Part shown: piece by piece, positions 1 through 32,000 of the stretch
How the letters are laid out: each line of letters begins with the position of its first letter
Position numbering within the stretch: the stretch's first letter is position 1
Source: Geobacter metallireducens GS-15
GTDB taxonomy: Bacteria; Desulfobacterota; Desulfuromonadia; Geobacterales; Geobacteraceae
Reading direction: 5' to 3'
DNA length: 32,000 nucleotides
Assembly: GCF_000012925.1 (NCBI RefSeq)
Contig: NC_007517.1
Coordinates: forward strand, 1,380,001-1,412,000
The notes under the pieces: model-generated
The model's database searches: none
Told to the model about the DNA's origin: nothing
The model's input: only the letters and a program-made list of their open reading frames with translations
Program-made: the position numbers and the translations under genes

Positions 1-1
1 G

Positions 2-1813
2 TACCTGGCGAAGATCGAGGAGGTCTGGGGCTTTGCCGAGGGGGATATCTTTCGGAACTCGGTCTTCGTGGGCCAACGGGACCTGAAGATCGAGGGGGAC
101 GGCGCCCTCACCACCCGGATCAAACAGCTCCTCTCGGGTTTCTCCGAAATGGATTACGACGCGGTGGTGGACAGCCTCGAAAAGGAGCTCTACGAGTTGA
201 CCAGACGCCCCGGCGGGAGGGCCAAGGATCGTGAGTTGGAAGAGGTGCGCGCTCGGATGGCCGAGTTGGCCGAGGCCTGGCGCTCGGCCAGTCGGACCAT
301 GGAGGAAGTCTGCAAGGCGGAAGCGGAGCTGGCGGAGCTTCGGGGCTTCATCGACGCCAGCCGGGCCGACCTGGAGAAGGGGGAGAAGTACCTTCAACGG
401 GTGAAAAAGTACCATGAGGCCACGGTCCGTGAAGCGGTGCTGAGCAAGGAGTTCGACCGTATCCAGACGGAGCGGGAAAAGGTGGAGGCCCTTGAGGCGC
501 AGCGGAGGACCATTGAGGCACGGCTTGCCCCCCTGGGGAATCTGACGGAATTGCCCGATGGCTTCGACAGGACCATCGAGGCCTACTGCGCCGCCAGCGT
601 GCGGCTGGAGCAGCTTGAAGAGGAGATGGCAGGGCTGACCGTGGAGGCAGATGATGTTCGCAAAGTGCCTCTCGGGCTGCTTCTGTCACCCATTCTCGCG
701 TGGGGGGCGGCTGTTGCGGCTTGGTTCCTCGTGCCCGCCACTGCCTACGTGGTGACCGGCATTGCCCTTGCGGCGACCCTGGCCGTTGTTGTCTATGCCG
801 CCCGGTTGAGCAGCGCGCGCAATGCCAATGCAGCCCGCCGCCAGGGGAGGATCGACGGCCTCGCTGTCGAGATCGACCGACTACGCAGCGAGGCAGCCCG
901 TCACGGGGGAGCGGTTGCGGAGCATCTTGGCGACATCGACCCGGCCAGCGCCCGGGGGATTCTTGAGGAGATGGAAGGAGTCGAGGAGATCGTTGCCGAG
1001 CGCGACCAGGTGGCAAGCGCCCTCAAGGTGCTCTCTCCTTTGGACGATCTCAAGGCTCAGGGAGCGGAGCTAGCTCGGGAGTTGGCCGTGGTGCGGGAAA
1101 CCATGGAAAGCGTTGTCGGCAAGGGGTTTCCGGTCATGTCACACGAGGAGTTCACCGCCGCCGAGGCGAAGATGCAGCGGCTGGCCGGGGAGGTGAAGGA
1201 GAAGGAGCGGGCCGCCCTCGTCAAGGAGCAGGAGTTGGCGGTACTTCGCACGGGGGGGCTCGACCTTGAGGCCATCGCCGAGGAGGGAGAAGAACTCAAG
1301 TCCCGTGAGCAGCGACTCGTGCGGCGGACCGGCGCGTTGCGGCTCGCCGTGGAGCTTCTGCGGGAAACCCTCGATGAATACCGGGCCACGTACCTGGCAC
1401 GGCTCTCCTCGGAGATCAACGGGAAGCTCTATAACCTCACGGCCGGCAGGTATCGCGAGGCCCGTCTCGACGACAATTTCAACCTCACTATCGGCGCCGA
1501 CGGTGAGCTCAGGCCGGCAGAGGCCTACAGTTGCGGAGTCCAGGACCAGGCCTATCTTGCCTCCCGGCTTGCCCTGGGGGGGATACTCTCTCGGGGGAGA
1601 AAATTGCCTTTTCTTCTCGACGACCCTTTGGTAAATTTTGATGACGAGCGAAAAACTGCCGTTCTGGTTACACTTAACCTCATTGCTTCAGGCCACCAGG
1701 TCATCCTCTTTGTTCATGACGAACGCTATCTCCGGCTCAAGGGGGCAGACCTCTGGCATCGAATCCGAATCGACATGAAAGGAAAACCGGATGGACAACT
1801 GCATCTTCTGTAA
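2..1813 (+). CDS. SMC/SbcC-like AAA ATPase with central membrane hairpin (YhaN-type); 5' end lies upstream of the window
   Basis: The frame is open from nt 2, with no stop before the GTG at 68 used by the ORF track, so the gene begins outside the window. The sequence is E/A/R/L-rich and coiled-coil-like. It has two adjacent hydrophobic helices (LLLSPILAWGAAVAAWFLV / YVVTGIALAATLAVVVYAA). The C-terminus carries an ABC-type signature/Walker B/D-loop block (SCGVQDQAYLASRLAL ... LPFLLDDPLVNFDD). Confidence 0.75.
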   Translation, partial: YLAKIEEVWGFAEGDIFRNSVFVGQRDLKIEGDGALTTRIKQLLSGFSEMDYDAVVDSLEKELYELTRRPGGRAKDRELEEVRARMAELAEAWRSASRTMEEVCKAEAELAELRGFIDASRADLEKGEKYLQRVKKYHEATVREAVLSKEFDRIQTEREKVEALEAQRRTIEARLAPLGNLTELPDGFDRTIEAYCAASVRLEQLEEEMAGLTVEADDVRKVPLGLLLSPILAWGAAVAAWFLVPATAYVVTGIALAATLAVVVYAARLSSARNANAARRQGRIDGLAVEIDRLRSEAARHGGAVAEHLGDIDPASARGILEEMEGVEEIVAERDQVASALKVLSPLDDLKAQGAELARELAVVRETMESVVGKGFPVMSHEEFTAAEAKMQRLAGEVKEKERAALVKEQELAVLRTGGLDLEAIAEEGEELKSREQRLVRRTGALRLAVELLRETLDEYRATYLARLSSEINGKLYNLTAGRYREARLDDNFNLTIGADGELRPAEAYSCGVQDQAYLASRLALGGILSRGRKLPFLLDDPLVNFDDERKTAVLVTLNLIASGHQVILFVHDERYLRLKGADLWHRIRIDMKGKPDGQLHLL

Positions 1814-2135
1814 GATCATCAACGGGACCATTCCCGCCAGGAAGGTCTACGAAGACGACGACCTCGTCGCCATCGAGGACATCAACCCGGTCGCACCGCA
1901 CCATATCCTGCTCATTCCCCGCAAGCACATCGTGAACGCCCTTGACCTGACCGCCGGGGATGACGCTCTTGTCGGTCGCGTTTTCCGGGCCGCGGCAGCC
2001 ATTGCCCGGGAGCGTGGGGTGGACGAGCGGGGATTCCGCATCGTTCAAAACACCAATGCCGATGCAGGCCAGTCGGTCTTTCACATCCACTTCCATCTCC
2101 TTGCGGGACGGCATCTGGGGTGGCCGCCGGGATAG
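1791..2135 (+). CDS. HIT (histidine triad) family nucleotide hydrolase, HinT-like
   Basis: 114 aa. N-terminal CIFCKI motif and the histidine triad HIHFHLLAG near the C-terminus. The ATG overlaps the end of the upstream ATPase gene by 23 nt. Confidence 0.9.
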   Translation: MDNCIFCKIINGTIPARKVYEDDDLVAIEDINPVAPHHILLIPRKHIVNALDLTAGDDALVGRVFRAAAAIARERGVDERGFRIVQNTNADAGQSVFHIHFHLLAGRHLGWPPG

Positions 2136-2187
2136 CCTCATTGTGTCCTGTCTGTGCCGAACCAACGAGATATGCGGGAGGTAACCC

Positions 2188-2730
2188 ATGACGCGCTTTG
2201 CATGCACCGTGATGATCCTGGCTCTGGCCGTGGCGGCCCAAGCCGACATATACAAGTGGGTGGACCAGCGAGGGACGGTCAACTACACTGAAGACCTTGG
2301 CAAGGTTCCCAAAAAATACCGGAAGAAAGTAACGGTTATTCCCGAAGGTGGGGCGCCTGCGGCCGAGGTGACGGAAACTGTCGTCGAGCGGGGAGGCAAA
2401 GAGAAGAAGCCGGAAACCGGGCAGAAGGAAGTTGAAAACGCACTGGCGCCGAAACAGGAAAAAAAGAAGATGGTCTACGGCGGCAAGGATGAGGATGCCT
2501 GGAAAACCGAGTTCAGGACGCTGAGGAGTGAGATCAAAGCCAACGAGGCAGAACTCGCCGCGCGTCGTGGCCGGTTGGCCAATCCCGGCACCATGAACCG
2601 TGGCGATTTTCTGGGGGTCCAGAGGGAAGCAAAGAGGATAGAGGAGACGCTGACCGGCCTGAATACCAAGCTTAACACCCTTGAAGAGAGTGCCCAACGG
2701 GCCGGCGTGCCGCTGGAACTGCGGAAGTAG
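2188..2730 (+). CDS. Secreted DUF4124-domain protein with charged coiled-coil tail
   Basis: SD GGGAGG at 2176-2181, 6 nt before the ATG. Signal peptide MTRFACTVMILALAVAAQA. DUF4124-type motif DIYKWVDQRGTVNYTE. K/E-rich remainder. Confidence 0.75.
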   Translation: MTRFACTVMILALAVAAQADIYKWVDQRGTVNYTEDLGKVPKKYRKKVTVIPEGGAPAAEVTETVVERGGKEKKPETGQKEVENALAPKQEKKKMVYGGKDEDAWKTEFRTLRSEIKANEAELAARRGRLANPGTMNRGDFLGVQREAKRIEETLTGLNTKLNTLEESAQRAGVPLELRK

Positions 2731-2751
2731 GGCAAAGGAGTTTCAGTAAAG

Positions 2752-2785
2752 AAAAAGCCCGGAGGGGTAATCCTCCGGGCTTTTT
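2752..2785. terminator. Intrinsic terminator, symmetric (A5-stem-loop-stem-T5), potentially bidirectional
   Basis: 9-bp GC-rich stem GCCCGGAGG (2757-2765) / CCTCCGGGC (2772-2780), loop GGTAAT. T5 at 2781-2785 and A5 at 2752-2756. Starts 21 nt after the stop of the 2188..2730 CDS. Confidence 0.8.
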
Positions 2786-3182
2786 GGTAATTGACGCCCA
2801 GCGGGGATGCTTTCTCGTATCCGTCGGTAGAAGCGGTCGTGAAACCGGGCAGGACGCTCTTTTGCGACCGTCGGGCCTGGGTCTTCGCAGTCGTTTCCCC
2901 TTTTGGTGGCGGTTGTTACGCGCCTGACGGAAGAGACGTACGCTTACTGCGCCATTCCCTGGACGTCAATTAGTTACGTTGCTCCGGGATAACCGTACAA
3001 CCGCTGGACCCTCTGACCATTGGTAAACTTTTTGTCGGGAAGGCGCTTCAGGCTTCCCTGAGCTGCGGGCTTGCTCACCGCACCTGAACCCGTATTGGTG
3101 TCATGGGTTAACCGTCAGGTCCCTCAACCGGTCGTTACCTGATTCCCAGAGCAATTTTCAAAGAGCGGCACCTTTTGACTGA

Positions 3183-3210
3183 AGTGTATCTCCGTTGATG
3201 ATGCTGTCAA
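3183..3210 (-). promoter_or_regulatory. Candidate sigma70-type promoter firing leftward into the gene-free spacer
   Basis: On the minus strand: TTGACA (3210..3205), 16-nt spacer, TACACT (3188..3183). No CDS lies downstream on that strand before the terminator at 2785..2752. Confidence 0.3.
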
Positions 3211-3269
3211 CGGGGGAGGAAGAATTTTTTTGCTGCCGATAACTCCTGTCCCTGACAGTCGGGCGTCGA

Positions 3270-3298
3270 TTGACACGGGGCAGCATTATTGCTAGGGT
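3270..3298 (+). promoter_or_regulatory. Candidate sigma70-type promoter for lgt
   Basis: TTGACA (3270-3275), 17-nt spacer, TAGGGT (3293-3298), about 30 nt upstream of the lgt ATG. SD GAGAGGAG lies just before 3328. Confidence 0.35.
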
Positions 3299-3327
3299 AG
3301 ACCGATTTCGCCCTGAGAGGAGCAACC

Positions 3328-4113
3328 ATGCAGCTTCCGCACATAGATCCGGTTTTCCTGCGCATCGGCCCCCTGGAATTCCGGTGGTATGGTCTGATGT
3401 ACATACTGGGGTTCATTGCAGCTTATTTTATCGTCCTCCGGAGGGCCCGGAAGCGTTCCCTTCTCCTTTCAGCGGACGATGTGGCTGATATTATCTTTTA
3501 TCTGGCGGTGGGGGTGATTCTTGGCGGTCGGCTGGGATACATCCTTTTCTACAATGCCCCCTACTATCTCGAACATCCCCTGAAGATATTCGCCGTTTGG
3601 GAAGGGGGAATGTCGTTCCACGGAGGGCTCATCGGCGTTGTGCTGGCGGGGCTTTTGGTGGCACGGAAAAAGAGGCTGGGGTTCTTTACCCTGGCAGACC
3701 TCTGTGTCCTTACCGCTCCGGTGGGGCTCGGTCTGGGGAGGCTGGGCAATTTCATCAATGGGGAACTCTACGGGCGAGTCACCGATATGCCCTGGGGGGT
3801 GGTATTCCGTGAGGGAGGCCCGATGCCGAGGCATCCGTCTCAACTTTACGAGGCGATTCTTGAAGGGCCGGTGCTGTTTATAATTCTGATGGTAGTAGGG
3901 AGGAAGGAGCGCCCGGCAGGGGTGGCCTTCTGGACCTTTGTCTCCTGTTATGGGCTGTTCCGTTTTTTTGTCGAATTTTTCCGGGAGCCCGACTCTCAGC
4001 TGGGTTTTATCATGGGCCCCTTTTCCATGGGGCAACTGCTCAGTTTTCCCATGTTTCTTCTCGGACTCGCGATGGTGCTGATCATCACGAAGAAGGGGAA
4101 ACGCACCGAATGA
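3328..4113 (+). CDS. lgt: Phosphatidylglycerol-prolipoprotein diacylglyceryl transferase
   Basis: 261 aa, polytopic. Characteristic Lgt N-terminus (IDPVFLRIGPLEFRWYGLMYILGF), GGRLGY, WEGGMSFHGGLIG, GRLGNFINGELYG, RHPSQLYEA. Confidence 0.95.
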   Translation: MQLPHIDPVFLRIGPLEFRWYGLMYILGFIAAYFIVLRRARKRSLLLSADDVADIIFYLAVGVILGGRLGYILFYNAPYYLEHPLKIFAVWEGGMSFHGGLIGVVLAGLLVARKKRLGFFTLADLCVLTAPVGLGLGRLGNFINGELYGRVTDMPWGVVFREGGPMPRHPSQLYEAILEGPVLFIILMVVGRKERPAGVAFWTFVSCYGLFRFFVEFFREPDSQLGFIMGPFSMGQLLSFPMFLLGLAMVLIITKKGKRTE

Positions 4114-4122
4114 CAGGCGAAC

Positions 4123-4557
4123 TCACGGGCAGCAGCGCAGACACTTGGTCATCTCCAGCATATTCCCGCCGTTAATCTTCTCGTATTTCACCGTATCCAT
4201 CAGCTGCTTGATGATAAAAATCCCCCGGCCTCGGTCTTCAAGCTGGTCGAAGTCGGGCGGGGGGATGCTGTTGATGTTGAATCCCTGGCCATCGTCGAAG
4301 ACCCGGATGAGAAGGTCCTGGTCAGTGATATTAATGTAGACGTGGACCATCTTGTCAGGGTCGTTGGCGTTGGCGTGCTTGATGGCGTTTACCATCGCCT
4401 CCGTAAGGACAAGGTTGATATGGTAGGCCAGCATGTCCCGGTCGCCGTCGTAGCGGTCGAGTTCCTTGGCGATGTCTTCGCCGATCCTCCCGATGAGGCT
4501 CAGGTAACGGGTCTGGTTCGGCACCTTGATATCAACTTCGATCTCTTTCCTGTCCAT
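4123..4557 (-). CDS. Anti-sigma regulatory factor / serine protein kinase (RsbW/SpoIIAB-type HATPase)
   Basis: 144 aa. N-box EAMVNAIKHA, G1 box DDGQGF, G2-like GRGIFIIKQLMD. Lies directly downstream of a STAS gene. Confidence 0.85.
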   Translation of the reverse strand: MDRKEIEVDIKVPNQTRYLSLIGRIGEDIAKELDRYDGDRDMLAYHINLVLTEAMVNAIKHANANDPDKMVHVYINITDQDLLIRVFDDGQGFNINSIPPPDFDQLEDRGRGIFIIKQLMDTVKYEKINGGNMLEMTKCLRCCP

Positions 4558-4566
4558 CCCTCACCC

Positions 4567-4818
4567 CTAGAAGTTTTCAAGTGCTTCCGCCGTTGAGCCG
4601 AATATCTCGAAGACCCGGTGCAGGCGGGTCAGTTCGAACATGGACTTGACCTGGGGCTGCAAGCTCGAAAGCTTGAGGCTCCCCTGATGGGATATGGCGT
4701 TTTTGAATCCGGAAACCAGGGCACCCAGGCCCGAACTGTCGATAAAGCGGATATCGGTAAGGTCAACGAGGATGTTCTTCTTCCCCTGCTCGAAGAGTTC
4801 CTGCATCTTTCCCTTCAA
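4567..4818 (-). CDS. Anti-sigma-factor antagonist (STAS domain); this is the longest canonical-start ORF, and the true N-terminus appears to be split off by a frameshift (see findings)
   Basis: Core STAS motifs ILVDLTDIRFIDSSGLGALV. The frame stays open upstream to 4899 and encodes the expected first strand (EILIIFVKEERLDA) without any ATG/GTG/TTG. A well-placed ATG with SD AAGGAG sits at 4903 in another frame, separated by an A8 run. Confidence 0.8.
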   Translation of the reverse strand: MKGKMQELFEQGKKNILVDLTDIRFIDSSGLGALVSGFKNAISHQGSLKLSSLQPQVKSMFELTRLHRVFEIFGSTAEALENF

Positions 4819-4968
4819 GTCGTTGGAGTTATGGGCATCGAGCCGCTCTTCCTTTACGAAGATGATCAGGATTTCGTTTTTTTTCTTCCGTTTTGAGGTT
4901 CATGGTCCACTCCTTGAGGTCAGGCTTTCTCGAAAAAACGACCGTCATTGTATGATGTTCAACTTTTG

Positions 4969-7900
4969 TTATTGTACACCAATTGGTTCCGCTGCGCTCT
5001 GATTTTGCTTCATTAACTGTCGGGACGGAAATACTTTGAAAACGACCATGGAAATGTCGTCGTTGATGACCGATGTGGCACTGAAGCTTTCAACTTCCGC
5101 GAGGATGGTTTCGATAATGGCCTCCGCGGGCCGGGCATGGTTTTGGGTGAGGATGTCGCAGAGGCGCCCTGAGCCGAAGAATTCTCCAGCTGGGTTCTGG
5201 GCTTCGGTGATGCCGTCGGTATAGAGGAGCACCACGTCGCCTTGCTGGAGGGAAATGATCTTTTCCTCGAACTGAACGTCCCGTTTTACGCCAAGGATGA
5301 GCCCCTCGGCATCCAACTCCACGCAGGCACGCTGACCCTCGCGGAAGATGAGCGGAGGGTTGTGGCCGGCATTGGCGTAGGCGAGGATGCAGCGTTCGGC
5401 GTCGTAGCGGACGTAGAACATGGTGATGAAGAGCTCGGCGGCAGAGAGGTCGTCGTGGAGCAGCTCATTGAGGGTCGCGAGGATTGCCCCGGCCGTCTTG
5501 TCGGAGCGGGCCTGGGCCCGGAGCACGCTCCTGGTTTCCGCCATGATGAGGGCCGCCCCCACGCTGTGCCCTGATACGTCGGCTATGACCATGTCGATAT
5601 TGTTGGCGCCGTGCAGGAAGAAGTCGTAGTAGTCCCCTCCCACATGGGTTGCCGGCTTGCAGCGCCCCGCAAGCTCTACTCGCTGGACTGCCGGAGGGCT
5701 GGAGGGGAGGAGCGAAAGCTGGATCTGCTTCGCAATCTCCATCTCCTTGAGAACCCGGGCGTTTTCCAGGAGAATGCGTTCCTTTTCCTCGCGCTCCCGC
5801 TCCCTTGCTTCCATTTCCGTGACTATTTTCACTGCCTGGGCCAACTGCCCCGCCAGGCTCTCCAGGAGGTCGAGGAACGGTTCGTTGAAGAGACCAACGA
5901 TGTTCTTGGAGAAGACCGACAAAATACCAAGCGGGTGTTCTCCTTTGCGGGCAATGGGGATGTGGGCGAAGGACTTGATCCCTTCCCGTGCCATCAGGTC
6001 CCGTGAGAGCGGTTTGGTGATGTATTGGGTATCATTGACGAACTGGATCCGGTTGGCCGTGAATGCCTCGCCGATGTATGTTTCGCTTTCGGGGTCCCAG
6101 TCCTTGCCGATGATTGCGGCTATTCCCTTCCCCCGGTAGCTCCTGACCCGCAGGATCCCCTTTTCGTCAATAAGTCTGATAACCGCCAGATCGAGCTTGA
6201 ATTCTTTGAGGATAAGCGCCAGCAGATCGTCCATGATGATCTGGAGGTCCAGGGTCCTGTTGATGAGCTCCGATGCCTTGAGGCGCACGTAGAGGGCCTC
6301 GCGGCTTTCGGCGAGCGACGCCTGGACCGTGCTGAAGATGTCGTAGACCGGTTCCATCCGTGATCCCAGGTCCGAAAGGTAGCTCTCCACAATGGCCCCT
6401 GCAGCCGCAGCACCCACCGACCCCGCCAGGGTCTTTTCGGTGAAGCGCTTCAGTTTCGGCAGTTCGAACTCCGACACCCCTCCCTGCGCAGTGATCTCCC
6501 GGTTCCCCAAATACTCGGCAATGGCCGTGTTGGCCTGTTTCTCGCCAATGAACTTCGACATGAGGTTCACGAACTGCATGATCGTGACCGGCTTCGACAT
6601 CCGCTTGGTTTCCCAGGGGACGCCGTTTCGATCTGAAGTGAAGACGTCGACGAACTTCCGCACCTGGTCCCGTTCCTTGTCGCCCTGGGGGAGGAGGATG
6701 GAGAGAGCCACGTATCCCCCCACGTTGAAGAGCATGCTCCAGAAGAGGGAATGGGACCAGAGGTCGAAGCCGGCAAGGCCGAAGAGCTCTGTCGGCTTCA
6801 ACAGGGCAATGCCGAAGGGGCCTTCGTCGAGGATCGCCCGGGAGAACCGGCCCGACATGATGAAGGAGGGAAGGAGCAGGGTGTAGAGCCAGAGGATGAA
6901 GCCTAGTATGATGCCGGTCAGGGCTCCCACCTTGTTCGCCCGGCGCCAGTAGAGTCCCCCCACGAGCGCCGGACCGAACTGGGCCGCCGCGGCGAAGGAG
7001 ATGAGCCCCATGTTCACGAGCATGAAGGTTTCGCCCACTACTGTCTGGTAAAGAAAGCCGAGCGTAATCACCAGGGCGATGCAGAGCCGCTTCAGGTTGA
7101 TGAGCATGGCCGGGAACCAGGGGCGTGGGGTCAACCGGACCACGATTGGCATGAGGAGGTAGGTGACGAACATGGTGGAGATGGCCACCGACTCCACCAT
7201 CACCATCCCGGCGGAGGCCGAGAAGCCTCCGAGAAACGCCAGCAGCGCCAGCCACGAGTGGCCGCTCTGCAGCGGGAGGGAGAGGACAAAGAAGTCGGCC
7301 CCGAGGGCTCCGCCGGTGTGGAGGATGCCGCCGAGGGCGATGGGGACCACGAACAGGTTGATGAGAAACATGTAGGCCGGCAGCAGCCACATGGCTTTTT
7401 TGATATGGTTTTCATCGCAGTTCTCGATGACCATGATGTGGAACTGGCGGGGAAGGAACATGATGGCGCCCATGGAAAGATAAAGGGTGGTCAGCCATCG
7501 GGCGTAGGTGGTCTCGCCAGGGTCACCGAGGGTGGTCAGGTGGTTGAGAAGGTCCCCCTGGGCATCGATGCGGGAGAAAATGTCGCCGAATCCCCCAAAG
7601 AGCCCGTAGGTGATGAACGTGCCGACGGCGAGGAATGAAGCCAGTTTGACGACCGACTCCACGGCAACTGCGGCCACGAGACCCTCGTGGCGTCGTTCCG
7701 AGGAATTCTGGCGCCGGGCGCCGAAGATCATGCTGAAGATGCTCAGGATGAGAGCTGCGAAGAAGTTGGTGTGCAGCGAGAAGGGGTAGTTTTTGTGGAG
7801 CAGCGGGAGCTGGATGTAGGGGTAGCCGCAGATGATGTCAAAGGTGCTGGACACCGCCTTGAGCTGAAGGGCGATGTAGGGCATTACTCCGAAGATGGCG

Positions 7901-8271
7901 ATGATGGTGATGACGGCCCCGAGCCATTGGGATTTGCCGTAGCGGGAACTGATGAAGTCGGCGATGGAGGTGATGTTGTTCTCCTTGCTGATCCGGACGA
8001 TCTTGCGCAGGAGAAACCACCAGGTGAATGCCATGAGGGTGGGACCCAGATAGACGAGAAGAAAGTCGAGGCCGGTGGTGGCCGCCTTGCCGACGCTGCC
8101 GTAGAACGTCCACGAGGTGTGGTACACGGCGATGGAGAGAGCGTAGACATAGGGGTTGGCGATAATGCTCTTTCCCTCTTCCCGCTTTCTGTCGGCATAG
8201 TACGCAACCCCGAAGAGCAGGACGATGTAGAGGAGCGATACTCCGACCACCAGTTCAATGCTCAGGATCAA
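4969..8271 (-). CDS. Sensor phosphatase: sodium/solute-symporter-like membrane domain + GAF + PP2C/SpoIIE (RsbU-type) serine phosphatase
   Basis: 1100 aa. The N-terminal ~560 aa are polytopic and SSS-family-like. GAF-like segment (LDLAVIRLIDEKGILRVRSYRG...). C-terminal PP2C motifs GGDYYDF, ADVSGHSVGAAL, ANAGHNPPL, LLYTDGITEA. The TTG start overlaps the upstream stop (TTGA). Confidence 0.9.
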   Translation of the reverse strand: MILSIELVVGVSLLYIVLLFGVAYYADRKREEGKSIIANPYVYALSIAVYHTSWTFYGSVGKAATTGLDFLLVYLGPTLMAFTWWFLLRKIVRISKENNITSIADFISSRYGKSQWLGAVITIIAIFGVMPYIALQLKAVSSTFDIICGYPYIQLPLLHKNYPFSLHTNFFAALILSIFSMIFGARRQNSSERRHEGLVAAVAVESVVKLASFLAVGTFITYGLFGGFGDIFSRIDAQGDLLNHLTTLGDPGETTYARWLTTLYLSMGAIMFLPRQFHIMVIENCDENHIKKAMWLLPAYMFLINLFVVPIALGGILHTGGALGADFFVLSLPLQSGHSWLALLAFLGGFSASAGMVMVESVAISTMFVTYLLMPIVVRLTPRPWFPAMLINLKRLCIALVITLGFLYQTVVGETFMLVNMGLISFAAAAQFGPALVGGLYWRRANKVGALTGIILGFILWLYTLLLPSFIMSGRFSRAILDEGPFGIALLKPTELFGLAGFDLWSHSLFWSMLFNVGGYVALSILLPQGDKERDQVRKFVDVFTSDRNGVPWETKRMSKPVTIMQFVNLMSKFIGEKQANTAIAEYLGNREITAQGGVSEFELPKLKRFTEKTLAGSVGAAAAGAIVESYLSDLGSRMEPVYDIFSTVQASLAESREALYVRLKASELINRTLDLQIIMDDLLALILKEFKLDLAVIRLIDEKGILRVRSYRGKGIAAIIGKDWDPESETYIGEAFTANRIQFVNDTQYITKPLSRDLMAREGIKSFAHIPIARKGEHPLGILSVFSKNIVGLFNEPFLDLLESLAGQLAQAVKIVTEMEAREREREEKERILLENARVLKEMEIAKQIQLSLLPSSPPAVQRVELAGRCKPATHVGGDYYDFFLHGANNIDMVIADVSGHSVGAALIMAETRSVLRAQARSDKTAGAILATLNELLHDDLSAAELFITMFYVRYDAERCILAYANAGHNPPLIFREGQRACVELDAEGLILGVKRDVQFEEKIISLQQGDVVLLYTDGITEAQNPAGEFFGSGRLCDILTQNHARPAEAIIETILAEVESFSATSVINDDISMVVFKVFPSRQLMKQNQSAAEPIGVQ

Positions 8272-8519
8272 CGGTGATCTCCTTCGTCCTGCTCGTCTTC
8301 AGGCTGGTCGATGGCCTTGGTGAAGAGGTAGATGACAACTATTGATAGTGCCCATCCCCCCACGAAATAGAGATAGAGCAGGGGGATGGAAAAGATTCGG
8401 TACGGCTTGTTGAAGATCTGGATGAACGGATAGTTCATCATGACGAAGCCCAGGATGAAGAAAATCACCCACGATTCGCTCAGTCTCAACCGTTTGAAGA
8501 GGGCAACCCGCAATTTCAT
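8268..8519 (-). CDS. Small two-helix membrane protein (symporter-associated small-subunit type)
   Basis: About 83 aa from the ATG at 8519. That ATG forms an ATGA overlap with the upstream stop, and the gene's own stop overlaps the start of the 1100-aa gene. Two hydrophobic helices and an acidic tail. The family was not verified. Confidence 0.55.
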   Translation of the reverse strand: MKLRVALFKRLRLSESWVIFFILGFVMMNYPFIQIFNKPYRIFSIPLLYLYFVGGWALSIVVIYLFTKAIDQPEDEQDEGDHR

Positions 8520-10093
8520 CCACACGGCAGTATCCCCATGGCGTCAAGGAGCGTTTCGAGCAGCTCGGTGACCGGTTTGGAGGTGTCGATCCTGATCGTG
8601 CCTGATTCGTCGTCGGCAGGGGCTTCGAACTCCTCTTTCTGTAAAAGGTAGATATCCCACCGGCCGTCCGAAGGTTCATCACACTGGTTTCTCCTGGCCT
8701 CCAGACGCTGCCTGACGGCTTCTTCCGGGCAGACGGCGTGGAGCAGATGGAAACGGGAACCGTGACGATCGGCCAGTTGACGAAAGAGGTCACGATCGGT
8801 TCTGCGGCGGAAGGTGGCGTCCACGATGATGCTGCGTCCCGCATTCAGGGCCGTCTCGGCCCGCTTGAAGAGCTCTCCGTAGGTGCGGGCGGTGACAGAC
8901 TCCGTGTAGATGCCTTCTCTGTAGCGGTCCCAATGGTGCTCTTCCGGTGCTGAACCTGTCAGCTCCTTTCTTACCACATCGGAACTGACTATTTCCAGCC
9001 CAAGGTCGAAGGCCAGTTCCCGCGCCGTGTAGCTCTTGCCGGTTCCCGTGAGGCCACAGGTCAGGATGAGCGACGGCGGGAAAGCCCGGCGGGCGATGTA
9101 GCCGCGTGCAAGACGGAAATAGCGCCGGGAGCGTTCCTTGGCTGCGGCCTTGTCCGCCGGCGGAATCTGCGGGTCGAGAAGCCGCATGCTCTCCACCTTT
9201 CCCCTGACGCAGGCCCGATAGACCTTGTAGAAATCGAGGACGTCGGTGACTCCGTCATCGCCGGTTGCCCGTATGTATTCATCCAGGAACGGCGAGCAGA
9301 GGTCAGATCTGCGGTTAACGTCGAAATCCATCAGGAGGAAGGCGATGTCGGCGGCCGTGTCGCTGTAGCGGAAACGGGTATTGAATTCGATGCAGTCAAA
9401 GATGCAGATACTGCCGTCGGAATCCAGGCAGATGTTTTCCAGGTGGATGTCGCCGTCGCAGTCCCGGATGAAGCCGCCGGCAACGCGTTGGGCGAAGATG
9501 ACGGCATTTTCTTTCATGAAGCGTTCGACCCATTCTTCGATGAAGCGAAGAGCCCGGCCGCTCAGGGTTTCTCCCGCAAACTGGCGGGTCTGACGGAAAT
9601 TTTCTTCCCAGTTGGCTCGAATGACGTCGGCTCCGCCGTAGCTGTCGATCTCCCTGCTCCGTCCGGCGCGGCGGTGAAATTCGCCGATTACCCGGGCAAT
9701 GGCTCGGATATCAGCCACGGAAACCTCACCCGCACTCAGCAGTCGGTCGAGCATCCGTTGCGCCGGGAGCCGCTTCATCTTGACCGCGTAATCGATGACC
9801 CGTCCATCGCCGGAAAATCCGGCCCCGCCAGGCGTTTCCCTCACTTCCTCCACGCCGAGGTAGATGTCAGGGCAGAGGCGTCGATTGAGGCGAACTTCTT
9901 CGTTGCAGTAAAAGCGGCGTCGATCTATGGTTGAAAAATTGAGGAAGCCGAAATCCACCGGCTTTTTGACCTTGTAGGCGAAGCGGTCAGTCAGAAAGAT
10001 GTAGGAGACATGGGTCTGGACGAGCTCCACGGAGTCCGTGTGTTCCGGGTAGGCTGAAGGCTTCAGGAGTGACCGTATGAATCGCTTTTCCAT
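8516..10093 (-). CDS. Fusion protein: aminoglycoside-phosphotransferase-like kinase domain + P-loop (AAA_33/gluconate-kinase-like) domain
   Basis: APH-type catalytic loop CDGDIHLENI and IFDCIEF. C-terminal Walker A GLTGTGKS. The ATG at 10093 (MEKRFIRSLL) is preferred because GGGGA lies 4 nt upstream of the ATG. The ORF track's GTG at 10126 is an alternative start. Confidence 0.8.
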   Translation of the reverse strand: MEKRFIRSLLKPSAYPEHTDSVELVQTHVSYIFLTDRFAYKVKKPVDFGFLNFSTIDRRRFYCNEEVRLNRRLCPDIYLGVEEVRETPGGAGFSGDGRVIDYAVKMKRLPAQRMLDRLLSAGEVSVADIRAIARVIGEFHRRAGRSREIDSYGGADVIRANWEENFRQTRQFAGETLSGRALRFIEEWVERFMKENAVIFAQRVAGGFIRDCDGDIHLENICLDSDGSICIFDCIEFNTRFRYSDTAADIAFLLMDFDVNRRSDLCSPFLDEYIRATGDDGVTDVLDFYKVYRACVRGKVESMRLLDPQIPPADKAAAKERSRRYFRLARGYIARRAFPPSLILTCGLTGTGKSYTARELAFDLGLEIVSSDVVRKELTGSAPEEHHWDRYREGIYTESVTARTYGELFKRAETALNAGRSIIVDATFRRRTDRDLFRQLADRHGSRFHLLHAVCPEEAVRQRLEARRNQCDEPSDGRWDIYLLQKEEFEAPADDESGTIRIDTSKPVTELLETLLDAMGILPCG

Positions 10094-10388
10094 GCCGTCC
10101 CCACAGGGCGGAAAGTTACCATACACAGTACCATAAACGCCGCTCCGCGCAAGGTTTGCGCTTCCTTATATTCATTTGACGGGTCAGGGTTATTGTGTTA
10201 GCTTTTTTGATGAGTTTTGGGACACACGTTCCACTGGAACGGCTTTTGTATTCCGACGGAATGCAAGTCTTCTCATCCCTGTCCATCCTGAACACTTATT
10301 TCACTTTACCATATTCGGAACAACGGAGTAGATGCGGGGCTTTCGGGCGTCTTTCCCGCTTCAGGCAGACGTAGGCACGGGTAACTGC

Positions 10389-12110
10389 ATGAAAAAACGT
10401 ATTGTCGTGGCATTATTCCTGGCTCTTTCCTTTCTTCCGGGATGCGCCACAAACGGCGCGGGAAAGCCTCTTCCTGCCAACGAGCATTCATTTCAGCCGA
10501 CCGTCAATATTGCCGGATCCAGGGCTCTCTACATTTATTCATTGTCGCGTCTCCGCGAGCTGGACGGGGATTTCGAGGGTGCGCTCACGCTCCTGAATGG
10601 TGCCATTGAGGCTGACCCCAACTCCGCGTTTCTTCATACGGCAGCCGCCGAGATCTATCTGAAATCGGGCAAACTCGACGATGCGCTCCGTGCATGTGAA
10701 AACGCCATCCGCGTCGATCCCGGGTTCCGTCCGGCACGGATCATTGCCGGGACCATCCTGGCAAACCTCAAGCGGGACAAGGAAGCTATTGTCCATCTCA
10801 GCAAGGCCATTGAGCTTGATCCGACCAAGGAGGATGCCTATCTCCACCTGGCCATCTCCTATGTCCGAACCTTCGATTACGAGCAGGCGGTTAACACCCT
10901 CAAGTCCCTGATCAAGATCAACCCCGAGTCATCGCTGGGCTACTATTACCTGGGCAAGACCTACGACCAGATGAAGCTCCAGAAGGAGGCTGCCAACTAT
11001 TACAAGAAGGCCATCGAGATCAAGCCCGATTTCGAGCAGGCCATAATCGACCTGGGGATTTCCCAGGAGGGGCTCGGCCTCTATGATGATGCCATCGCCA
11101 CCTACAAGCGGCTGCTTGAGACAAATCCGTTCAACATGAACGTGCTGCAGCACCTGGTGCAGCTTTACCTCCAGCAGCAGCGGCTGGAGGACGCGCTCCC
11201 ACTGCTCATCGTGATGAAGGATCGGGGTGTCGGCGGCCTGGAAACCCAGCGCAAGATCGGCCTCATCTATATGGAACTGGAGCGCTATGACGAGGCAATC
11301 GCCGAATTCGAGCAGATCCTTGCCCGGGAACCCAAGGCCCACCAGATTCGCTTCTACATTGCGAGCGCTTACGAGGAGAAAGAGGAGTTCGACAAGGCCA
11401 TAGAGGAATTCAGTAAGATTCCTCCGGGAACCGCCAATTACGTTGAGGCCTTGGGGCACATCGCTTTCATGTACCGGGATCAGGAAAAACCTGAGAAGGG
11501 AATCCAGATCCTGACGGATGCCATTACTGCCAATCCCGATAAATTGGACCTCTATCTCTATCTGGCCGGTCTGTACGAATCAATGGATAAGTTCTCAGAA
11601 GGACTTGCCGTTCTCAAGGGGGTTGAAGGGAAATTTGCCGAGGACCCGAGGCTCCACTTCCGGATGGGAACCATCCTCGACAAAATGGGGAACAAGGAGG
11701 AGTCCATCGCCCGGATGAAGCGGGTTATCGCCATTACGCCCGACGATGCCCAGGCCCTCAACTATCTGGGCTATACCTACGCCGAGATGGGCATCAAGCT
11801 GGATGAAGCCCTCCAGTACCTCAAGAAGGCCGTGGCGCTTCGTCCCAACGACGGTTTTATTCTCGACAGTCTCGGCTGGGTCTACTTCAAGATGAAGCGT
11901 TATGACGAGGCCGTGCCGCTCCTGGAGCGGTCGCTCAAGGTCGTGGAGGACGATCTGACGGTCATGGAGCACCTGGCCGACGCCTATGCAGCCAACCATG
12001 AATACCGCAATGCCTTGAAACTTTACAAAAAGATCCTCGACGCCGACCCGGGTCGCAAGGATATCGCCGAAAAGAAGAAAAAGGTCAGGGCGGAAAGTCT
12101 GGAAAAATGA
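10389..12110 (+). CDS. TPR-repeat lipoprotein
   Basis: From the ATG at 10389: lipoprotein signal MKKRIVVALFLALSFLPGC (lipobox LPGC). It is followed by more than 10 TPR-like 34-aa repeats (A..YL..G......A...Y.KAL..DP pattern). Its stop overlaps the next start (ATGA). Confidence 0.85.
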   Translation: MKKRIVVALFLALSFLPGCATNGAGKPLPANEHSFQPTVNIAGSRALYIYSLSRLRELDGDFEGALTLLNGAIEADPNSAFLHTAAAEIYLKSGKLDDALRACENAIRVDPGFRPARIIAGTILANLKRDKEAIVHLSKAIELDPTKEDAYLHLAISYVRTFDYEQAVNTLKSLIKINPESSLGYYYLGKTYDQMKLQKEAANYYKKAIEIKPDFEQAIIDLGISQEGLGLYDDAIATYKRLLETNPFNMNVLQHLVQLYLQQQRLEDALPLLIVMKDRGVGGLETQRKIGLIYMELERYDEAIAEFEQILAREPKAHQIRFYIASAYEEKEEFDKAIEEFSKIPPGTANYVEALGHIAFMYRDQEKPEKGIQILTDAITANPDKLDLYLYLAGLYESMDKFSEGLAVLKGVEGKFAEDPRLHFRMGTILDKMGNKEESIARMKRVIAITPDDAQALNYLGYTYAEMGIKLDEALQYLKKAVALRPNDGFILDSLGWVYFKMKRYDEAVPLLERSLKVVEDDLTVMEHLADAYAANHEYRNALKLYKKILDADPGRKDIAEKKKKVRAESLEK

Positions 12111-13723
12111 CGGCACGGCTGTTCTGCTGTCTTGCGGCACTGGTTACCCTTGTTTCGTGCAGCGGCGGTACGCCTCCTGCGGAACTGCCGCGGCGTGGAG
12201 CAGGGGCCCCTGCCTACGGCGATGCCCTGGTGGTTGGCACCATTGGCGAACCATCCAACCTGATCCCGCTGCTTGCCTCCGATTCCGCCTCCCACGATGT
12301 GGCGGGGAACGTCTTCAACGGCCTTGTGAAGTATGACAAGAATCTTGAGCTGGTGGGGGATCTGGCGGAGTCGTGGCAGGTATCCCCCGACGGCCTCACC
12401 ATCACCTTCAGATTGCGCAAAGGGGTGAAGTGGCACGACGGCACCGAGTTCACCTCCCGCGACGCCCTCTACACCTACCGCGTCACCATCGATCCCAAGA
12501 CCCCCACTGCCTATGCCGAGGACTTCAAGCAGGTGAAGAGCGCAGAAGCGCCGGACCGGTACACCTTCCGCGTGACTTACGGCAAGCCCTTTGCCCCGGC
12601 TCTGGCCTCCTGGGGGGCGGGAATCCTGCCGGCCCACCTCCTTGAGGGGAAGGACATCACGAAAAGCCCACTTTCCCGCCATCCCGTGGGGACCGGCCCC
12701 TACCGGTTCAAGGAGTGGATTGCGGGGCAGAAGGTCGTCCTTGAGGCATTTCCCGACTACTTCGAGGGGCGGCCCTACATTGACCGGTTCGTCTATCGGA
12801 TTATCCCCGATACTTCCACCATGTACCTGGAACTGAAGGCGGGCGGCCTCGACATGATGGGGCTTACGCCGGTCCAGTACGCCCGGCAGACCGATACCCC
12901 CGATTTCCTGGCCCGTTTCAATAAGTTCCGCTATCCGGCCTCTGCGTACACCTACCTGGGATACAATCTCCGCAACCCTCTTTTCGCCGACCGGCGGGTC
13001 CGACAGGCCATTGCCTGCGCCATCAACAAGGACGAGATAGTCCACGGGGTGCTTCTGGGGCTGGGGCAGGTGGCCCACGGGCCCTTCAAGCCGGGAACCT
13101 GGCCATACAACCCTTCCGTGAGGGACTTCGGCTACGACCCGGCCCGGGCAAAGGCGTTGCTGGCAGAGGCGGGGTGGCACGCGGTCGGGCCCGATGGTAT
13201 CCTTACGAAAGACGGCAAGCCCTTCAGTTTCACGATTTTTACCAACCAGGGAAACGACCAGCGGCTCAAGACCGCCCAGATCATCCAGCGTCGCCTCGCA
13301 AAGGTTGGGATCGAGGTGAAGATCCGGGTTCTGGAGTGGGCGTCGCTTCTCACCAACTTCATCGACAAGCGGAATTTCGACGCCCTCATCATGGGATGGA
13401 CCATTCCCCAGGATCCGGATATCTTTGATGTGTGGCATTCCAGCAAGACCGGCCCCAAGGAACTGAACTTCATCGGGTTCAAGAACGCCGAGGTGGACCG
13501 GCTCATCGAAGAGGGGCGCAGTACCTTCGATCAGGAAAAGCGCAGGCGCTGCTACTGGCGCATCCAGGAAATACTCGCCCAGGAGCAGCCCTACACGTTT
13601 CTCTTCGTCCCCGATGCCCTGCCGGTCGTGAATGCCCGCTTCCGGGGGATCGAGCCAGCGCCGGCCGGAATCATGCACAACATCATCCGGTGGTATGTGC
13701 CCAAGGAAGAGCAGGTGCATTAA
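12107..13723 (+). CDS. ABC transporter substrate-binding lipoprotein, family 5 (peptide/nickel, DppA/OppA-like)
   Basis: 538 aa. Lipoprotein signal ...LVTLVSCSG. Typical SBP_bac_5 blocks (LVKYD.N.ELVGDLAESW..S.DG.T.TF.LRKGVKWHDG, G.GPY.F.EW). Confidence 0.9.
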   Translation: MTARLFCCLAALVTLVSCSGGTPPAELPRRGAGAPAYGDALVVGTIGEPSNLIPLLASDSASHDVAGNVFNGLVKYDKNLELVGDLAESWQVSPDGLTITFRLRKGVKWHDGTEFTSRDALYTYRVTIDPKTPTAYAEDFKQVKSAEAPDRYTFRVTYGKPFAPALASWGAGILPAHLLEGKDITKSPLSRHPVGTGPYRFKEWIAGQKVVLEAFPDYFEGRPYIDRFVYRIIPDTSTMYLELKAGGLDMMGLTPVQYARQTDTPDFLARFNKFRYPASAYTYLGYNLRNPLFADRRVRQAIACAINKDEIVHGVLLGLGQVAHGPFKPGTWPYNPSVRDFGYDPARAKALLAEAGWHAVGPDGILTKDGKPFSFTIFTNQGNDQRLKTAQIIQRRLAKVGIEVKIRVLEWASLLTNFIDKRNFDALIMGWTIPQDPDIFDVWHSSKTGPKELNFIGFKNAEVDRLIEEGRSTFDQEKRRRCYWRIQEILAQEQPYTFLFVPDALPVVNARFRGIEPAPAGIMHNIIRWYVPKEEQVH

Positions 13724-13803
13724 CTGCCGGGACCAGGTGCCGGGGACCAGTAAAGGCTTAAATCTTTACCGGCCCACGGTTCATGGTCCCCGTTCTCCGA
13801 CTT

Positions 13804-14784
13804 ATGATCACTTATCTTGCAAAGCGACTAATAATGATGGTTCCGCTCCTCCTGGGGATTACCCTCATCTCCTTTGTGGTGATCCGCCTGGCCCCCGGCG
13901 AGCCGGTGGAGGCCATGACCGCCATGAGCCCCAAAATCACCGCCGAGACCCGCCAGCGGCTCCGGGAGTTCTATGGTCTCGACAAGCCGCTCCACGTCCA
14001 GTACGCCACCTGGCTCAAACAGGTGGCCACCCTCGATTTCGGCCGCTCTTTCGCCCCCGACAATCGGCCGGTGACCGACAAGATCAAGGAACGGATTCCG
14101 GTTACCATTTCCCTCAACGTCATCGCCCTGATCCTGGAGTTCGGCCTTGCCATACCCATCGGCATCTTTGCGGCCACCCACCGGGACACCCTCTACGACA
14201 AGGGGATCACCATCTTCGTCTTCCTGGGGTTCGCGGTGCCGACCTTCTGGCTGGCGCTGCTCCTCATGTACTTCTTCGGCGTTAAGTTGGGGTGGCTCCC
14301 CATCTCGGGGCTCCACTCTCTGGGGAGCGAGACACTTTCCCCTATGGCGTGGTTCGTGGATTTGGCGAAGCACCTGATCCTCCCGGTCTCCGTGGCCACC
14401 TTCGGGAGTCTGGCGGGGCTCTCCCGCTACATGCGCTCCACCATGCTGGAAGTGATCCGACAGGATTACATCACCACGGCCCGGGCCAAGGGTCTCACGG
14501 AGCGGGCGGTCATCTACCGGCACGCCCTGCGCAATGCGCTGCTGCCGGTCATCACGCTCCTCGGCTTCTCCCTTCCCGGCCTCATCGGGGGGAGCGTCAT
14601 TTTCGAGACCATCTTCGCCATCCCCGGCATGGGGCAGCTCTTCTACCAGGGGGTCATGGGGCGGGATTATCCCCTTGTCATGGGAATTCTGGTGATTGGC
14701 GCGTTCCTTACCCTTGTCGGCAATCTCCTGGCCGATCTCTGCTATGCCATGGCCGATCCGCGTATCAGGCACGGGAGGGGGTAG
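13804..14784 (+). CDS. ABC transporter permease (DppB/OppB-like)
   Basis: The start [24 protein letters not shown] is typical of DppB-type permeases. EAA-type loop [23 protein letters not shown]. Six predicted TM segments. Confidence 0.9.
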
Positions 14785-14787
14785 GAA

Positions 14788-15642
14788 ATGGCCTTTCGGG
14801 AAAGCTGGTTCCATACGGTTTTCTGGAAGCGGTTCCGGCACAACCGGTTTGCCATGGCCGGCGGGTGTGTCGTGCTCCTTCTCTTTGTGGTGTCGCTGCT
14901 GGCTCCGTATATCACCCCCTGGGACCCCCACGCCATCGACGCCTATCATGTGCTCCTTCCCCCTTCGGCGAACCACTGGTTCGGCACCGACGAGCTGGGG
15001 CGCGACGTCTTTACCCGGGTGGTCTACGGGGCGCGGATTTCCCTCAAGGTGGGGTTCGTCTCGGTGGGGATCGCCGTGGCCATCGGGGTGGTGCTGGGGC
15101 TTGTTTCCGGCTTCTACGGCGGCATCATCGATACCGTCATCATGCGGTTTGTGGATATCATGCTCTGTTTCCCCACCTTTTTCCTGATCCTGGCGGTGAT
15201 CGCTTTTCTGGAACCGTCCATCTGGTATATCATGGCGATTATCGGCCTCACGGGGTGGATGGGGGTGGCGCGGCTCGTGCGGGCCGAGGTGCTGTCGCTG
15301 CGGGAGCGGGACTTCATTCTGGCGGCCCGGGCGCTGGGGGCGTCCGATGCGCGGATCATCTTCCGTCACATCCTTCCCAACGCCCTGTCACCGGTGCTCG
15401 TCTCTGCTACCCTTGGCGTGGCAGGGGCCATCCTCACGGAGTCGGCCCTGTCGTTTCTCGGCATCGGCGTGCAACCCCCCACGCCCAGTTGGGGGAACAT
15501 CCTCACGTCGGGCAAGGATTACATCGAGTTCGGTTGGTGGCTCTCCCTGTTCCCCGGCCTGGCCATTCTGGTGACGGTCCTTGCCTACAACCTCCTGGGG
15601 GAGGGGATTCGCGACGCCCTCGACCCCCGGCTGAATCGCTGA
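14788..15642 (+). CDS. ABC transporter permease (DppC/OppC-like)
   Basis: 284 aa. HWFGTDELGRDVFTRVVYGARISL and FILAARALGASD.RIIFRHILPNA motifs. Lies 3 nt after the previous stop. Confidence 0.9.
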   Translation: MAFRESWFHTVFWKRFRHNRFAMAGGCVVLLLFVVSLLAPYITPWDPHAIDAYHVLLPPSANHWFGTDELGRDVFTRVVYGARISLKVGFVSVGIAVAIGVVLGLVSGFYGGIIDTVIMRFVDIMLCFPTFFLILAVIAFLEPSIWYIMAIIGLTGWMGVARLVRAEVLSLRERDFILAARALGASDARIIFRHILPNALSPVLVSATLGVAGAILTESALSFLGIGVQPPTPSWGNILTSGKDYIEFGWWLSLFPGLAILVTVLAYNLLGEGIRDALDPRLNR

Positions 15643-15668
15643 AATTTTTGATAAATCCGAGGAGTACC

Positions 15669-16193
15669 ATGTCAGACAACAACCAGTCCACGCGGCAGCA
15701 GATGACAGAGCCCGCCGTCAACAAGGACAAGTTCGCAATTGTTACCGTCGATGACGAGATCAGGGCTGACGGGCTCTGTCAGTCTCTGCTCAAGCGCTTC
15801 TATGATTCGCTCCTCGAGGGGGGGATGGATCCCCAGGAGGCAACTCTCGTGGCCAGCGGCGCCGATTACTACGTGCGCGATTTCATCGTTGGATACAAGC
15901 ACCGCAATCTCTTCGACGAGCGGCCGGGAATTGTCCGGCAGTTCGCCGGCAACTGGTACATCGTCAACACTATCGAACCTTCCATTGAGGAGCTTGCCGG
16001 ACATCTGCACGGGGTGCGCTCCTTTTACCGCTTCCTCCATGGCCAAGGGCTTGTCAGTGGGGATTTTCTCGCCGTCATGGAGCAGGAGTGCGGCGACGGG
16101 GCTTTTTATGAAGGACGCATCCGGAGCTTCTGGGAGATCGAGGGTGACGGGTATCTTGCATGGGAACGTGAATGTTCACTGAAACAGGACTGA
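15669..16193 (+). CDS. Hypothetical cytoplasmic protein (174 aa)
   Basis: ATG at 15669 with GAGGAG 5 nt before the ATG. This is the 3' part of the chimeric 14292..16193 ORF in the track. Its composition is coding-like, unlike the Arg/Pro/Gly-rich upstream part of that ORF. No recognisable family. Confidence 0.6.
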   Translation: MSDNNQSTRQQMTEPAVNKDKFAIVTVDDEIRADGLCQSLLKRFYDSLLEGGMDPQEATLVASGADYYVRDFIVGYKHRNLFDERPGIVRQFAGNWYIVNTIEPSIEELAGHLHGVRSFYRFLHGQGLVSGDFLAVMEQECGDGAFYEGRIRSFWEIEGDGYLAWERECSLKQD

Positions 16194-16210
16194 AATCAGG
16201 GAGGAGAACC

Positions 16211-17008
16211 ATGAGATTCGCACGACTGCTGTTGCTGCCCCTTATCGTCATCGGAACGTTGTCCGGCTGCGCCGTCAACATGGCGGACATCCACGGTTTC
16301 AACGTCATCTCCCTTGAACAGGAAAAGGAGCTCGGCACCAAGTTCGCGGCTGAGATCGAAAAGCAGTATCCGGTCTATAACGACCCAGAAGCCCAGAAGT
16401 ACGTTGATCGTCTCGGCCGCAGGCTCCTGACCGGAGCCCGGGAGGTGAGCTTCGACTACGTCTTCAAGGTGGTGAAGGATGACAGCGTCAACGCCTTTGC
16501 CATTCCCGGCGGCCGGCTCTATGTCCACACCGGGCTCCTCAAGGCGGCCCAGAGCGAGACGGAGGTGGCGGCGGTCATGGCCCACGAGATCAGCCATGCG
16601 GTGGCCCGGCACGGCACCCGCCAGATGACCCAGCAGTATGGCTATTCCCTGGTCCTCTCCCTGGTCCTGGGGCAGAACTCGAACATGCTGGCACAGATTG
16701 CCGGAGAGCTCTTCGGCAAGGCGGGGATGATGTCCTACAGCCGGGATTATGAGAACCAGGCCGACTTCCTCGGGGTGGAAACCATGTCCAAGGCGGGCTA
16801 CAACCCCCAGGGGATGGTTTCCTTCTTCCAGAAGCTTGATACCATGGGACAACAGAATCCGAGCGCCCTCACCAAGTTCTTCTCGTCGCATCCCCTTACG
16901 TCGGAACGGATCCAGCGGGTTCAGGCGGAGATAGCCCAGCTTCCTCCCCGCACCTATCCGCCTGTTGACAATACCGACTTGCAGAAGATCAGGGCGCGTA
17001 TCAAGTGA
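16211..17008 (+). CDS. M48-family zinc metalloprotease lipoprotein (LoiP/BepA-like, no TPR domain)
   Basis: ATG at 16211 after GGAGGAGAA. Lipoprotein signal MRFARLLLLPLIVIGTLSGC. Zinc motif HEISHAV. Downstream E...DF.G and SHPL...R motifs typical of M48. Confidence 0.9.
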   Translation: MRFARLLLLPLIVIGTLSGCAVNMADIHGFNVISLEQEKELGTKFAAEIEKQYPVYNDPEAQKYVDRLGRRLLTGAREVSFDYVFKVVKDDSVNAFAIPGGRLYVHTGLLKAAQSETEVAAVMAHEISHAVARHGTRQMTQQYGYSLVLSLVLGQNSNMLAQIAGELFGKAGMMSYSRDYENQADFLGVETMSKAGYNPQGMVSFFQKLDTMGQQNPSALTKFFSSHPLTSERIQRVQAEIAQLPPRTYPPVDNTDLQKIRARIK

Positions 17009-17898
17009 TGAACGATCGGGACGAACGCTGGGACCGCATTGCCGGCAAACTGGATACTCTCCTGGACCGGTTTGATCGGTTTCTGGACGGTCATATTCCA
17101 CCACCACCGCCCGACGGCCGGCTCTTCGAGCGCCACCTCGCCTTCCGCTGGCGGCGGACAGGGGAAGGGGGGGCATTTCTGCCGGTGGAGCATCCCCACC
17201 TCCCCGACTTGGACGATCTGATGGGGATCGACCTCGTCCGTGATGAGCTTGTTCGCAACACCGGGCAATTCGTGGTTGGCTATCCGGCCAACAACGTCCT
17301 CCTGTGGGGGGAGCGGGGGACCGGCAAATCCACCTGCGTGAAAGGGCTGCTCCGGCGCTTTTCCGAGGAGGGCCTCCGACTCGTGGAGGTGCTCCGGGAC
17401 GATCTTTGCACCTTGCCTGCCATCATCGCTCCTCTTAGGAAAATGCCGCAGCGCTTCATCCTCTTCTGCGATGATCTCTCTTTCGGCGAAGGGGAAGGGG
17501 GATACCGGGAGTTGAAGGTCCTCCTTGAGGGGGGGATCGAGGAGCGTCCTTCCAATATCCTCTTTTACGCCACCTCCAACCGGCGGCACCTCCTGCCGGA
17601 ACGGATGGAGGACAATCTGGGGGGAGAGATCCATCCCGAGGAGGCGGTGTCGGAGAAGCTCTCCCTGGCCGACCGCTTCGGCCTCAACCTGAGTTTTTAC
17701 TCCTTTGATCAGGACACCTACCTCGCCATCGTTGCACGGTACGCTGAGAAGTTTTCCTTGCCCATGGGCGGGGAGGCCCTCAGGAGAGAGGCTCTGCAAT
17801 GGGCCATCTTCAAGGGGAGCCGCTCCGGAAGGTCTGCGCGGCAGTTTGTCGACGATCTTGCAGGGCGGTTGCGGGTGGCATTGCCGGCGGAGAAGTAG
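17005..17898 (+). CDS. DUF815-type AAA ATPase
   Basis: 297 aa. Walker A GERGTGKST, Walker B ILFCDDLSF. The GTG/ATG start (17005/17008) overlaps the stop of the M48 gene. Confidence 0.8.
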   Translation: MMNDRDERWDRIAGKLDTLLDRFDRFLDGHIPPPPPDGRLFERHLAFRWRRTGEGGAFLPVEHPHLPDLDDLMGIDLVRDELVRNTGQFVVGYPANNVLLWGERGTGKSTCVKGLLRRFSEEGLRLVEVLRDDLCTLPAIIAPLRKMPQRFILFCDDLSFGEGEGGYRELKVLLEGGIEERPSNILFYATSNRRHLLPERMEDNLGGEIHPEEAVSEKLSLADRFGLNLSFYSFDQDTYLAIVARYAEKFSLPMGGEALRREALQWAIFKGSRSGRSARQFVDDLAGRLRVALPAEK

Positions 17899-17901
17899 AC
17901 A

Positions 17902-18000
17902 ATGGCTTACAGAGTACGCAAAGTTACGGTGATAAAGCAGGGGAGGGGCGGATTCCGTCCGGGACAGGCAGGAGCCGACTTGGCCAAGGAACCGTGCTGA
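17902..18000 (+). CDS. Candidate 32-codon ORF in the same frame as hgcA, ending ...TGC TGA; either an N-terminal (selenocysteine?) extension of HgcA or an upstream ORF
   Basis: The ATG at 17902 has GGAG 9 nt upstream. It encodes MAYRVRKVTVIKQGRGGFRPGQAGADLAKEPC followed by TGA. The next 84 nt in the same frame are open and run straight into the hgcA GTG at 18085. Confidence 0.3.
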   Translation: MAYRVRKVTVIKQGRGGFRPGQAGADLAKEPC

Positions 18001-18011
18001 GGCCCCAAGAC

Positions 18012-18028
18012 TCCCGCGGTCAGCGGGA
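18012..18028 (+). promoter_or_regulatory. SECIS-like hairpin downstream of the in-frame TGA
   Basis: U-CCCGC / GCGGG-A stem (6 bp) with loop GGUCA. The stem begins 11 nt after the TGA, so the loop GU falls at +22/+23 counted from the U of UGA. Confidence 0.25.
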
Positions 18029-18084
18029 CCATCAACGAAAATGTCCCTGGCTTTATCCGCTGGCATGAAACTCCTGCCGGCAGG

Positions 18085-19056
18085 GTGCCGATTGTTTCGA
18101 CGGAGTTCCGGTTTGCCGACCGGCTCGGTGCCTGGAAGGCCCGGTGGGGGATCGGGCGGATGTCGTACCTGGTGCCACCGGGCCTCTACGCCATTGGCTC
18201 CCCCGGCCCCGAAGACCCCGTGGTGGTGACCGCCAACTACAAGATGAGCTACGACCTGGTCAGGAGGGAGCTTTCGGGGCGCAACGTCTGGTTCCTCGTC
18301 CTCGAAACCTTCGGGATCAATGTCTGGTGCGCTGCCGGCAAGGGAACCTTCGGCACCGACGAACTGGTCCGTCGCGTGGGAATGGTCAAACTTGCCACGG
18401 TGGTGAAACACCGGGCGCTCATTCTCCCCATTCTCGGCGCTCCCGGCGTGGCCGCCCACCAGGTTGCCCGGCGGAGCGGATTCCGGGTGCACTACGCCAC
18501 GATCCGCGCCGCCGACCTCCCCGAGTACCTCGATAACGGCATGGTGACTACACCTGAGATGCGTCAGCTTACCTTTACCACCCGTGAGCGGCTCGCCCTC
18601 ACCCCAATCGAACTGGTGACGACCGGGAAGTGGGTCGTGCCGTTCGTGGCGCTACTCGTCGTTCTGTCGATCGTTCCCGGCGGGCTTTTATCCTCCCCAA
18701 CCCTTGTCTCTTCGTTGGTTCTCTTCGTGGGGACCGTGCTGGCCGGAGCCGTTGCTGCTCCGGTACTTCTTCCCTGGCTTCCGGGTAAAAGTTTTGCCGT
18801 GAAGGGGGCAGTGGCCGGTTGCTGCTGGGCAGTTCTGTTTATTGGGGTAGGGAGGGGGGCAACGGGATGGCTTGACGCCATGGCCCTCTTTCTCACCGTG
18901 CCGGCCGTGACCGCCTTCCTGACCCTTAATTTCACCGGCAGCACCCCCTTCACCTCCCGCTCAGGGGTGAAGAAGGAGATGCGGCTTGGGCTGCCGATGA
19001 TGGCAGTGTCACTGCTTGCCGGCATTTCCCTCTGGATCGCGGCCCGTTTCTTCTGA
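18085..19056 (+). CDS. hgcA: Mercury methylation corrinoid protein HgcA (minimal extent from the first canonical start)
   Basis: Contains the diagnostic cap-helix motif GINVWCAAGKGTFGT. The N-terminal corrinoid-binding-like domain (PGLYAIG...VVVTANYKMSYDLVR) is followed by a C-terminal block of about 4-5 TM helices. An HgcB-type ferredoxin gene lies immediately downstream. There is no SD in front of the GTG at 18085. Confidence 0.9.
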   Translation: MPIVSTEFRFADRLGAWKARWGIGRMSYLVPPGLYAIGSPGPEDPVVVTANYKMSYDLVRRELSGRNVWFLVLETFGINVWCAAGKGTFGTDELVRRVGMVKLATVVKHRALILPILGAPGVAAHQVARRSGFRVHYATIRAADLPEYLDNGMVTTPEMRQLTFTTRERLALTPIELVTTGKWVVPFVALLVVLSIVPGGLLSSPTLVSSLVLFVGTVLAGAVAAPVLLPWLPGKSFAVKGAVAGCCWAVLFIGVGRGATGWLDAMALFLTVPAVTAFLTLNFTGSTPFTSRSGVKKEMRLGLPMMAVSLLAGISLWIAARFF

Positions 19057-19077
19057 GTCCGCAAGGAGTTGTCTGAC

Positions 19078-19368
19078 GTGAAAGGTTTCTCCTACCTCAC
19101 AAACGTTGCCTCCCTTGAACTCAACCGCGAAGCCTGCATCGGCTGTGGCATGTGTGTGGCGGTTTGTCCCCATGGAGTGTTCGCGCTGCAGGGCAACAAG
19201 GCCGAAATGCAGGATTTCGACGCCTGCATGGAATGCGGCGCCTGCGCCGTCAACTGCCCCGTTGGTGCCATCGAGGTCGATTCGGGAGTCGGGTGTGCAT
19301 CGGGGATGATAAATGAGTGGCTGGCGAGTATCGGCGCGAGGAAAACAAGAGGCGGTGGCTGTTGCTGA
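19078..19368 (+). CDS. hgcB: Mercury methylation ferredoxin HgcB (2x[4Fe-4S])
   Basis: Two CX2CX2CX3CP motifs (CIGCGMCVAVCP, CMECGACAVNCP), an extra Cys in GVGCASG, and a C-terminal vicinal pair ...GGGCC. SD AAGGAG (19063-19068) lies 9 nt before the GTG at 19078. The track's TTG at 19069 abuts the SD. Confidence 0.9.
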   Translation: MKGFSYLTNVASLELNREACIGCGMCVAVCPHGVFALQGNKAEMQDFDACMECGACAVNCPVGAIEVDSGVGCASGMINEWLASIGARKTRGGGCC

Positions 19369-19386
19369 CATTGAAAGCTCTTTCCA

Positions 19387-19415
19387 TTGACTTGCCGTTT
19401 GTATGGTGATAATGA
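19387..19415 (+). promoter_or_regulatory. Candidate sigma70-type promoter for the carbonic anhydrase gene
   Basis: TTGACT (19387-19392), then GATAAT (19408-19413, 15-nt spacer) or TAATGA (19410-19415, 17-nt spacer). Lies in an AT-rich 84-bp spacer. Confidence 0.3.
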
Positions 19416-19452
19416 ATAATTTCAAAAATTTGAACCACTGGAGGGATTGCGC

Positions 19453-20154
19453 ATGAACGAGACGGGAAGAAGAATTGCACGACTCATCATCGGTGTGGCT
19501 GTCGCCGCATCGGCAGCAGTGGCGTTTGCTTCCGAGGGGGGCGTGGGGGTCAGCGCCGATGAAGCGCTCCAGCGCCTCATGGACGGAAACAAGCATTACG
19601 TGGAAGGTCAGATGGGCGCCTGCCGCGAGAGCGATACGGCGAAACGGGAAGGGTTGGCAAAGGGGCAGAAACCCTATGCGATCATTCTCTCCTGTTCCGA
19701 TTCGCGGGTTCCGCCCGAGATCATTTTCGACAAGTCCATGGGTGAGCTGTTCGTGGTGCGGGTTGCCGGCAACATCCCCGATCCCGTCGTTCTCGGGAGC
19801 ATCGAATACGCTGCCGAGCACATTGGTTCTCCCCTCATCATGGTGCTCGGACACGAGCGCTGCGGTGCCGTGACCGCCACCGTCGACAGCAAGGGGAAGG
19901 CTGAAGGGAATATCGGCGCTCTGGTGAAGACCATCGCTCCTGCCGTCCAGAAGGTTAAAAAGGCAATGAAAGGCAAGCCCAAGGCAGAGTTGGTGGAAGC
20001 TGCCTGCGATGCCAACGTCAAGCTCGTTGCGGCCAATATCACCAAGAAGTCGCCGGTCGTTGCCAAGCTCGTCAAGGAAGGGAAGATGAAGATCGTGACC
20101 GCCAAGTACGATCTTGACGACGGGAAGGTAACCCTCTTCGAGGCAAAAAAGTAG
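19453..20154 (+). CDS. Beta-class carbonic anhydrase with N-terminal export signal
   Basis: ATG at 19453, 6 nt after GGAGGGA. Signal-like N-terminus with an RR pair (GRRIARLIIGVAVAASAAVAFA). Beta-CA zinc ligand motifs CSDSRV and HERCGAV. Confidence 0.9.
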   Translation: MNETGRRIARLIIGVAVAASAAVAFASEGGVGVSADEALQRLMDGNKHYVEGQMGACRESDTAKREGLAKGQKPYAIILSCSDSRVPPEIIFDKSMGELFVVRVAGNIPDPVVLGSIEYAAEHIGSPLIMVLGHERCGAVTATVDSKGKAEGNIGALVKTIAPAVQKVKKAMKGKPKAELVEAACDANVKLVAANITKKSPVVAKLVKEGKMKIVTAKYDLDDGKVTLFEAKK

Positions 20155-20190
20155 CGACACCTGCCGGCACCACTGTGCTGCATCGTAAAG

Positions 20191-20215
20191 AAAAGCCCGC
20201 TTCCGCGGGCTTTTT
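20191..20215. terminator. Bidirectional intrinsic terminator shared by convergent genes
   Basis: A4-GCCCGC-TTCC-GCGGGC-T5 (stem 20195-20200 / 20205-20210). It serves the carbonic anhydrase gene (+) and touches the stop codon of the histidine kinase gene (-). Confidence 0.8.
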
Positions 20216-22179
20216 CAGTTCTGTAATACCTCTTTGATCTTTGCCAGGAGTTCGTCCGGTTTCACCGGTTTCGCTATGAAGTTGATCCCCTCGTCGAGGA
20301 CCCCTTTCCGGCTGATGATGTCCTGGGTGTAGCCGCTGATGAAGAGCGCCTTCATCTCCGGCCGGATGTTCCGGATCTCTTCATAGACGGACTGGCCGTT
20401 CCTTTTGGGCATAACCACATCGAGAAGCAGAAGGTCTATCCGGGTGCTGTTCTCCATGAACCGCCGGACAGCCTCGGCACCGTCGCTCGCTTCGATGACG
20501 GTGTAGCCGTTGCGTTCAAGAACGAGCTTCGAGAGCTTGCGCACGTCCCGGTCGTCTTCGGCTATCAGGATGGTCTCCTGGTTCCCCTGGGCGGCCGCCG
20601 TTGCGTCGCGGTGCTCCGTGGTCTCCTTTGGCGCCACGATGGGAAGGTAAATTCTGACGGCAGTTCCTTTCCCTATCTCTGAATCAACGGTGATGAATCC
20701 CTCGTGCTGCTTGACGATGCCGTAGACCATGGAGAGGCCGAGCCCTGTTCCCTTGCCGACCTCCTTGGTGGTGAAGAAGGGGTCGAAGATGCGTTCCTGT
20801 GTTTCGCAGTCCATGCCGGTGCCCGAATCTGCAATGGTCAGAATTGCGTAGTAGCCGGTTTTTCCCTTTTCAAGGGGACCGAAGAAATCTTCTTCCAGGA
20901 AGTCGCTCCCCGTCGTAACAGTAAGCGTGCCGCCGTCCGGCATGGCGTCGCGGGCGTTTGTCACGAGATTCATCAGGATCTGGTCGATTTGCCCCGCATC
21001 CACATGGCACACGAGGGGTTCGCTGGAGAGCGAGGTTACAAAGGTGATATCCTCGCTCACCAGTCGATGGAGAAGTTTCTCTATACCCTTCACAATGTCA
21101 TTCAGATTCGTCGGGTGAGGAGAGATTACCTGCTTCCTGCCGAAGGCGAGGAGCCGTTTGACGAGGTTGGTGGCCCGGTCAGCGGCTGAGAGAATCTGTT
21201 CCACGTAAATGCGATAGGGGTTGTCAGTCTTGAGGCTGCGCTGCAGAAGCGTTCCGAAGCCAACGATGGCAGTGAGTATGTTGTTGAAATCGTGGGCTAC
21301 CCCCCCGGCAAGTGTTCCGATAGCCTCCATCTTCTGGGCATGGCGGAGTTCCTCGGCCAGGAGTTCCTTCTCGGCCTCACGGGTTTTCAGTGTAGTGCCC
21401 AGGTGGTTGAACGCCGTGGCGAGCCGGCCGATCTCATCCTTCGATTCCACGGGGACAGGCTCGAATGAACCAGAACTTTCGAGAACCCTGATCCCTTCGG
21501 TGAGTCGGTCGAGGGGGCGCGTAATTCTACGGGTTATGACGTAGGTGAAGAAGGTGCCGAGGAGGAGAAAGCCCGCTGCCATGAGGACGCTTGTGTAGAG
21601 GAGCGTGTCGAGTTTTTTCCCGAGAAGGCTCTTGTCGACGATGATTCGCGCATAACCGATAACGCGGGGCGTTGGCCGTGGGGGTTGGTCGAGGAACAAT
21701 GATCCGTCCGTGGGGAAGGATGAACTCGACAGTACTGGTGCCCAGAACTCGAAGATGTCATCTCCCTCGAAGACCGAGGGCTCGGTTGTCCCTTTCAGCC
21801 GTTCGAAGCGGGTGCTCCAATGGGGAAAGGCCCGGCCGGAATTGTTGATAACACTCTTGTGTGCCTGTTCCTGGAGTGCTTTACCTTCTGCCGTCACGAT
21901 GGTGACAAAAAGGACTCCTTCGTGTTCCAGAATACCCTGGATGGGGTCCCGCAGAAGTTCTGCATTTTCGGCAAAAACACCGAGACGGGTATTGTGGGCC
22001 AGGAGTCTCGCCAGGAGTTTCCCCTCGTTGACCAGACTATCCCTCAGGGCGCTTCGCTGTTGCTGGAAGAAGAAAACCGTAAACGAAATCGAAATTACCG
22101 CGATAAAGAGTGTGAACAGGAGGAAGAACCTCAGTCCCACGCTGTCACGACGGTTTTTCAGCTCGTCGAAAAAATCCAT
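20215..22179 (-). CDS. Hybrid sensor histidine kinase / response regulator
   Basis: 654 aa. Two TM helices flank a periplasmic region. HAMP-like linker, HisKA H-box [11 protein letters not shown], HATPase (DSGTGMD, GTGLGLS), and a C-terminal receiver ([10 protein letters not shown] ... [13 protein letters not shown] ... ISGY). Confidence 0.9.
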
Positions 22180-22187
22180 TCTTTCCC

Positions 22188-23198
22188 CTAGCGTATGACT
22201 TTGGCTCGACTTAAAGCCTCTTCGTTCAAGGAGAGGCCAAGTTTGCGCGCTATCCTGCTGTTTATCGTGATGACCGCGCCATGGGGTTCGCTGCGCGGGA
22301 TGCTTTCAGGAGAGGTTCCCGACTGTATCTTTCTGACCATTTCGCCGGCCTGCCGCCCCACCTCGTACGGATCAACATCGAGCGCCATGAGTGCTCCCAT
22401 CTGAACATACTTATCCGAAAACGTGATGATGGGAATCCTGTTGTTCAGGGAGAAGAGCAGGAGGTACTCGATCGCTTCCGGTGTCAAAAGCGTGGCATCG
22501 GGAAGCATGAGGAATGCCTCGATGTCGCCTTTCATCCCTTCGACAAGATTCAGGACATCGCGTGACGAGCGGACTTCCCGCGCCACGAGGTCTATGCCGA
22601 GAGAGCGGGCCGTTGCCTGCGATTTACGGAAAAGGGCTCCGCTTCGCGCCGGGTTGTACAGGGTCCCCACACGCTTGAGCCGCGGCATTACCTTCTGTGC
22701 TGAAACTAATTGCCGCTCCGGCGCCACGTGCATGCCGATGCCGGTGATGTTTGATCCAGTAGTGAGGGAGTTATGCTGGTCGAAGACCATAAGGTAGACG
22801 ATGGGAGTGTCCTTGATTCTCTTTACCCTGTTCATGGCCTCCGTGCCGATGGCCACAATCACATCGGGCCGTTCATCCCGAACCGCTTTTGCCACATCGA
22901 GACCGTCGAGATCAGACAGGACCAGTTTCCTGAAGTTCCCGGCCACGACGCTTCGCACCCCCTTCGCCGCTTCCTCATAGGGGGCGACCCTGAGGCTTTG
23001 CAGGACGAGCACCTTCTGGGCCGCCTGACTTGTTCCGCCAAGGAGCACCAGAGTGAACGCAAACACGAACGTGACAAGCCTCATGAAGAGGATGGCTCTG
23101 TTCACGTCGCTTGCGCCCAGGAATGGCGGGATCGTGTGATCTTTGCCGAAAGCCCTGGTGCTCTGGATCGAACTATGGTCTTGTCGACGATTTGACAT
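22188..23198 (-). CDS. Periplasmic ABC-substrate-binding-like protein (PF04392-type), probable sensor partner of the adjacent kinase
   Basis: The mature part begins KVLVLQSLRVAPYEEA..., typical of ABC_sub_bind proteins. The start is uncertain: ATG 23198, TTG 23219, or ATG 23084, which would place the signal peptide MRLVTFVFAFTLVLLGGTSQA at the N-terminus. Ends 8 nt before the kinase start. Confidence 0.8.
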   Translation of the reverse strand: MSNRRQDHSSIQSTRAFGKDHTIPPFLGASDVNRAILFMRLVTFVFAFTLVLLGGTSQAAQKVLVLQSLRVAPYEEAAKGVRSVVAGNFRKLVLSDLDGLDVAKAVRDERPDVIVAIGTEAMNRVKRIKDTPIVYLMVFDQHNSLTTGSNITGIGMHVAPERQLVSAQKVMPRLKRVGTLYNPARSGALFRKSQATARSLGIDLVAREVRSSRDVLNLVEGMKGDIEAFLMLPDATLLTPEAIEYLLLFSLNNRIPIITFSDKYVQMGALMALDVDPYEVGRQAGEMVRKIQSGTSPESIPRSEPHGAVITINSRIARKLGLSLNEEALSRAKVIR

Positions 23199-23628
23199 GT
23201 TGGAGGTAATGGTTGCCAATTTTTTGTTTGTCTAAGTCGTTAATTTGAATTGCTTTATAGGCTGGCAATAGTAATTAAGCCCTTGAATGTCCATAAAAAA
23301 CAGGATGTTTGCCGGTGTGCTCCTGATGGGAGCGTACGGTAAAGATAGGGAGTTGTGCGATTTTAATGCCATTTTGGTAATGATACCGAAGAGTTGATTA
23401 TTCGAGAGAGAAATTTCTCTTGCCGGGTAACCCGGAGGAGATTCAATGGTGCTGATTTTTCGATGTATTTAAGGGTGGAAGGGATATTGTTTCTAACATC
23501 TGTGGGATTTGAAAGGTTTGAAAGGAGCTCTTTTTGCATGATCCGGTTTCTTGAAAATGCATTAATGGTTGCAGCATCGTGACAGCGAATAACACTATCG
23601 GGAACTTCTGTAGGGTTGGGGGAGATGG

Positions 23629-25539
23629 ATGTCGTTTCAGGATAAAGCGATCAAGAAACGGATTTCTGTGGCCACGATAGCCTGTGCAGGGGCTGTGCTG
23701 TGGCTCCATGGCTCGGTTGTCCCGGCCTGGGCCGAAAACGACGAGATGAAGGTCCTTGAGATGTTTTACGAGGACAAAGAACTTGTGGTCACTCCCACGC
23801 GGGATCCGAAGCCCATCTCCCAGGTGGCGGAAAACGTCACCGTCATCACCGCCAAGGAGATTCAGGCCCTCAATGCCCACACCCTGGGAGAGGTTCTCAA
23901 TACCATACCGGGGGTCCATGTGGAGCCCCGCGTGACGCCGGGAGGGTTATCCCCCACACTTTCCATCCAGGGGTCCGAGAGCAACCATGTCCGGGTGATC
24001 ATGGATGGAGTGACCATCAACAACGTTTCCGACTTCCTGGCGGATGTGGGGGCCATCCCTGTACAGCGGATCGCGGCGGTGGAGATAATCAAAGGGCCGG
24101 CGTCCTCGGCATGGGGTTCTTCACTGGGGGGGATCATCAACATCATCACCAAGTCTCCGGACGAGGGACGGAAACTGGGCGGAACGGTCTCGGCCTCCAT
24201 GGGTGAGCGTACCACCGGCGACTTCCGCCTGGAACTCTCTGGCACCCGTTCTTCTCTTGGATATTACCTGGCTGCCGACGGCATAACCTCCGACGGTCTC
24301 CTTCCCCATACGGGCGTGGACAGCGGCAGCGTATACGGCAAGATGACATGGGACCCCCAGGAGGATACCCGCGTGTTTGCCACGTATAGTTATTCCCGCG
24401 GGAAAAGGGGGTTGGGGGAGTTTCCCCAGTATGGATTGCGTCAGGAGGGGGACTATGAGCATTTGATAGCAACCCTCGGCATGAGCCATGCCTTGAGTGA
24501 AAGCCTTGATCTGGATATCGCGGGCCGCTTCTCGCACCGCGATTACAGTGACGTTTCCGGTGCCTTGGGCGCGGGAGAGGGATTGAACAACAACAGCTAT
24601 GAGCAGCCCAACCTCGGCGCAAGCGCCAAGCTCGCCTGGCGCACGGGCATTCACAGCGTGATAATTGGAACGGATTACGACAACGGTACCATAGACGCAG
24701 ATTTAAGGGAAAATGGCGGCACCGTTCGCACGAAGACCCATGGCCGCCTGGAGCGGCGGGCGATTTTCGCCAACGACACAATCGTCTGGAACAACTGGTC
24801 GATCACCCCGGGTCTGCGTTACGACTGGACCAGCACCAGCGATGATTTCTTCAGCCCGAGCCTAGGGGTGACATATAACCTGAGTGACCACACGGTCCTG
24901 CGGGCTTATGTGGCCCGGGGCTTTAACGTCCCTTCTTTGACCGCGACTACCGTCGGCGCGCAGGGATTGCAGCCTAACCCTCATCTGGAAATGGAGAAGG
25001 TCTGGTCCTATCAGCTTGGCTTCGAGACGACCTTTCTCAGGTATCTCTGGCTGAAGAATACGGTGTTCCGTCATGATGTCTCTGACTTCCTTGCTTATGA
25101 TGGTGCGACCAACAGTTATGTCAATCAGGGGAAGCAGCGTCGGCAGGGGGTAGAGGTGGAGGTGAAATCCATCCCCTTTTTCAACACCACCATCGGCGTC
25201 GGCTATACATTCATCGATGCCCGTGATCGGCTTGCCGATGAACGCGTGCCGAACATCCCTCGGCAAACGTGGGACGTATCCATAAATTATGACGACCGGA
25301 AACTCCTGCGGGGAGGGCTTGTTGGGCGCTATACCCAATGGAACGCCAGAGAGGATTTTAACAGCCGCGAAAACGCCATGATCTGGGACCTGACCGGAGG
25401 GGTCCGGTTTCTGACCGGGCAGGTATCCGGCGAGATATTCTTCGTTGCCCATAACCTTTTCAATGGTTCACAATATCTCCATTACTTCTTTAGGAATCCT
25501 GGTCGCTGGTTCGAGGGAGGGCTTCGCTTTAACTTTTGA
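23629..25539 (+). CDS. TonB-dependent outer-membrane receptor
   Basis: 636 aa. Signal peptide, then plug region (ELVVTPTRDPKPISQVAENVTVITAKEIQALNAHTLGEVLNTIPGV). Beta-barrel-like alternating pattern. Terminal aromatic residue (...GGLRFNF). Confidence 0.9.
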   Translation: MSFQDKAIKKRISVATIACAGAVLWLHGSVVPAWAENDEMKVLEMFYEDKELVVTPTRDPKPISQVAENVTVITAKEIQALNAHTLGEVLNTIPGVHVEPRVTPGGLSPTLSIQGSESNHVRVIMDGVTINNVSDFLADVGAIPVQRIAAVEIIKGPASSAWGSSLGGIINIITKSPDEGRKLGGTVSASMGERTTGDFRLELSGTRSSLGYYLAADGITSDGLLPHTGVDSGSVYGKMTWDPQEDTRVFATYSYSRGKRGLGEFPQYGLRQEGDYEHLIATLGMSHALSESLDLDIAGRFSHRDYSDVSGALGAGEGLNNNSYEQPNLGASAKLAWRTGIHSVIIGTDYDNGTIDADLRENGGTVRTKTHGRLERRAIFANDTIVWNNWSITPGLRYDWTSTSDDFFSPSLGVTYNLSDHTVLRAYVARGFNVPSLTATTVGAQGLQPNPHLEMEKVWSYQLGFETTFLRYLWLKNTVFRHDVSDFLAYDGATNSYVNQGKQRRQGVEVEVKSIPFFNTTIGVGYTFIDARDRLADERVPNIPRQTWDVSINYDDRKLLRGGLVGRYTQWNAREDFNSRENAMIWDLTGGVRFLTGQVSGEIFFVAHNLFNGSQYLHYFFRNPGRWFEGGLRFNF

Positions 25540-25540
25540 G

Positions 25541-25610
25541 TTGACGAAATTCATAAATTGAATATTATTAATTTTTTTCTTCTTGATTACTTGTGTGCAG
25601 AAAGTAGAAT
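25541..25610 (+). promoter_or_regulatory. Two tandem sigma70-type promoter candidates upstream of the small peptide gene
   Basis: P1: TTGACG (25541-25546), 16 nt, TATTAT (25563-25568). P2: TTGATT (25583-25588), 16 nt, TAGAAT (25605-25610). Both lie in a strongly AT-rich 111-bp spacer. Confidence 0.4.
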
Positions 25611-25650
25611 GACGTTCTATCGGTAAATATCTCACAGGAGGGAGGTACGT

Positions 25651-25779
25651 ATGCAACAGGATGTTCAGAACGTGAAGAATGAAGTGACAGAAGAGGTTAT
25701 GGTGGTGTCGGAGGGGACAATCGGTTCCGGTCCTCAAATTGGTGTCTGCTTCGGCTCGTACTTCCTCATAAGAGGATGA
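25651..25779 (+). CDS. 42-aa candidate RiPP precursor peptide ('geopeptide'-like), not in the supplied ORF track
   Basis: SD AGGAGGGAGG ends 6 nt before the ATG. Encodes MQQDVQNVKNEVTEEVMVVSEGTIGSGPQIGVCFGSYFLIRG: an acidic leader-like half and a Gly-rich, aromatic C-terminal half with a single Cys. Lies immediately upstream of a radical SAM/SPASM enzyme with an RRE-like N-terminus. Confidence 0.6.
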   Translation: MQQDVQNVKNEVTEEVMVVSEGTIGSGPQIGVCFGSYFLIRG

Positions 25780-25800
25780 TAATCACCTGAAGCATGAAGG

Positions 25801-25828
25801 AAGGGGGAGCTATTCCCCCTTTTTTTTA
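25801..25828 (+). terminator. Intrinsic terminator/attenuator between the peptide gene and the maturase gene
   Basis: Stem GGGGGA (25803-25808) / TCCCCC (25814-25819), loop GCTAT, followed by T8. It would give a short abundant peptide transcript with read-through into the enzyme gene. Confidence 0.6.
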
Positions 25829-25885
25829 TGTGTCATGGTGATGGATCGCAATGCACTCCTTACTTTGGCGCCAGGGAGGGCCGCC

Positions 25886-27184
25886 ATGCACCTTTCCCGC
25901 TATCTGAAACGGTACTCCTGCCATGAGCGGCCGGGGCACCTGCTTCTCTTTTCCACCAGAACCGCTGCCATCGCCATCGTTCCCGAGAAGGTCATTGCCA
26001 ATATCGAACAGGGAGCCATCAGTCCGGCGACCGCTGAAACCCTCTCGCGTCTCGGGTTTCTTGTCCCCGATACCGAGGTCGAGGCGGAACAGGTACGTCA
26101 GTTGTTCACGACGATCAATGGGGAGCGCACCGTTGCCACCATCATCGCCGTTCTGAACATGGACTGCAACCTGGCCTGCACTTACTGCTTCGAGGGTGGG
26201 CTGAAGGGGAAGCGGTACATGGATCACGCAACGGCAGAACGACTGGTATCTTTTCTGGACCGCCATTACCTCGCCGAAGGCATTGCCCCCAATCTGGATT
26301 TTTACGGTGGTGAGCCCCTCTTGAGTCTGGATCTGATCCGTTCCATCACCACGAGGCTGAAAGAACGTGCTGCCGGACGTGGGCTTTCCTGTTCCTTCGG
26401 CATGGTCAGCAACGGTACGCTTTTGACCGGAGATGTGGCCTGCGAGTTGGCCTCGCTGGGCGTTACCGGGGTCCAGGTTACCCTTGACGGCACTCGCGAG
26501 AACCATGATCGATACAGACCCTTTGTCTCCGGAAAGGGAAGCTTTGATGTGATAGTGCGGAATCTGCTGGAAGCATGCGATCTGCTCGATATCAGCATCG
26601 TCTGCAACTACACCCAGGAGAATTACTGGGGATTCCCCTCCCTGCTCGATTATCTCCTTGAAGTAGGCCTGAAGCCCGAACGGATTGCTGCTGTCAATTT
26701 CGCCCCCATCTCCCGAATCGGCACAGGGGAGCTTCCCCCCGAGTTCAACGATAGCTGTGCCTCCCACAATATGCCGTGGGTTTACGAATCGCAGCTCTTT
26801 TTGCGTCAGGAGGCTCTGAAGCGGGGCTACTCAGTGGCGAAGCTCCGTCCGCCGCTCTGCATGGTGGAATTGGCCCGTGATCTCGTGGTTACCCACGAAG
26901 GGGAATTGTACAAGTGCCCGGCTTTCATGGGGCGGAAGGGGCTTGCGGTTGGTACGCTGGAAGCGGGCGTCACGGAGTACCGGGAATCTCACAATCTCGA
27001 TCTCTGGAATAACGAGGAATGTCTCGACTGTGAGTATCTCCCCTTCTGCTACGGTGGGTGCAGGCTTTCGCGGCTCGCGCAGACGGGGGAGATTAATGGG
27101 GTGGACTGCCGAAGGGACTACTACGAAGCATCCCTTGAGCGGTATGTCCGGCAAGAGATGGCCAACACGTCCCGTAAACGATAA
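25886..27184 (+). CDS. Radical SAM / SPASM-domain peptide maturase with N-terminal RRE (PqqD-like) domain
   Basis: Radical SAM cluster motif CNLACTYC (CX3CX2C). C-terminal SPASM Cys pattern (KCPAF ... CLDCEYLPFCYGGC ... DC). The N-terminal ~90 aa resemble peptide-recognition elements of sacti/ranthipeptide synthases. The ATG at 25886 is preceded by GGGAGGG at 5 nt. The track's ATG at 25835 lies right after the terminator T-run. Confidence 0.9.
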   Translation: MHLSRYLKRYSCHERPGHLLLFSTRTAAIAIVPEKVIANIEQGAISPATAETLSRLGFLVPDTEVEAEQVRQLFTTINGERTVATIIAVLNMDCNLACTYCFEGGLKGKRYMDHATAERLVSFLDRHYLAEGIAPNLDFYGGEPLLSLDLIRSITTRLKERAAGRGLSCSFGMVSNGTLLTGDVACELASLGVTGVQVTLDGTRENHDRYRPFVSGKGSFDVIVRNLLEACDLLDISIVCNYTQENYWGFPSLLDYLLEVGLKPERIAAVNFAPISRIGTGELPPEFNDSCASHNMPWVYESQLFLRQEALKRGYSVAKLRPPLCMVELARDLVVTHEGELYKCPAFMGRKGLAVGTLEAGVTEYRESHNLDLWNNEECLDCEYLPFCYGGCRLSRLAQTGEINGVDCRRDYYEASLERYVRQEMANTSRKR

Positions 27185-27235
27185 CTTTGCCGGAGACGAA
27201 TTTGATTCCGTGAAGCACTGCTCGATTGACGGGGG

Positions 27236-28186
27236 TTACGGCGCTGTCACCTGCACTACCGAGCTTGTTTCGCCATTGGGGTTAATCACCTGAATCCTCA
27301 GATCCTTATCCGTCGGATCGGCGGGATAGCGCTGGTAGACCAGTTTCGAGCAGTCCACAAAGGTCAGAAACTCCCGTTCCCCTGATGGCGGCGCACCCGC
27401 CCTGAGTCGTTTGCCGGCTCCCGCGTTCAGTCCCACCTGCAGACTGTTTTCCTCCACTACTATTGTTGTTCCTGGCTGGAAATTCTTCCCTTCGATAACC
27501 AGCTTGTAATAGGTGACCGCTGCGTCGCTCCTTGTAACGCTGTAAATTTCCGGGGTTGCCACGATGGTAAGAGTCATGGGGGTGGTGAAGGTGTCGTCAG
27601 GATTTTTGACCTGGACCTGATGGAGTCCTCCAGGGGCCTGGGGGACAGTGAAGGTGAGAGATTGCTCCGAACCGAAGCTGCTCTTCACCACCGACCCATC
27701 GAAAAGCACTTGGCTTGCTGGCTGGAAATTGCGGCCGGTGATGGATAGGACACGCTCGCCCGCAGAGGAACAGACGCTGATAGTGTCGGGAGAAATGGAT
27801 TCGACAAAGGGTTTCGGTGCCTGGATCGAGAAATTGTAGGTACGGCTCGTGGCGCCGTCGCGTTTGAGGAAAAGGGCGTAAAGTCCAGGAGGGAGTTTCG
27901 GTATGGTGAAGGTCAGCAGTTCCGGACCAACGACCGTGGTCGGCACTTCGATTGTGCCCAGAAATGCCGATGTCTTCGCGGTAAAGCCGGTTCCCGAAAG
28001 GGTAACGGTGATATTCGGCTCGCCCTGGGCCGGAATGATGCTCAGGATATTTGGAGCAGGGGCGGGGGCCGGTTTCTCTGCCACCGTTGAGCTTGTCTTC
28101 CTGGACTTGGTTTGGGGGGCGCCCTGGGCGGCCACCGCAGGCAACAGCGCCGCAAGCGCCACCAGTGCAGTTACACGTTGTTTCAT
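27236..28186 (-). CDS. Secreted protein with three IPT/TIG-like Ig-fold repeats
   Basis: ATG at 28186 after GGGAGG. Signal peptide MKQRVTALVALAALLPAVAAQGA. Three ~85-aa repeats of the pattern P.I.SI.P......V.L.G.GF.......F.G......V.....LTF.VP....G...V. Confidence 0.8.
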   Translation of the reverse strand: MKQRVTALVALAALLPAVAAQGAPQTKSRKTSSTVAEKPAPAPAPNILSIIPAQGEPNITVTLSGTGFTAKTSAFLGTIEVPTTVVGPELLTFTIPKLPPGLYALFLKRDGATSRTYNFSIQAPKPFVESISPDTISVCSSAGERVLSITGRNFQPASQVLFDGSVVKSSFGSEQSLTFTVPQAPGGLHQVQVKNPDDTFTTPMTLTIVATPEIYSVTRSDAAVTYYKLVIEGKNFQPGTTIVVEENSLQVGLNAGAGKRLRAGAPPSGEREFLTFVDCSKLVYQRYPADPTDKDLRIQVINPNGETSSVVQVTAP

Positions 28187-28242
28187 GGAGCCTCCCGTCC
28201 GAAGCGTACTTCGCACCAATTAAATCACCTGGTCGTGCGATG

Positions 28243-29322
28243 TCAACGGTTGAGTGTCATGGCGAGCCAGATGCCCGAGAGGGCAAAAATGACGTTTGCC
28301 GCCCACGCTGAAACCAGGGAGGGAAGGACGCCGGTCTGGCCGAAGGAGATGAGAATGGCGTTGATGATGAAGTAGGCGAAGCCGAAGCCGATGCTGGCGC
28401 CGATGCCGAGGGCGACACCGCTGGAGCGGCTTCCCCGCAGTGCGAACGGGATGCCGAGAAAGGCCATGATGAGCGAGGCAAAGGGAAGCGATATTTTTGA
28501 ATGCATCTGGGCTTCGTAACGGGTGGTTTCGTACCCCCCCTTTTTCAGCTTTTGGATATACTCTCTCAGCTTCAGAAATCCCATGTTGTCGGCGTATTTG
28601 TCCACCACTTTGAGGTCTTCTATCTGGAGGTTGAGGTTGACCGGCATGCTGGCGATCTGGGTTGTATTGGCAACGCCGCCCCCCTGAAAATCCCGCACGG
28701 TGACTTTCCAGAGAGTCCATTGGCCACCGTCCCAACTCCCCTGTTCGGCGTCTATTCTCCGTGAGGGAGTCATCCCCTCCGAAAAAGACCACAGTGTTAC
28801 CCCCCTCAACGTCTGATGGTCGGGATCAAAGGCCCGTGCCATGAGTATCGCTTTGTTGTCCTTGTGCCAGATATTGTTCTGGCGCAAGAACGTATTCGAG
28901 CTTTTTTTCCTGATGAGGACCTCCTCAATGAAGCGCATCTGGCTGTAGGTCTTCGGCAGAATCAGCTCGTTTGACACGATAACGAAAAGGCTGGCCGCAC
29001 AGGCTATGGCCAGGATTGGCGCACTGATTTTGCGGAGGCTCACGCCACAACTGCGCATGGCGATGATCTCGCTGTTGCGCGACAGCATCCCAAGCGTCAG
29101 CAGGGTGGCCATGAGTACCGCAAGAGGGATTACCTGGGTGGCGATTTCGGGGATCTTGTAGAGGAAAAACTGGGCAACATGTATCCACTGGGGATCGAAG
29201 CGAAGAAAACGTCCGATCTTTTCCAGAAAATCAATCACCAGGTAGATGGCTATGAATGATGCAAGGCAGAGCCAGAAAACCCGCAAATAGGCGGAGGCTA
29301 TGTAACGAGTCAGGATGCTCAC
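28243..29322 (-). CDS. lptG: LPS export ABC transporter permease LptG (YjgP/YjgQ family)
   Basis: The GTG at 29322 (VSILTRYIASAYL...) forms a GTGA overlap with the lptF stop. Six-TM YjgP/YjgQ architecture with a periplasmic beta-jellyroll-like insert. Second gene of the pair. Confidence 0.85.
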   Translation of the reverse strand: MSILTRYIASAYLRVFWLCLASFIAIYLVIDFLEKIGRFLRFDPQWIHVAQFFLYKIPEIATQVIPLAVLMATLLTLGMLSRNSEIIAMRSCGVSLRKISAPILAIACAASLFVIVSNELILPKTYSQMRFIEEVLIRKKSSNTFLRQNNIWHKDNKAILMARAFDPDHQTLRGVTLWSFSEGMTPSRRIDAEQGSWDGGQWTLWKVTVRDFQGGGVANTTQIASMPVNLNLQIEDLKVVDKYADNMGFLKLREYIQKLKKGGYETTRYEAQMHSKISLPFASLIMAFLGIPFALRGSRSSGVALGIGASIGFGFAYFIINAILISFGQTGVLPSLVSAWAANVIFALSGIWLAMTLNR

Positions 29323-30488
29323 GCAGCCTTCCTCCGGTGGAGCCACTCCCGCGCCTCTCCGATAAGCGTTCGCCCTCTCTCTATCAGAGGAAAGGGCCGT
29401 TCAGTCGCCGCGAGCCTCAGCAGATAAACGCCAAAGGCGGTAAAGAAGACATTGGGGAGCCAGACAGCAAGCGGGATGGGAAGAATTTCCTTCTCCGCAA
29501 TGGTCTTGCCGGCGGACATGACCACGTAGTACAGCATGAGGATGATGATGCCCGCTGAAAAACCTCCTGCTCTTCCCGACCGCTGGTTCTGGATGCCAAG
29601 CGGAACGCCTACCATTGCGAATACGATGCAGGCAAAGGGGAGCGCAAACCGTTTATGAAGCTCAATCGAGACATCGCGGCGGAACTTTTCGTTGTTCTGT
29701 CGGTTCCCGCGACTGGCAATAAGTTGCTTGAGGGTCATATCCTGTTCGTCGAACTGGTTTTTTTTCGCGTTCTGGCGCAGGTCCACATGGAGGTCGTAGC
29801 TGCGGAACTCAACAAGACGGTAGCCGCCAGGATCTATCCCCCGATGAATGCTCCCGTTCACAAGGTGAAGTCGGACGTTTTTTTCTTCGGGAGCTGCCGC
29901 GATTATTCCGGTTGAGGCGAAGATGGTCATTGGTTCATCCGGGTTGCGCTCGTCATGGATCAGGATGCCCGATATCTGGTGGCTCGTCTGGTCATAATCG
30001 TCAATATACACAACCAAGCCGGGGAAATCGTCGATAAATACCTTTTCCTTGATGGTTGTGGCAGCCCGCGACTCAATAACCTCGTAGAGAAATCGCTTGA
30101 AGGAAGTGTTGCCCCAGGGGAGTGCAAAGACCGTGATGAACGTCGTGACGAGATAGGCAAGGACGGCGAACGTGAAGACTGGCGTGAGCAGCGATCCGAG
30201 GCCAACCCCCCCCGCCTTCATGGCTGTTACTTCGCTGTCCGCGGACAGTCTGCCGAAGGAAAGAAGTACCGCCAGCAGAAATGCCATGGGGATTGCAACG
30301 AGCAAGAAGGAAGGAAGCATGTAGAGGATGAGTCGGCAAACGTCGAGGAATGGCACTCCCTTGGCGAAGACCATCTCTGCCAGTTTGAGCAGGCGCCCCA
30401 TGAGAAGTACAAAGGTAAAAACCGCCATGCCGAGAACGAACGGAACAGCGGTTTCCTTGAAAATGTAACGGAACAGAATGCTGGTCAT
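29319..30488 (-). CDS. lptF: LPS export ABC transporter permease LptF (YjgP/YjgQ family)
   Basis: The ATG at 30488 (MTSILFRYIFKETAVPFVLG...) matches the canonical family N-terminus. The longer track ORF (to 30575) would cover the probable rpsB/lptF divergent promoter region. Confidence 0.85.
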   Translation of the reverse strand: MTSILFRYIFKETAVPFVLGMAVFTFVLLMGRLLKLAEMVFAKGVPFLDVCRLILYMLPSFLLVAIPMAFLLAVLLSFGRLSADSEVTAMKAGGVGLGSLLTPVFTFAVLAYLVTTFITVFALPWGNTSFKRFLYEVIESRAATTIKEKVFIDDFPGLVVYIDDYDQTSHQISGILIHDERNPDEPMTIFASTGIIAAAPEEKNVRLHLVNGSIHRGIDPGGYRLVEFRSYDLHVDLRQNAKKNQFDEQDMTLKQLIASRGNRQNNEKFRRDVSIELHKRFALPFACIVFAMVGVPLGIQNQRSGRAGGFSAGIIILMLYYVVMSAGKTIAEKEILPIPLAVWLPNVFFTAFGVYLLRLAATERPFPLIERGRTLIGEAREWLHRRKAA

Positions 30489-30556
30489 GGAGGCGCGATG
30501 ATACACGAAGGTATGAGGGTTGTAAATAACAGAGGGGTGTGCATCACAGTTTGCCC

Positions 30557-30585
30557 TTGTCAATTGTCTGTTCATGTGCTATACG
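30557..30585 (+). promoter_or_regulatory. Candidate sigma70-type promoter for rpsB-tsf
   Basis: TTGTCA (30557-30562), 17 nt, TATACG (30580-30585), about 110 nt upstream of the rpsB ATG. Confidence 0.3.
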
Positions 30586-30693
30586 AGTTCGGTTTCTAAT
30601 TCGCACGCTTTCTGTCCGGCCGGTGGTGTCCGCGTCTGATGCGGGTTCCGGCTGTCGGGGAAGCGGAGGCACAACCAAAAAGGAGAAAAAAGT

Positions 30694-31449
30694 ATGTCCA
30701 GTGTAACAATGAAGGAGCTGCTGGAGGCCGGCGTACATTTCGGTCACCAAACCAAGAGATGGAATCCGAAGATGAAGCCGTACATTTTCGGGGCGCGGAA
30801 CGGGATTTATATCATCGATCTCCAGAAGACCGTCCGCCTGTTCAAAAATGCTTACAGCTTTGTTCGCGAGTGTGCCCAGTCCGGTGAGACGATACTCTTT
30901 GTCGGGACCAAGAAGCAGGCCCAGGACGCCATTGGTGAGGAAGCGTCGCGTTGCAATATGTATTATGTTAACCAACGCTGGCTTGGCGGGATGCTTACCA
31001 ACTTCGCCACCGTGAAGCAGAGCATTGATCGCCTCAAGCGTCTTGATGCCATGTTTGCCGATGGTACCGTTGAAGCCTACACCAAGAAGGAAGCCCTCCA
31101 GTTGGAAAAAGAGCGCCAGAAGCTCGAAAAGACCCTCGGCGGTATCAAGGGGATGGGAAAGGTTCCCGGTGCGCTTTTCGTGATTGACCCGAAGAACGAA
31201 ACGATTGCCATCAACGAAGCCAAAAAGCTCGGCATTCCTGTCGTGGCGGTTGTTGATACCAACTGCGATCCGGATCCGATCGATTATGTCATTCCCGGAA
31301 ACGATGATGCAATTCGCGCCATTCGTCTTCTGACCTCTAAGATGGCCGATGCGGTTCTCGAAGGTGCCCAGGCCCGGGATGCGCAGTTGCAGACCGGGGA
31401 AGAAGAGATGGCTGCTGCCGAAGGTGAGTCGGAGCAGGTAGAAGCGTAA
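30694..31449 (+). CDS. rpsB: 30S ribosomal protein S2
   Basis: 251 aa. [36 protein letters not shown], the universal S2 N-terminus. SD AAAGGAG. Acidic C-terminal tail. Confidence 0.97.
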
Positions 31450-31545
31450 GTCGTTTTACCCTGTCCGTTTGGCACGGGGCGTATATCATTCAAATTCAAA
31501 GAACAGGCTGACGCACGGCGCGTCGGCCCTGTCCGGGAGGATACA

Positions 31546-32000
31546 GTGAGCATCACAGCTGCACAGGTAAACGAGCTGAGAAAAGCTACCGGAGCAGGAC
31601 TTATGGACTGCAAGAAGGCCCTTACTGAGACCGGCGGCGATCATGAGAAGGCCATTGACTACCTTCGGAAGAAGGGGCTTGCCGCCGCCTCCAAGAAAGC
31701 TGGTCGCGTGGCTTCCGAGGGCGCGGTGGGTTCCTACATTCACGCTGGCGGAAAAATCGGAGTTCTCGTCGAAGTCAACTGCGAGACCGACTTCGTTGCG
31801 CGTAACGAAAACTTCCAGGCTTTCGTGAAGGATATCGCCATGCACATTGCGGCGGCCGCTCCCCAGTATGTGCGCCGCGAAGAAGTGACCGCGGATGTTG
31901 TCGAGCGCGAGAAGGAAATCTACCGCGCCAAGGCACGGGAAACCGGCAAGCCTGAGAATATTATCGAGAAGATCATCGAGGGGCAGGTTAATAAGTTTTA
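31546..32000 (+). CDS. tsf: Elongation factor Ts (3' end beyond the window)
   Basis: The GTG at 31546 lies 5 nt after GGGAGG. The translation [42 protein letters not shown]...[27 protein letters not shown] is the EF-Ts signature. The frame is open to nt 32000. Absent from the ORF track because no stop lies in the window. Confidence 0.95.

Follow-up and report, generated by a model that had tools for sequence, protein, structure and literature searches.

The TGA at positions 17998-18000, in frame upstream of the annotated hgcA gene of Geobacter metallireducens GS-15, is almost certainly a selenocysteine codon served by a hairpin of its own, as judged from sequence comparison. We assign a probability of about 0.9 to the reading that hgcA is here a selenoprotein gene, the UGA being decoded via a SECIS element to yield a 384-amino-acid (aa) product with Cys32-Sec33. 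A selenoprotein form of HgcA is already known (Haft & Gwadz 2022/2023), and the original prediction was mistaken in treating such a form as undescribed. The relevant features of the window (the whole 32-kb stretch of DNA that was analyzed) are as follows.

17005-17898, + strand: DUF815 AAA-type ATPase gene (Pfam DUF815, E = 1e-104)
17889-17892, + strand: GGAG, Shine-Dalgarno-like element 9 nt 5' of the hgcA ATG at 17902
17902-19056, + strand: full-length hgcA, 384 codons plus stop, with one UGA predicted to be read as Sec33
17995-18000, + strand: TGC-TGA, predicted Cys32-Sec33 inside the P-C-U-G-P motif
18001-18084, + strand: codons 34-61, GPKTPAVSGTINENVPGFIRWHETPAGR, coding; SECIS (predicted), then first strand of a conserved beta-hairpin
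18012-18028, + strand: putative bacterial SECIS hairpin, 6-bp stem UCCCGC/GCGGGA, loop GGUCA
18085-18087, + strand: GTG, the start picked by gene callers; internal codon Val62 of full-length HgcA
18328-18330, + strand: TGC, cap-helix Cys143 (full-length numbering) in the corrinoid motif N(V/I)WCA(A/G)GK
19069-19368, + strand: hgcB (ferredoxin), NCBIfam HgcB equivalog at 127.7 bits (cut-off, 99)

The codon at the TGA position was compared across 86 loci, comprising the window, five metagenome loci, and 80 species genomes. The column held TGA in 77 of the 86 loci and Cys (TGC/TGT) in 9, with no TAA or TAG, and the codon before it encoded Cys in all 86. When only the species genomes were counted, TGA was found in 71/80 and Cys in 9/80, again with neither TAA nor TAG. 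Alignment with full-length HgcA homologues of 382 to 402 aa placed the TGA on the second Cys of a conserved PPCCGP, which lies in the wider motif (D/E)KPPCCGPPT. The peptide was conserved on both sides of the TGA in a single frame, with an excess of third-position substitutions on each side. Three syntenic relatives (core, 76 to 80% identical) retain MAYxV...KEPC-TGA-GPKTPAVSG. Isolates with the TGA form include G. hydrogenophilus DSM 13691, Geobacter sp. AOG1, Geomobilimonas luticola, Oryzomonas japonica, G. argillaceus, and Geomonas limicola; the window is 89% identical to G. hydrogenophilus DNA over 6 kb. The segment 5' of the PCUGP motif, MAYRVRKVTVIKQGRGGFRPGQAGADLAKE, is clade specific and contains no additional Cys. 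At least one extra CC dipeptide was present upstream of the site in all nine Cys forms, compared to 1 of the 74 distinct TGA forms.

The hairpin proposed from the single sequence, U-CCCGC[GGUCA]GCGGG-A, is present at 18012-18028, 11 nt past the TGA, where it spans +15 to +31 counted from the U of UGA and places loop residues G and U at +22 and +23. bSECISearch limits call for a loop of 3 to 9 nt, a stem of 4 to 16 bp, a G in loop position 1 or 2, a location 16 to 37 nt from the UGA, and a minimum free energy of at most −7.5 kcal/mol. The window element falls within them (loop of 5 nt, 6 bp, G in loop positions 1-2, spacing of 17 nt, −11.6 kcal/mol), and all four bSECIS constraints held in 73/74 TGA forms versus 0/9 Cys forms. 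A hairpin in the same register occurred in every one of the 74 distinct TGA forms, with 4 to 7 consecutive pairs (mean, 6.0) and a mean ΔG of −11.5 kcal/mol; the G at +22 was invariant. In the nine Cys forms it was absent (1 pair, −3.5 kcal/mol).

The pairing also covaries. The +16/+30 pair was C-G in 34 sequences and U-A in 32, and the +15/+31 pair was C-G in 37, U-A in 14, U-G in 10, and A-U in 3. The covariation score was 0.334, compared to 0.193 in shuffles (reached by 0/500), and every register-slide control scored lower. Two SECIS sequence classes were found, CCCGC[GGUCA]GCGGG and UCCGC[CGGNG]GCGGA, which would be interchangeable and set the residues that follow Sec to PAVSG or SAGGG; much of the +16/+30 covariation follows these two peptide classes and may thus represent few independent events. 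Third-position divergence was 0.09 in the SECIS codons versus 0.27 to 0.32 in neighboring coding sequence. Folding of 17995-18060 as a single sequence was no better than chance (z = −1.05; 27/200 shuffles folded as well). The single-sequence fold is therefore set aside, and it is on comparative evidence that the predicted hairpin is beyond chance.

The element was also compared with known bacterial SECIS elements. A review describes the E. coli fdhF SECIS as a 17-nt upper stem-loop, nucleotides 15 to 31, located 11 nt from the UGA, with loop residues G23/U24 and a bulged U17. The fdhF geometry originally cited in support of the hairpin was roughly right: the span is the same as here, but the GU of hgcA lies one position earlier, at +22/+23 rather than +23/+24, and there is no bulged U corresponding to U17. 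With fdhF and the bSECISearch consensus the hgcA element shares the 17-nt stem-loop from +15 to +31, the distance of 11 nt after the UGA, and a small apical loop that opens with G followed by G or U. A lower stem, as in fdhF, is not evident in hgcA. The hairpin is a predicted SelB target.

These results bear on whether the UGA might be read through not, or not only, as Sec, by near-cognate insertion of Cys or Trp or by SelB-independent suppression, giving a mixed Cys/Sec population. Such read-through could occur particularly under selenium limitation; Cys forms occur naturally and presumably function, and the evidence for Sec machinery is at the level of the lineage. A hairpin of fdhF-like span with an invariant loop G is, however, strictly coupled to TGA and absent from the Cys forms, a signature of SelB-dependent decoding, and the lineage has SelD and other selenoproteins. 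We consider read-through of this kind highly improbable.

Any Sec machinery would lie outside the window. Pfam scans of the window open reading frames (ORFs) and synteny revealed no selA, selB, or selD in the 32 kb, ARAGORN found no tRNA or tRNA-Sec there, and Rfam gave no match in the window at gathering thresholds. Geobacter genomes encode SelD and approximately eight selenoproteins each, which is lineage-level evidence, and the machinery was present in all 20 species examined by Haft and Gwadz (bioRxiv 10.1101/2022.07.06.499078). We infer that SelB decodes the hgcA UGA in this organism.

The reading frame and the start of hgcA were also examined. As originally described, a 32-codon ORF begins at ATG 17902, with GGAG 9 nt 5' of it, and ends ...KEPC; one in-frame TGA (17998-18000) closes the following stretch on its upstream side; and that stretch, 18001-18084, is open in the hgcA frame, encodes the peptide of codons 34-61, and contains no in-frame ATG, GTG, or TTG. 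The MAY N terminus is kept in close relatives, which supports ATG 17902 as the start served by GGAG. The read-through product is covered over 95 to 99% of its length by homologues of 382 to 402 aa, and VPGF, W54, T57, and A59-G60 vary little or not at all among homologues. An in-frame start upstream of the TGA was present in 73/74 TGA forms. The DUF815 gene stops 3 nt before the hgcA ATG, and a promoter and terminator scan of the DUF815-hgcA interval gave nothing above shuffle expectation. The order M48 peptidase, DUF815, hgcA, hgcB, beta-carbonic anhydrase is shared by loci L001, L004, and L005 of relatives.

Alternatively, 17902-18000 could encode a separate upstream or leader peptide, with HgcA initiated at GTG 18085 or at a noncanonical codon and the hairpin serving in regulation or coupling. 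Gene callers and the NCBIfam HgcA profile do begin at the equivalent of 18085; in close relatives, hgcA is called from that codon, giving 323 aa, or from the following ATG, giving 298 aa. A 2024 biochemical paper also reported that ND132 HgcAB expressed in E. coli from a cloned hgcA with an N-terminal His tag methylated Hg in lysates; if that construct began at the annotated start, the extension would not be strictly needed for catalysis. Against a leader peptide, conservation at the protein level extends over codons 34-61 in all homologues, including the Cys forms, where these codons are contiguous with the upstream part, and in 66/74 TGA forms the stretch from the TGA to VPGF holds no canonical start codon. 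GTG 18085 is preceded directly by ...GGCAGG, without a spaced Shine-Dalgarno sequence, and lies inside a predicted beta-strand. Nor would a leader stop be expected to be TGA in 77/77 loci or to fall on a Cys column. A leader peptide is thus very unlikely: the TGA-only column and the missing starts led us to reject 17902-18000 as an upstream ORF, and the GTG 18085 start of hgcA is a gene-caller artifact. In a single sequence, an in-frame stop would most simply be an error, but a nonsense mutation or assembly error in a decaying or N-terminally truncated hgcA has next to no chance of being correct and is effectively refuted by the comparative data, as the same TGA occurs in 71/80 independent species genomes and recurs in metagenome assemblies made independently, purifying selection acts on both sides of it, and the downstream gene is intact (464 bits).

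Because of the Sec/Cys column, the conserved flanks, and the SECIS-type hairpin, we take the true hgcA to be 17902-19056, encoding 384 aa with Cys32-Sec33. The original reading of the UGA as Sec is thereby upheld, resting on Cys at the aligned column, conservation of the flanks, TGA in 77/86 loci, and a covarying hairpin within bSECIS limits. Proper annotation would give hgcA as 17902-19056, with a transl_except for Sec at 17998-18000, instead of 18085-19056.

The encoded protein matched the NCBIfam HgcA equivalog NF040863 at 464.3 bits (cut-off, 275), with profile positions 1-324 of 325 aligned to residues 62-383, and also matched Pfam CdhD, in keeping with a CFeSP-like corrinoid domain. The sequence GINVWCAAGKG, around the cap-helix Cys, was invariant in homologue alignments A1 and A5. 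An AF2 model was made of P0090, a naturally occurring Cys-form homologue that aligns over its full length. In this model, strands 51-57 and 60-65 are confident (pLDDT 80 to 90), and the second strand of this confident beta-hairpin includes the counterpart of GTG 18085. Residues 1-39 have pLDDT values below 50, predicting a flexible segment; the CC segment falls in this range, and its distance from the cap-helix Cys therefore cannot be read from the model. Five long C-terminal helices are modeled in P0090, in line with the five-helix C-terminal transmembrane domain of HgcA.

The Sec form found here corresponds to the one described previously. The majority of HgcA proteins have been reported to be selenoproteins that carry PCUGP near the N terminus (Haft and Gwadz, bioRxiv 10.1101/2022.07.06.499078; J Bacteriol 2023, 205:e00259-22; details here are from the preprint). 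Those authors independently reached the same conclusion for 20 HgcA genes, with full lengths of 363 to 400 aa. The 61-residue extension with Pro-Cys-Sec-Gly that had been predicted is exactly this published motif, and the window product, at 384 aa, has P31-C32-U33-G34-P35. For G. sulfurreducens GSU1440, Haft and Gwadz give the extension as ...PPCUGPKTPAVSGTINENVPGFLRWLDTPAGR; the UGA position, pentapeptide, and family are the same here and the downstream peptide is almost identical. There is no essential difference, and the window contributes another member. Their preprint mentions "Cys packing" qualitatively and describes no HgcA SECIS, SECIS classes, or strict coupling of hairpin to TGA. In a 2026 review, HgcA appears among the CU selenoproteins, and Zhang & Gladyshev 2008 is also credited for the family; the main text of that 2008 paper contains none of the terms "CO dehydrogenase," "acetyl-CoA synthase," and "corrinoid." The 2024 biochemical paper states only that some HgcA homologues "may be selenoproteins," and we found no report in the literature of selenium incorporation (75Se labeling or mass spectrometry) or of proteomics of the extension for any HgcA.

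A working model of HgcA synthesis and function can be proposed. Translation would begin at ATG 17902, and the 17-nt hairpin at 18012-18028, 11 nt past UGA 17998-18000, would act as a bacterial SECIS. It would recruit SelB-GTP-Sec-tRNA(Sec), Sec would be inserted, and translation would proceed into the corrinoid domain. The first ~40 residues of HgcA may form a flexible arm that carries the Cys32-Sec33 pair in PCUGP, and residues ~48-65 would form a beta-hairpin that is part of the folded domain. The thiol/selenol pair is inferred to capture Hg(II) and to hand it to the methyl-corrinoid site together with the C-terminal Cys-Cys of HgcB.

HgcB in the window ends ...GGGCC, likewise placing a vicinal chalcogen pair on a terminus predicted to be flexible, beside a catalytic domain. 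The C-terminal Cys pair of MerA and NmerA are flexible vicinal-Cys arms that handle Hg(II) and may be comparable to the HgcA arm. Unlike the HgcB and MerA arms, that of HgcA would have Sec at one position, with hand-off of Hg a putative function. Sec occurs at one HgcB site in about 6% of HgcB proteins (Haft and Gwadz, bioRxiv 10.1101/2022.07.06.499078); this site is Cys here (TGT, 19294-19296). SaoL, SaoB, SaoC, and a MerT subgroup, which are linked to mercury or organometallic chemistry, share a Cys-Sec dipeptide that is exchangeable with Cys-Cys and is a proposed soft-metal ligand. Their folds are unrelated to that of HgcA and their motif is C-terminal or internal; the likeness would be one of functional analogy only.

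Loss of the hairpin together with extra CC in all Cys forms would imply that one selenol is worth several thiols of the N-terminal arm. Tentatively, with the odds slightly against it, Sec at the site and a multiplied Cys complement could be evolutionary alternatives for capturing Hg(II). The same coupling would imply that selenium supply could modulate methylmercury output via translation of HgcA.

HgcA makes methylmercury, a neurotoxin that bioaccumulates. Should a flexible N-terminal arm with a Cys-Sec pair be present in most HgcA proteins, then most database entries for HgcA are N-terminally truncated, as are the constructs used in structural modeling and biochemistry; acquisition of Hg(II) may be selenium dependent; and the availability of selenium could, through HgcA synthesis, affect how fast mercury is methylated in the environment. 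All of these points had been made by Haft and Gwadz; added here are one more correctly diagnosed HgcA member and comparative support for the SECIS.

The original prediction read an in-frame TGA upstream of hgcA as a possible selenocysteine (Sec) codon followed by a SECIS-like hairpin, and the GGAG, ATG, TGA, open stretch, GTG, and hairpin that it listed were all present exactly as described.

Features at the start of hgcA (window positions)
17005-17898, + strand: DUF815 ATPase gene, its stop 3 nt before ATG 17902
17889-17892, + strand: GGAG upstream of ATG 17902, read in the sequence
17902 (ATG) to 17995-17997 (TGC), + strand: 32-codon ORF ending ...K-E-P-C, read in the sequence
17998-18000, + strand: in-frame TGA directly after TGC 17995-17997
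18001-18084, + strand: 28 in-frame codons, GPKTPAVSGTINENVPGFIRWHETPAGR, without ATG, GTG, or TTG
18012-18028, + strand: hairpin U-CCCGC[GGUCA]GCGGG-A, beginning 11 nt past the TGA
18085, + strand: GTG opening a 323-aa ORF, the gene callers' choice of hgcA start

The ORF downstream of the TGA is HgcA (NCBIfam equivalog NF040863, 464 bits; cutoff, 275), and the next ORF (19069-19368) is HgcB (equivalog, 127.7 bits; cutoff, 99), with an apparent TTG start at 19069. Automated annotation stops at GTG 18085 because the NF040863 profile begins at that codon.

With the read-through translation as the query, many homologues of 382 to 402 aa were recovered that covered 95 to 99% of it; the closest relatives were annotated at 323 or 298 aa. 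Alignment of the long forms gave the N-terminal motif (D/E)KPPCCGPPTSxGGGxIxEKVPGFxxWLxTPAGxVPRI, and the window TGA fell exactly on the second Cys of PPCCGP. In three syntenic relatives (cores 76 to 80% identical), the uncalled gap before hgcA encodes MAYxV...KEPC-TGA-GPKTPAVSGxI..NVPGF in frame. A one-genome-per-species scan yielded 80 loci, to which the window and five metagenome loci were added. At the Sec/Cys column, 77 of these 86 loci have TGA (TGA forms), nine have TGC or TGT (Cys forms; L025, L028, L031, L037, L042, L048, L066, L068, and L071), and neither TAA nor TAG is used; every one of the 86 has a Cys codon immediately before the column. Cultured isolates that carry TGA forms include Geobacter hydrogenophilus DSM 13691 (89% DNA identity to the window over 6 kb), Geobacter sp. 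AOG1, Geomobilimonas luticola, Oryzomonas japonica, Geobacter argillaceus, and Geomonas limicola; TGA forms are also present in metagenome-assembled genomes (MAGs) labeled Syntrophus, Syntrophobacteraceae, Rokubacteria, and Nitrospirae. Two Rokubacteria-labeled MAGs (L019 and L022) and Nitrospirae bacterium GWC2_56_14 (L027), all assigned outside Desulfuromonadota, carry a Geobacter-type Sec-HgcA whose N-terminal region is 72 to 74% identical and whose SECIS belongs to the same PAVSG or SAGGG class. This points to mis-binning or to horizontal transfer of hgcAB along with its SECIS.

A separate leader peptide ending at the TGA, followed by reinitiation of HgcA, is unlikely. Among the 74 distinct TGA-form sequences, 66 have no canonical start from the TGA as far as VPGF, a motif shared across the family, and 73 have an in-frame start upstream of the TGA (the remaining sequence is truncated at a contig end). 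Downstream of the TGA column, the protein sequence is also conserved in the Cys forms, which read into it without interruption from the upstream part. In the AF2 model of the natural Cys form P0090 (mean pLDDT, 76.7), residues 51 to 57 and 60 to 65 make a confident beta-hairpin, and a protein begun at residue 62, which corresponds to GTG 18085, would start inside its second strand. The pLDDT stays below 50 over residues 1 to 39 of this model, where the CC pair lies, consistent with a flexible N-terminal arm. Because the TGA recurs across species, a nonsense mutation and an assembly error are both excluded. We place the probability that UGA 17998-18000 is decoded as Sec at about 90%, and the comparisons support a predicted hgcA of 17902-19056 with Sec at 17998-18000. 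Database HgcA entries P0012, P0020, and P0105 (335 to 349 aa; among them that of Geobacter sp. DSM 9736) begin at arbitrary Met or Val codons lying downstream of the TGA and upstream of the core, and the locus of P0012 (L017) has the PPC-TGA-GPKTPAVSG arrangement. In this clade, HgcA annotated at 298, 323, or ∼340 aa is in every case a truncation artifact of the same UGA.

The hairpin, folded from the window sequence alone, was no better than shuffled controls (z = −1.05), so its significance was judged by comparing other sequences. Numbered from the U of UGA (+1), positions +15 to +20 pair with +26 to +31 in the window, and the same register was found in 74/74 TGA-form sequences (4 to 7 consecutive pairs; mean, 6.0), with an invariant G at +22 and a mean ΔG of −11.5 kcal/mol for the 22-nt segment. 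The nine Cys forms had one pair and averaged −3.5 kcal/mol. The four bSECISearch constraints, as quoted in a 2026 review, were passed by 73 of 74 TGA forms (the remaining one folds at −6.8 kcal/mol) and by none of the Cys forms. The hairpin is strictly coupled to the TGA and absent from Cys forms. Two classes share the register: CCCGC[GGUCA]GCGGG, encoding P-A-V-S-G and including the window, and UCCGC[CGGNG]GCGGA, encoding S-A-G-G-G. The peptide just after the Cys column varies in Cys forms (TSTGGG, TVITGG, ATTRGG, and others), and that after Sec appears to be dictated by the RNA requirement.

At +16/+30, 34 sequences have C-G and 32 have U-A; at +15/+31, C-G occurs in 37, U-A in 14, U-G in 10, and A-U in 3. 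The covariation score was 0.334 versus 0.193 in column shuffles (0/500 reached 0.334), and all register-slide controls were lower. At +30, a synonymous third position of a Gly codon, the base follows the first base of the Pro or Ser codon, a covariation that would be difficult to explain through protein selection alone, although the +16/+30 signal largely separates the two peptide classes and independent compensatory events may be few. Over the first ten codons downstream of the TGA, third-position divergence in the window's close clade was 0.09, versus 0.27 to 0.32 in neighboring coding sequence. The window hairpin has the span of the E. coli fdhF upper stem-loop (+15 to +31) and the same 11-nt distance from the UGA, but it lacks the bulged U and its GU is shifted one position toward the UGA.

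The predicted Sec matches the PCUGP form of HgcA published by Haft and Gwadz (bioRxiv 10.1101/2022.07.06.499078; J Bacteriol 2023, 205:e00259-22), so Sec-HgcA is already known; the original inference is supported and was well reasoned, but its claim of novelty fails. Those authors found PCUGP perfectly conserved in 20/20 cases, with full lengths of 363 to 400 aa; the window protein likewise has P31-C32-U33-G34-P35 and 384 aa, and its peptide downstream of Sec is almost identical to that in the GSU1440 extension (MSQPGPDVDRPPCUGPKTPAVSGTINENVPGFLRWLDTPAGR). A 2026 review lists HgcA (NF040863) among CU selenoproteins. The preprint does not describe an HgcA SECIS; the comparative, quantitative definition of that element, its two classes, and its strict coupling to the TGA are additions made here. 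One or two extra CC dipeptides within 30 residues upstream of PPCCGP, found in 9/9 Cys forms versus 1/74 TGA forms, put numbers on the "Cys packing" noted by Haft and Gwadz. The window extension has no Cys besides the one in its PCUGP motif.

The gene order M48 peptidase-DUF815 AAA ATPase-hgcA-hgcB-beta-carbonic anhydrase is common to the window (16172-20154) and the three syntenic relatives (L001, L004, and L005). The 3-nt gap between DUF815 and hgcA, where no promoter- or terminator-like site was found, suggests cotranscription; DUF815 and HgcAB are not known to be functionally linked. Elsewhere in the window, long ORFs at 68-1813 (+; 581 aa) and 1912-2697 (−; 261 aa) had no Pfam match and may not be genes; long spurious ORFs are common in GC-rich sequence.

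No tRNA-Sec, selA, selB, or selD lies within the 32-kb window, and the evidence for Sec-decoding capacity is at the lineage level, from three Geobacter genomes, each with SelD and about eight selenoproteins; Haft and Gwadz state that the machinery is encoded in all 20 of their species. No published experiment demonstrating selenium in HgcA was found in the literature. A 2024 PNAS paper stated that some HgcA homologues may be selenoproteins, and because its N-terminally His-tagged ND132 HgcAB, produced in E. coli, methylated in lysates, the extension may be dispensable for catalysis in vitro. The GVGU-motif position, at which about 6% of HgcB proteins are reported to carry Sec (Haft and Gwadz), is Cys in the HgcB encoded here (TGT 19294-19296), and HgcA would be the sole selenoprotein of the pair in this organism. 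The value of the finding lies mainly in the right annotation of hgcA, with the Sec arm of HgcA as a predicted feature.

Follow-up and report, generated by a model that had tools for sequence, protein, structure and literature searches.

The window analysed here, a stretch of DNA of 32,000 nucleotides, carries a genuine hgcA-hgcB mercury-methylation pair at positions 17902-19368, with all the defining residues present (Table 1). The two genes are separate, unfused ORFs, and both products exceed the cut-offs of the curated NCBI equivalog models. In HMM searches, HgcA scored 465 bits against NF040863 (cut-off 275; E-value 1e-139), with residues 1-322 of its 323-residue short form covering positions 1-324 of the 325 in the model, and HgcB scored 127.7 bits against NF040864 (cut-off 99; E-value 1e-37), values that are far beyond chance. 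These searches support the identification of the pair proposed in an earlier note on this DNA, and the coordinates of hgcA have been corrected. HgcA has about 8000 homologues, the nearest named ones being from Geobacteraceae and Desulfuromonadales, and hgcB is found directly 3' of hgcA in 78 of the 80 related loci compared. Collinearity of the window with Geobacter hydrogenophilus extends over 13 kb, at ~89% nucleotide identity, and HgcA is 90% identical in amino acids to that of G. hydrogenophilus DSM 13691; the locus belongs to the Geobacter metallireducens/hydrogenophilus clade.

Table 1. Features read or predicted at the hgcA-hgcB locus, in positions of the window.
Feature	Positions	Strand	Remarks
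DUF815 AAA-type ATPase gene	17005-17898	+	Pfam PF05673, 349.5 bits; stop 3 nt before the hgcA ATG
Shine-Dalgarno-like GGAGAAG for hgcA	17889-17895	+	ends 6 nt before ATG 17902; lies within the end of the DUF815 gene
Full-length hgcA	17902-19056	+	384 codons including Sec33; stop TGA 19054-19056; predicted translation through UGA
Arm N-terminal to the Sec codon, MAYRVRKVTVIKQGRGGFRPGQAGADLAKEPC	17902-17997	+	variable; its only Cys is C32
In-frame UGA, most likely read as Sec (U33)	17998-18000	+	motif E-P-C-U-G-P; from the alignment of relatives
SECIS-like hairpin	18012-18028	+	stem UCCCGC/GCGGGA, 6 bp; loop GGUCA; begins 11 nt after the UGA
323-aa ORF of the earlier note	18085-19056	+	GTG start; portion of hgcA covered by NF040863
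Corrinoid-domain matches	18169-18537	+	NCBIfam and PDB sequence matches, short-form residues 29-151; Foldseek 2h9a, 4c1n, 2ycl, 4djd
Cap-helix motif N-V-W-C-A-A-G-K	18319-18342	+	Cys codon TGC 18328-18330
Transmembrane domain, five helices	18580-19050	+	hydropathy peaks; AF2 model
Shine-Dalgarno AAGGAG for hgcB	19063-19068	+	abuts TTG 19069; 9 nt before GTG 19078
hgcB	19078-19368	+	96 aa, two-[4Fe-4S] ferredoxin; GTG start, stop 19366-19368
Beta-carbonic anhydrase gene	19447-20154	+	Pfam Pro_CA, 152.7 bits; signal-peptide-like N-terminus

The three parts of HgcA that had been described before, i.e., the cap-helix signature, a corrinoid-binding-like domain and a C-terminal membrane domain of several helices, were all recovered. 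The corrinoid-binding domain has a CFeSP-like fold, as indicated by sequence matches to 2h9a and 4c1n and by the CFeSP domains returned by Foldseek. The cap-helix motif can be read directly in the sequence and its residues are invariant across a 55-sequence alignment; its cysteine, C82 in the short form and C143 in the full-length protein, corresponds to Cys93 of ND132. The C-terminal half shows five hydropathy peaks, and the AF2 model of the 323-aa protein (pLDDT 78.8, with the cap-helix loop below 50) places five helices between residues 166 and 322 (166-196, 204-227, 237-254, 262-285 and 292-322 in short-form numbering). This predicted model aligned best, from end to end, with 9a0b_A, the deposited model of ND132 HgcAB (45% identity, E 2.5e-20), and next best with CFeSP corrinoid domains; the Foldseek probability was 1.00 both for 9a0b_A and for the CFeSP chains.

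The hgcB gene begins 21 nt after the hgcA stop codon and encodes, as previously reported, a ferredoxin with two CX2CX2CX3CP motifs (C20/23/26/30-P31 and C50/53/56/60-P61) that ends in two cysteines (Cys95-Cys96, codons 19360-19365). Its Cys73, about 12 residues beyond the second motif, lies in a GVGC motif and is encoded by TGT (19294-19296), so that this HgcB has Cys where the GVGU form has Sec; the HgcB cysteines are invariant in the family. We favour GTG 19078 as the start because of the spacing of its Shine-Dalgarno sequence and because it matches the 96-aa hgcB gene call on an identical Logan contig. The alternative start at TTG 19069, which would yield a 99-aa ORF, was rejected since the Shine-Dalgarno sequence abuts it. 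The TGA that ends hgcB (CC-TGA-CAT-TGA) was also considered as a Sec codon and rejected, given that a CC terminus is nearly universal among HgcB proteins and that the known Sec site of this family is position 73.

Concerning the neighbourhood, the pair is flanked by genes for a DUF815 ATPase and a probably secreted beta-carbonic anhydrase, the same neighbours that had been named before, both now matched by Pfam. A promoter-like site was observed at 19392-19420, ahead of the carbonic anhydrase gene. DUF815 adjoins hgcA in 9 of the 80 related loci and the carbonic anhydrase lies 3' of hgcB in 8 of them, all within one sub-clade. We have therefore rejected these genes as functional partners and regard them as lineage-specific context. 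Co-transcription of hgcA with the DUF815 gene upstream is predicted. No ArsR/HTH gene adjoins the pair, in line with the earlier note, and this absence is expected because ArsR2 homologues have been found only in hgc+ Desulfovibrionaceae.

The host is probably a methylmercury producer, a reasonable inference from orthology to validated systems, since removing hgcA, hgcB or the two together puts an end to methylation in all systems tested, among them G. sulfurreducens. Kerin et al. 2006 (Appl Environ Microbiol) reportedly observed Hg methylation in pure cultures of G. hydrogenophilus, G. metallireducens and G. sulfurreducens alike; a search of a limited set of literature returned no report of pure-culture methylation by G. 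hydrogenophilus. The locus can thus be taken as a marker of a probable methylmercury producer, a use already established for Geobacter. The presence of the genes gives no methylation rate. It could be argued that the pair is a true hgcAB but that methylmercury is an incidental or negligible product here, due to low expression, limiting Hg uptake or another native substrate. HgcAB is indeed extremely scarce in the organisms studied, the physiological reason for methylation is unexplained, and the 32 kb contain neither an Hg-responsive regulator nor any other gene related to mercury. However, the deletion phenotypes and the reported methylation by the three Geobacter species speak against incidental methylation, which we consider unlikely.

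The ORF at 18085-19056 (+ strand, GTG, 323 aa), which contains GINVWCAAGKGTFGT, does exist, but the start and the length of hgcA that had been derived from it are most likely wrong, the proposed true ATG being located at 17902, 183 bases earlier. The 183 nt between 17902 and 18084, previously taken as intergenic, are in frame and are conserved as coding sequence in relatives, and given this start the true gap between the DUF815 gene and hgcA would be 3 nt and not 186 nt. In the alignment, the closest loci keep both the Shine-Dalgarno sequence and ATG 17902. The extended frame is interrupted by a TGA at 17998-18000 that is kept in all 10 close loci. Among the 80 sequences that reach this site (79 loci plus the window; L019 ends upstream of it and was left out), the codon is TGA in 68 and TGC or TGT in 12. 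Conservation among relatives is poor in the N-terminal 32 residues. In-frame conservation spans the TGA, which is preceded by (D/E)KPPC and followed by GP...VPGF..W..TP.GR, and on both sides it is found at the amino-acid level, with a third-position bias, in the hgcA frame. The Cys-type homologues carry PPCCGP at the Sec position within colinear, uninterrupted ORFs of 384-416 aa, and the length of 384 codons falls within the published range of 363-400 for the selenoprotein form. The 384-residue reading of HgcA includes the stretch GPKTPAVSGTINENVPGFIR.

Downstream of the TGA, the 45 nt 3' of the UGA fold with minimum energy (-11.6 kcal/mol) into the SECIS-like hairpin. This hairpin is small and, in a sequence so rich in GC, does not stand out by its stability alone. 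When a 56-nt fragment around the UGA was folded, the minimum-energy structure was a different one and no better than those of shuffled sequences (z = -0.01). Thermodynamic stability was therefore set aside, and the case was built on the register, the covariation and the comparison of UGA-type with Cys-type loci. A perfect stem in the same register is present in 57 of the 68 UGA-type loci versus none of the 12 Cys-type loci; in shifted registers it is hardly ever seen. Along the stem, 96.8% of the cells are paired and compensatory changes are present; changes on both sides were counted in 37 cells versus 13.4 in shuffles, and none of 500 shuffles reached 37. The hairpin was defined in 68 sequences, mostly from Geobacteraceae and Desulfuromonadales. 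The whole window gave no match in Rfam at the gathering threshold, and the region 17880-18120, searched with E up to 10, gave two chance-level matches only; thus, this region contains no riboswitch or curated SECIS family.

Because of the in-frame coding conservation through the UGA and the UGA-specific, covarying hairpin, HgcA is most likely a selenoprotein of 384 residues, with 17902-19056 as its coding region, and the 323-aa ORF is a classic truncated annotation of selenoprotein HgcA that the earlier note had missed. If TGA 17998 were an ordinary stop, HgcA would comprise 323 aa (from GTG 18085) or 298 aa (from ATG 18160), and the upstream sequence would be regulatory or a leader ORF of 32 codons. 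This would agree with the public gene calls, which give 298 aa for the identical sequence (P0001) and 323 aa for many relatives, with the coverage of only the 323-aa part by NF040863, with the purine-rich GGGGGA that precedes ATG 18160, and with the activity of recombinant ND132 HgcAB expressed from the annotated gene, without the extension according to Haft and Gwadz. Nevertheless, an ordinary stop conflicts with the coding conservation on both sides of the TGA, with the 12 relatives that have a Cys at the site inside one uninterrupted ORF, and with a hairpin that is retained only where the codon is TGA. In addition, there is no in-frame ATG, GTG or TTG between 18001 and 18084, GTG 18085 lacks a good Shine-Dalgarno sequence, and one strand of a confident beta-hairpin is formed, in the AF2 model of P0039 (a Cys-type homologue), by the residues from the Sec site to the equivalent of GTG 18085 (position matched by eye). 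Termination at this codon is thus very improbable. The overall pLDDT of the P0039 model is 62.2, with values below 50 for residues 1-42, the equivalent of the arm, which hints that the N-terminus of HgcA may consist of a flexible arm followed by a beta-hairpin.

In the selenoprotein reading, Sec would be inserted in vivo at UGA33. The window contains no selA, selB, selC or selD gene, and a tRNA scan of it found no tRNA, tRNA-Sec included, so the Sec competence of the host is deduced from its relatives only; Geobacter species are Sec users (SelD, FdhA and others). Haft and Gwadz (2022/2023) described the PCUGP extension in most HgcA proteins, including GSU1440 of G. sulfurreducens, and a 2026 review lists HgcA (CU) and HgcB (GVGU) among the selenoprotein families. 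Since the use of UGA as Sec in the HgcA family was published in 2022-2023, the locus is ordinary and the system is already known; the contrast between UGA-type and Cys-type loci is an independent and quantitative confirmation of the published claim that HgcA is a selenoprotein. For cloning, modelling, HMMs and primers, the coordinates 17902-19056 should be used with UGA 17998 as Sec, given that the 298- and 323-aa models drop the Sec arm.

Taken as a whole, the locus very probably encodes the two-protein mercury methyltransferase HgcAB, with HgcA as a Sec-containing selenoprotein that has a SECIS hairpin. HgcA would be made up of four parts: a flexible arm with Cys32-Sec33, a short beta-hairpin, the corrinoid-binding domain and the five-helix membrane domain. 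Insertion of Sec33 would be aided by the SECIS hairpin downstream of its UGA, and the cap-helix C143 would ligate cobalt. By orthology to the ND132 enzyme, for which previous work has described S-adenosylmethionine as the methyl donor, methyl-Co(III), Co-thiolate ligation and the roles of C93, C73 and C94/C95, HgcB would provide low-potential electrons to yield Co(I), S-adenosylmethionine would methylate the cobalamin to a Cys-thiolate-ligated methyl-Co(III), and the methyl group would move to Hg(II) to form methylmercury. The soft ligands of HgcB, Cys73 and the C-terminal CC, may bind and hand over Hg(II) or methylmercury, and the Cys-Sec arm of HgcA plausibly does so too. The arm would not be strictly required for catalysis in vitro, because recombinant HgcAB from the annotated ND132 gene, which according to Haft and Gwadz lacks the Sec-bearing extension, is active in lysates.

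The Cys-Sec arm hypothesis originates with Haft and Gwadz. A possible, although doubtful, extension of it is that full-length HgcA depends on selenium at UGA33, with DUF815 perhaps acting as a co-translated accessory factor in this clade. If this were true, Se-replete cells would produce an HgcA whose flexible Cys-Sec arm takes up Hg(II) or sets methylmercury free, whereas in Se-poor cells translation would stop after 32 codons, or would perhaps restart at GTG 18085 or ATG 18160 to yield an arm-less enzyme, and the selenium supply would tune the methylmercury output in Geobacter.

With respect to related proteins, it is scarcely credible that we are dealing with a paralogue that does not methylate Hg, whether a corrinoid protein of the acetyl-CoA pathway accompanied by a ferredoxin or one of the fused HgcAB-like proteins, as the earlier note had considered against its own reading. 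Pfam recognises only the generic CdhD family and many database entries label the relatives as 'acetyl-CoA synthase subunit gamma', but the CFeSP model NF003195 gave HgcA 56.4 bits (cut-off 306) and matched nothing beyond the corrinoid domain (positions 324-445 of the 450 in the model), the fusion model NF043039 gave 176.4 and 59.3 bits (cut-off 285), and the genes are separate. The large subunit of CFeSP (AcsC/CdhE) of the Wood-Ljungdahl pathway has a corrinoid-binding domain homologous to that of HgcA. Unlike CFeSP, the HgcA described here has neither the N-terminal [4Fe-4S] domain nor the TIM barrel, and it has the cap-helix Cys and the five-helix membrane domain, both absent from CFeSP. The HgcAB-like fusions, e.g., that of Pyrococcus furiosus, contain related corrinoid and ferredoxin modules within a single gene, in contrast to the two genes found here.

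A likeness of another kind is found in the SAO selenoproteins SaoL, SaoB and SaoC, which have in common with HgcA a vicinal Cys-Sec motif, a proposed binding of heavy metals and an annotation truncated at the UGA. Their folds are unrelated to that of HgcA and the motif occupies a different position, so that only the logic of the motif is common to them. As for the biochemically characterised pair DND132_1056/1057 of Pseudodesulfovibrio mercurii ND132, the equivalents of its C93, C73 and C94/C95 are all present here, and its HgcA likewise has a CU extension. The ND132 genes are preceded directly by an ArsR-like regulator that is co-transcribed with hgcAB, whereas here the DUF815 ATPase gene occupies that place. 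Finally, the genetically validated GSU1440/GSU1441 pair of G. sulfurreducens PCA belongs to the same genus-level lineage and has the same two-gene order and the same PCUGP Sec extension. The residues that precede Sec differ, AKEPCU here versus DRPPCU in GSU1440, and 25 of the 28 residues that follow it are identical to the published GSU1440 extension.

The hgcA-hgcB pair claimed in the earlier note was borne out by the HMM check set beforehand: HgcA matches the NCBI equivalog model NF040863 end to end (465 bits; cut-off 275), and HgcB matches NF040864 (127.7 bits; cut-off 99). The two other identities that the note had set as refuting fell below their cut-offs and were not supported, i.e., a fused HgcAB-like protein (176 bits; cut-off 285) and the gamma subunit of the acetyl-CoA-pathway corrinoid protein CFeSP (56 bits; cut-off 306), where the corrinoid domain alone was matched. 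A search of 5.8 billion proteins yielded about 8000 homologues, the nearest named ones belonging to Geobacteraceae and Desulfuromonadales; many homologues carry the outdated label "acetyl-CoA synthase subunit gamma". The C-terminal half of HgcA contains five hydrophobic segments according to hydropathy analysis, and in the AlphaFold2 model (pLDDT 78.8) the N-terminal domain is Rossmann-like and five long helices are present. The top structure-library match of this model, at 45% identity over its full length (E 2.5e-20), is the integrative model of HgcAB from Pseudodesulfovibrio mercurii ND132 that is deposited as 9a0b_A; CFeSP large-subunit corrinoid domains come next, and no experimentally solved HgcA was found among the PDB sequences searched.

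The small ferredoxin ORF downstream of hgcA is hgcB. The mechanical ORF call begins at TTG 19069, a start that we have set aside because the Shine-Dalgarno sequence AAGGAG adjoins this TTG directly and lies 9 nt ahead of GTG 19078. The latter yields the 96-aa ferredoxin 21 nt past the hgcA stop that had been described previously, with Cys residues at positions 20/23/26/30, 50/53/56/60, 73, and 95/96, and an identical public contig also has a 96-aa call.

As for HgcA, the identity and the motif-bearing ORF stood, but the start coordinate and the 323-aa length did not. The 200 nt upstream of GTG 18085 were aligned across ten related loci, originally looking for a promoter, and coding-type conservation was found to extend about 100 nt upstream of this GTG and to take in an invariant TGA that follows a TGC. 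Translation from ATG 17902 gives MAYRVRKVTVIKQGRGGFRPGQAGADLAKEPC-U-GPKTPAVSGTINENVPGFIRWHETPAGRVPIVS..., in the same frame as the 323-aa ORF. This ATG has the Shine-Dalgarno sequence GGAGAAG ahead, the DUF815 stop codon lies 3 nt before it, and the window sequence contains no in-frame ATG, GTG, or TTG between the TGA and GTG 18085. The site is reached by 80 sequences (the window and 79 loci; locus L019 ends short of it), with TGA in 68 (C-U-G-P in 66) and a Cys codon in 12 (C-C-G-P). Every locus whose contig reaches far enough has an upstream in-frame start and no further stop, and the Cys-type database homologues are uninterrupted proteins of 384-416 aa with PPCCGP at the equivalent place. 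The start signals at ATG 17902, the lack of an intervening start, the TGA/Cys pattern, and the long Cys-type ORFs support reading the sequence from 17902 onward and the 323-aa ORF as one gene, an hgcA that is most probably longer than annotated and recoded. The hgcAB interpretation is upheld with corrected coordinates and HgcA length. The NCBIfam HgcA model spans the 323-aa part alone, and public calls for HgcA and its close relatives (proteins P0001, P0002, P0004, and others) are short, i.e., 298 aa (ATG 18160) or 323 aa (GTG 18085).

The SECIS-like hairpin that begins 11 nt past the UGA is the minimum-energy structure of the following 45 nt (-11.6 kcal/mol); folding energy by itself has no significance in this GC-rich context. 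The exact-register stem is perfect in 57 of the 68 UGA-type sequences (5/6 pairs in another 9) and in 0 of the 12 Cys-type ones, and perfect stems essentially never appear in shifted registers. In the ungapped alignment, 96.8% of the stem cells are paired, and two-sided changes in three of the six pairs account for 37 cells versus 13.4 in shuffles, a value reached by 0/500 shuffles; slid-register controls were all far worse. The divergent loci L057 and L077, with the peptide altered to FSQGG, still retain a hairpin at this place, in a register shifted from the common stem. No Rfam family matches the hairpin region.

According to work on the ND132 enzyme, cobalamin receives its methyl group from SAM, not from methyl-tetrahydrofolate, and the product, methyl-Co(III) with Cys-thiolate ligation, passes the methyl on to Hg(II). 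In vivo, methylation needs C93 of HgcA and, in HgcB, C73 together with one or more of the C-terminal Cys residues; all their equivalents are present in the window proteins. Kerin et al. reportedly provided, in 2006, pure-culture data on Hg methylation for G. hydrogenophilus, G. metallireducens, and G. sulfurreducens. Validated orthologues together with these data suggest that the window's organism would produce methylmercury. In the model of the Cys-type homologue P0039, residues 1-42 (PPCCGP included) have low confidence and residues 53-67 form a confident beta-hairpin; the Cys-Sec stretch would fit an arm that is flexible, binds metal, and is anchored to the corrinoid domain. Among the N-terminal arms of 79 relatives, extra CC pairs occur in 9/12 of the Cys type versus 2/67 of the Sec type, and in the window (17902-17997) and the four relatives nearest to it the arm has no Cys besides the one adjoining Sec. 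Lysates with recombinant ND132 HgcAB from the annotated gene, which according to Haft and Gwadz does not include the Sec-bearing extension, show activity; the arm is thus not essential for catalysis in vitro.

Features of the window and their coordinates
Feature	Position	Strand	Remarks
ORF	68-1813	+	581 aa, no Pfam match; by eye coiled-coil, ATPase-like C-terminus
RsbW-like ORF	4123-4557	-	anti-sigma kinase type, judged by eye from translation
Symporter-phosphatase protein	4969-8271	-	1100 aa; sodium:solute symporter, GAF, SpoIIE/PP2C phosphatase domains
174-aa ORF	15669-16193	+	no Pfam match
M48 peptidase and DUF815 genes	16172-17898		variably present
DUF815 ATPase	17005-17898	+	flanks hgcA upstream
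SECIS-like hairpin	18012-18028	+	UCCCGC-GGUCA-GCGGGA, 6 bp
hgcA short ORF	18085-19056	+	323 codons, GTG start (ORF table, raw sequence); contains GINVWCAAGKGTFGT
hgcB Shine-Dalgarno	19063-19068		AAGGAG
Sigma-70-like promoter match	19392-19420	+	between hgcB and carbonic anhydrase gene
Beta-carbonic anhydrase	19447-20154	+	signal-peptide-like N-terminus; flanks hgcB downstream
7-kb block	20223-27237		hybrid histidine kinase/response regulator, ABC substrate-binding protein, TonB-dependent receptor, radical SAM protein

The DUF815 ATPase and beta-carbonic anhydrase genes were confirmed as neighbours of the pair, and when the window's main ORFs were scanned with Pfam, no ArsR-type regulator, which the earlier note had not seen next to the pair either, and no further mercury gene turned up. 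The missing ArsR gene is expected, since ArsR2 homologues have been found only in hgc+ Desulfovibrionaceae, always immediately upstream of hgcAB. Among genomes, Geobacter hydrogenophilus DSM 13691 matches best: its HgcA is 90% identical in amino acids, and the entire 13-kb locus runs collinear with the window, with nucleotide identity of about 89%. Among 80 related hgcA loci, hgcB directly follows hgcA in 78, and DUF815 lies upstream in nine, seven of which (L001-L004, L033, L054, L069) have the complete DUF815-hgcAB-carbonic anhydrase order; L075 has DUF815 without hgcB or carbonic anhydrase, and L005 has carbonic anhydrase without DUF815. Given this limited occurrence, both neighbours are lineage context, outside the mercury-methylation system.

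In the same sub-clade, the 174-aa ORF is conserved ahead of hgcA, at 56-87% identity. Between it and hgcA, the M48 and DUF815 genes are both absent in L005, and DUF815 occurs without M48 in L033, L054, and L069; wherever found, DUF815 is packed tightly against the Sec-hgcA start. L075:5845-8000 (MAG Geobacteraceae GL140_3_metabat_43) has a Sec-type hgcA after M48 and DUF815 genes, like the window; the following 6 kb yielded neither hgcB nor carbonic anhydrase, and no long ORF lies right behind hgcA. The locus may be degenerate or wrongly assembled. The promoter match is the sole one within 17700-20300, and no terminator-like hairpin came up in the scan of the hgcB-carbonic anhydrase gap; the carbonic anhydrase gene may have its own promoter, and hgcAB is probably transcribed from upstream. 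Directly downstream of the carbonic anhydrase gene, the 7-kb block missing in the close relative L003 (L003:8141-8172; 83% nucleotide identity) is an insertion or deletion. Elsewhere, the RsbW-like ORF and the adjoining symporter-phosphatase protein look like a membrane-linked partner-switching module.

Neither the HgcAB system nor its selenoprotein form in Geobacter is new. Haft and Gwadz (bioRxiv 2022; J Bacteriol 2023) described most HgcA as selenoproteins with an N-terminal extension earlier missed, in which the PCUGP motif is invariant, and gave the extension of GSU1440, the HgcA of Geobacter sulfurreducens; 25 of the 28 residues after Sec are identical in the window HgcA. Sec use is documented for Geobacter metallireducens, G. 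sulfurreducens, and G. uraniireducens, and no Sec machinery genes lie within the window. In a 2026 review, HgcA (CU) and HgcB (GVGU) appear in the list of selenoprotein families of prokaryotes; the window HgcB has the Cys form, GVGC.

Follow-up and report, generated by a model that had tools for sequence, protein, structure and literature searches.

The window analysed here is a 32,000-nt stretch of Geobacter metallireducens GS-15 (contig NC_007517.1, positions 1,380,001 to 1,412,000 of the forward strand), and all coordinates below are counted from its first letter. On its forward strand a small-peptide gene (25651..25779) is followed by a gene encoding a radical-SAM enzyme (25886..27184), and the sequence features described for this locus by a first-pass annotation were confirmed in place. 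That annotation had read the locus as a RiPP precursor and a terminator followed by a 'geopeptide' maturase with RRE, radical-SAM and SPASM parts, and this reading is supported by the match of the enzyme to the curated model TIGR04280, by synteny and by selection, the RRE-like domain being predicted from the modelled fold. The family name is already known from databases; the wide distribution of the system and its receptor/sensor neighbourhood are described here. No paper on the family or its chemistry was found in literature searches under the family name, its TIGR numbers or Geobacter combined with RiPP, SPASM or TonB; the literature matches for 'geopeptide' were 'gageopeptide' lipopeptides from Bacillus and were rejected.

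The precursor peptide gene runs from the ATG at 25651 to the TGA at 25779 and encodes 42 aa (MQQDVQNVKNEVTEEVMVVSEGTIGSGPQIGVCFGSYFLIRG), with the leader MQQDVQNVKNEVTEEVMVVSEG and the core TIGSGPQIGVCFGSYFLIRG. The only Cys of the precursor is C33, and the core contains neither Asp nor Glu, so the CX3D/E acceptor type, the best studied one in ranthipeptides, is absent. The peptide is 100% identical to RefSeq WP_004512123.1, annotated as 'hypothetical protein'; the ORF had been called hidden, but RefSeq already lists it. Its Cys is kept in eight close homologs, and at seven loci the frame is undisrupted, with dN/dS between 0.07 and 0.44. The small ORF is a real gene, under purifying selection along the whole peptide and beyond the Cys codons. 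The proposed check of its conservation beside orthologous enzymes, where it is syntenic, thus came out in its favour.

A consensus scan predicted a sigma70-like promoter of the precursor gene at 25583..25610 (TTGATT, 16 nt, TAGAAT) and another candidate, with weaker conservation, at 25541-25568 on the same forward strand (TTGACG-16-TATTAT). The elements CTTGAT and TAGAAT/TAAAAT are kept in the 7 orthologous spacers, where the 25583-25610 promoter, the Shine-Dalgarno sequence and the hairpin persist despite spacer divergence elsewhere. Both of the promoter candidates put forward earlier are present and one of them is conserved, but their number is not in excess, as 4 promoters were found in the 4.3-kb region and 3.2 were expected from shuffles. 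The very strong Shine-Dalgarno sequence noted before (AGGAGGGAGG, 25636..25645, 5 nt before the ATG) was found and is kept in 7/7 close loci.

The spacer between the two genes carries an intrinsic terminator or attenuator (25803..25827, forward strand) that consists of GGGGG (25803-25807), a variable loop, CCCCC (25815-25819) and a T8 run (25820-25827). In the 7 close loci the stem and the T-run are kept while the loop varies. A terminator-like hairpin between peptide and enzyme was detected at 57/73 loci across phyla, compared with 4/73 control segments, which agrees with the attenuated read-through layout proposed earlier and points to terminator-mediated attenuation as a family-wide design. 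Directly 5' of the maturase start, the block TTGGCGCCAGGGAGGGCCGCC (25865..25885), which includes the Shine-Dalgarno sequence GGGAGGG, is identical in 7 loci except for one substitution each in two of them, and the remaining spacer varies. The Rfam scan of the whole window gave nothing at the gathering thresholds, neither a riboswitch nor a known sRNA.

The maturase gene (25886..27184, forward strand) encodes a protein of 432 aa, WP_004512122.1, which RefSeq names 'geopeptide radical SAM maturase'. A start at 25835 and a length of 433-449 aa had been given before; the ATG at 25886 is the true start, as all homologs share it as their invariant M1, GGGAGGG precedes it and RefSeq starts the protein there. 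Against the NCBIfam model TIGR04280, "geopeptide radical SAM maturase", the enzyme scored 690 bits (cutoff 400), in an alignment that covers residues 18-444 of the 449-aa ORF and positions 1-427 of the 428 in the model. The model search suggested by the first-pass annotation therefore agrees with the RefSeq name. In total, 1051 homologs were found at E<=1e-30. The next-best models, TIGR04463, CefB, PapB, QhpD, nif11, CcpM and SCIFF, all describe maturases of Cys-containing RiPP peptides, and the scores against curated thioether-maturase models were all below cutoff: 129.8 bits for PapB (340), 106.2 for SCIFF (425) and 55.8 for RumMC (720). The identity as an anaerobic sulfatase maturase (anSME) was rejected, the score against TIGR03942 being 71.4 bits with a cutoff of 349. 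The AlphaFold2 (AF2) model of the maturase has a pLDDT of 81.6. Its top match is CteB, both by sequence profile (1e-30) and by fold (Foldseek; 5WHY/5WGG), and strong fold matches were obtained with anSME, SuiB, ChlB and PqqE as well. Grouping with non-RiPP SPASM families such as anSME had been named as a finding that would count against the RiPP reading; the nearest relatives are the Cys-peptide maturases and CteB.

The N-terminal ~85 residues of the maturase (25886..26140) are predicted to form a beta3-alpha3 fold, with the AF2 secondary structure elements E7-11, E18-23, E29-33, H34-41, H47-55 and H63-80 at pLDDT >90, and the full-length Foldseek alignment to CteB takes in the N-terminal domain of CteB. 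No PqqD match came up when the first 95 residues were searched against Pfam at E<=10, and the N-terminus is described here as RRE-like from its predicted fold only. The CX3CX2C radical-SAM motif reported before, CNLACTYC (26165..26188; C94-X3-C98-X2-C101), is invariant in 20 homologs, and the enzyme matches PF04055. Likewise, the SPASM auxiliary-cluster domain (26858..27109) was recognised by TIGR04085 with 54.3 bits (cutoff 27); its Cys residues C325, C344, C379-X2-C382-X5-C388-X3-C392 and C408 make seven that are invariant in the 20 homologs, and C291 is nearly so.

The comparison of 80 loci showed that the geopeptide system, described earlier as Geobacter-restricted, extends to Nitrospirota, Desulfobacterales and Syntrophales. 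Nearly all of these 80 loci, which come from several phyla, have a small ORF immediately 5' of the maturase gene whose product combines the leader hhVLDxG with a tail containing Cys. The positional equivalent of the window precursor was found in ~75/80 of them, and the order of peptide upstream of enzyme is kept in ~75/80 loci even where other genes were rearranged. The ~70 orthologous loci encode a peptide with the leader "EEIVVLDEG" and the core "GPxxxCCxGAFxPFRG", and some loci have 2-5 tandem precursor copies. Multi-copy tandem precursors are typical of RiPPs. Taken with the family membership of the enzyme, this arrangement indicates that the radical-SAM enzyme very probably modifies the adjoining small peptide. 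Across the family the Cys is the only universally retained core residue and stands 8-10 residues from the C-terminus in 67/73 peptides; aromatic residues at +4 and +7 are conserved, position +4 being F/Y in 37/73 peptides.

Where the family has its CC dipeptide, 8-10 residues from the C-terminus, the window peptide has V32-C33. In the alignment Cys33 takes the place of the second C of CC, giving a tail of 9 residues, and the register common to the window peptide and the CC family includes G-6, P-5, G+2, S+3, Y+4, R+8 and G+9. The syntenic locus L028 has CCFGAY where the window has VCFGSY, and related forms with a single Cys were found at L039, L080 and L085. Only the second Cys is kept in Geobacter sensu stricto, and the single Cys of the window peptide is best read, from this alignment, as a derived state of the CC motif. 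The earlier count of exactly one Cys is thus correct, and the single thioether deduced from it is an interpretation. The leader segment VMVVSEG lies 10 residues before position -1, a spacing that fits hhVLDxG (8-13 before the Cys), with a segment HMM score of -1.4 bits. Our own HMM, built from 67 CC-type precursors, detected precursors at almost all loci and gave the window peptide ~0 bits. For this reason, homology was argued from register and position, from synteny and from a shuffle test with a Cys-anchored PWM, in which the window peptide scored -0.8 bits and shuffles -28 +/- 10, with 69/20000 shuffles reaching the window score (p about 0.003). Together these lines give modest support to homology between the window peptide and the CC-type family.

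Curated models do not recognise the window peptide: TIGR04229, the curated geopeptide model, gave no match even at E<=10 (cutoff 30 bits), and neither did Pfam. The model TIGR04229 is narrow: even the clear CC-type peptide of L067 scores no more than 15 bits, and five others do not appear among its matches. The earlier naming of the pair as 'geopeptide' therefore holds for the enzyme, by TIGR04280, and fails for the peptide by TIGR04229.

Immediately upstream of the cassette, a TonB-dependent outer-membrane receptor of 636 aa with plug and barrel domains is encoded at 23629..25539 on the forward strand. None of the curated models reached a subfamily cutoff for the receptor, and its nearest models are siderophore and B12 receptor families. 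A receptor homolog lies <=4 kb from the maturase in 75/80 loci, in several orientations. The divergently transcribed reverse strand encodes a periplasmic PF04392 (ABC_sub_bind) binding protein (22188..23219; 123 bits), which is TrpX-like, though at 87.6 bits (cutoff 390), and is present in 67/80 loci. In the reverse test, homologs of the binding protein at 64, 40, 36 and 33% identity all adjoin a radical SAM gene. The PF04392 proteins with solved structures have Trp, Tyr or Phe as their ligands (PMC10443332), and the precursor core carries conserved aromatic residues. A gap of 8 nt separates the binding-protein gene from a hybrid sensor histidine kinase gene (20215..22179, reverse strand; in Pfam terms TM, ~150-aa loop, TM, HAMP, HisKA, HATPase, REC), and the two form an operon. 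The hybrid kinase was found in 55/80 loci; many flanks in the set of loci are incomplete. In nearly all loci the binding protein pairs with a histidine kinase and not with an ABC permease/ATPase.

Receptor, binding protein and kinase co-occur in at least 4 gene orders, and the MAGs with two loci carry two full modules (L003/L070 and L015/L016). All-against-all ORF clustering of the 80 loci revealed no further conserved neighbour, including no protease, exporter, immunity gene or TonB/ExbBD; the remaining large ORF clusters were antisense shadow ORFs and were rejected. The cassette had been described as an orphan with no protease or exporter in cis. The second part of that statement agrees with the 80 loci, in which neither gene type is conserved, while the first overlooked the receptor, PF04392 and kinase module.

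The system was compared with characterised and database-named relatives. It resembles the NCBIfam geopeptide system (TIGR04280 + TIGR04229) in its full-length, above-cutoff enzyme, in the precursor directly upstream and in the Geobacter host. It differs in that the window precursor, with VC for CC, fails TIGR04229, and in a wider range than the name suggests; moreover, the curated description, as far as it is accessible, does not mention the constant association with the receptor, the PF04392 protein and the hybrid kinase. The SCIFF/CteB system, a ranthipeptide system of Clostridia, offers the best solved-structure match and shares the RRE (here predicted), radical SAM and SPASM domains, a ~45-aa precursor beside the maturase and the lack of a protease or exporter in cis. 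However, SCIFF contains six Cys and is cross-linked between Cys and Thr, whereas the window peptide contains a single Cys and its tail is free of Thr, the SCIFF maturase model scores far under its cutoff, and the window host is a diderm with a system linked to an outer-membrane receptor. PapB/freyrasin-type maturases are among the nearest characterised sequence families, and PapB uses Cys as the thioether donor; the score is under the cutoff, and the window core is without CX3D/E repeats or an acidic residue. The anSME enzymes share the SPASM fold, are the second-best structural match and act on Cys, but they have no RRE domain, and no sulfatase is encoded near the window locus. Methanobactin operons, like the geopeptide locus, couple a ribosomal peptide cluster to a TonB-dependent receptor (MbnT) and a periplasmic binding protein. 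Methanobactin maturation depends on MbnBC and not on radical SAM chemistry, and its loci encode export and cytoplasmic-membrane uptake. In contrast, the binding protein at geopeptide loci is paired with a histidine kinase.

In our reading the locus represents the 'geopeptide' RiPP system in G. metallireducens, with a probability of roughly 0.7 for the reading as a whole, in which a Cys33 thioether and a role of the product as a receptor/sensor ligand are included. The sigma70-type promoter would drive a short, strongly translated transcript for the 42-aa precursor. Most transcripts would end at the G5/C5-T8 terminator, and read-through would yield a smaller amount of maturase. The RRE-like domain may bind the leader, in which EEVMVVSEG appears to be the counterpart of the family motif EEIVVLDEG, and the radical-SAM cluster together with two SPASM auxiliary clusters would then modify the hydrophobic C-terminal core around Cys33. 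An intramolecular thioether of the sacti- or ranthi-type (-2 Da) at Cys33 is the most likely reaction, with about even odds of being correct. The acceptor carbon would belong to the tail FGSYFLIRG and might be that of the C-terminal residue itself; a precedent is PapB, which cross-links Cys with carbons alpha to a carboxylate, C-terminal residues included (PMC12373016).

The modified peptide may be the ligand of its three co-conserved partners, a tentative proposal drawn from gene neighbourhood to which we give somewhat less than an even chance. The peptide would cross the outer membrane via the dedicated TonB-dependent receptor, and in the periplasm the PF04392 protein would bind it and signal to the hybrid kinase, resulting in an autoinducer-like or metallophore-like circuit. 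Against the ligand reading stands the lack, in the 80 loci, of a conserved exporter or leader protease that would bring the cytoplasmic peptide to the receptor. Moreover, gene proximity is no proof that a ligand and its receptor are involved, and the module could instead regulate the cassette. The extension of the ligand proposal to all geopeptides is speculative and, in our estimate, unlikely to hold. They would be radical-SAM cross-linked ligands, each with its own TonB-dependent gate and PF04392/hybrid-kinase sensor, serving RiPP-based cell-cell or environmental signalling in anaerobic diderms (Geobacter, Desulfobacterales, Thermodesulfovibrionia), and where a genome has paralogous peptide/receptor/sensor sets, each of them would be a channel of its own.

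The same precursor-maturase pair could also perform chemistry other than thioether formation, which we regard as unlikely: Cys oxidation as in formylglycine formation, a C-C/cyclophane link at the aromatic +4/+7 positions, epimerisation or another C-H functionalisation. SPASM enzymes catalyse many reaction types, the fold of the maturase also strongly matches anSME, SuiB, ChlB and PqqE, and the conserved aromatic residues and the core devoid of an acidic acceptor would suit such a reaction. A thioether is favoured by the universal retention of the Cys alone among core residues and by the closest sequence families and best structural match, which are thioether-forming or Cys-rich-peptide maturases, and the low anSME score also speaks against the other chemistries. 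If the thioether is correct, the product might still be a metallophore or a bacteriocin, with the receptor as its uptake or immunity route and no part in signalling. TonB-dependent receptors classically import metallophores, the receptor is nearest to siderophore and B12 models, and the ancestral CC pair could chelate metal. The use as metallophore or bacteriocin is nevertheless rather improbable, as the binding protein is partnered by a kinase in place of an ABC transporter, one of the two thiols was lost in Geobacter sensu stricto, a cross-link is expected to consume the Cys, and immunity and export genes are not conserved.

Two further explanations deny the peptide its role as the substrate or as a functional product. 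The enzyme might mature another protein, such as the receptor, the binding protein or, in the manner of anSME and QhpD, a more distant target, with the small ORF as an unrelated micro-protein. This is very unlikely given the predicted RRE-like domain, the constant position of the peptide upstream of the enzyme amid rearrangement of other genes, the conserved leader motif and the multi-copy precursors. Alternatively, the succession of short ORF, terminator and gene, and the two adjacent Cys codons in most family members, would suit the leader peptide of a Cys-sensing transcription attenuator over the radical SAM gene, the peptide itself being functionless. The precursor stop codon lies 24 nt before the terminator stem, the transcript fold is not unusually structured (z = -1.05), and the MFE and centroid folds show the terminator only, with no alternative antiterminator pairing overlapping the ORF end. 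Moreover, selection acts on the whole peptide, leader and tail motifs are kept across phyla and only one Cys codon is present in Geobacter sensu stricto. The attenuator was rejected on the whole-ORF selection and the folds, and we regard it as the least probable of all the readings.

Geobacter species are model metal-reducing, electroactive bacteria, and to our knowledge their peptide natural products are essentially unexplored. The precursor-maturase pair is compact and testable, with a 42-aa, one-Cys peptide and one enzyme, and could serve to solve the chemistry of a database-named, uncharacterised RiPP family present in hundreds of anaerobe species. Within the family, no substrate is simpler than the single-Cys form, since mapping has to account for no more than one cross-link through Cys. 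The receptor/binding-protein/kinase module leads to the concrete hypothesis that the modified peptide is taken up and sensed, which, if true, would represent a new type of peptide signalling in Gram-negative anaerobes.

Some features around the module are more local. Downstream of the cassette, genes encoding TIG-domain and LptF/G proteins show local synteny only (5/80 loci). A predicted sigma54-type promoter-like motif (GGAGCTCTTTTTGCA, GG-N10-GC; 23524..23538, forward strand) lies 105 nt upstream of the receptor gene and is kept in the 7 close loci and in L028, L039 and L080. As a family-wide feature it was rejected, being found at 9/65 loci and only in the Geobacter sensu stricto clade. A palindromic block at 23367-23385 is conserved and unique in the window.

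The product of the 42-codon ORF (25651-25779) and the enzyme encoded downstream are 100% identical to WP_004512123.1 and WP_004512122.1, respectively (Geobacter metallireducens strains GS-15 and RCH3). The peptide is labelled 'hypothetical protein' in RefSeq, and its gene seems to be missing from the original GS-15 GenBank record, because the flanking proteins are numbered consecutively (ABB31481 and ABB31482). The small ORF is a gene. The purifying selection expected of it was found among seven nucleotide sequences, with pairwise Nei-Gojobori dN/dS of 0.07-0.44 (dS 0.2-1.2) and no frameshifts. Eight close 42-aa homologs show 74-100% identity. The window peptide and all nine relatives compared share MQQDV, EVMVVSEG, Cys-Phe-Gly and the terminal Arg without exception; Ile-Gly precedes the Cys in 10/10 of these sequences, and the final Gly is present in 9/10.

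The elements described in the first-pass annotation were all located: the ORF, its SD AGGAGGGAGG (25636-25645), two sigma70-like sites (25541-25568 and 25583-25610), a G5/C5 hairpin (25803-25819) followed by T8 (25820-25827) and the long ORF to 27184. The number of sigma70-like promoters in the region (4 vs 3.2 expected) did not exceed chance level, so weight for the promoter, SD and terminator was placed on conservation instead. The spacers of seven orthologous loci (the window, L001, L002 and L081-L084) diverge but retain the -35 CTTGAT, the -10 TAGAAT and the SD, as well as the stem and T-run of the terminator, whose loop is variable. An inverted repeat TAGAATGACGTTCTA (25605-25619), partially conserved in the close loci, overlaps the precursor promoter at its -10 hexamer and may be an operator.

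A GC-rich hairpin with a T-run separates precursor and maturase in 57/73 loci, compared with 4/73 equal-length control segments within the maturase gene, and the stem sequences vary from clade to clade. The precursor/attenuator/maturase layout is thus a conserved design, which would combine plentiful precursor mRNA with limited read-through to the enzyme. A leader-peptide attenuator reading Cys codons was considered for the same arrangement and rejected, as the whole peptide is under selection and the fold offers no antiterminator alternative; the precursor transcript is also not unusually structured, which counts against it.

The start codon of the enzyme is ATG 25886, which gives a length of 432 aa, not 433-449 aa as previously proposed; this first residue is invariant in all homologs and is preceded by a fully conserved SD block. 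The 24-nt block TTGGCGCCAGGGAGGGCCGCCATG (25865-25888) before this start is nearly invariant in seven loci, the rest of the spacer being poorly conserved; its GGCG/CGCC could pair around the SD, and a role as a translational control element is possible. The enzyme family is already curated, and this very gene is named in RefSeq; the literature search found no experimental work on the family. Membership was borne out by NCBIfam TIGR04280 'geopeptide radical SAM maturase' (690 bits, cutoff 400). The next-best models (TIGR04463, CefB, PapB, QhpD, nif11, CcpM and SCIFF), each below its own cutoff, all describe maturases of Cys-containing RiPPs. An identity as an anaerobic sulfatase maturase, the grouping that the first-pass annotation had asked to be checked, was rejected (71 bits vs cutoff 349). 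A set of 20 homologs shows no variation in the recognised CX3CX2C motif (C94-X3-C98-X2-C101) or in the seven SPASM cysteines, and the SPASM profile TIGR04085 was passed. The RRE-like N-terminus stood in the predicted fold, where the AlphaFold2 model (pLDDT 81.6) places three beta-strands and then helices (pLDDT >90) in what is, as modelled, the RRE arrangement, but not in sequence profiles, which gave no supporting match for an RRE. By both profile and fold, the best-matching solved structure is CteB, the SCIFF maturase; anSME, SuiB, ChlB and SkfB come next.

The scan of GTDB species representatives gave at least 600 candidate stretches, at least 433 of which were confirmed by tblastn, and the best 80 of these formed the locus set. 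They belong to Geobacteraceae, other Desulfuromonadales, Desulfobacterales, Syntrophaceae and many Nitrospirota/Thermodesulfovibrionia; therefore, the maturase family is not restricted to Geobacter, contrary to the first-pass annotation, and this wide range is new. Nearly all of the best 80 loci carry an ORF of 30-45 aa upstream of the maturase. An HMM of 67 such ORFs picks up precursors at almost every locus and also detects extra copies; the consensus is (K/E-rich)-EEIVVLDEG-x8-13-CC-xGAFxPFR(G). CC occurs in 73/73 compiled precursors and is followed by 8-10 residues in 67/73. Among individual loci, L047 carries up to five near-identical tandem copies (2846-3613), L029 (3591-3921) and L038 (3408-3930) carry two apiece, and in L006 (5289-5522) and L010 (5366-5524) a second precursor, unlike the first, lies downstream of the maturase. 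In L050 (1350-1505), an atypical precursor candidate combines a long leader of Lys/Ala-rich, AKKK-type repeats with the C-terminal sequence TTCCAGALMRI.

Within this family, the window peptide is divergent and carries a single Cys. The suggested search with the curated geopeptide model TIGR04229 gave no match to it; this model is narrow, as even a typical CC peptide scores only 15 bits where 30 are required. On the HMM of 67 precursors the window peptide scored about 0 bits. Its link to the family is nevertheless supported by register, a PWM test and synteny. In register, VMVVSEG stands 10 residues ahead of the Cys-pair position, the Cys is followed by nine residues, and G-6, P-5, G+2, S+3, Y+4, R+8 and G+9 agree with the consensus. 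Under an ungapped Cys-anchored PWM it scored -0.8 bits vs -28 +/- 10 for shuffles, 69/20000 of which matched or exceeded it, and a bona fide CC member scored similarly. Locus L028 matches the window in both flanks, TIG and LptF/G genes included, and carries CCFGAY at the site of VCFGSY. The retained Cys is the counterpart of the second C, which points to this residue as the one the system cannot lose. Other one-Cys loci of Geobacter sensu stricto are L039 and L080 (KYCMVPIF...), and the G. sulfurreducens-type L085. In L085 (4211-4558, minus strand), a 349-bp 'empty' gap separating the receptor gene from the maturase gene holds the uncalled 33-aa single-Cys ORF MKKSSRIAVLNAGSVKNPNQPGYICIIIFGRTV, with a terminator. 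The single-Cys variant, missed by the curated model and, in some genomes, by gene calling as well, is new.

The neighbour survey (tblastn of the window's neighbour genes, up to 4 kb from the maturase, best 80 loci) revealed a TonB-dependent receptor homolog at 75/80 loci, a PF04392 periplasmic binding protein at 67/80 and a HAMP/HisKA/HATPase/REC hybrid kinase at 55/80, so the cassette is not the 'orphan' it had been called. Most loci missing a partner have incomplete flanks, and the arrangement of the partners varies, with four or more distinct orders and orientations. No further broadly conserved gene family was found near the maturase in these 80 loci, in agreement with the reported lack of a protease or exporter in cis. 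In the reverse test, four homologs of the binding protein (64, 40, 36 and 33% identity) each adjoin a radical SAM gene, and 3/4 also adjoin a receptor. MAGs with two geopeptide loci (L003/L070, L004/L041 and L015/L016), whose precursor cores differ within each MAG, tend to carry a second module: each locus of L003/L070 and L015/L016 has its own receptor and binding protein, with the kinase in 3/4 flanks, and L004/L041 has a second receptor, the only partner visible in the incomplete L004 flank. The PF04392 proteins with solved structures have aromatic amino acids as ligands (PMC10443332); the binding protein in the window resembles TrpX only distantly. Downstream of the maturase, a secreted IPT/TIG-repeat protein ('choice-of-anchor Z' repeat, NF058597) is encoded at 27236-28219 on the minus strand; its conservation, together with that of LptF/LptG, is limited to the synteny block of Geobacter sensu stricto, and it is not part of the family-wide module.

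The analysis directly establishes the gene structure, the family and cofactor motifs of the enzyme, selection on the peptide, and conservation of both the terminator and the neighbourhood; the family-wide attenuator and the receptor/sensor module are new. In the proposed mechanism, the RRE-like domain would bind the beta-strand motif of the leader and the enzyme would cross-link the invariant Cys. The product is most likely a thioether, because all nearest relatives in sequence and structure, CteB best, act on Cys peptides. As the core has no Asp/Glu, a carbon of the backbone or of a side chain within FGSYFLIRG would serve as acceptor, and the tightly fixed distance from Cys to C-terminus makes the C-terminal residue a candidate. 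PapB links Cys to carbons adjoining a carboxylate, C-terminal residues included (PMC12373016). The modified peptide may then be the ligand of the receptor/binding-protein/kinase module.

A sigma54-type promoter-like motif GGAGCTCTTTTTGCA (GG-N10-GC; 23524-23538) lies 105 nt upstream of the receptor gene, with a palindromic block TGCCATTTTGGTAATGATA (23367-23385) roughly another 150 nt upstream. The seven close loci preserve both, and L028, L039 and L080 have the sigma54-type motif as well; this arrangement belongs to the Geobacter sensu stricto clade and was not seen in other clades. At another locus, L088, a sigma54-dependent response regulator adjoins the maturase.
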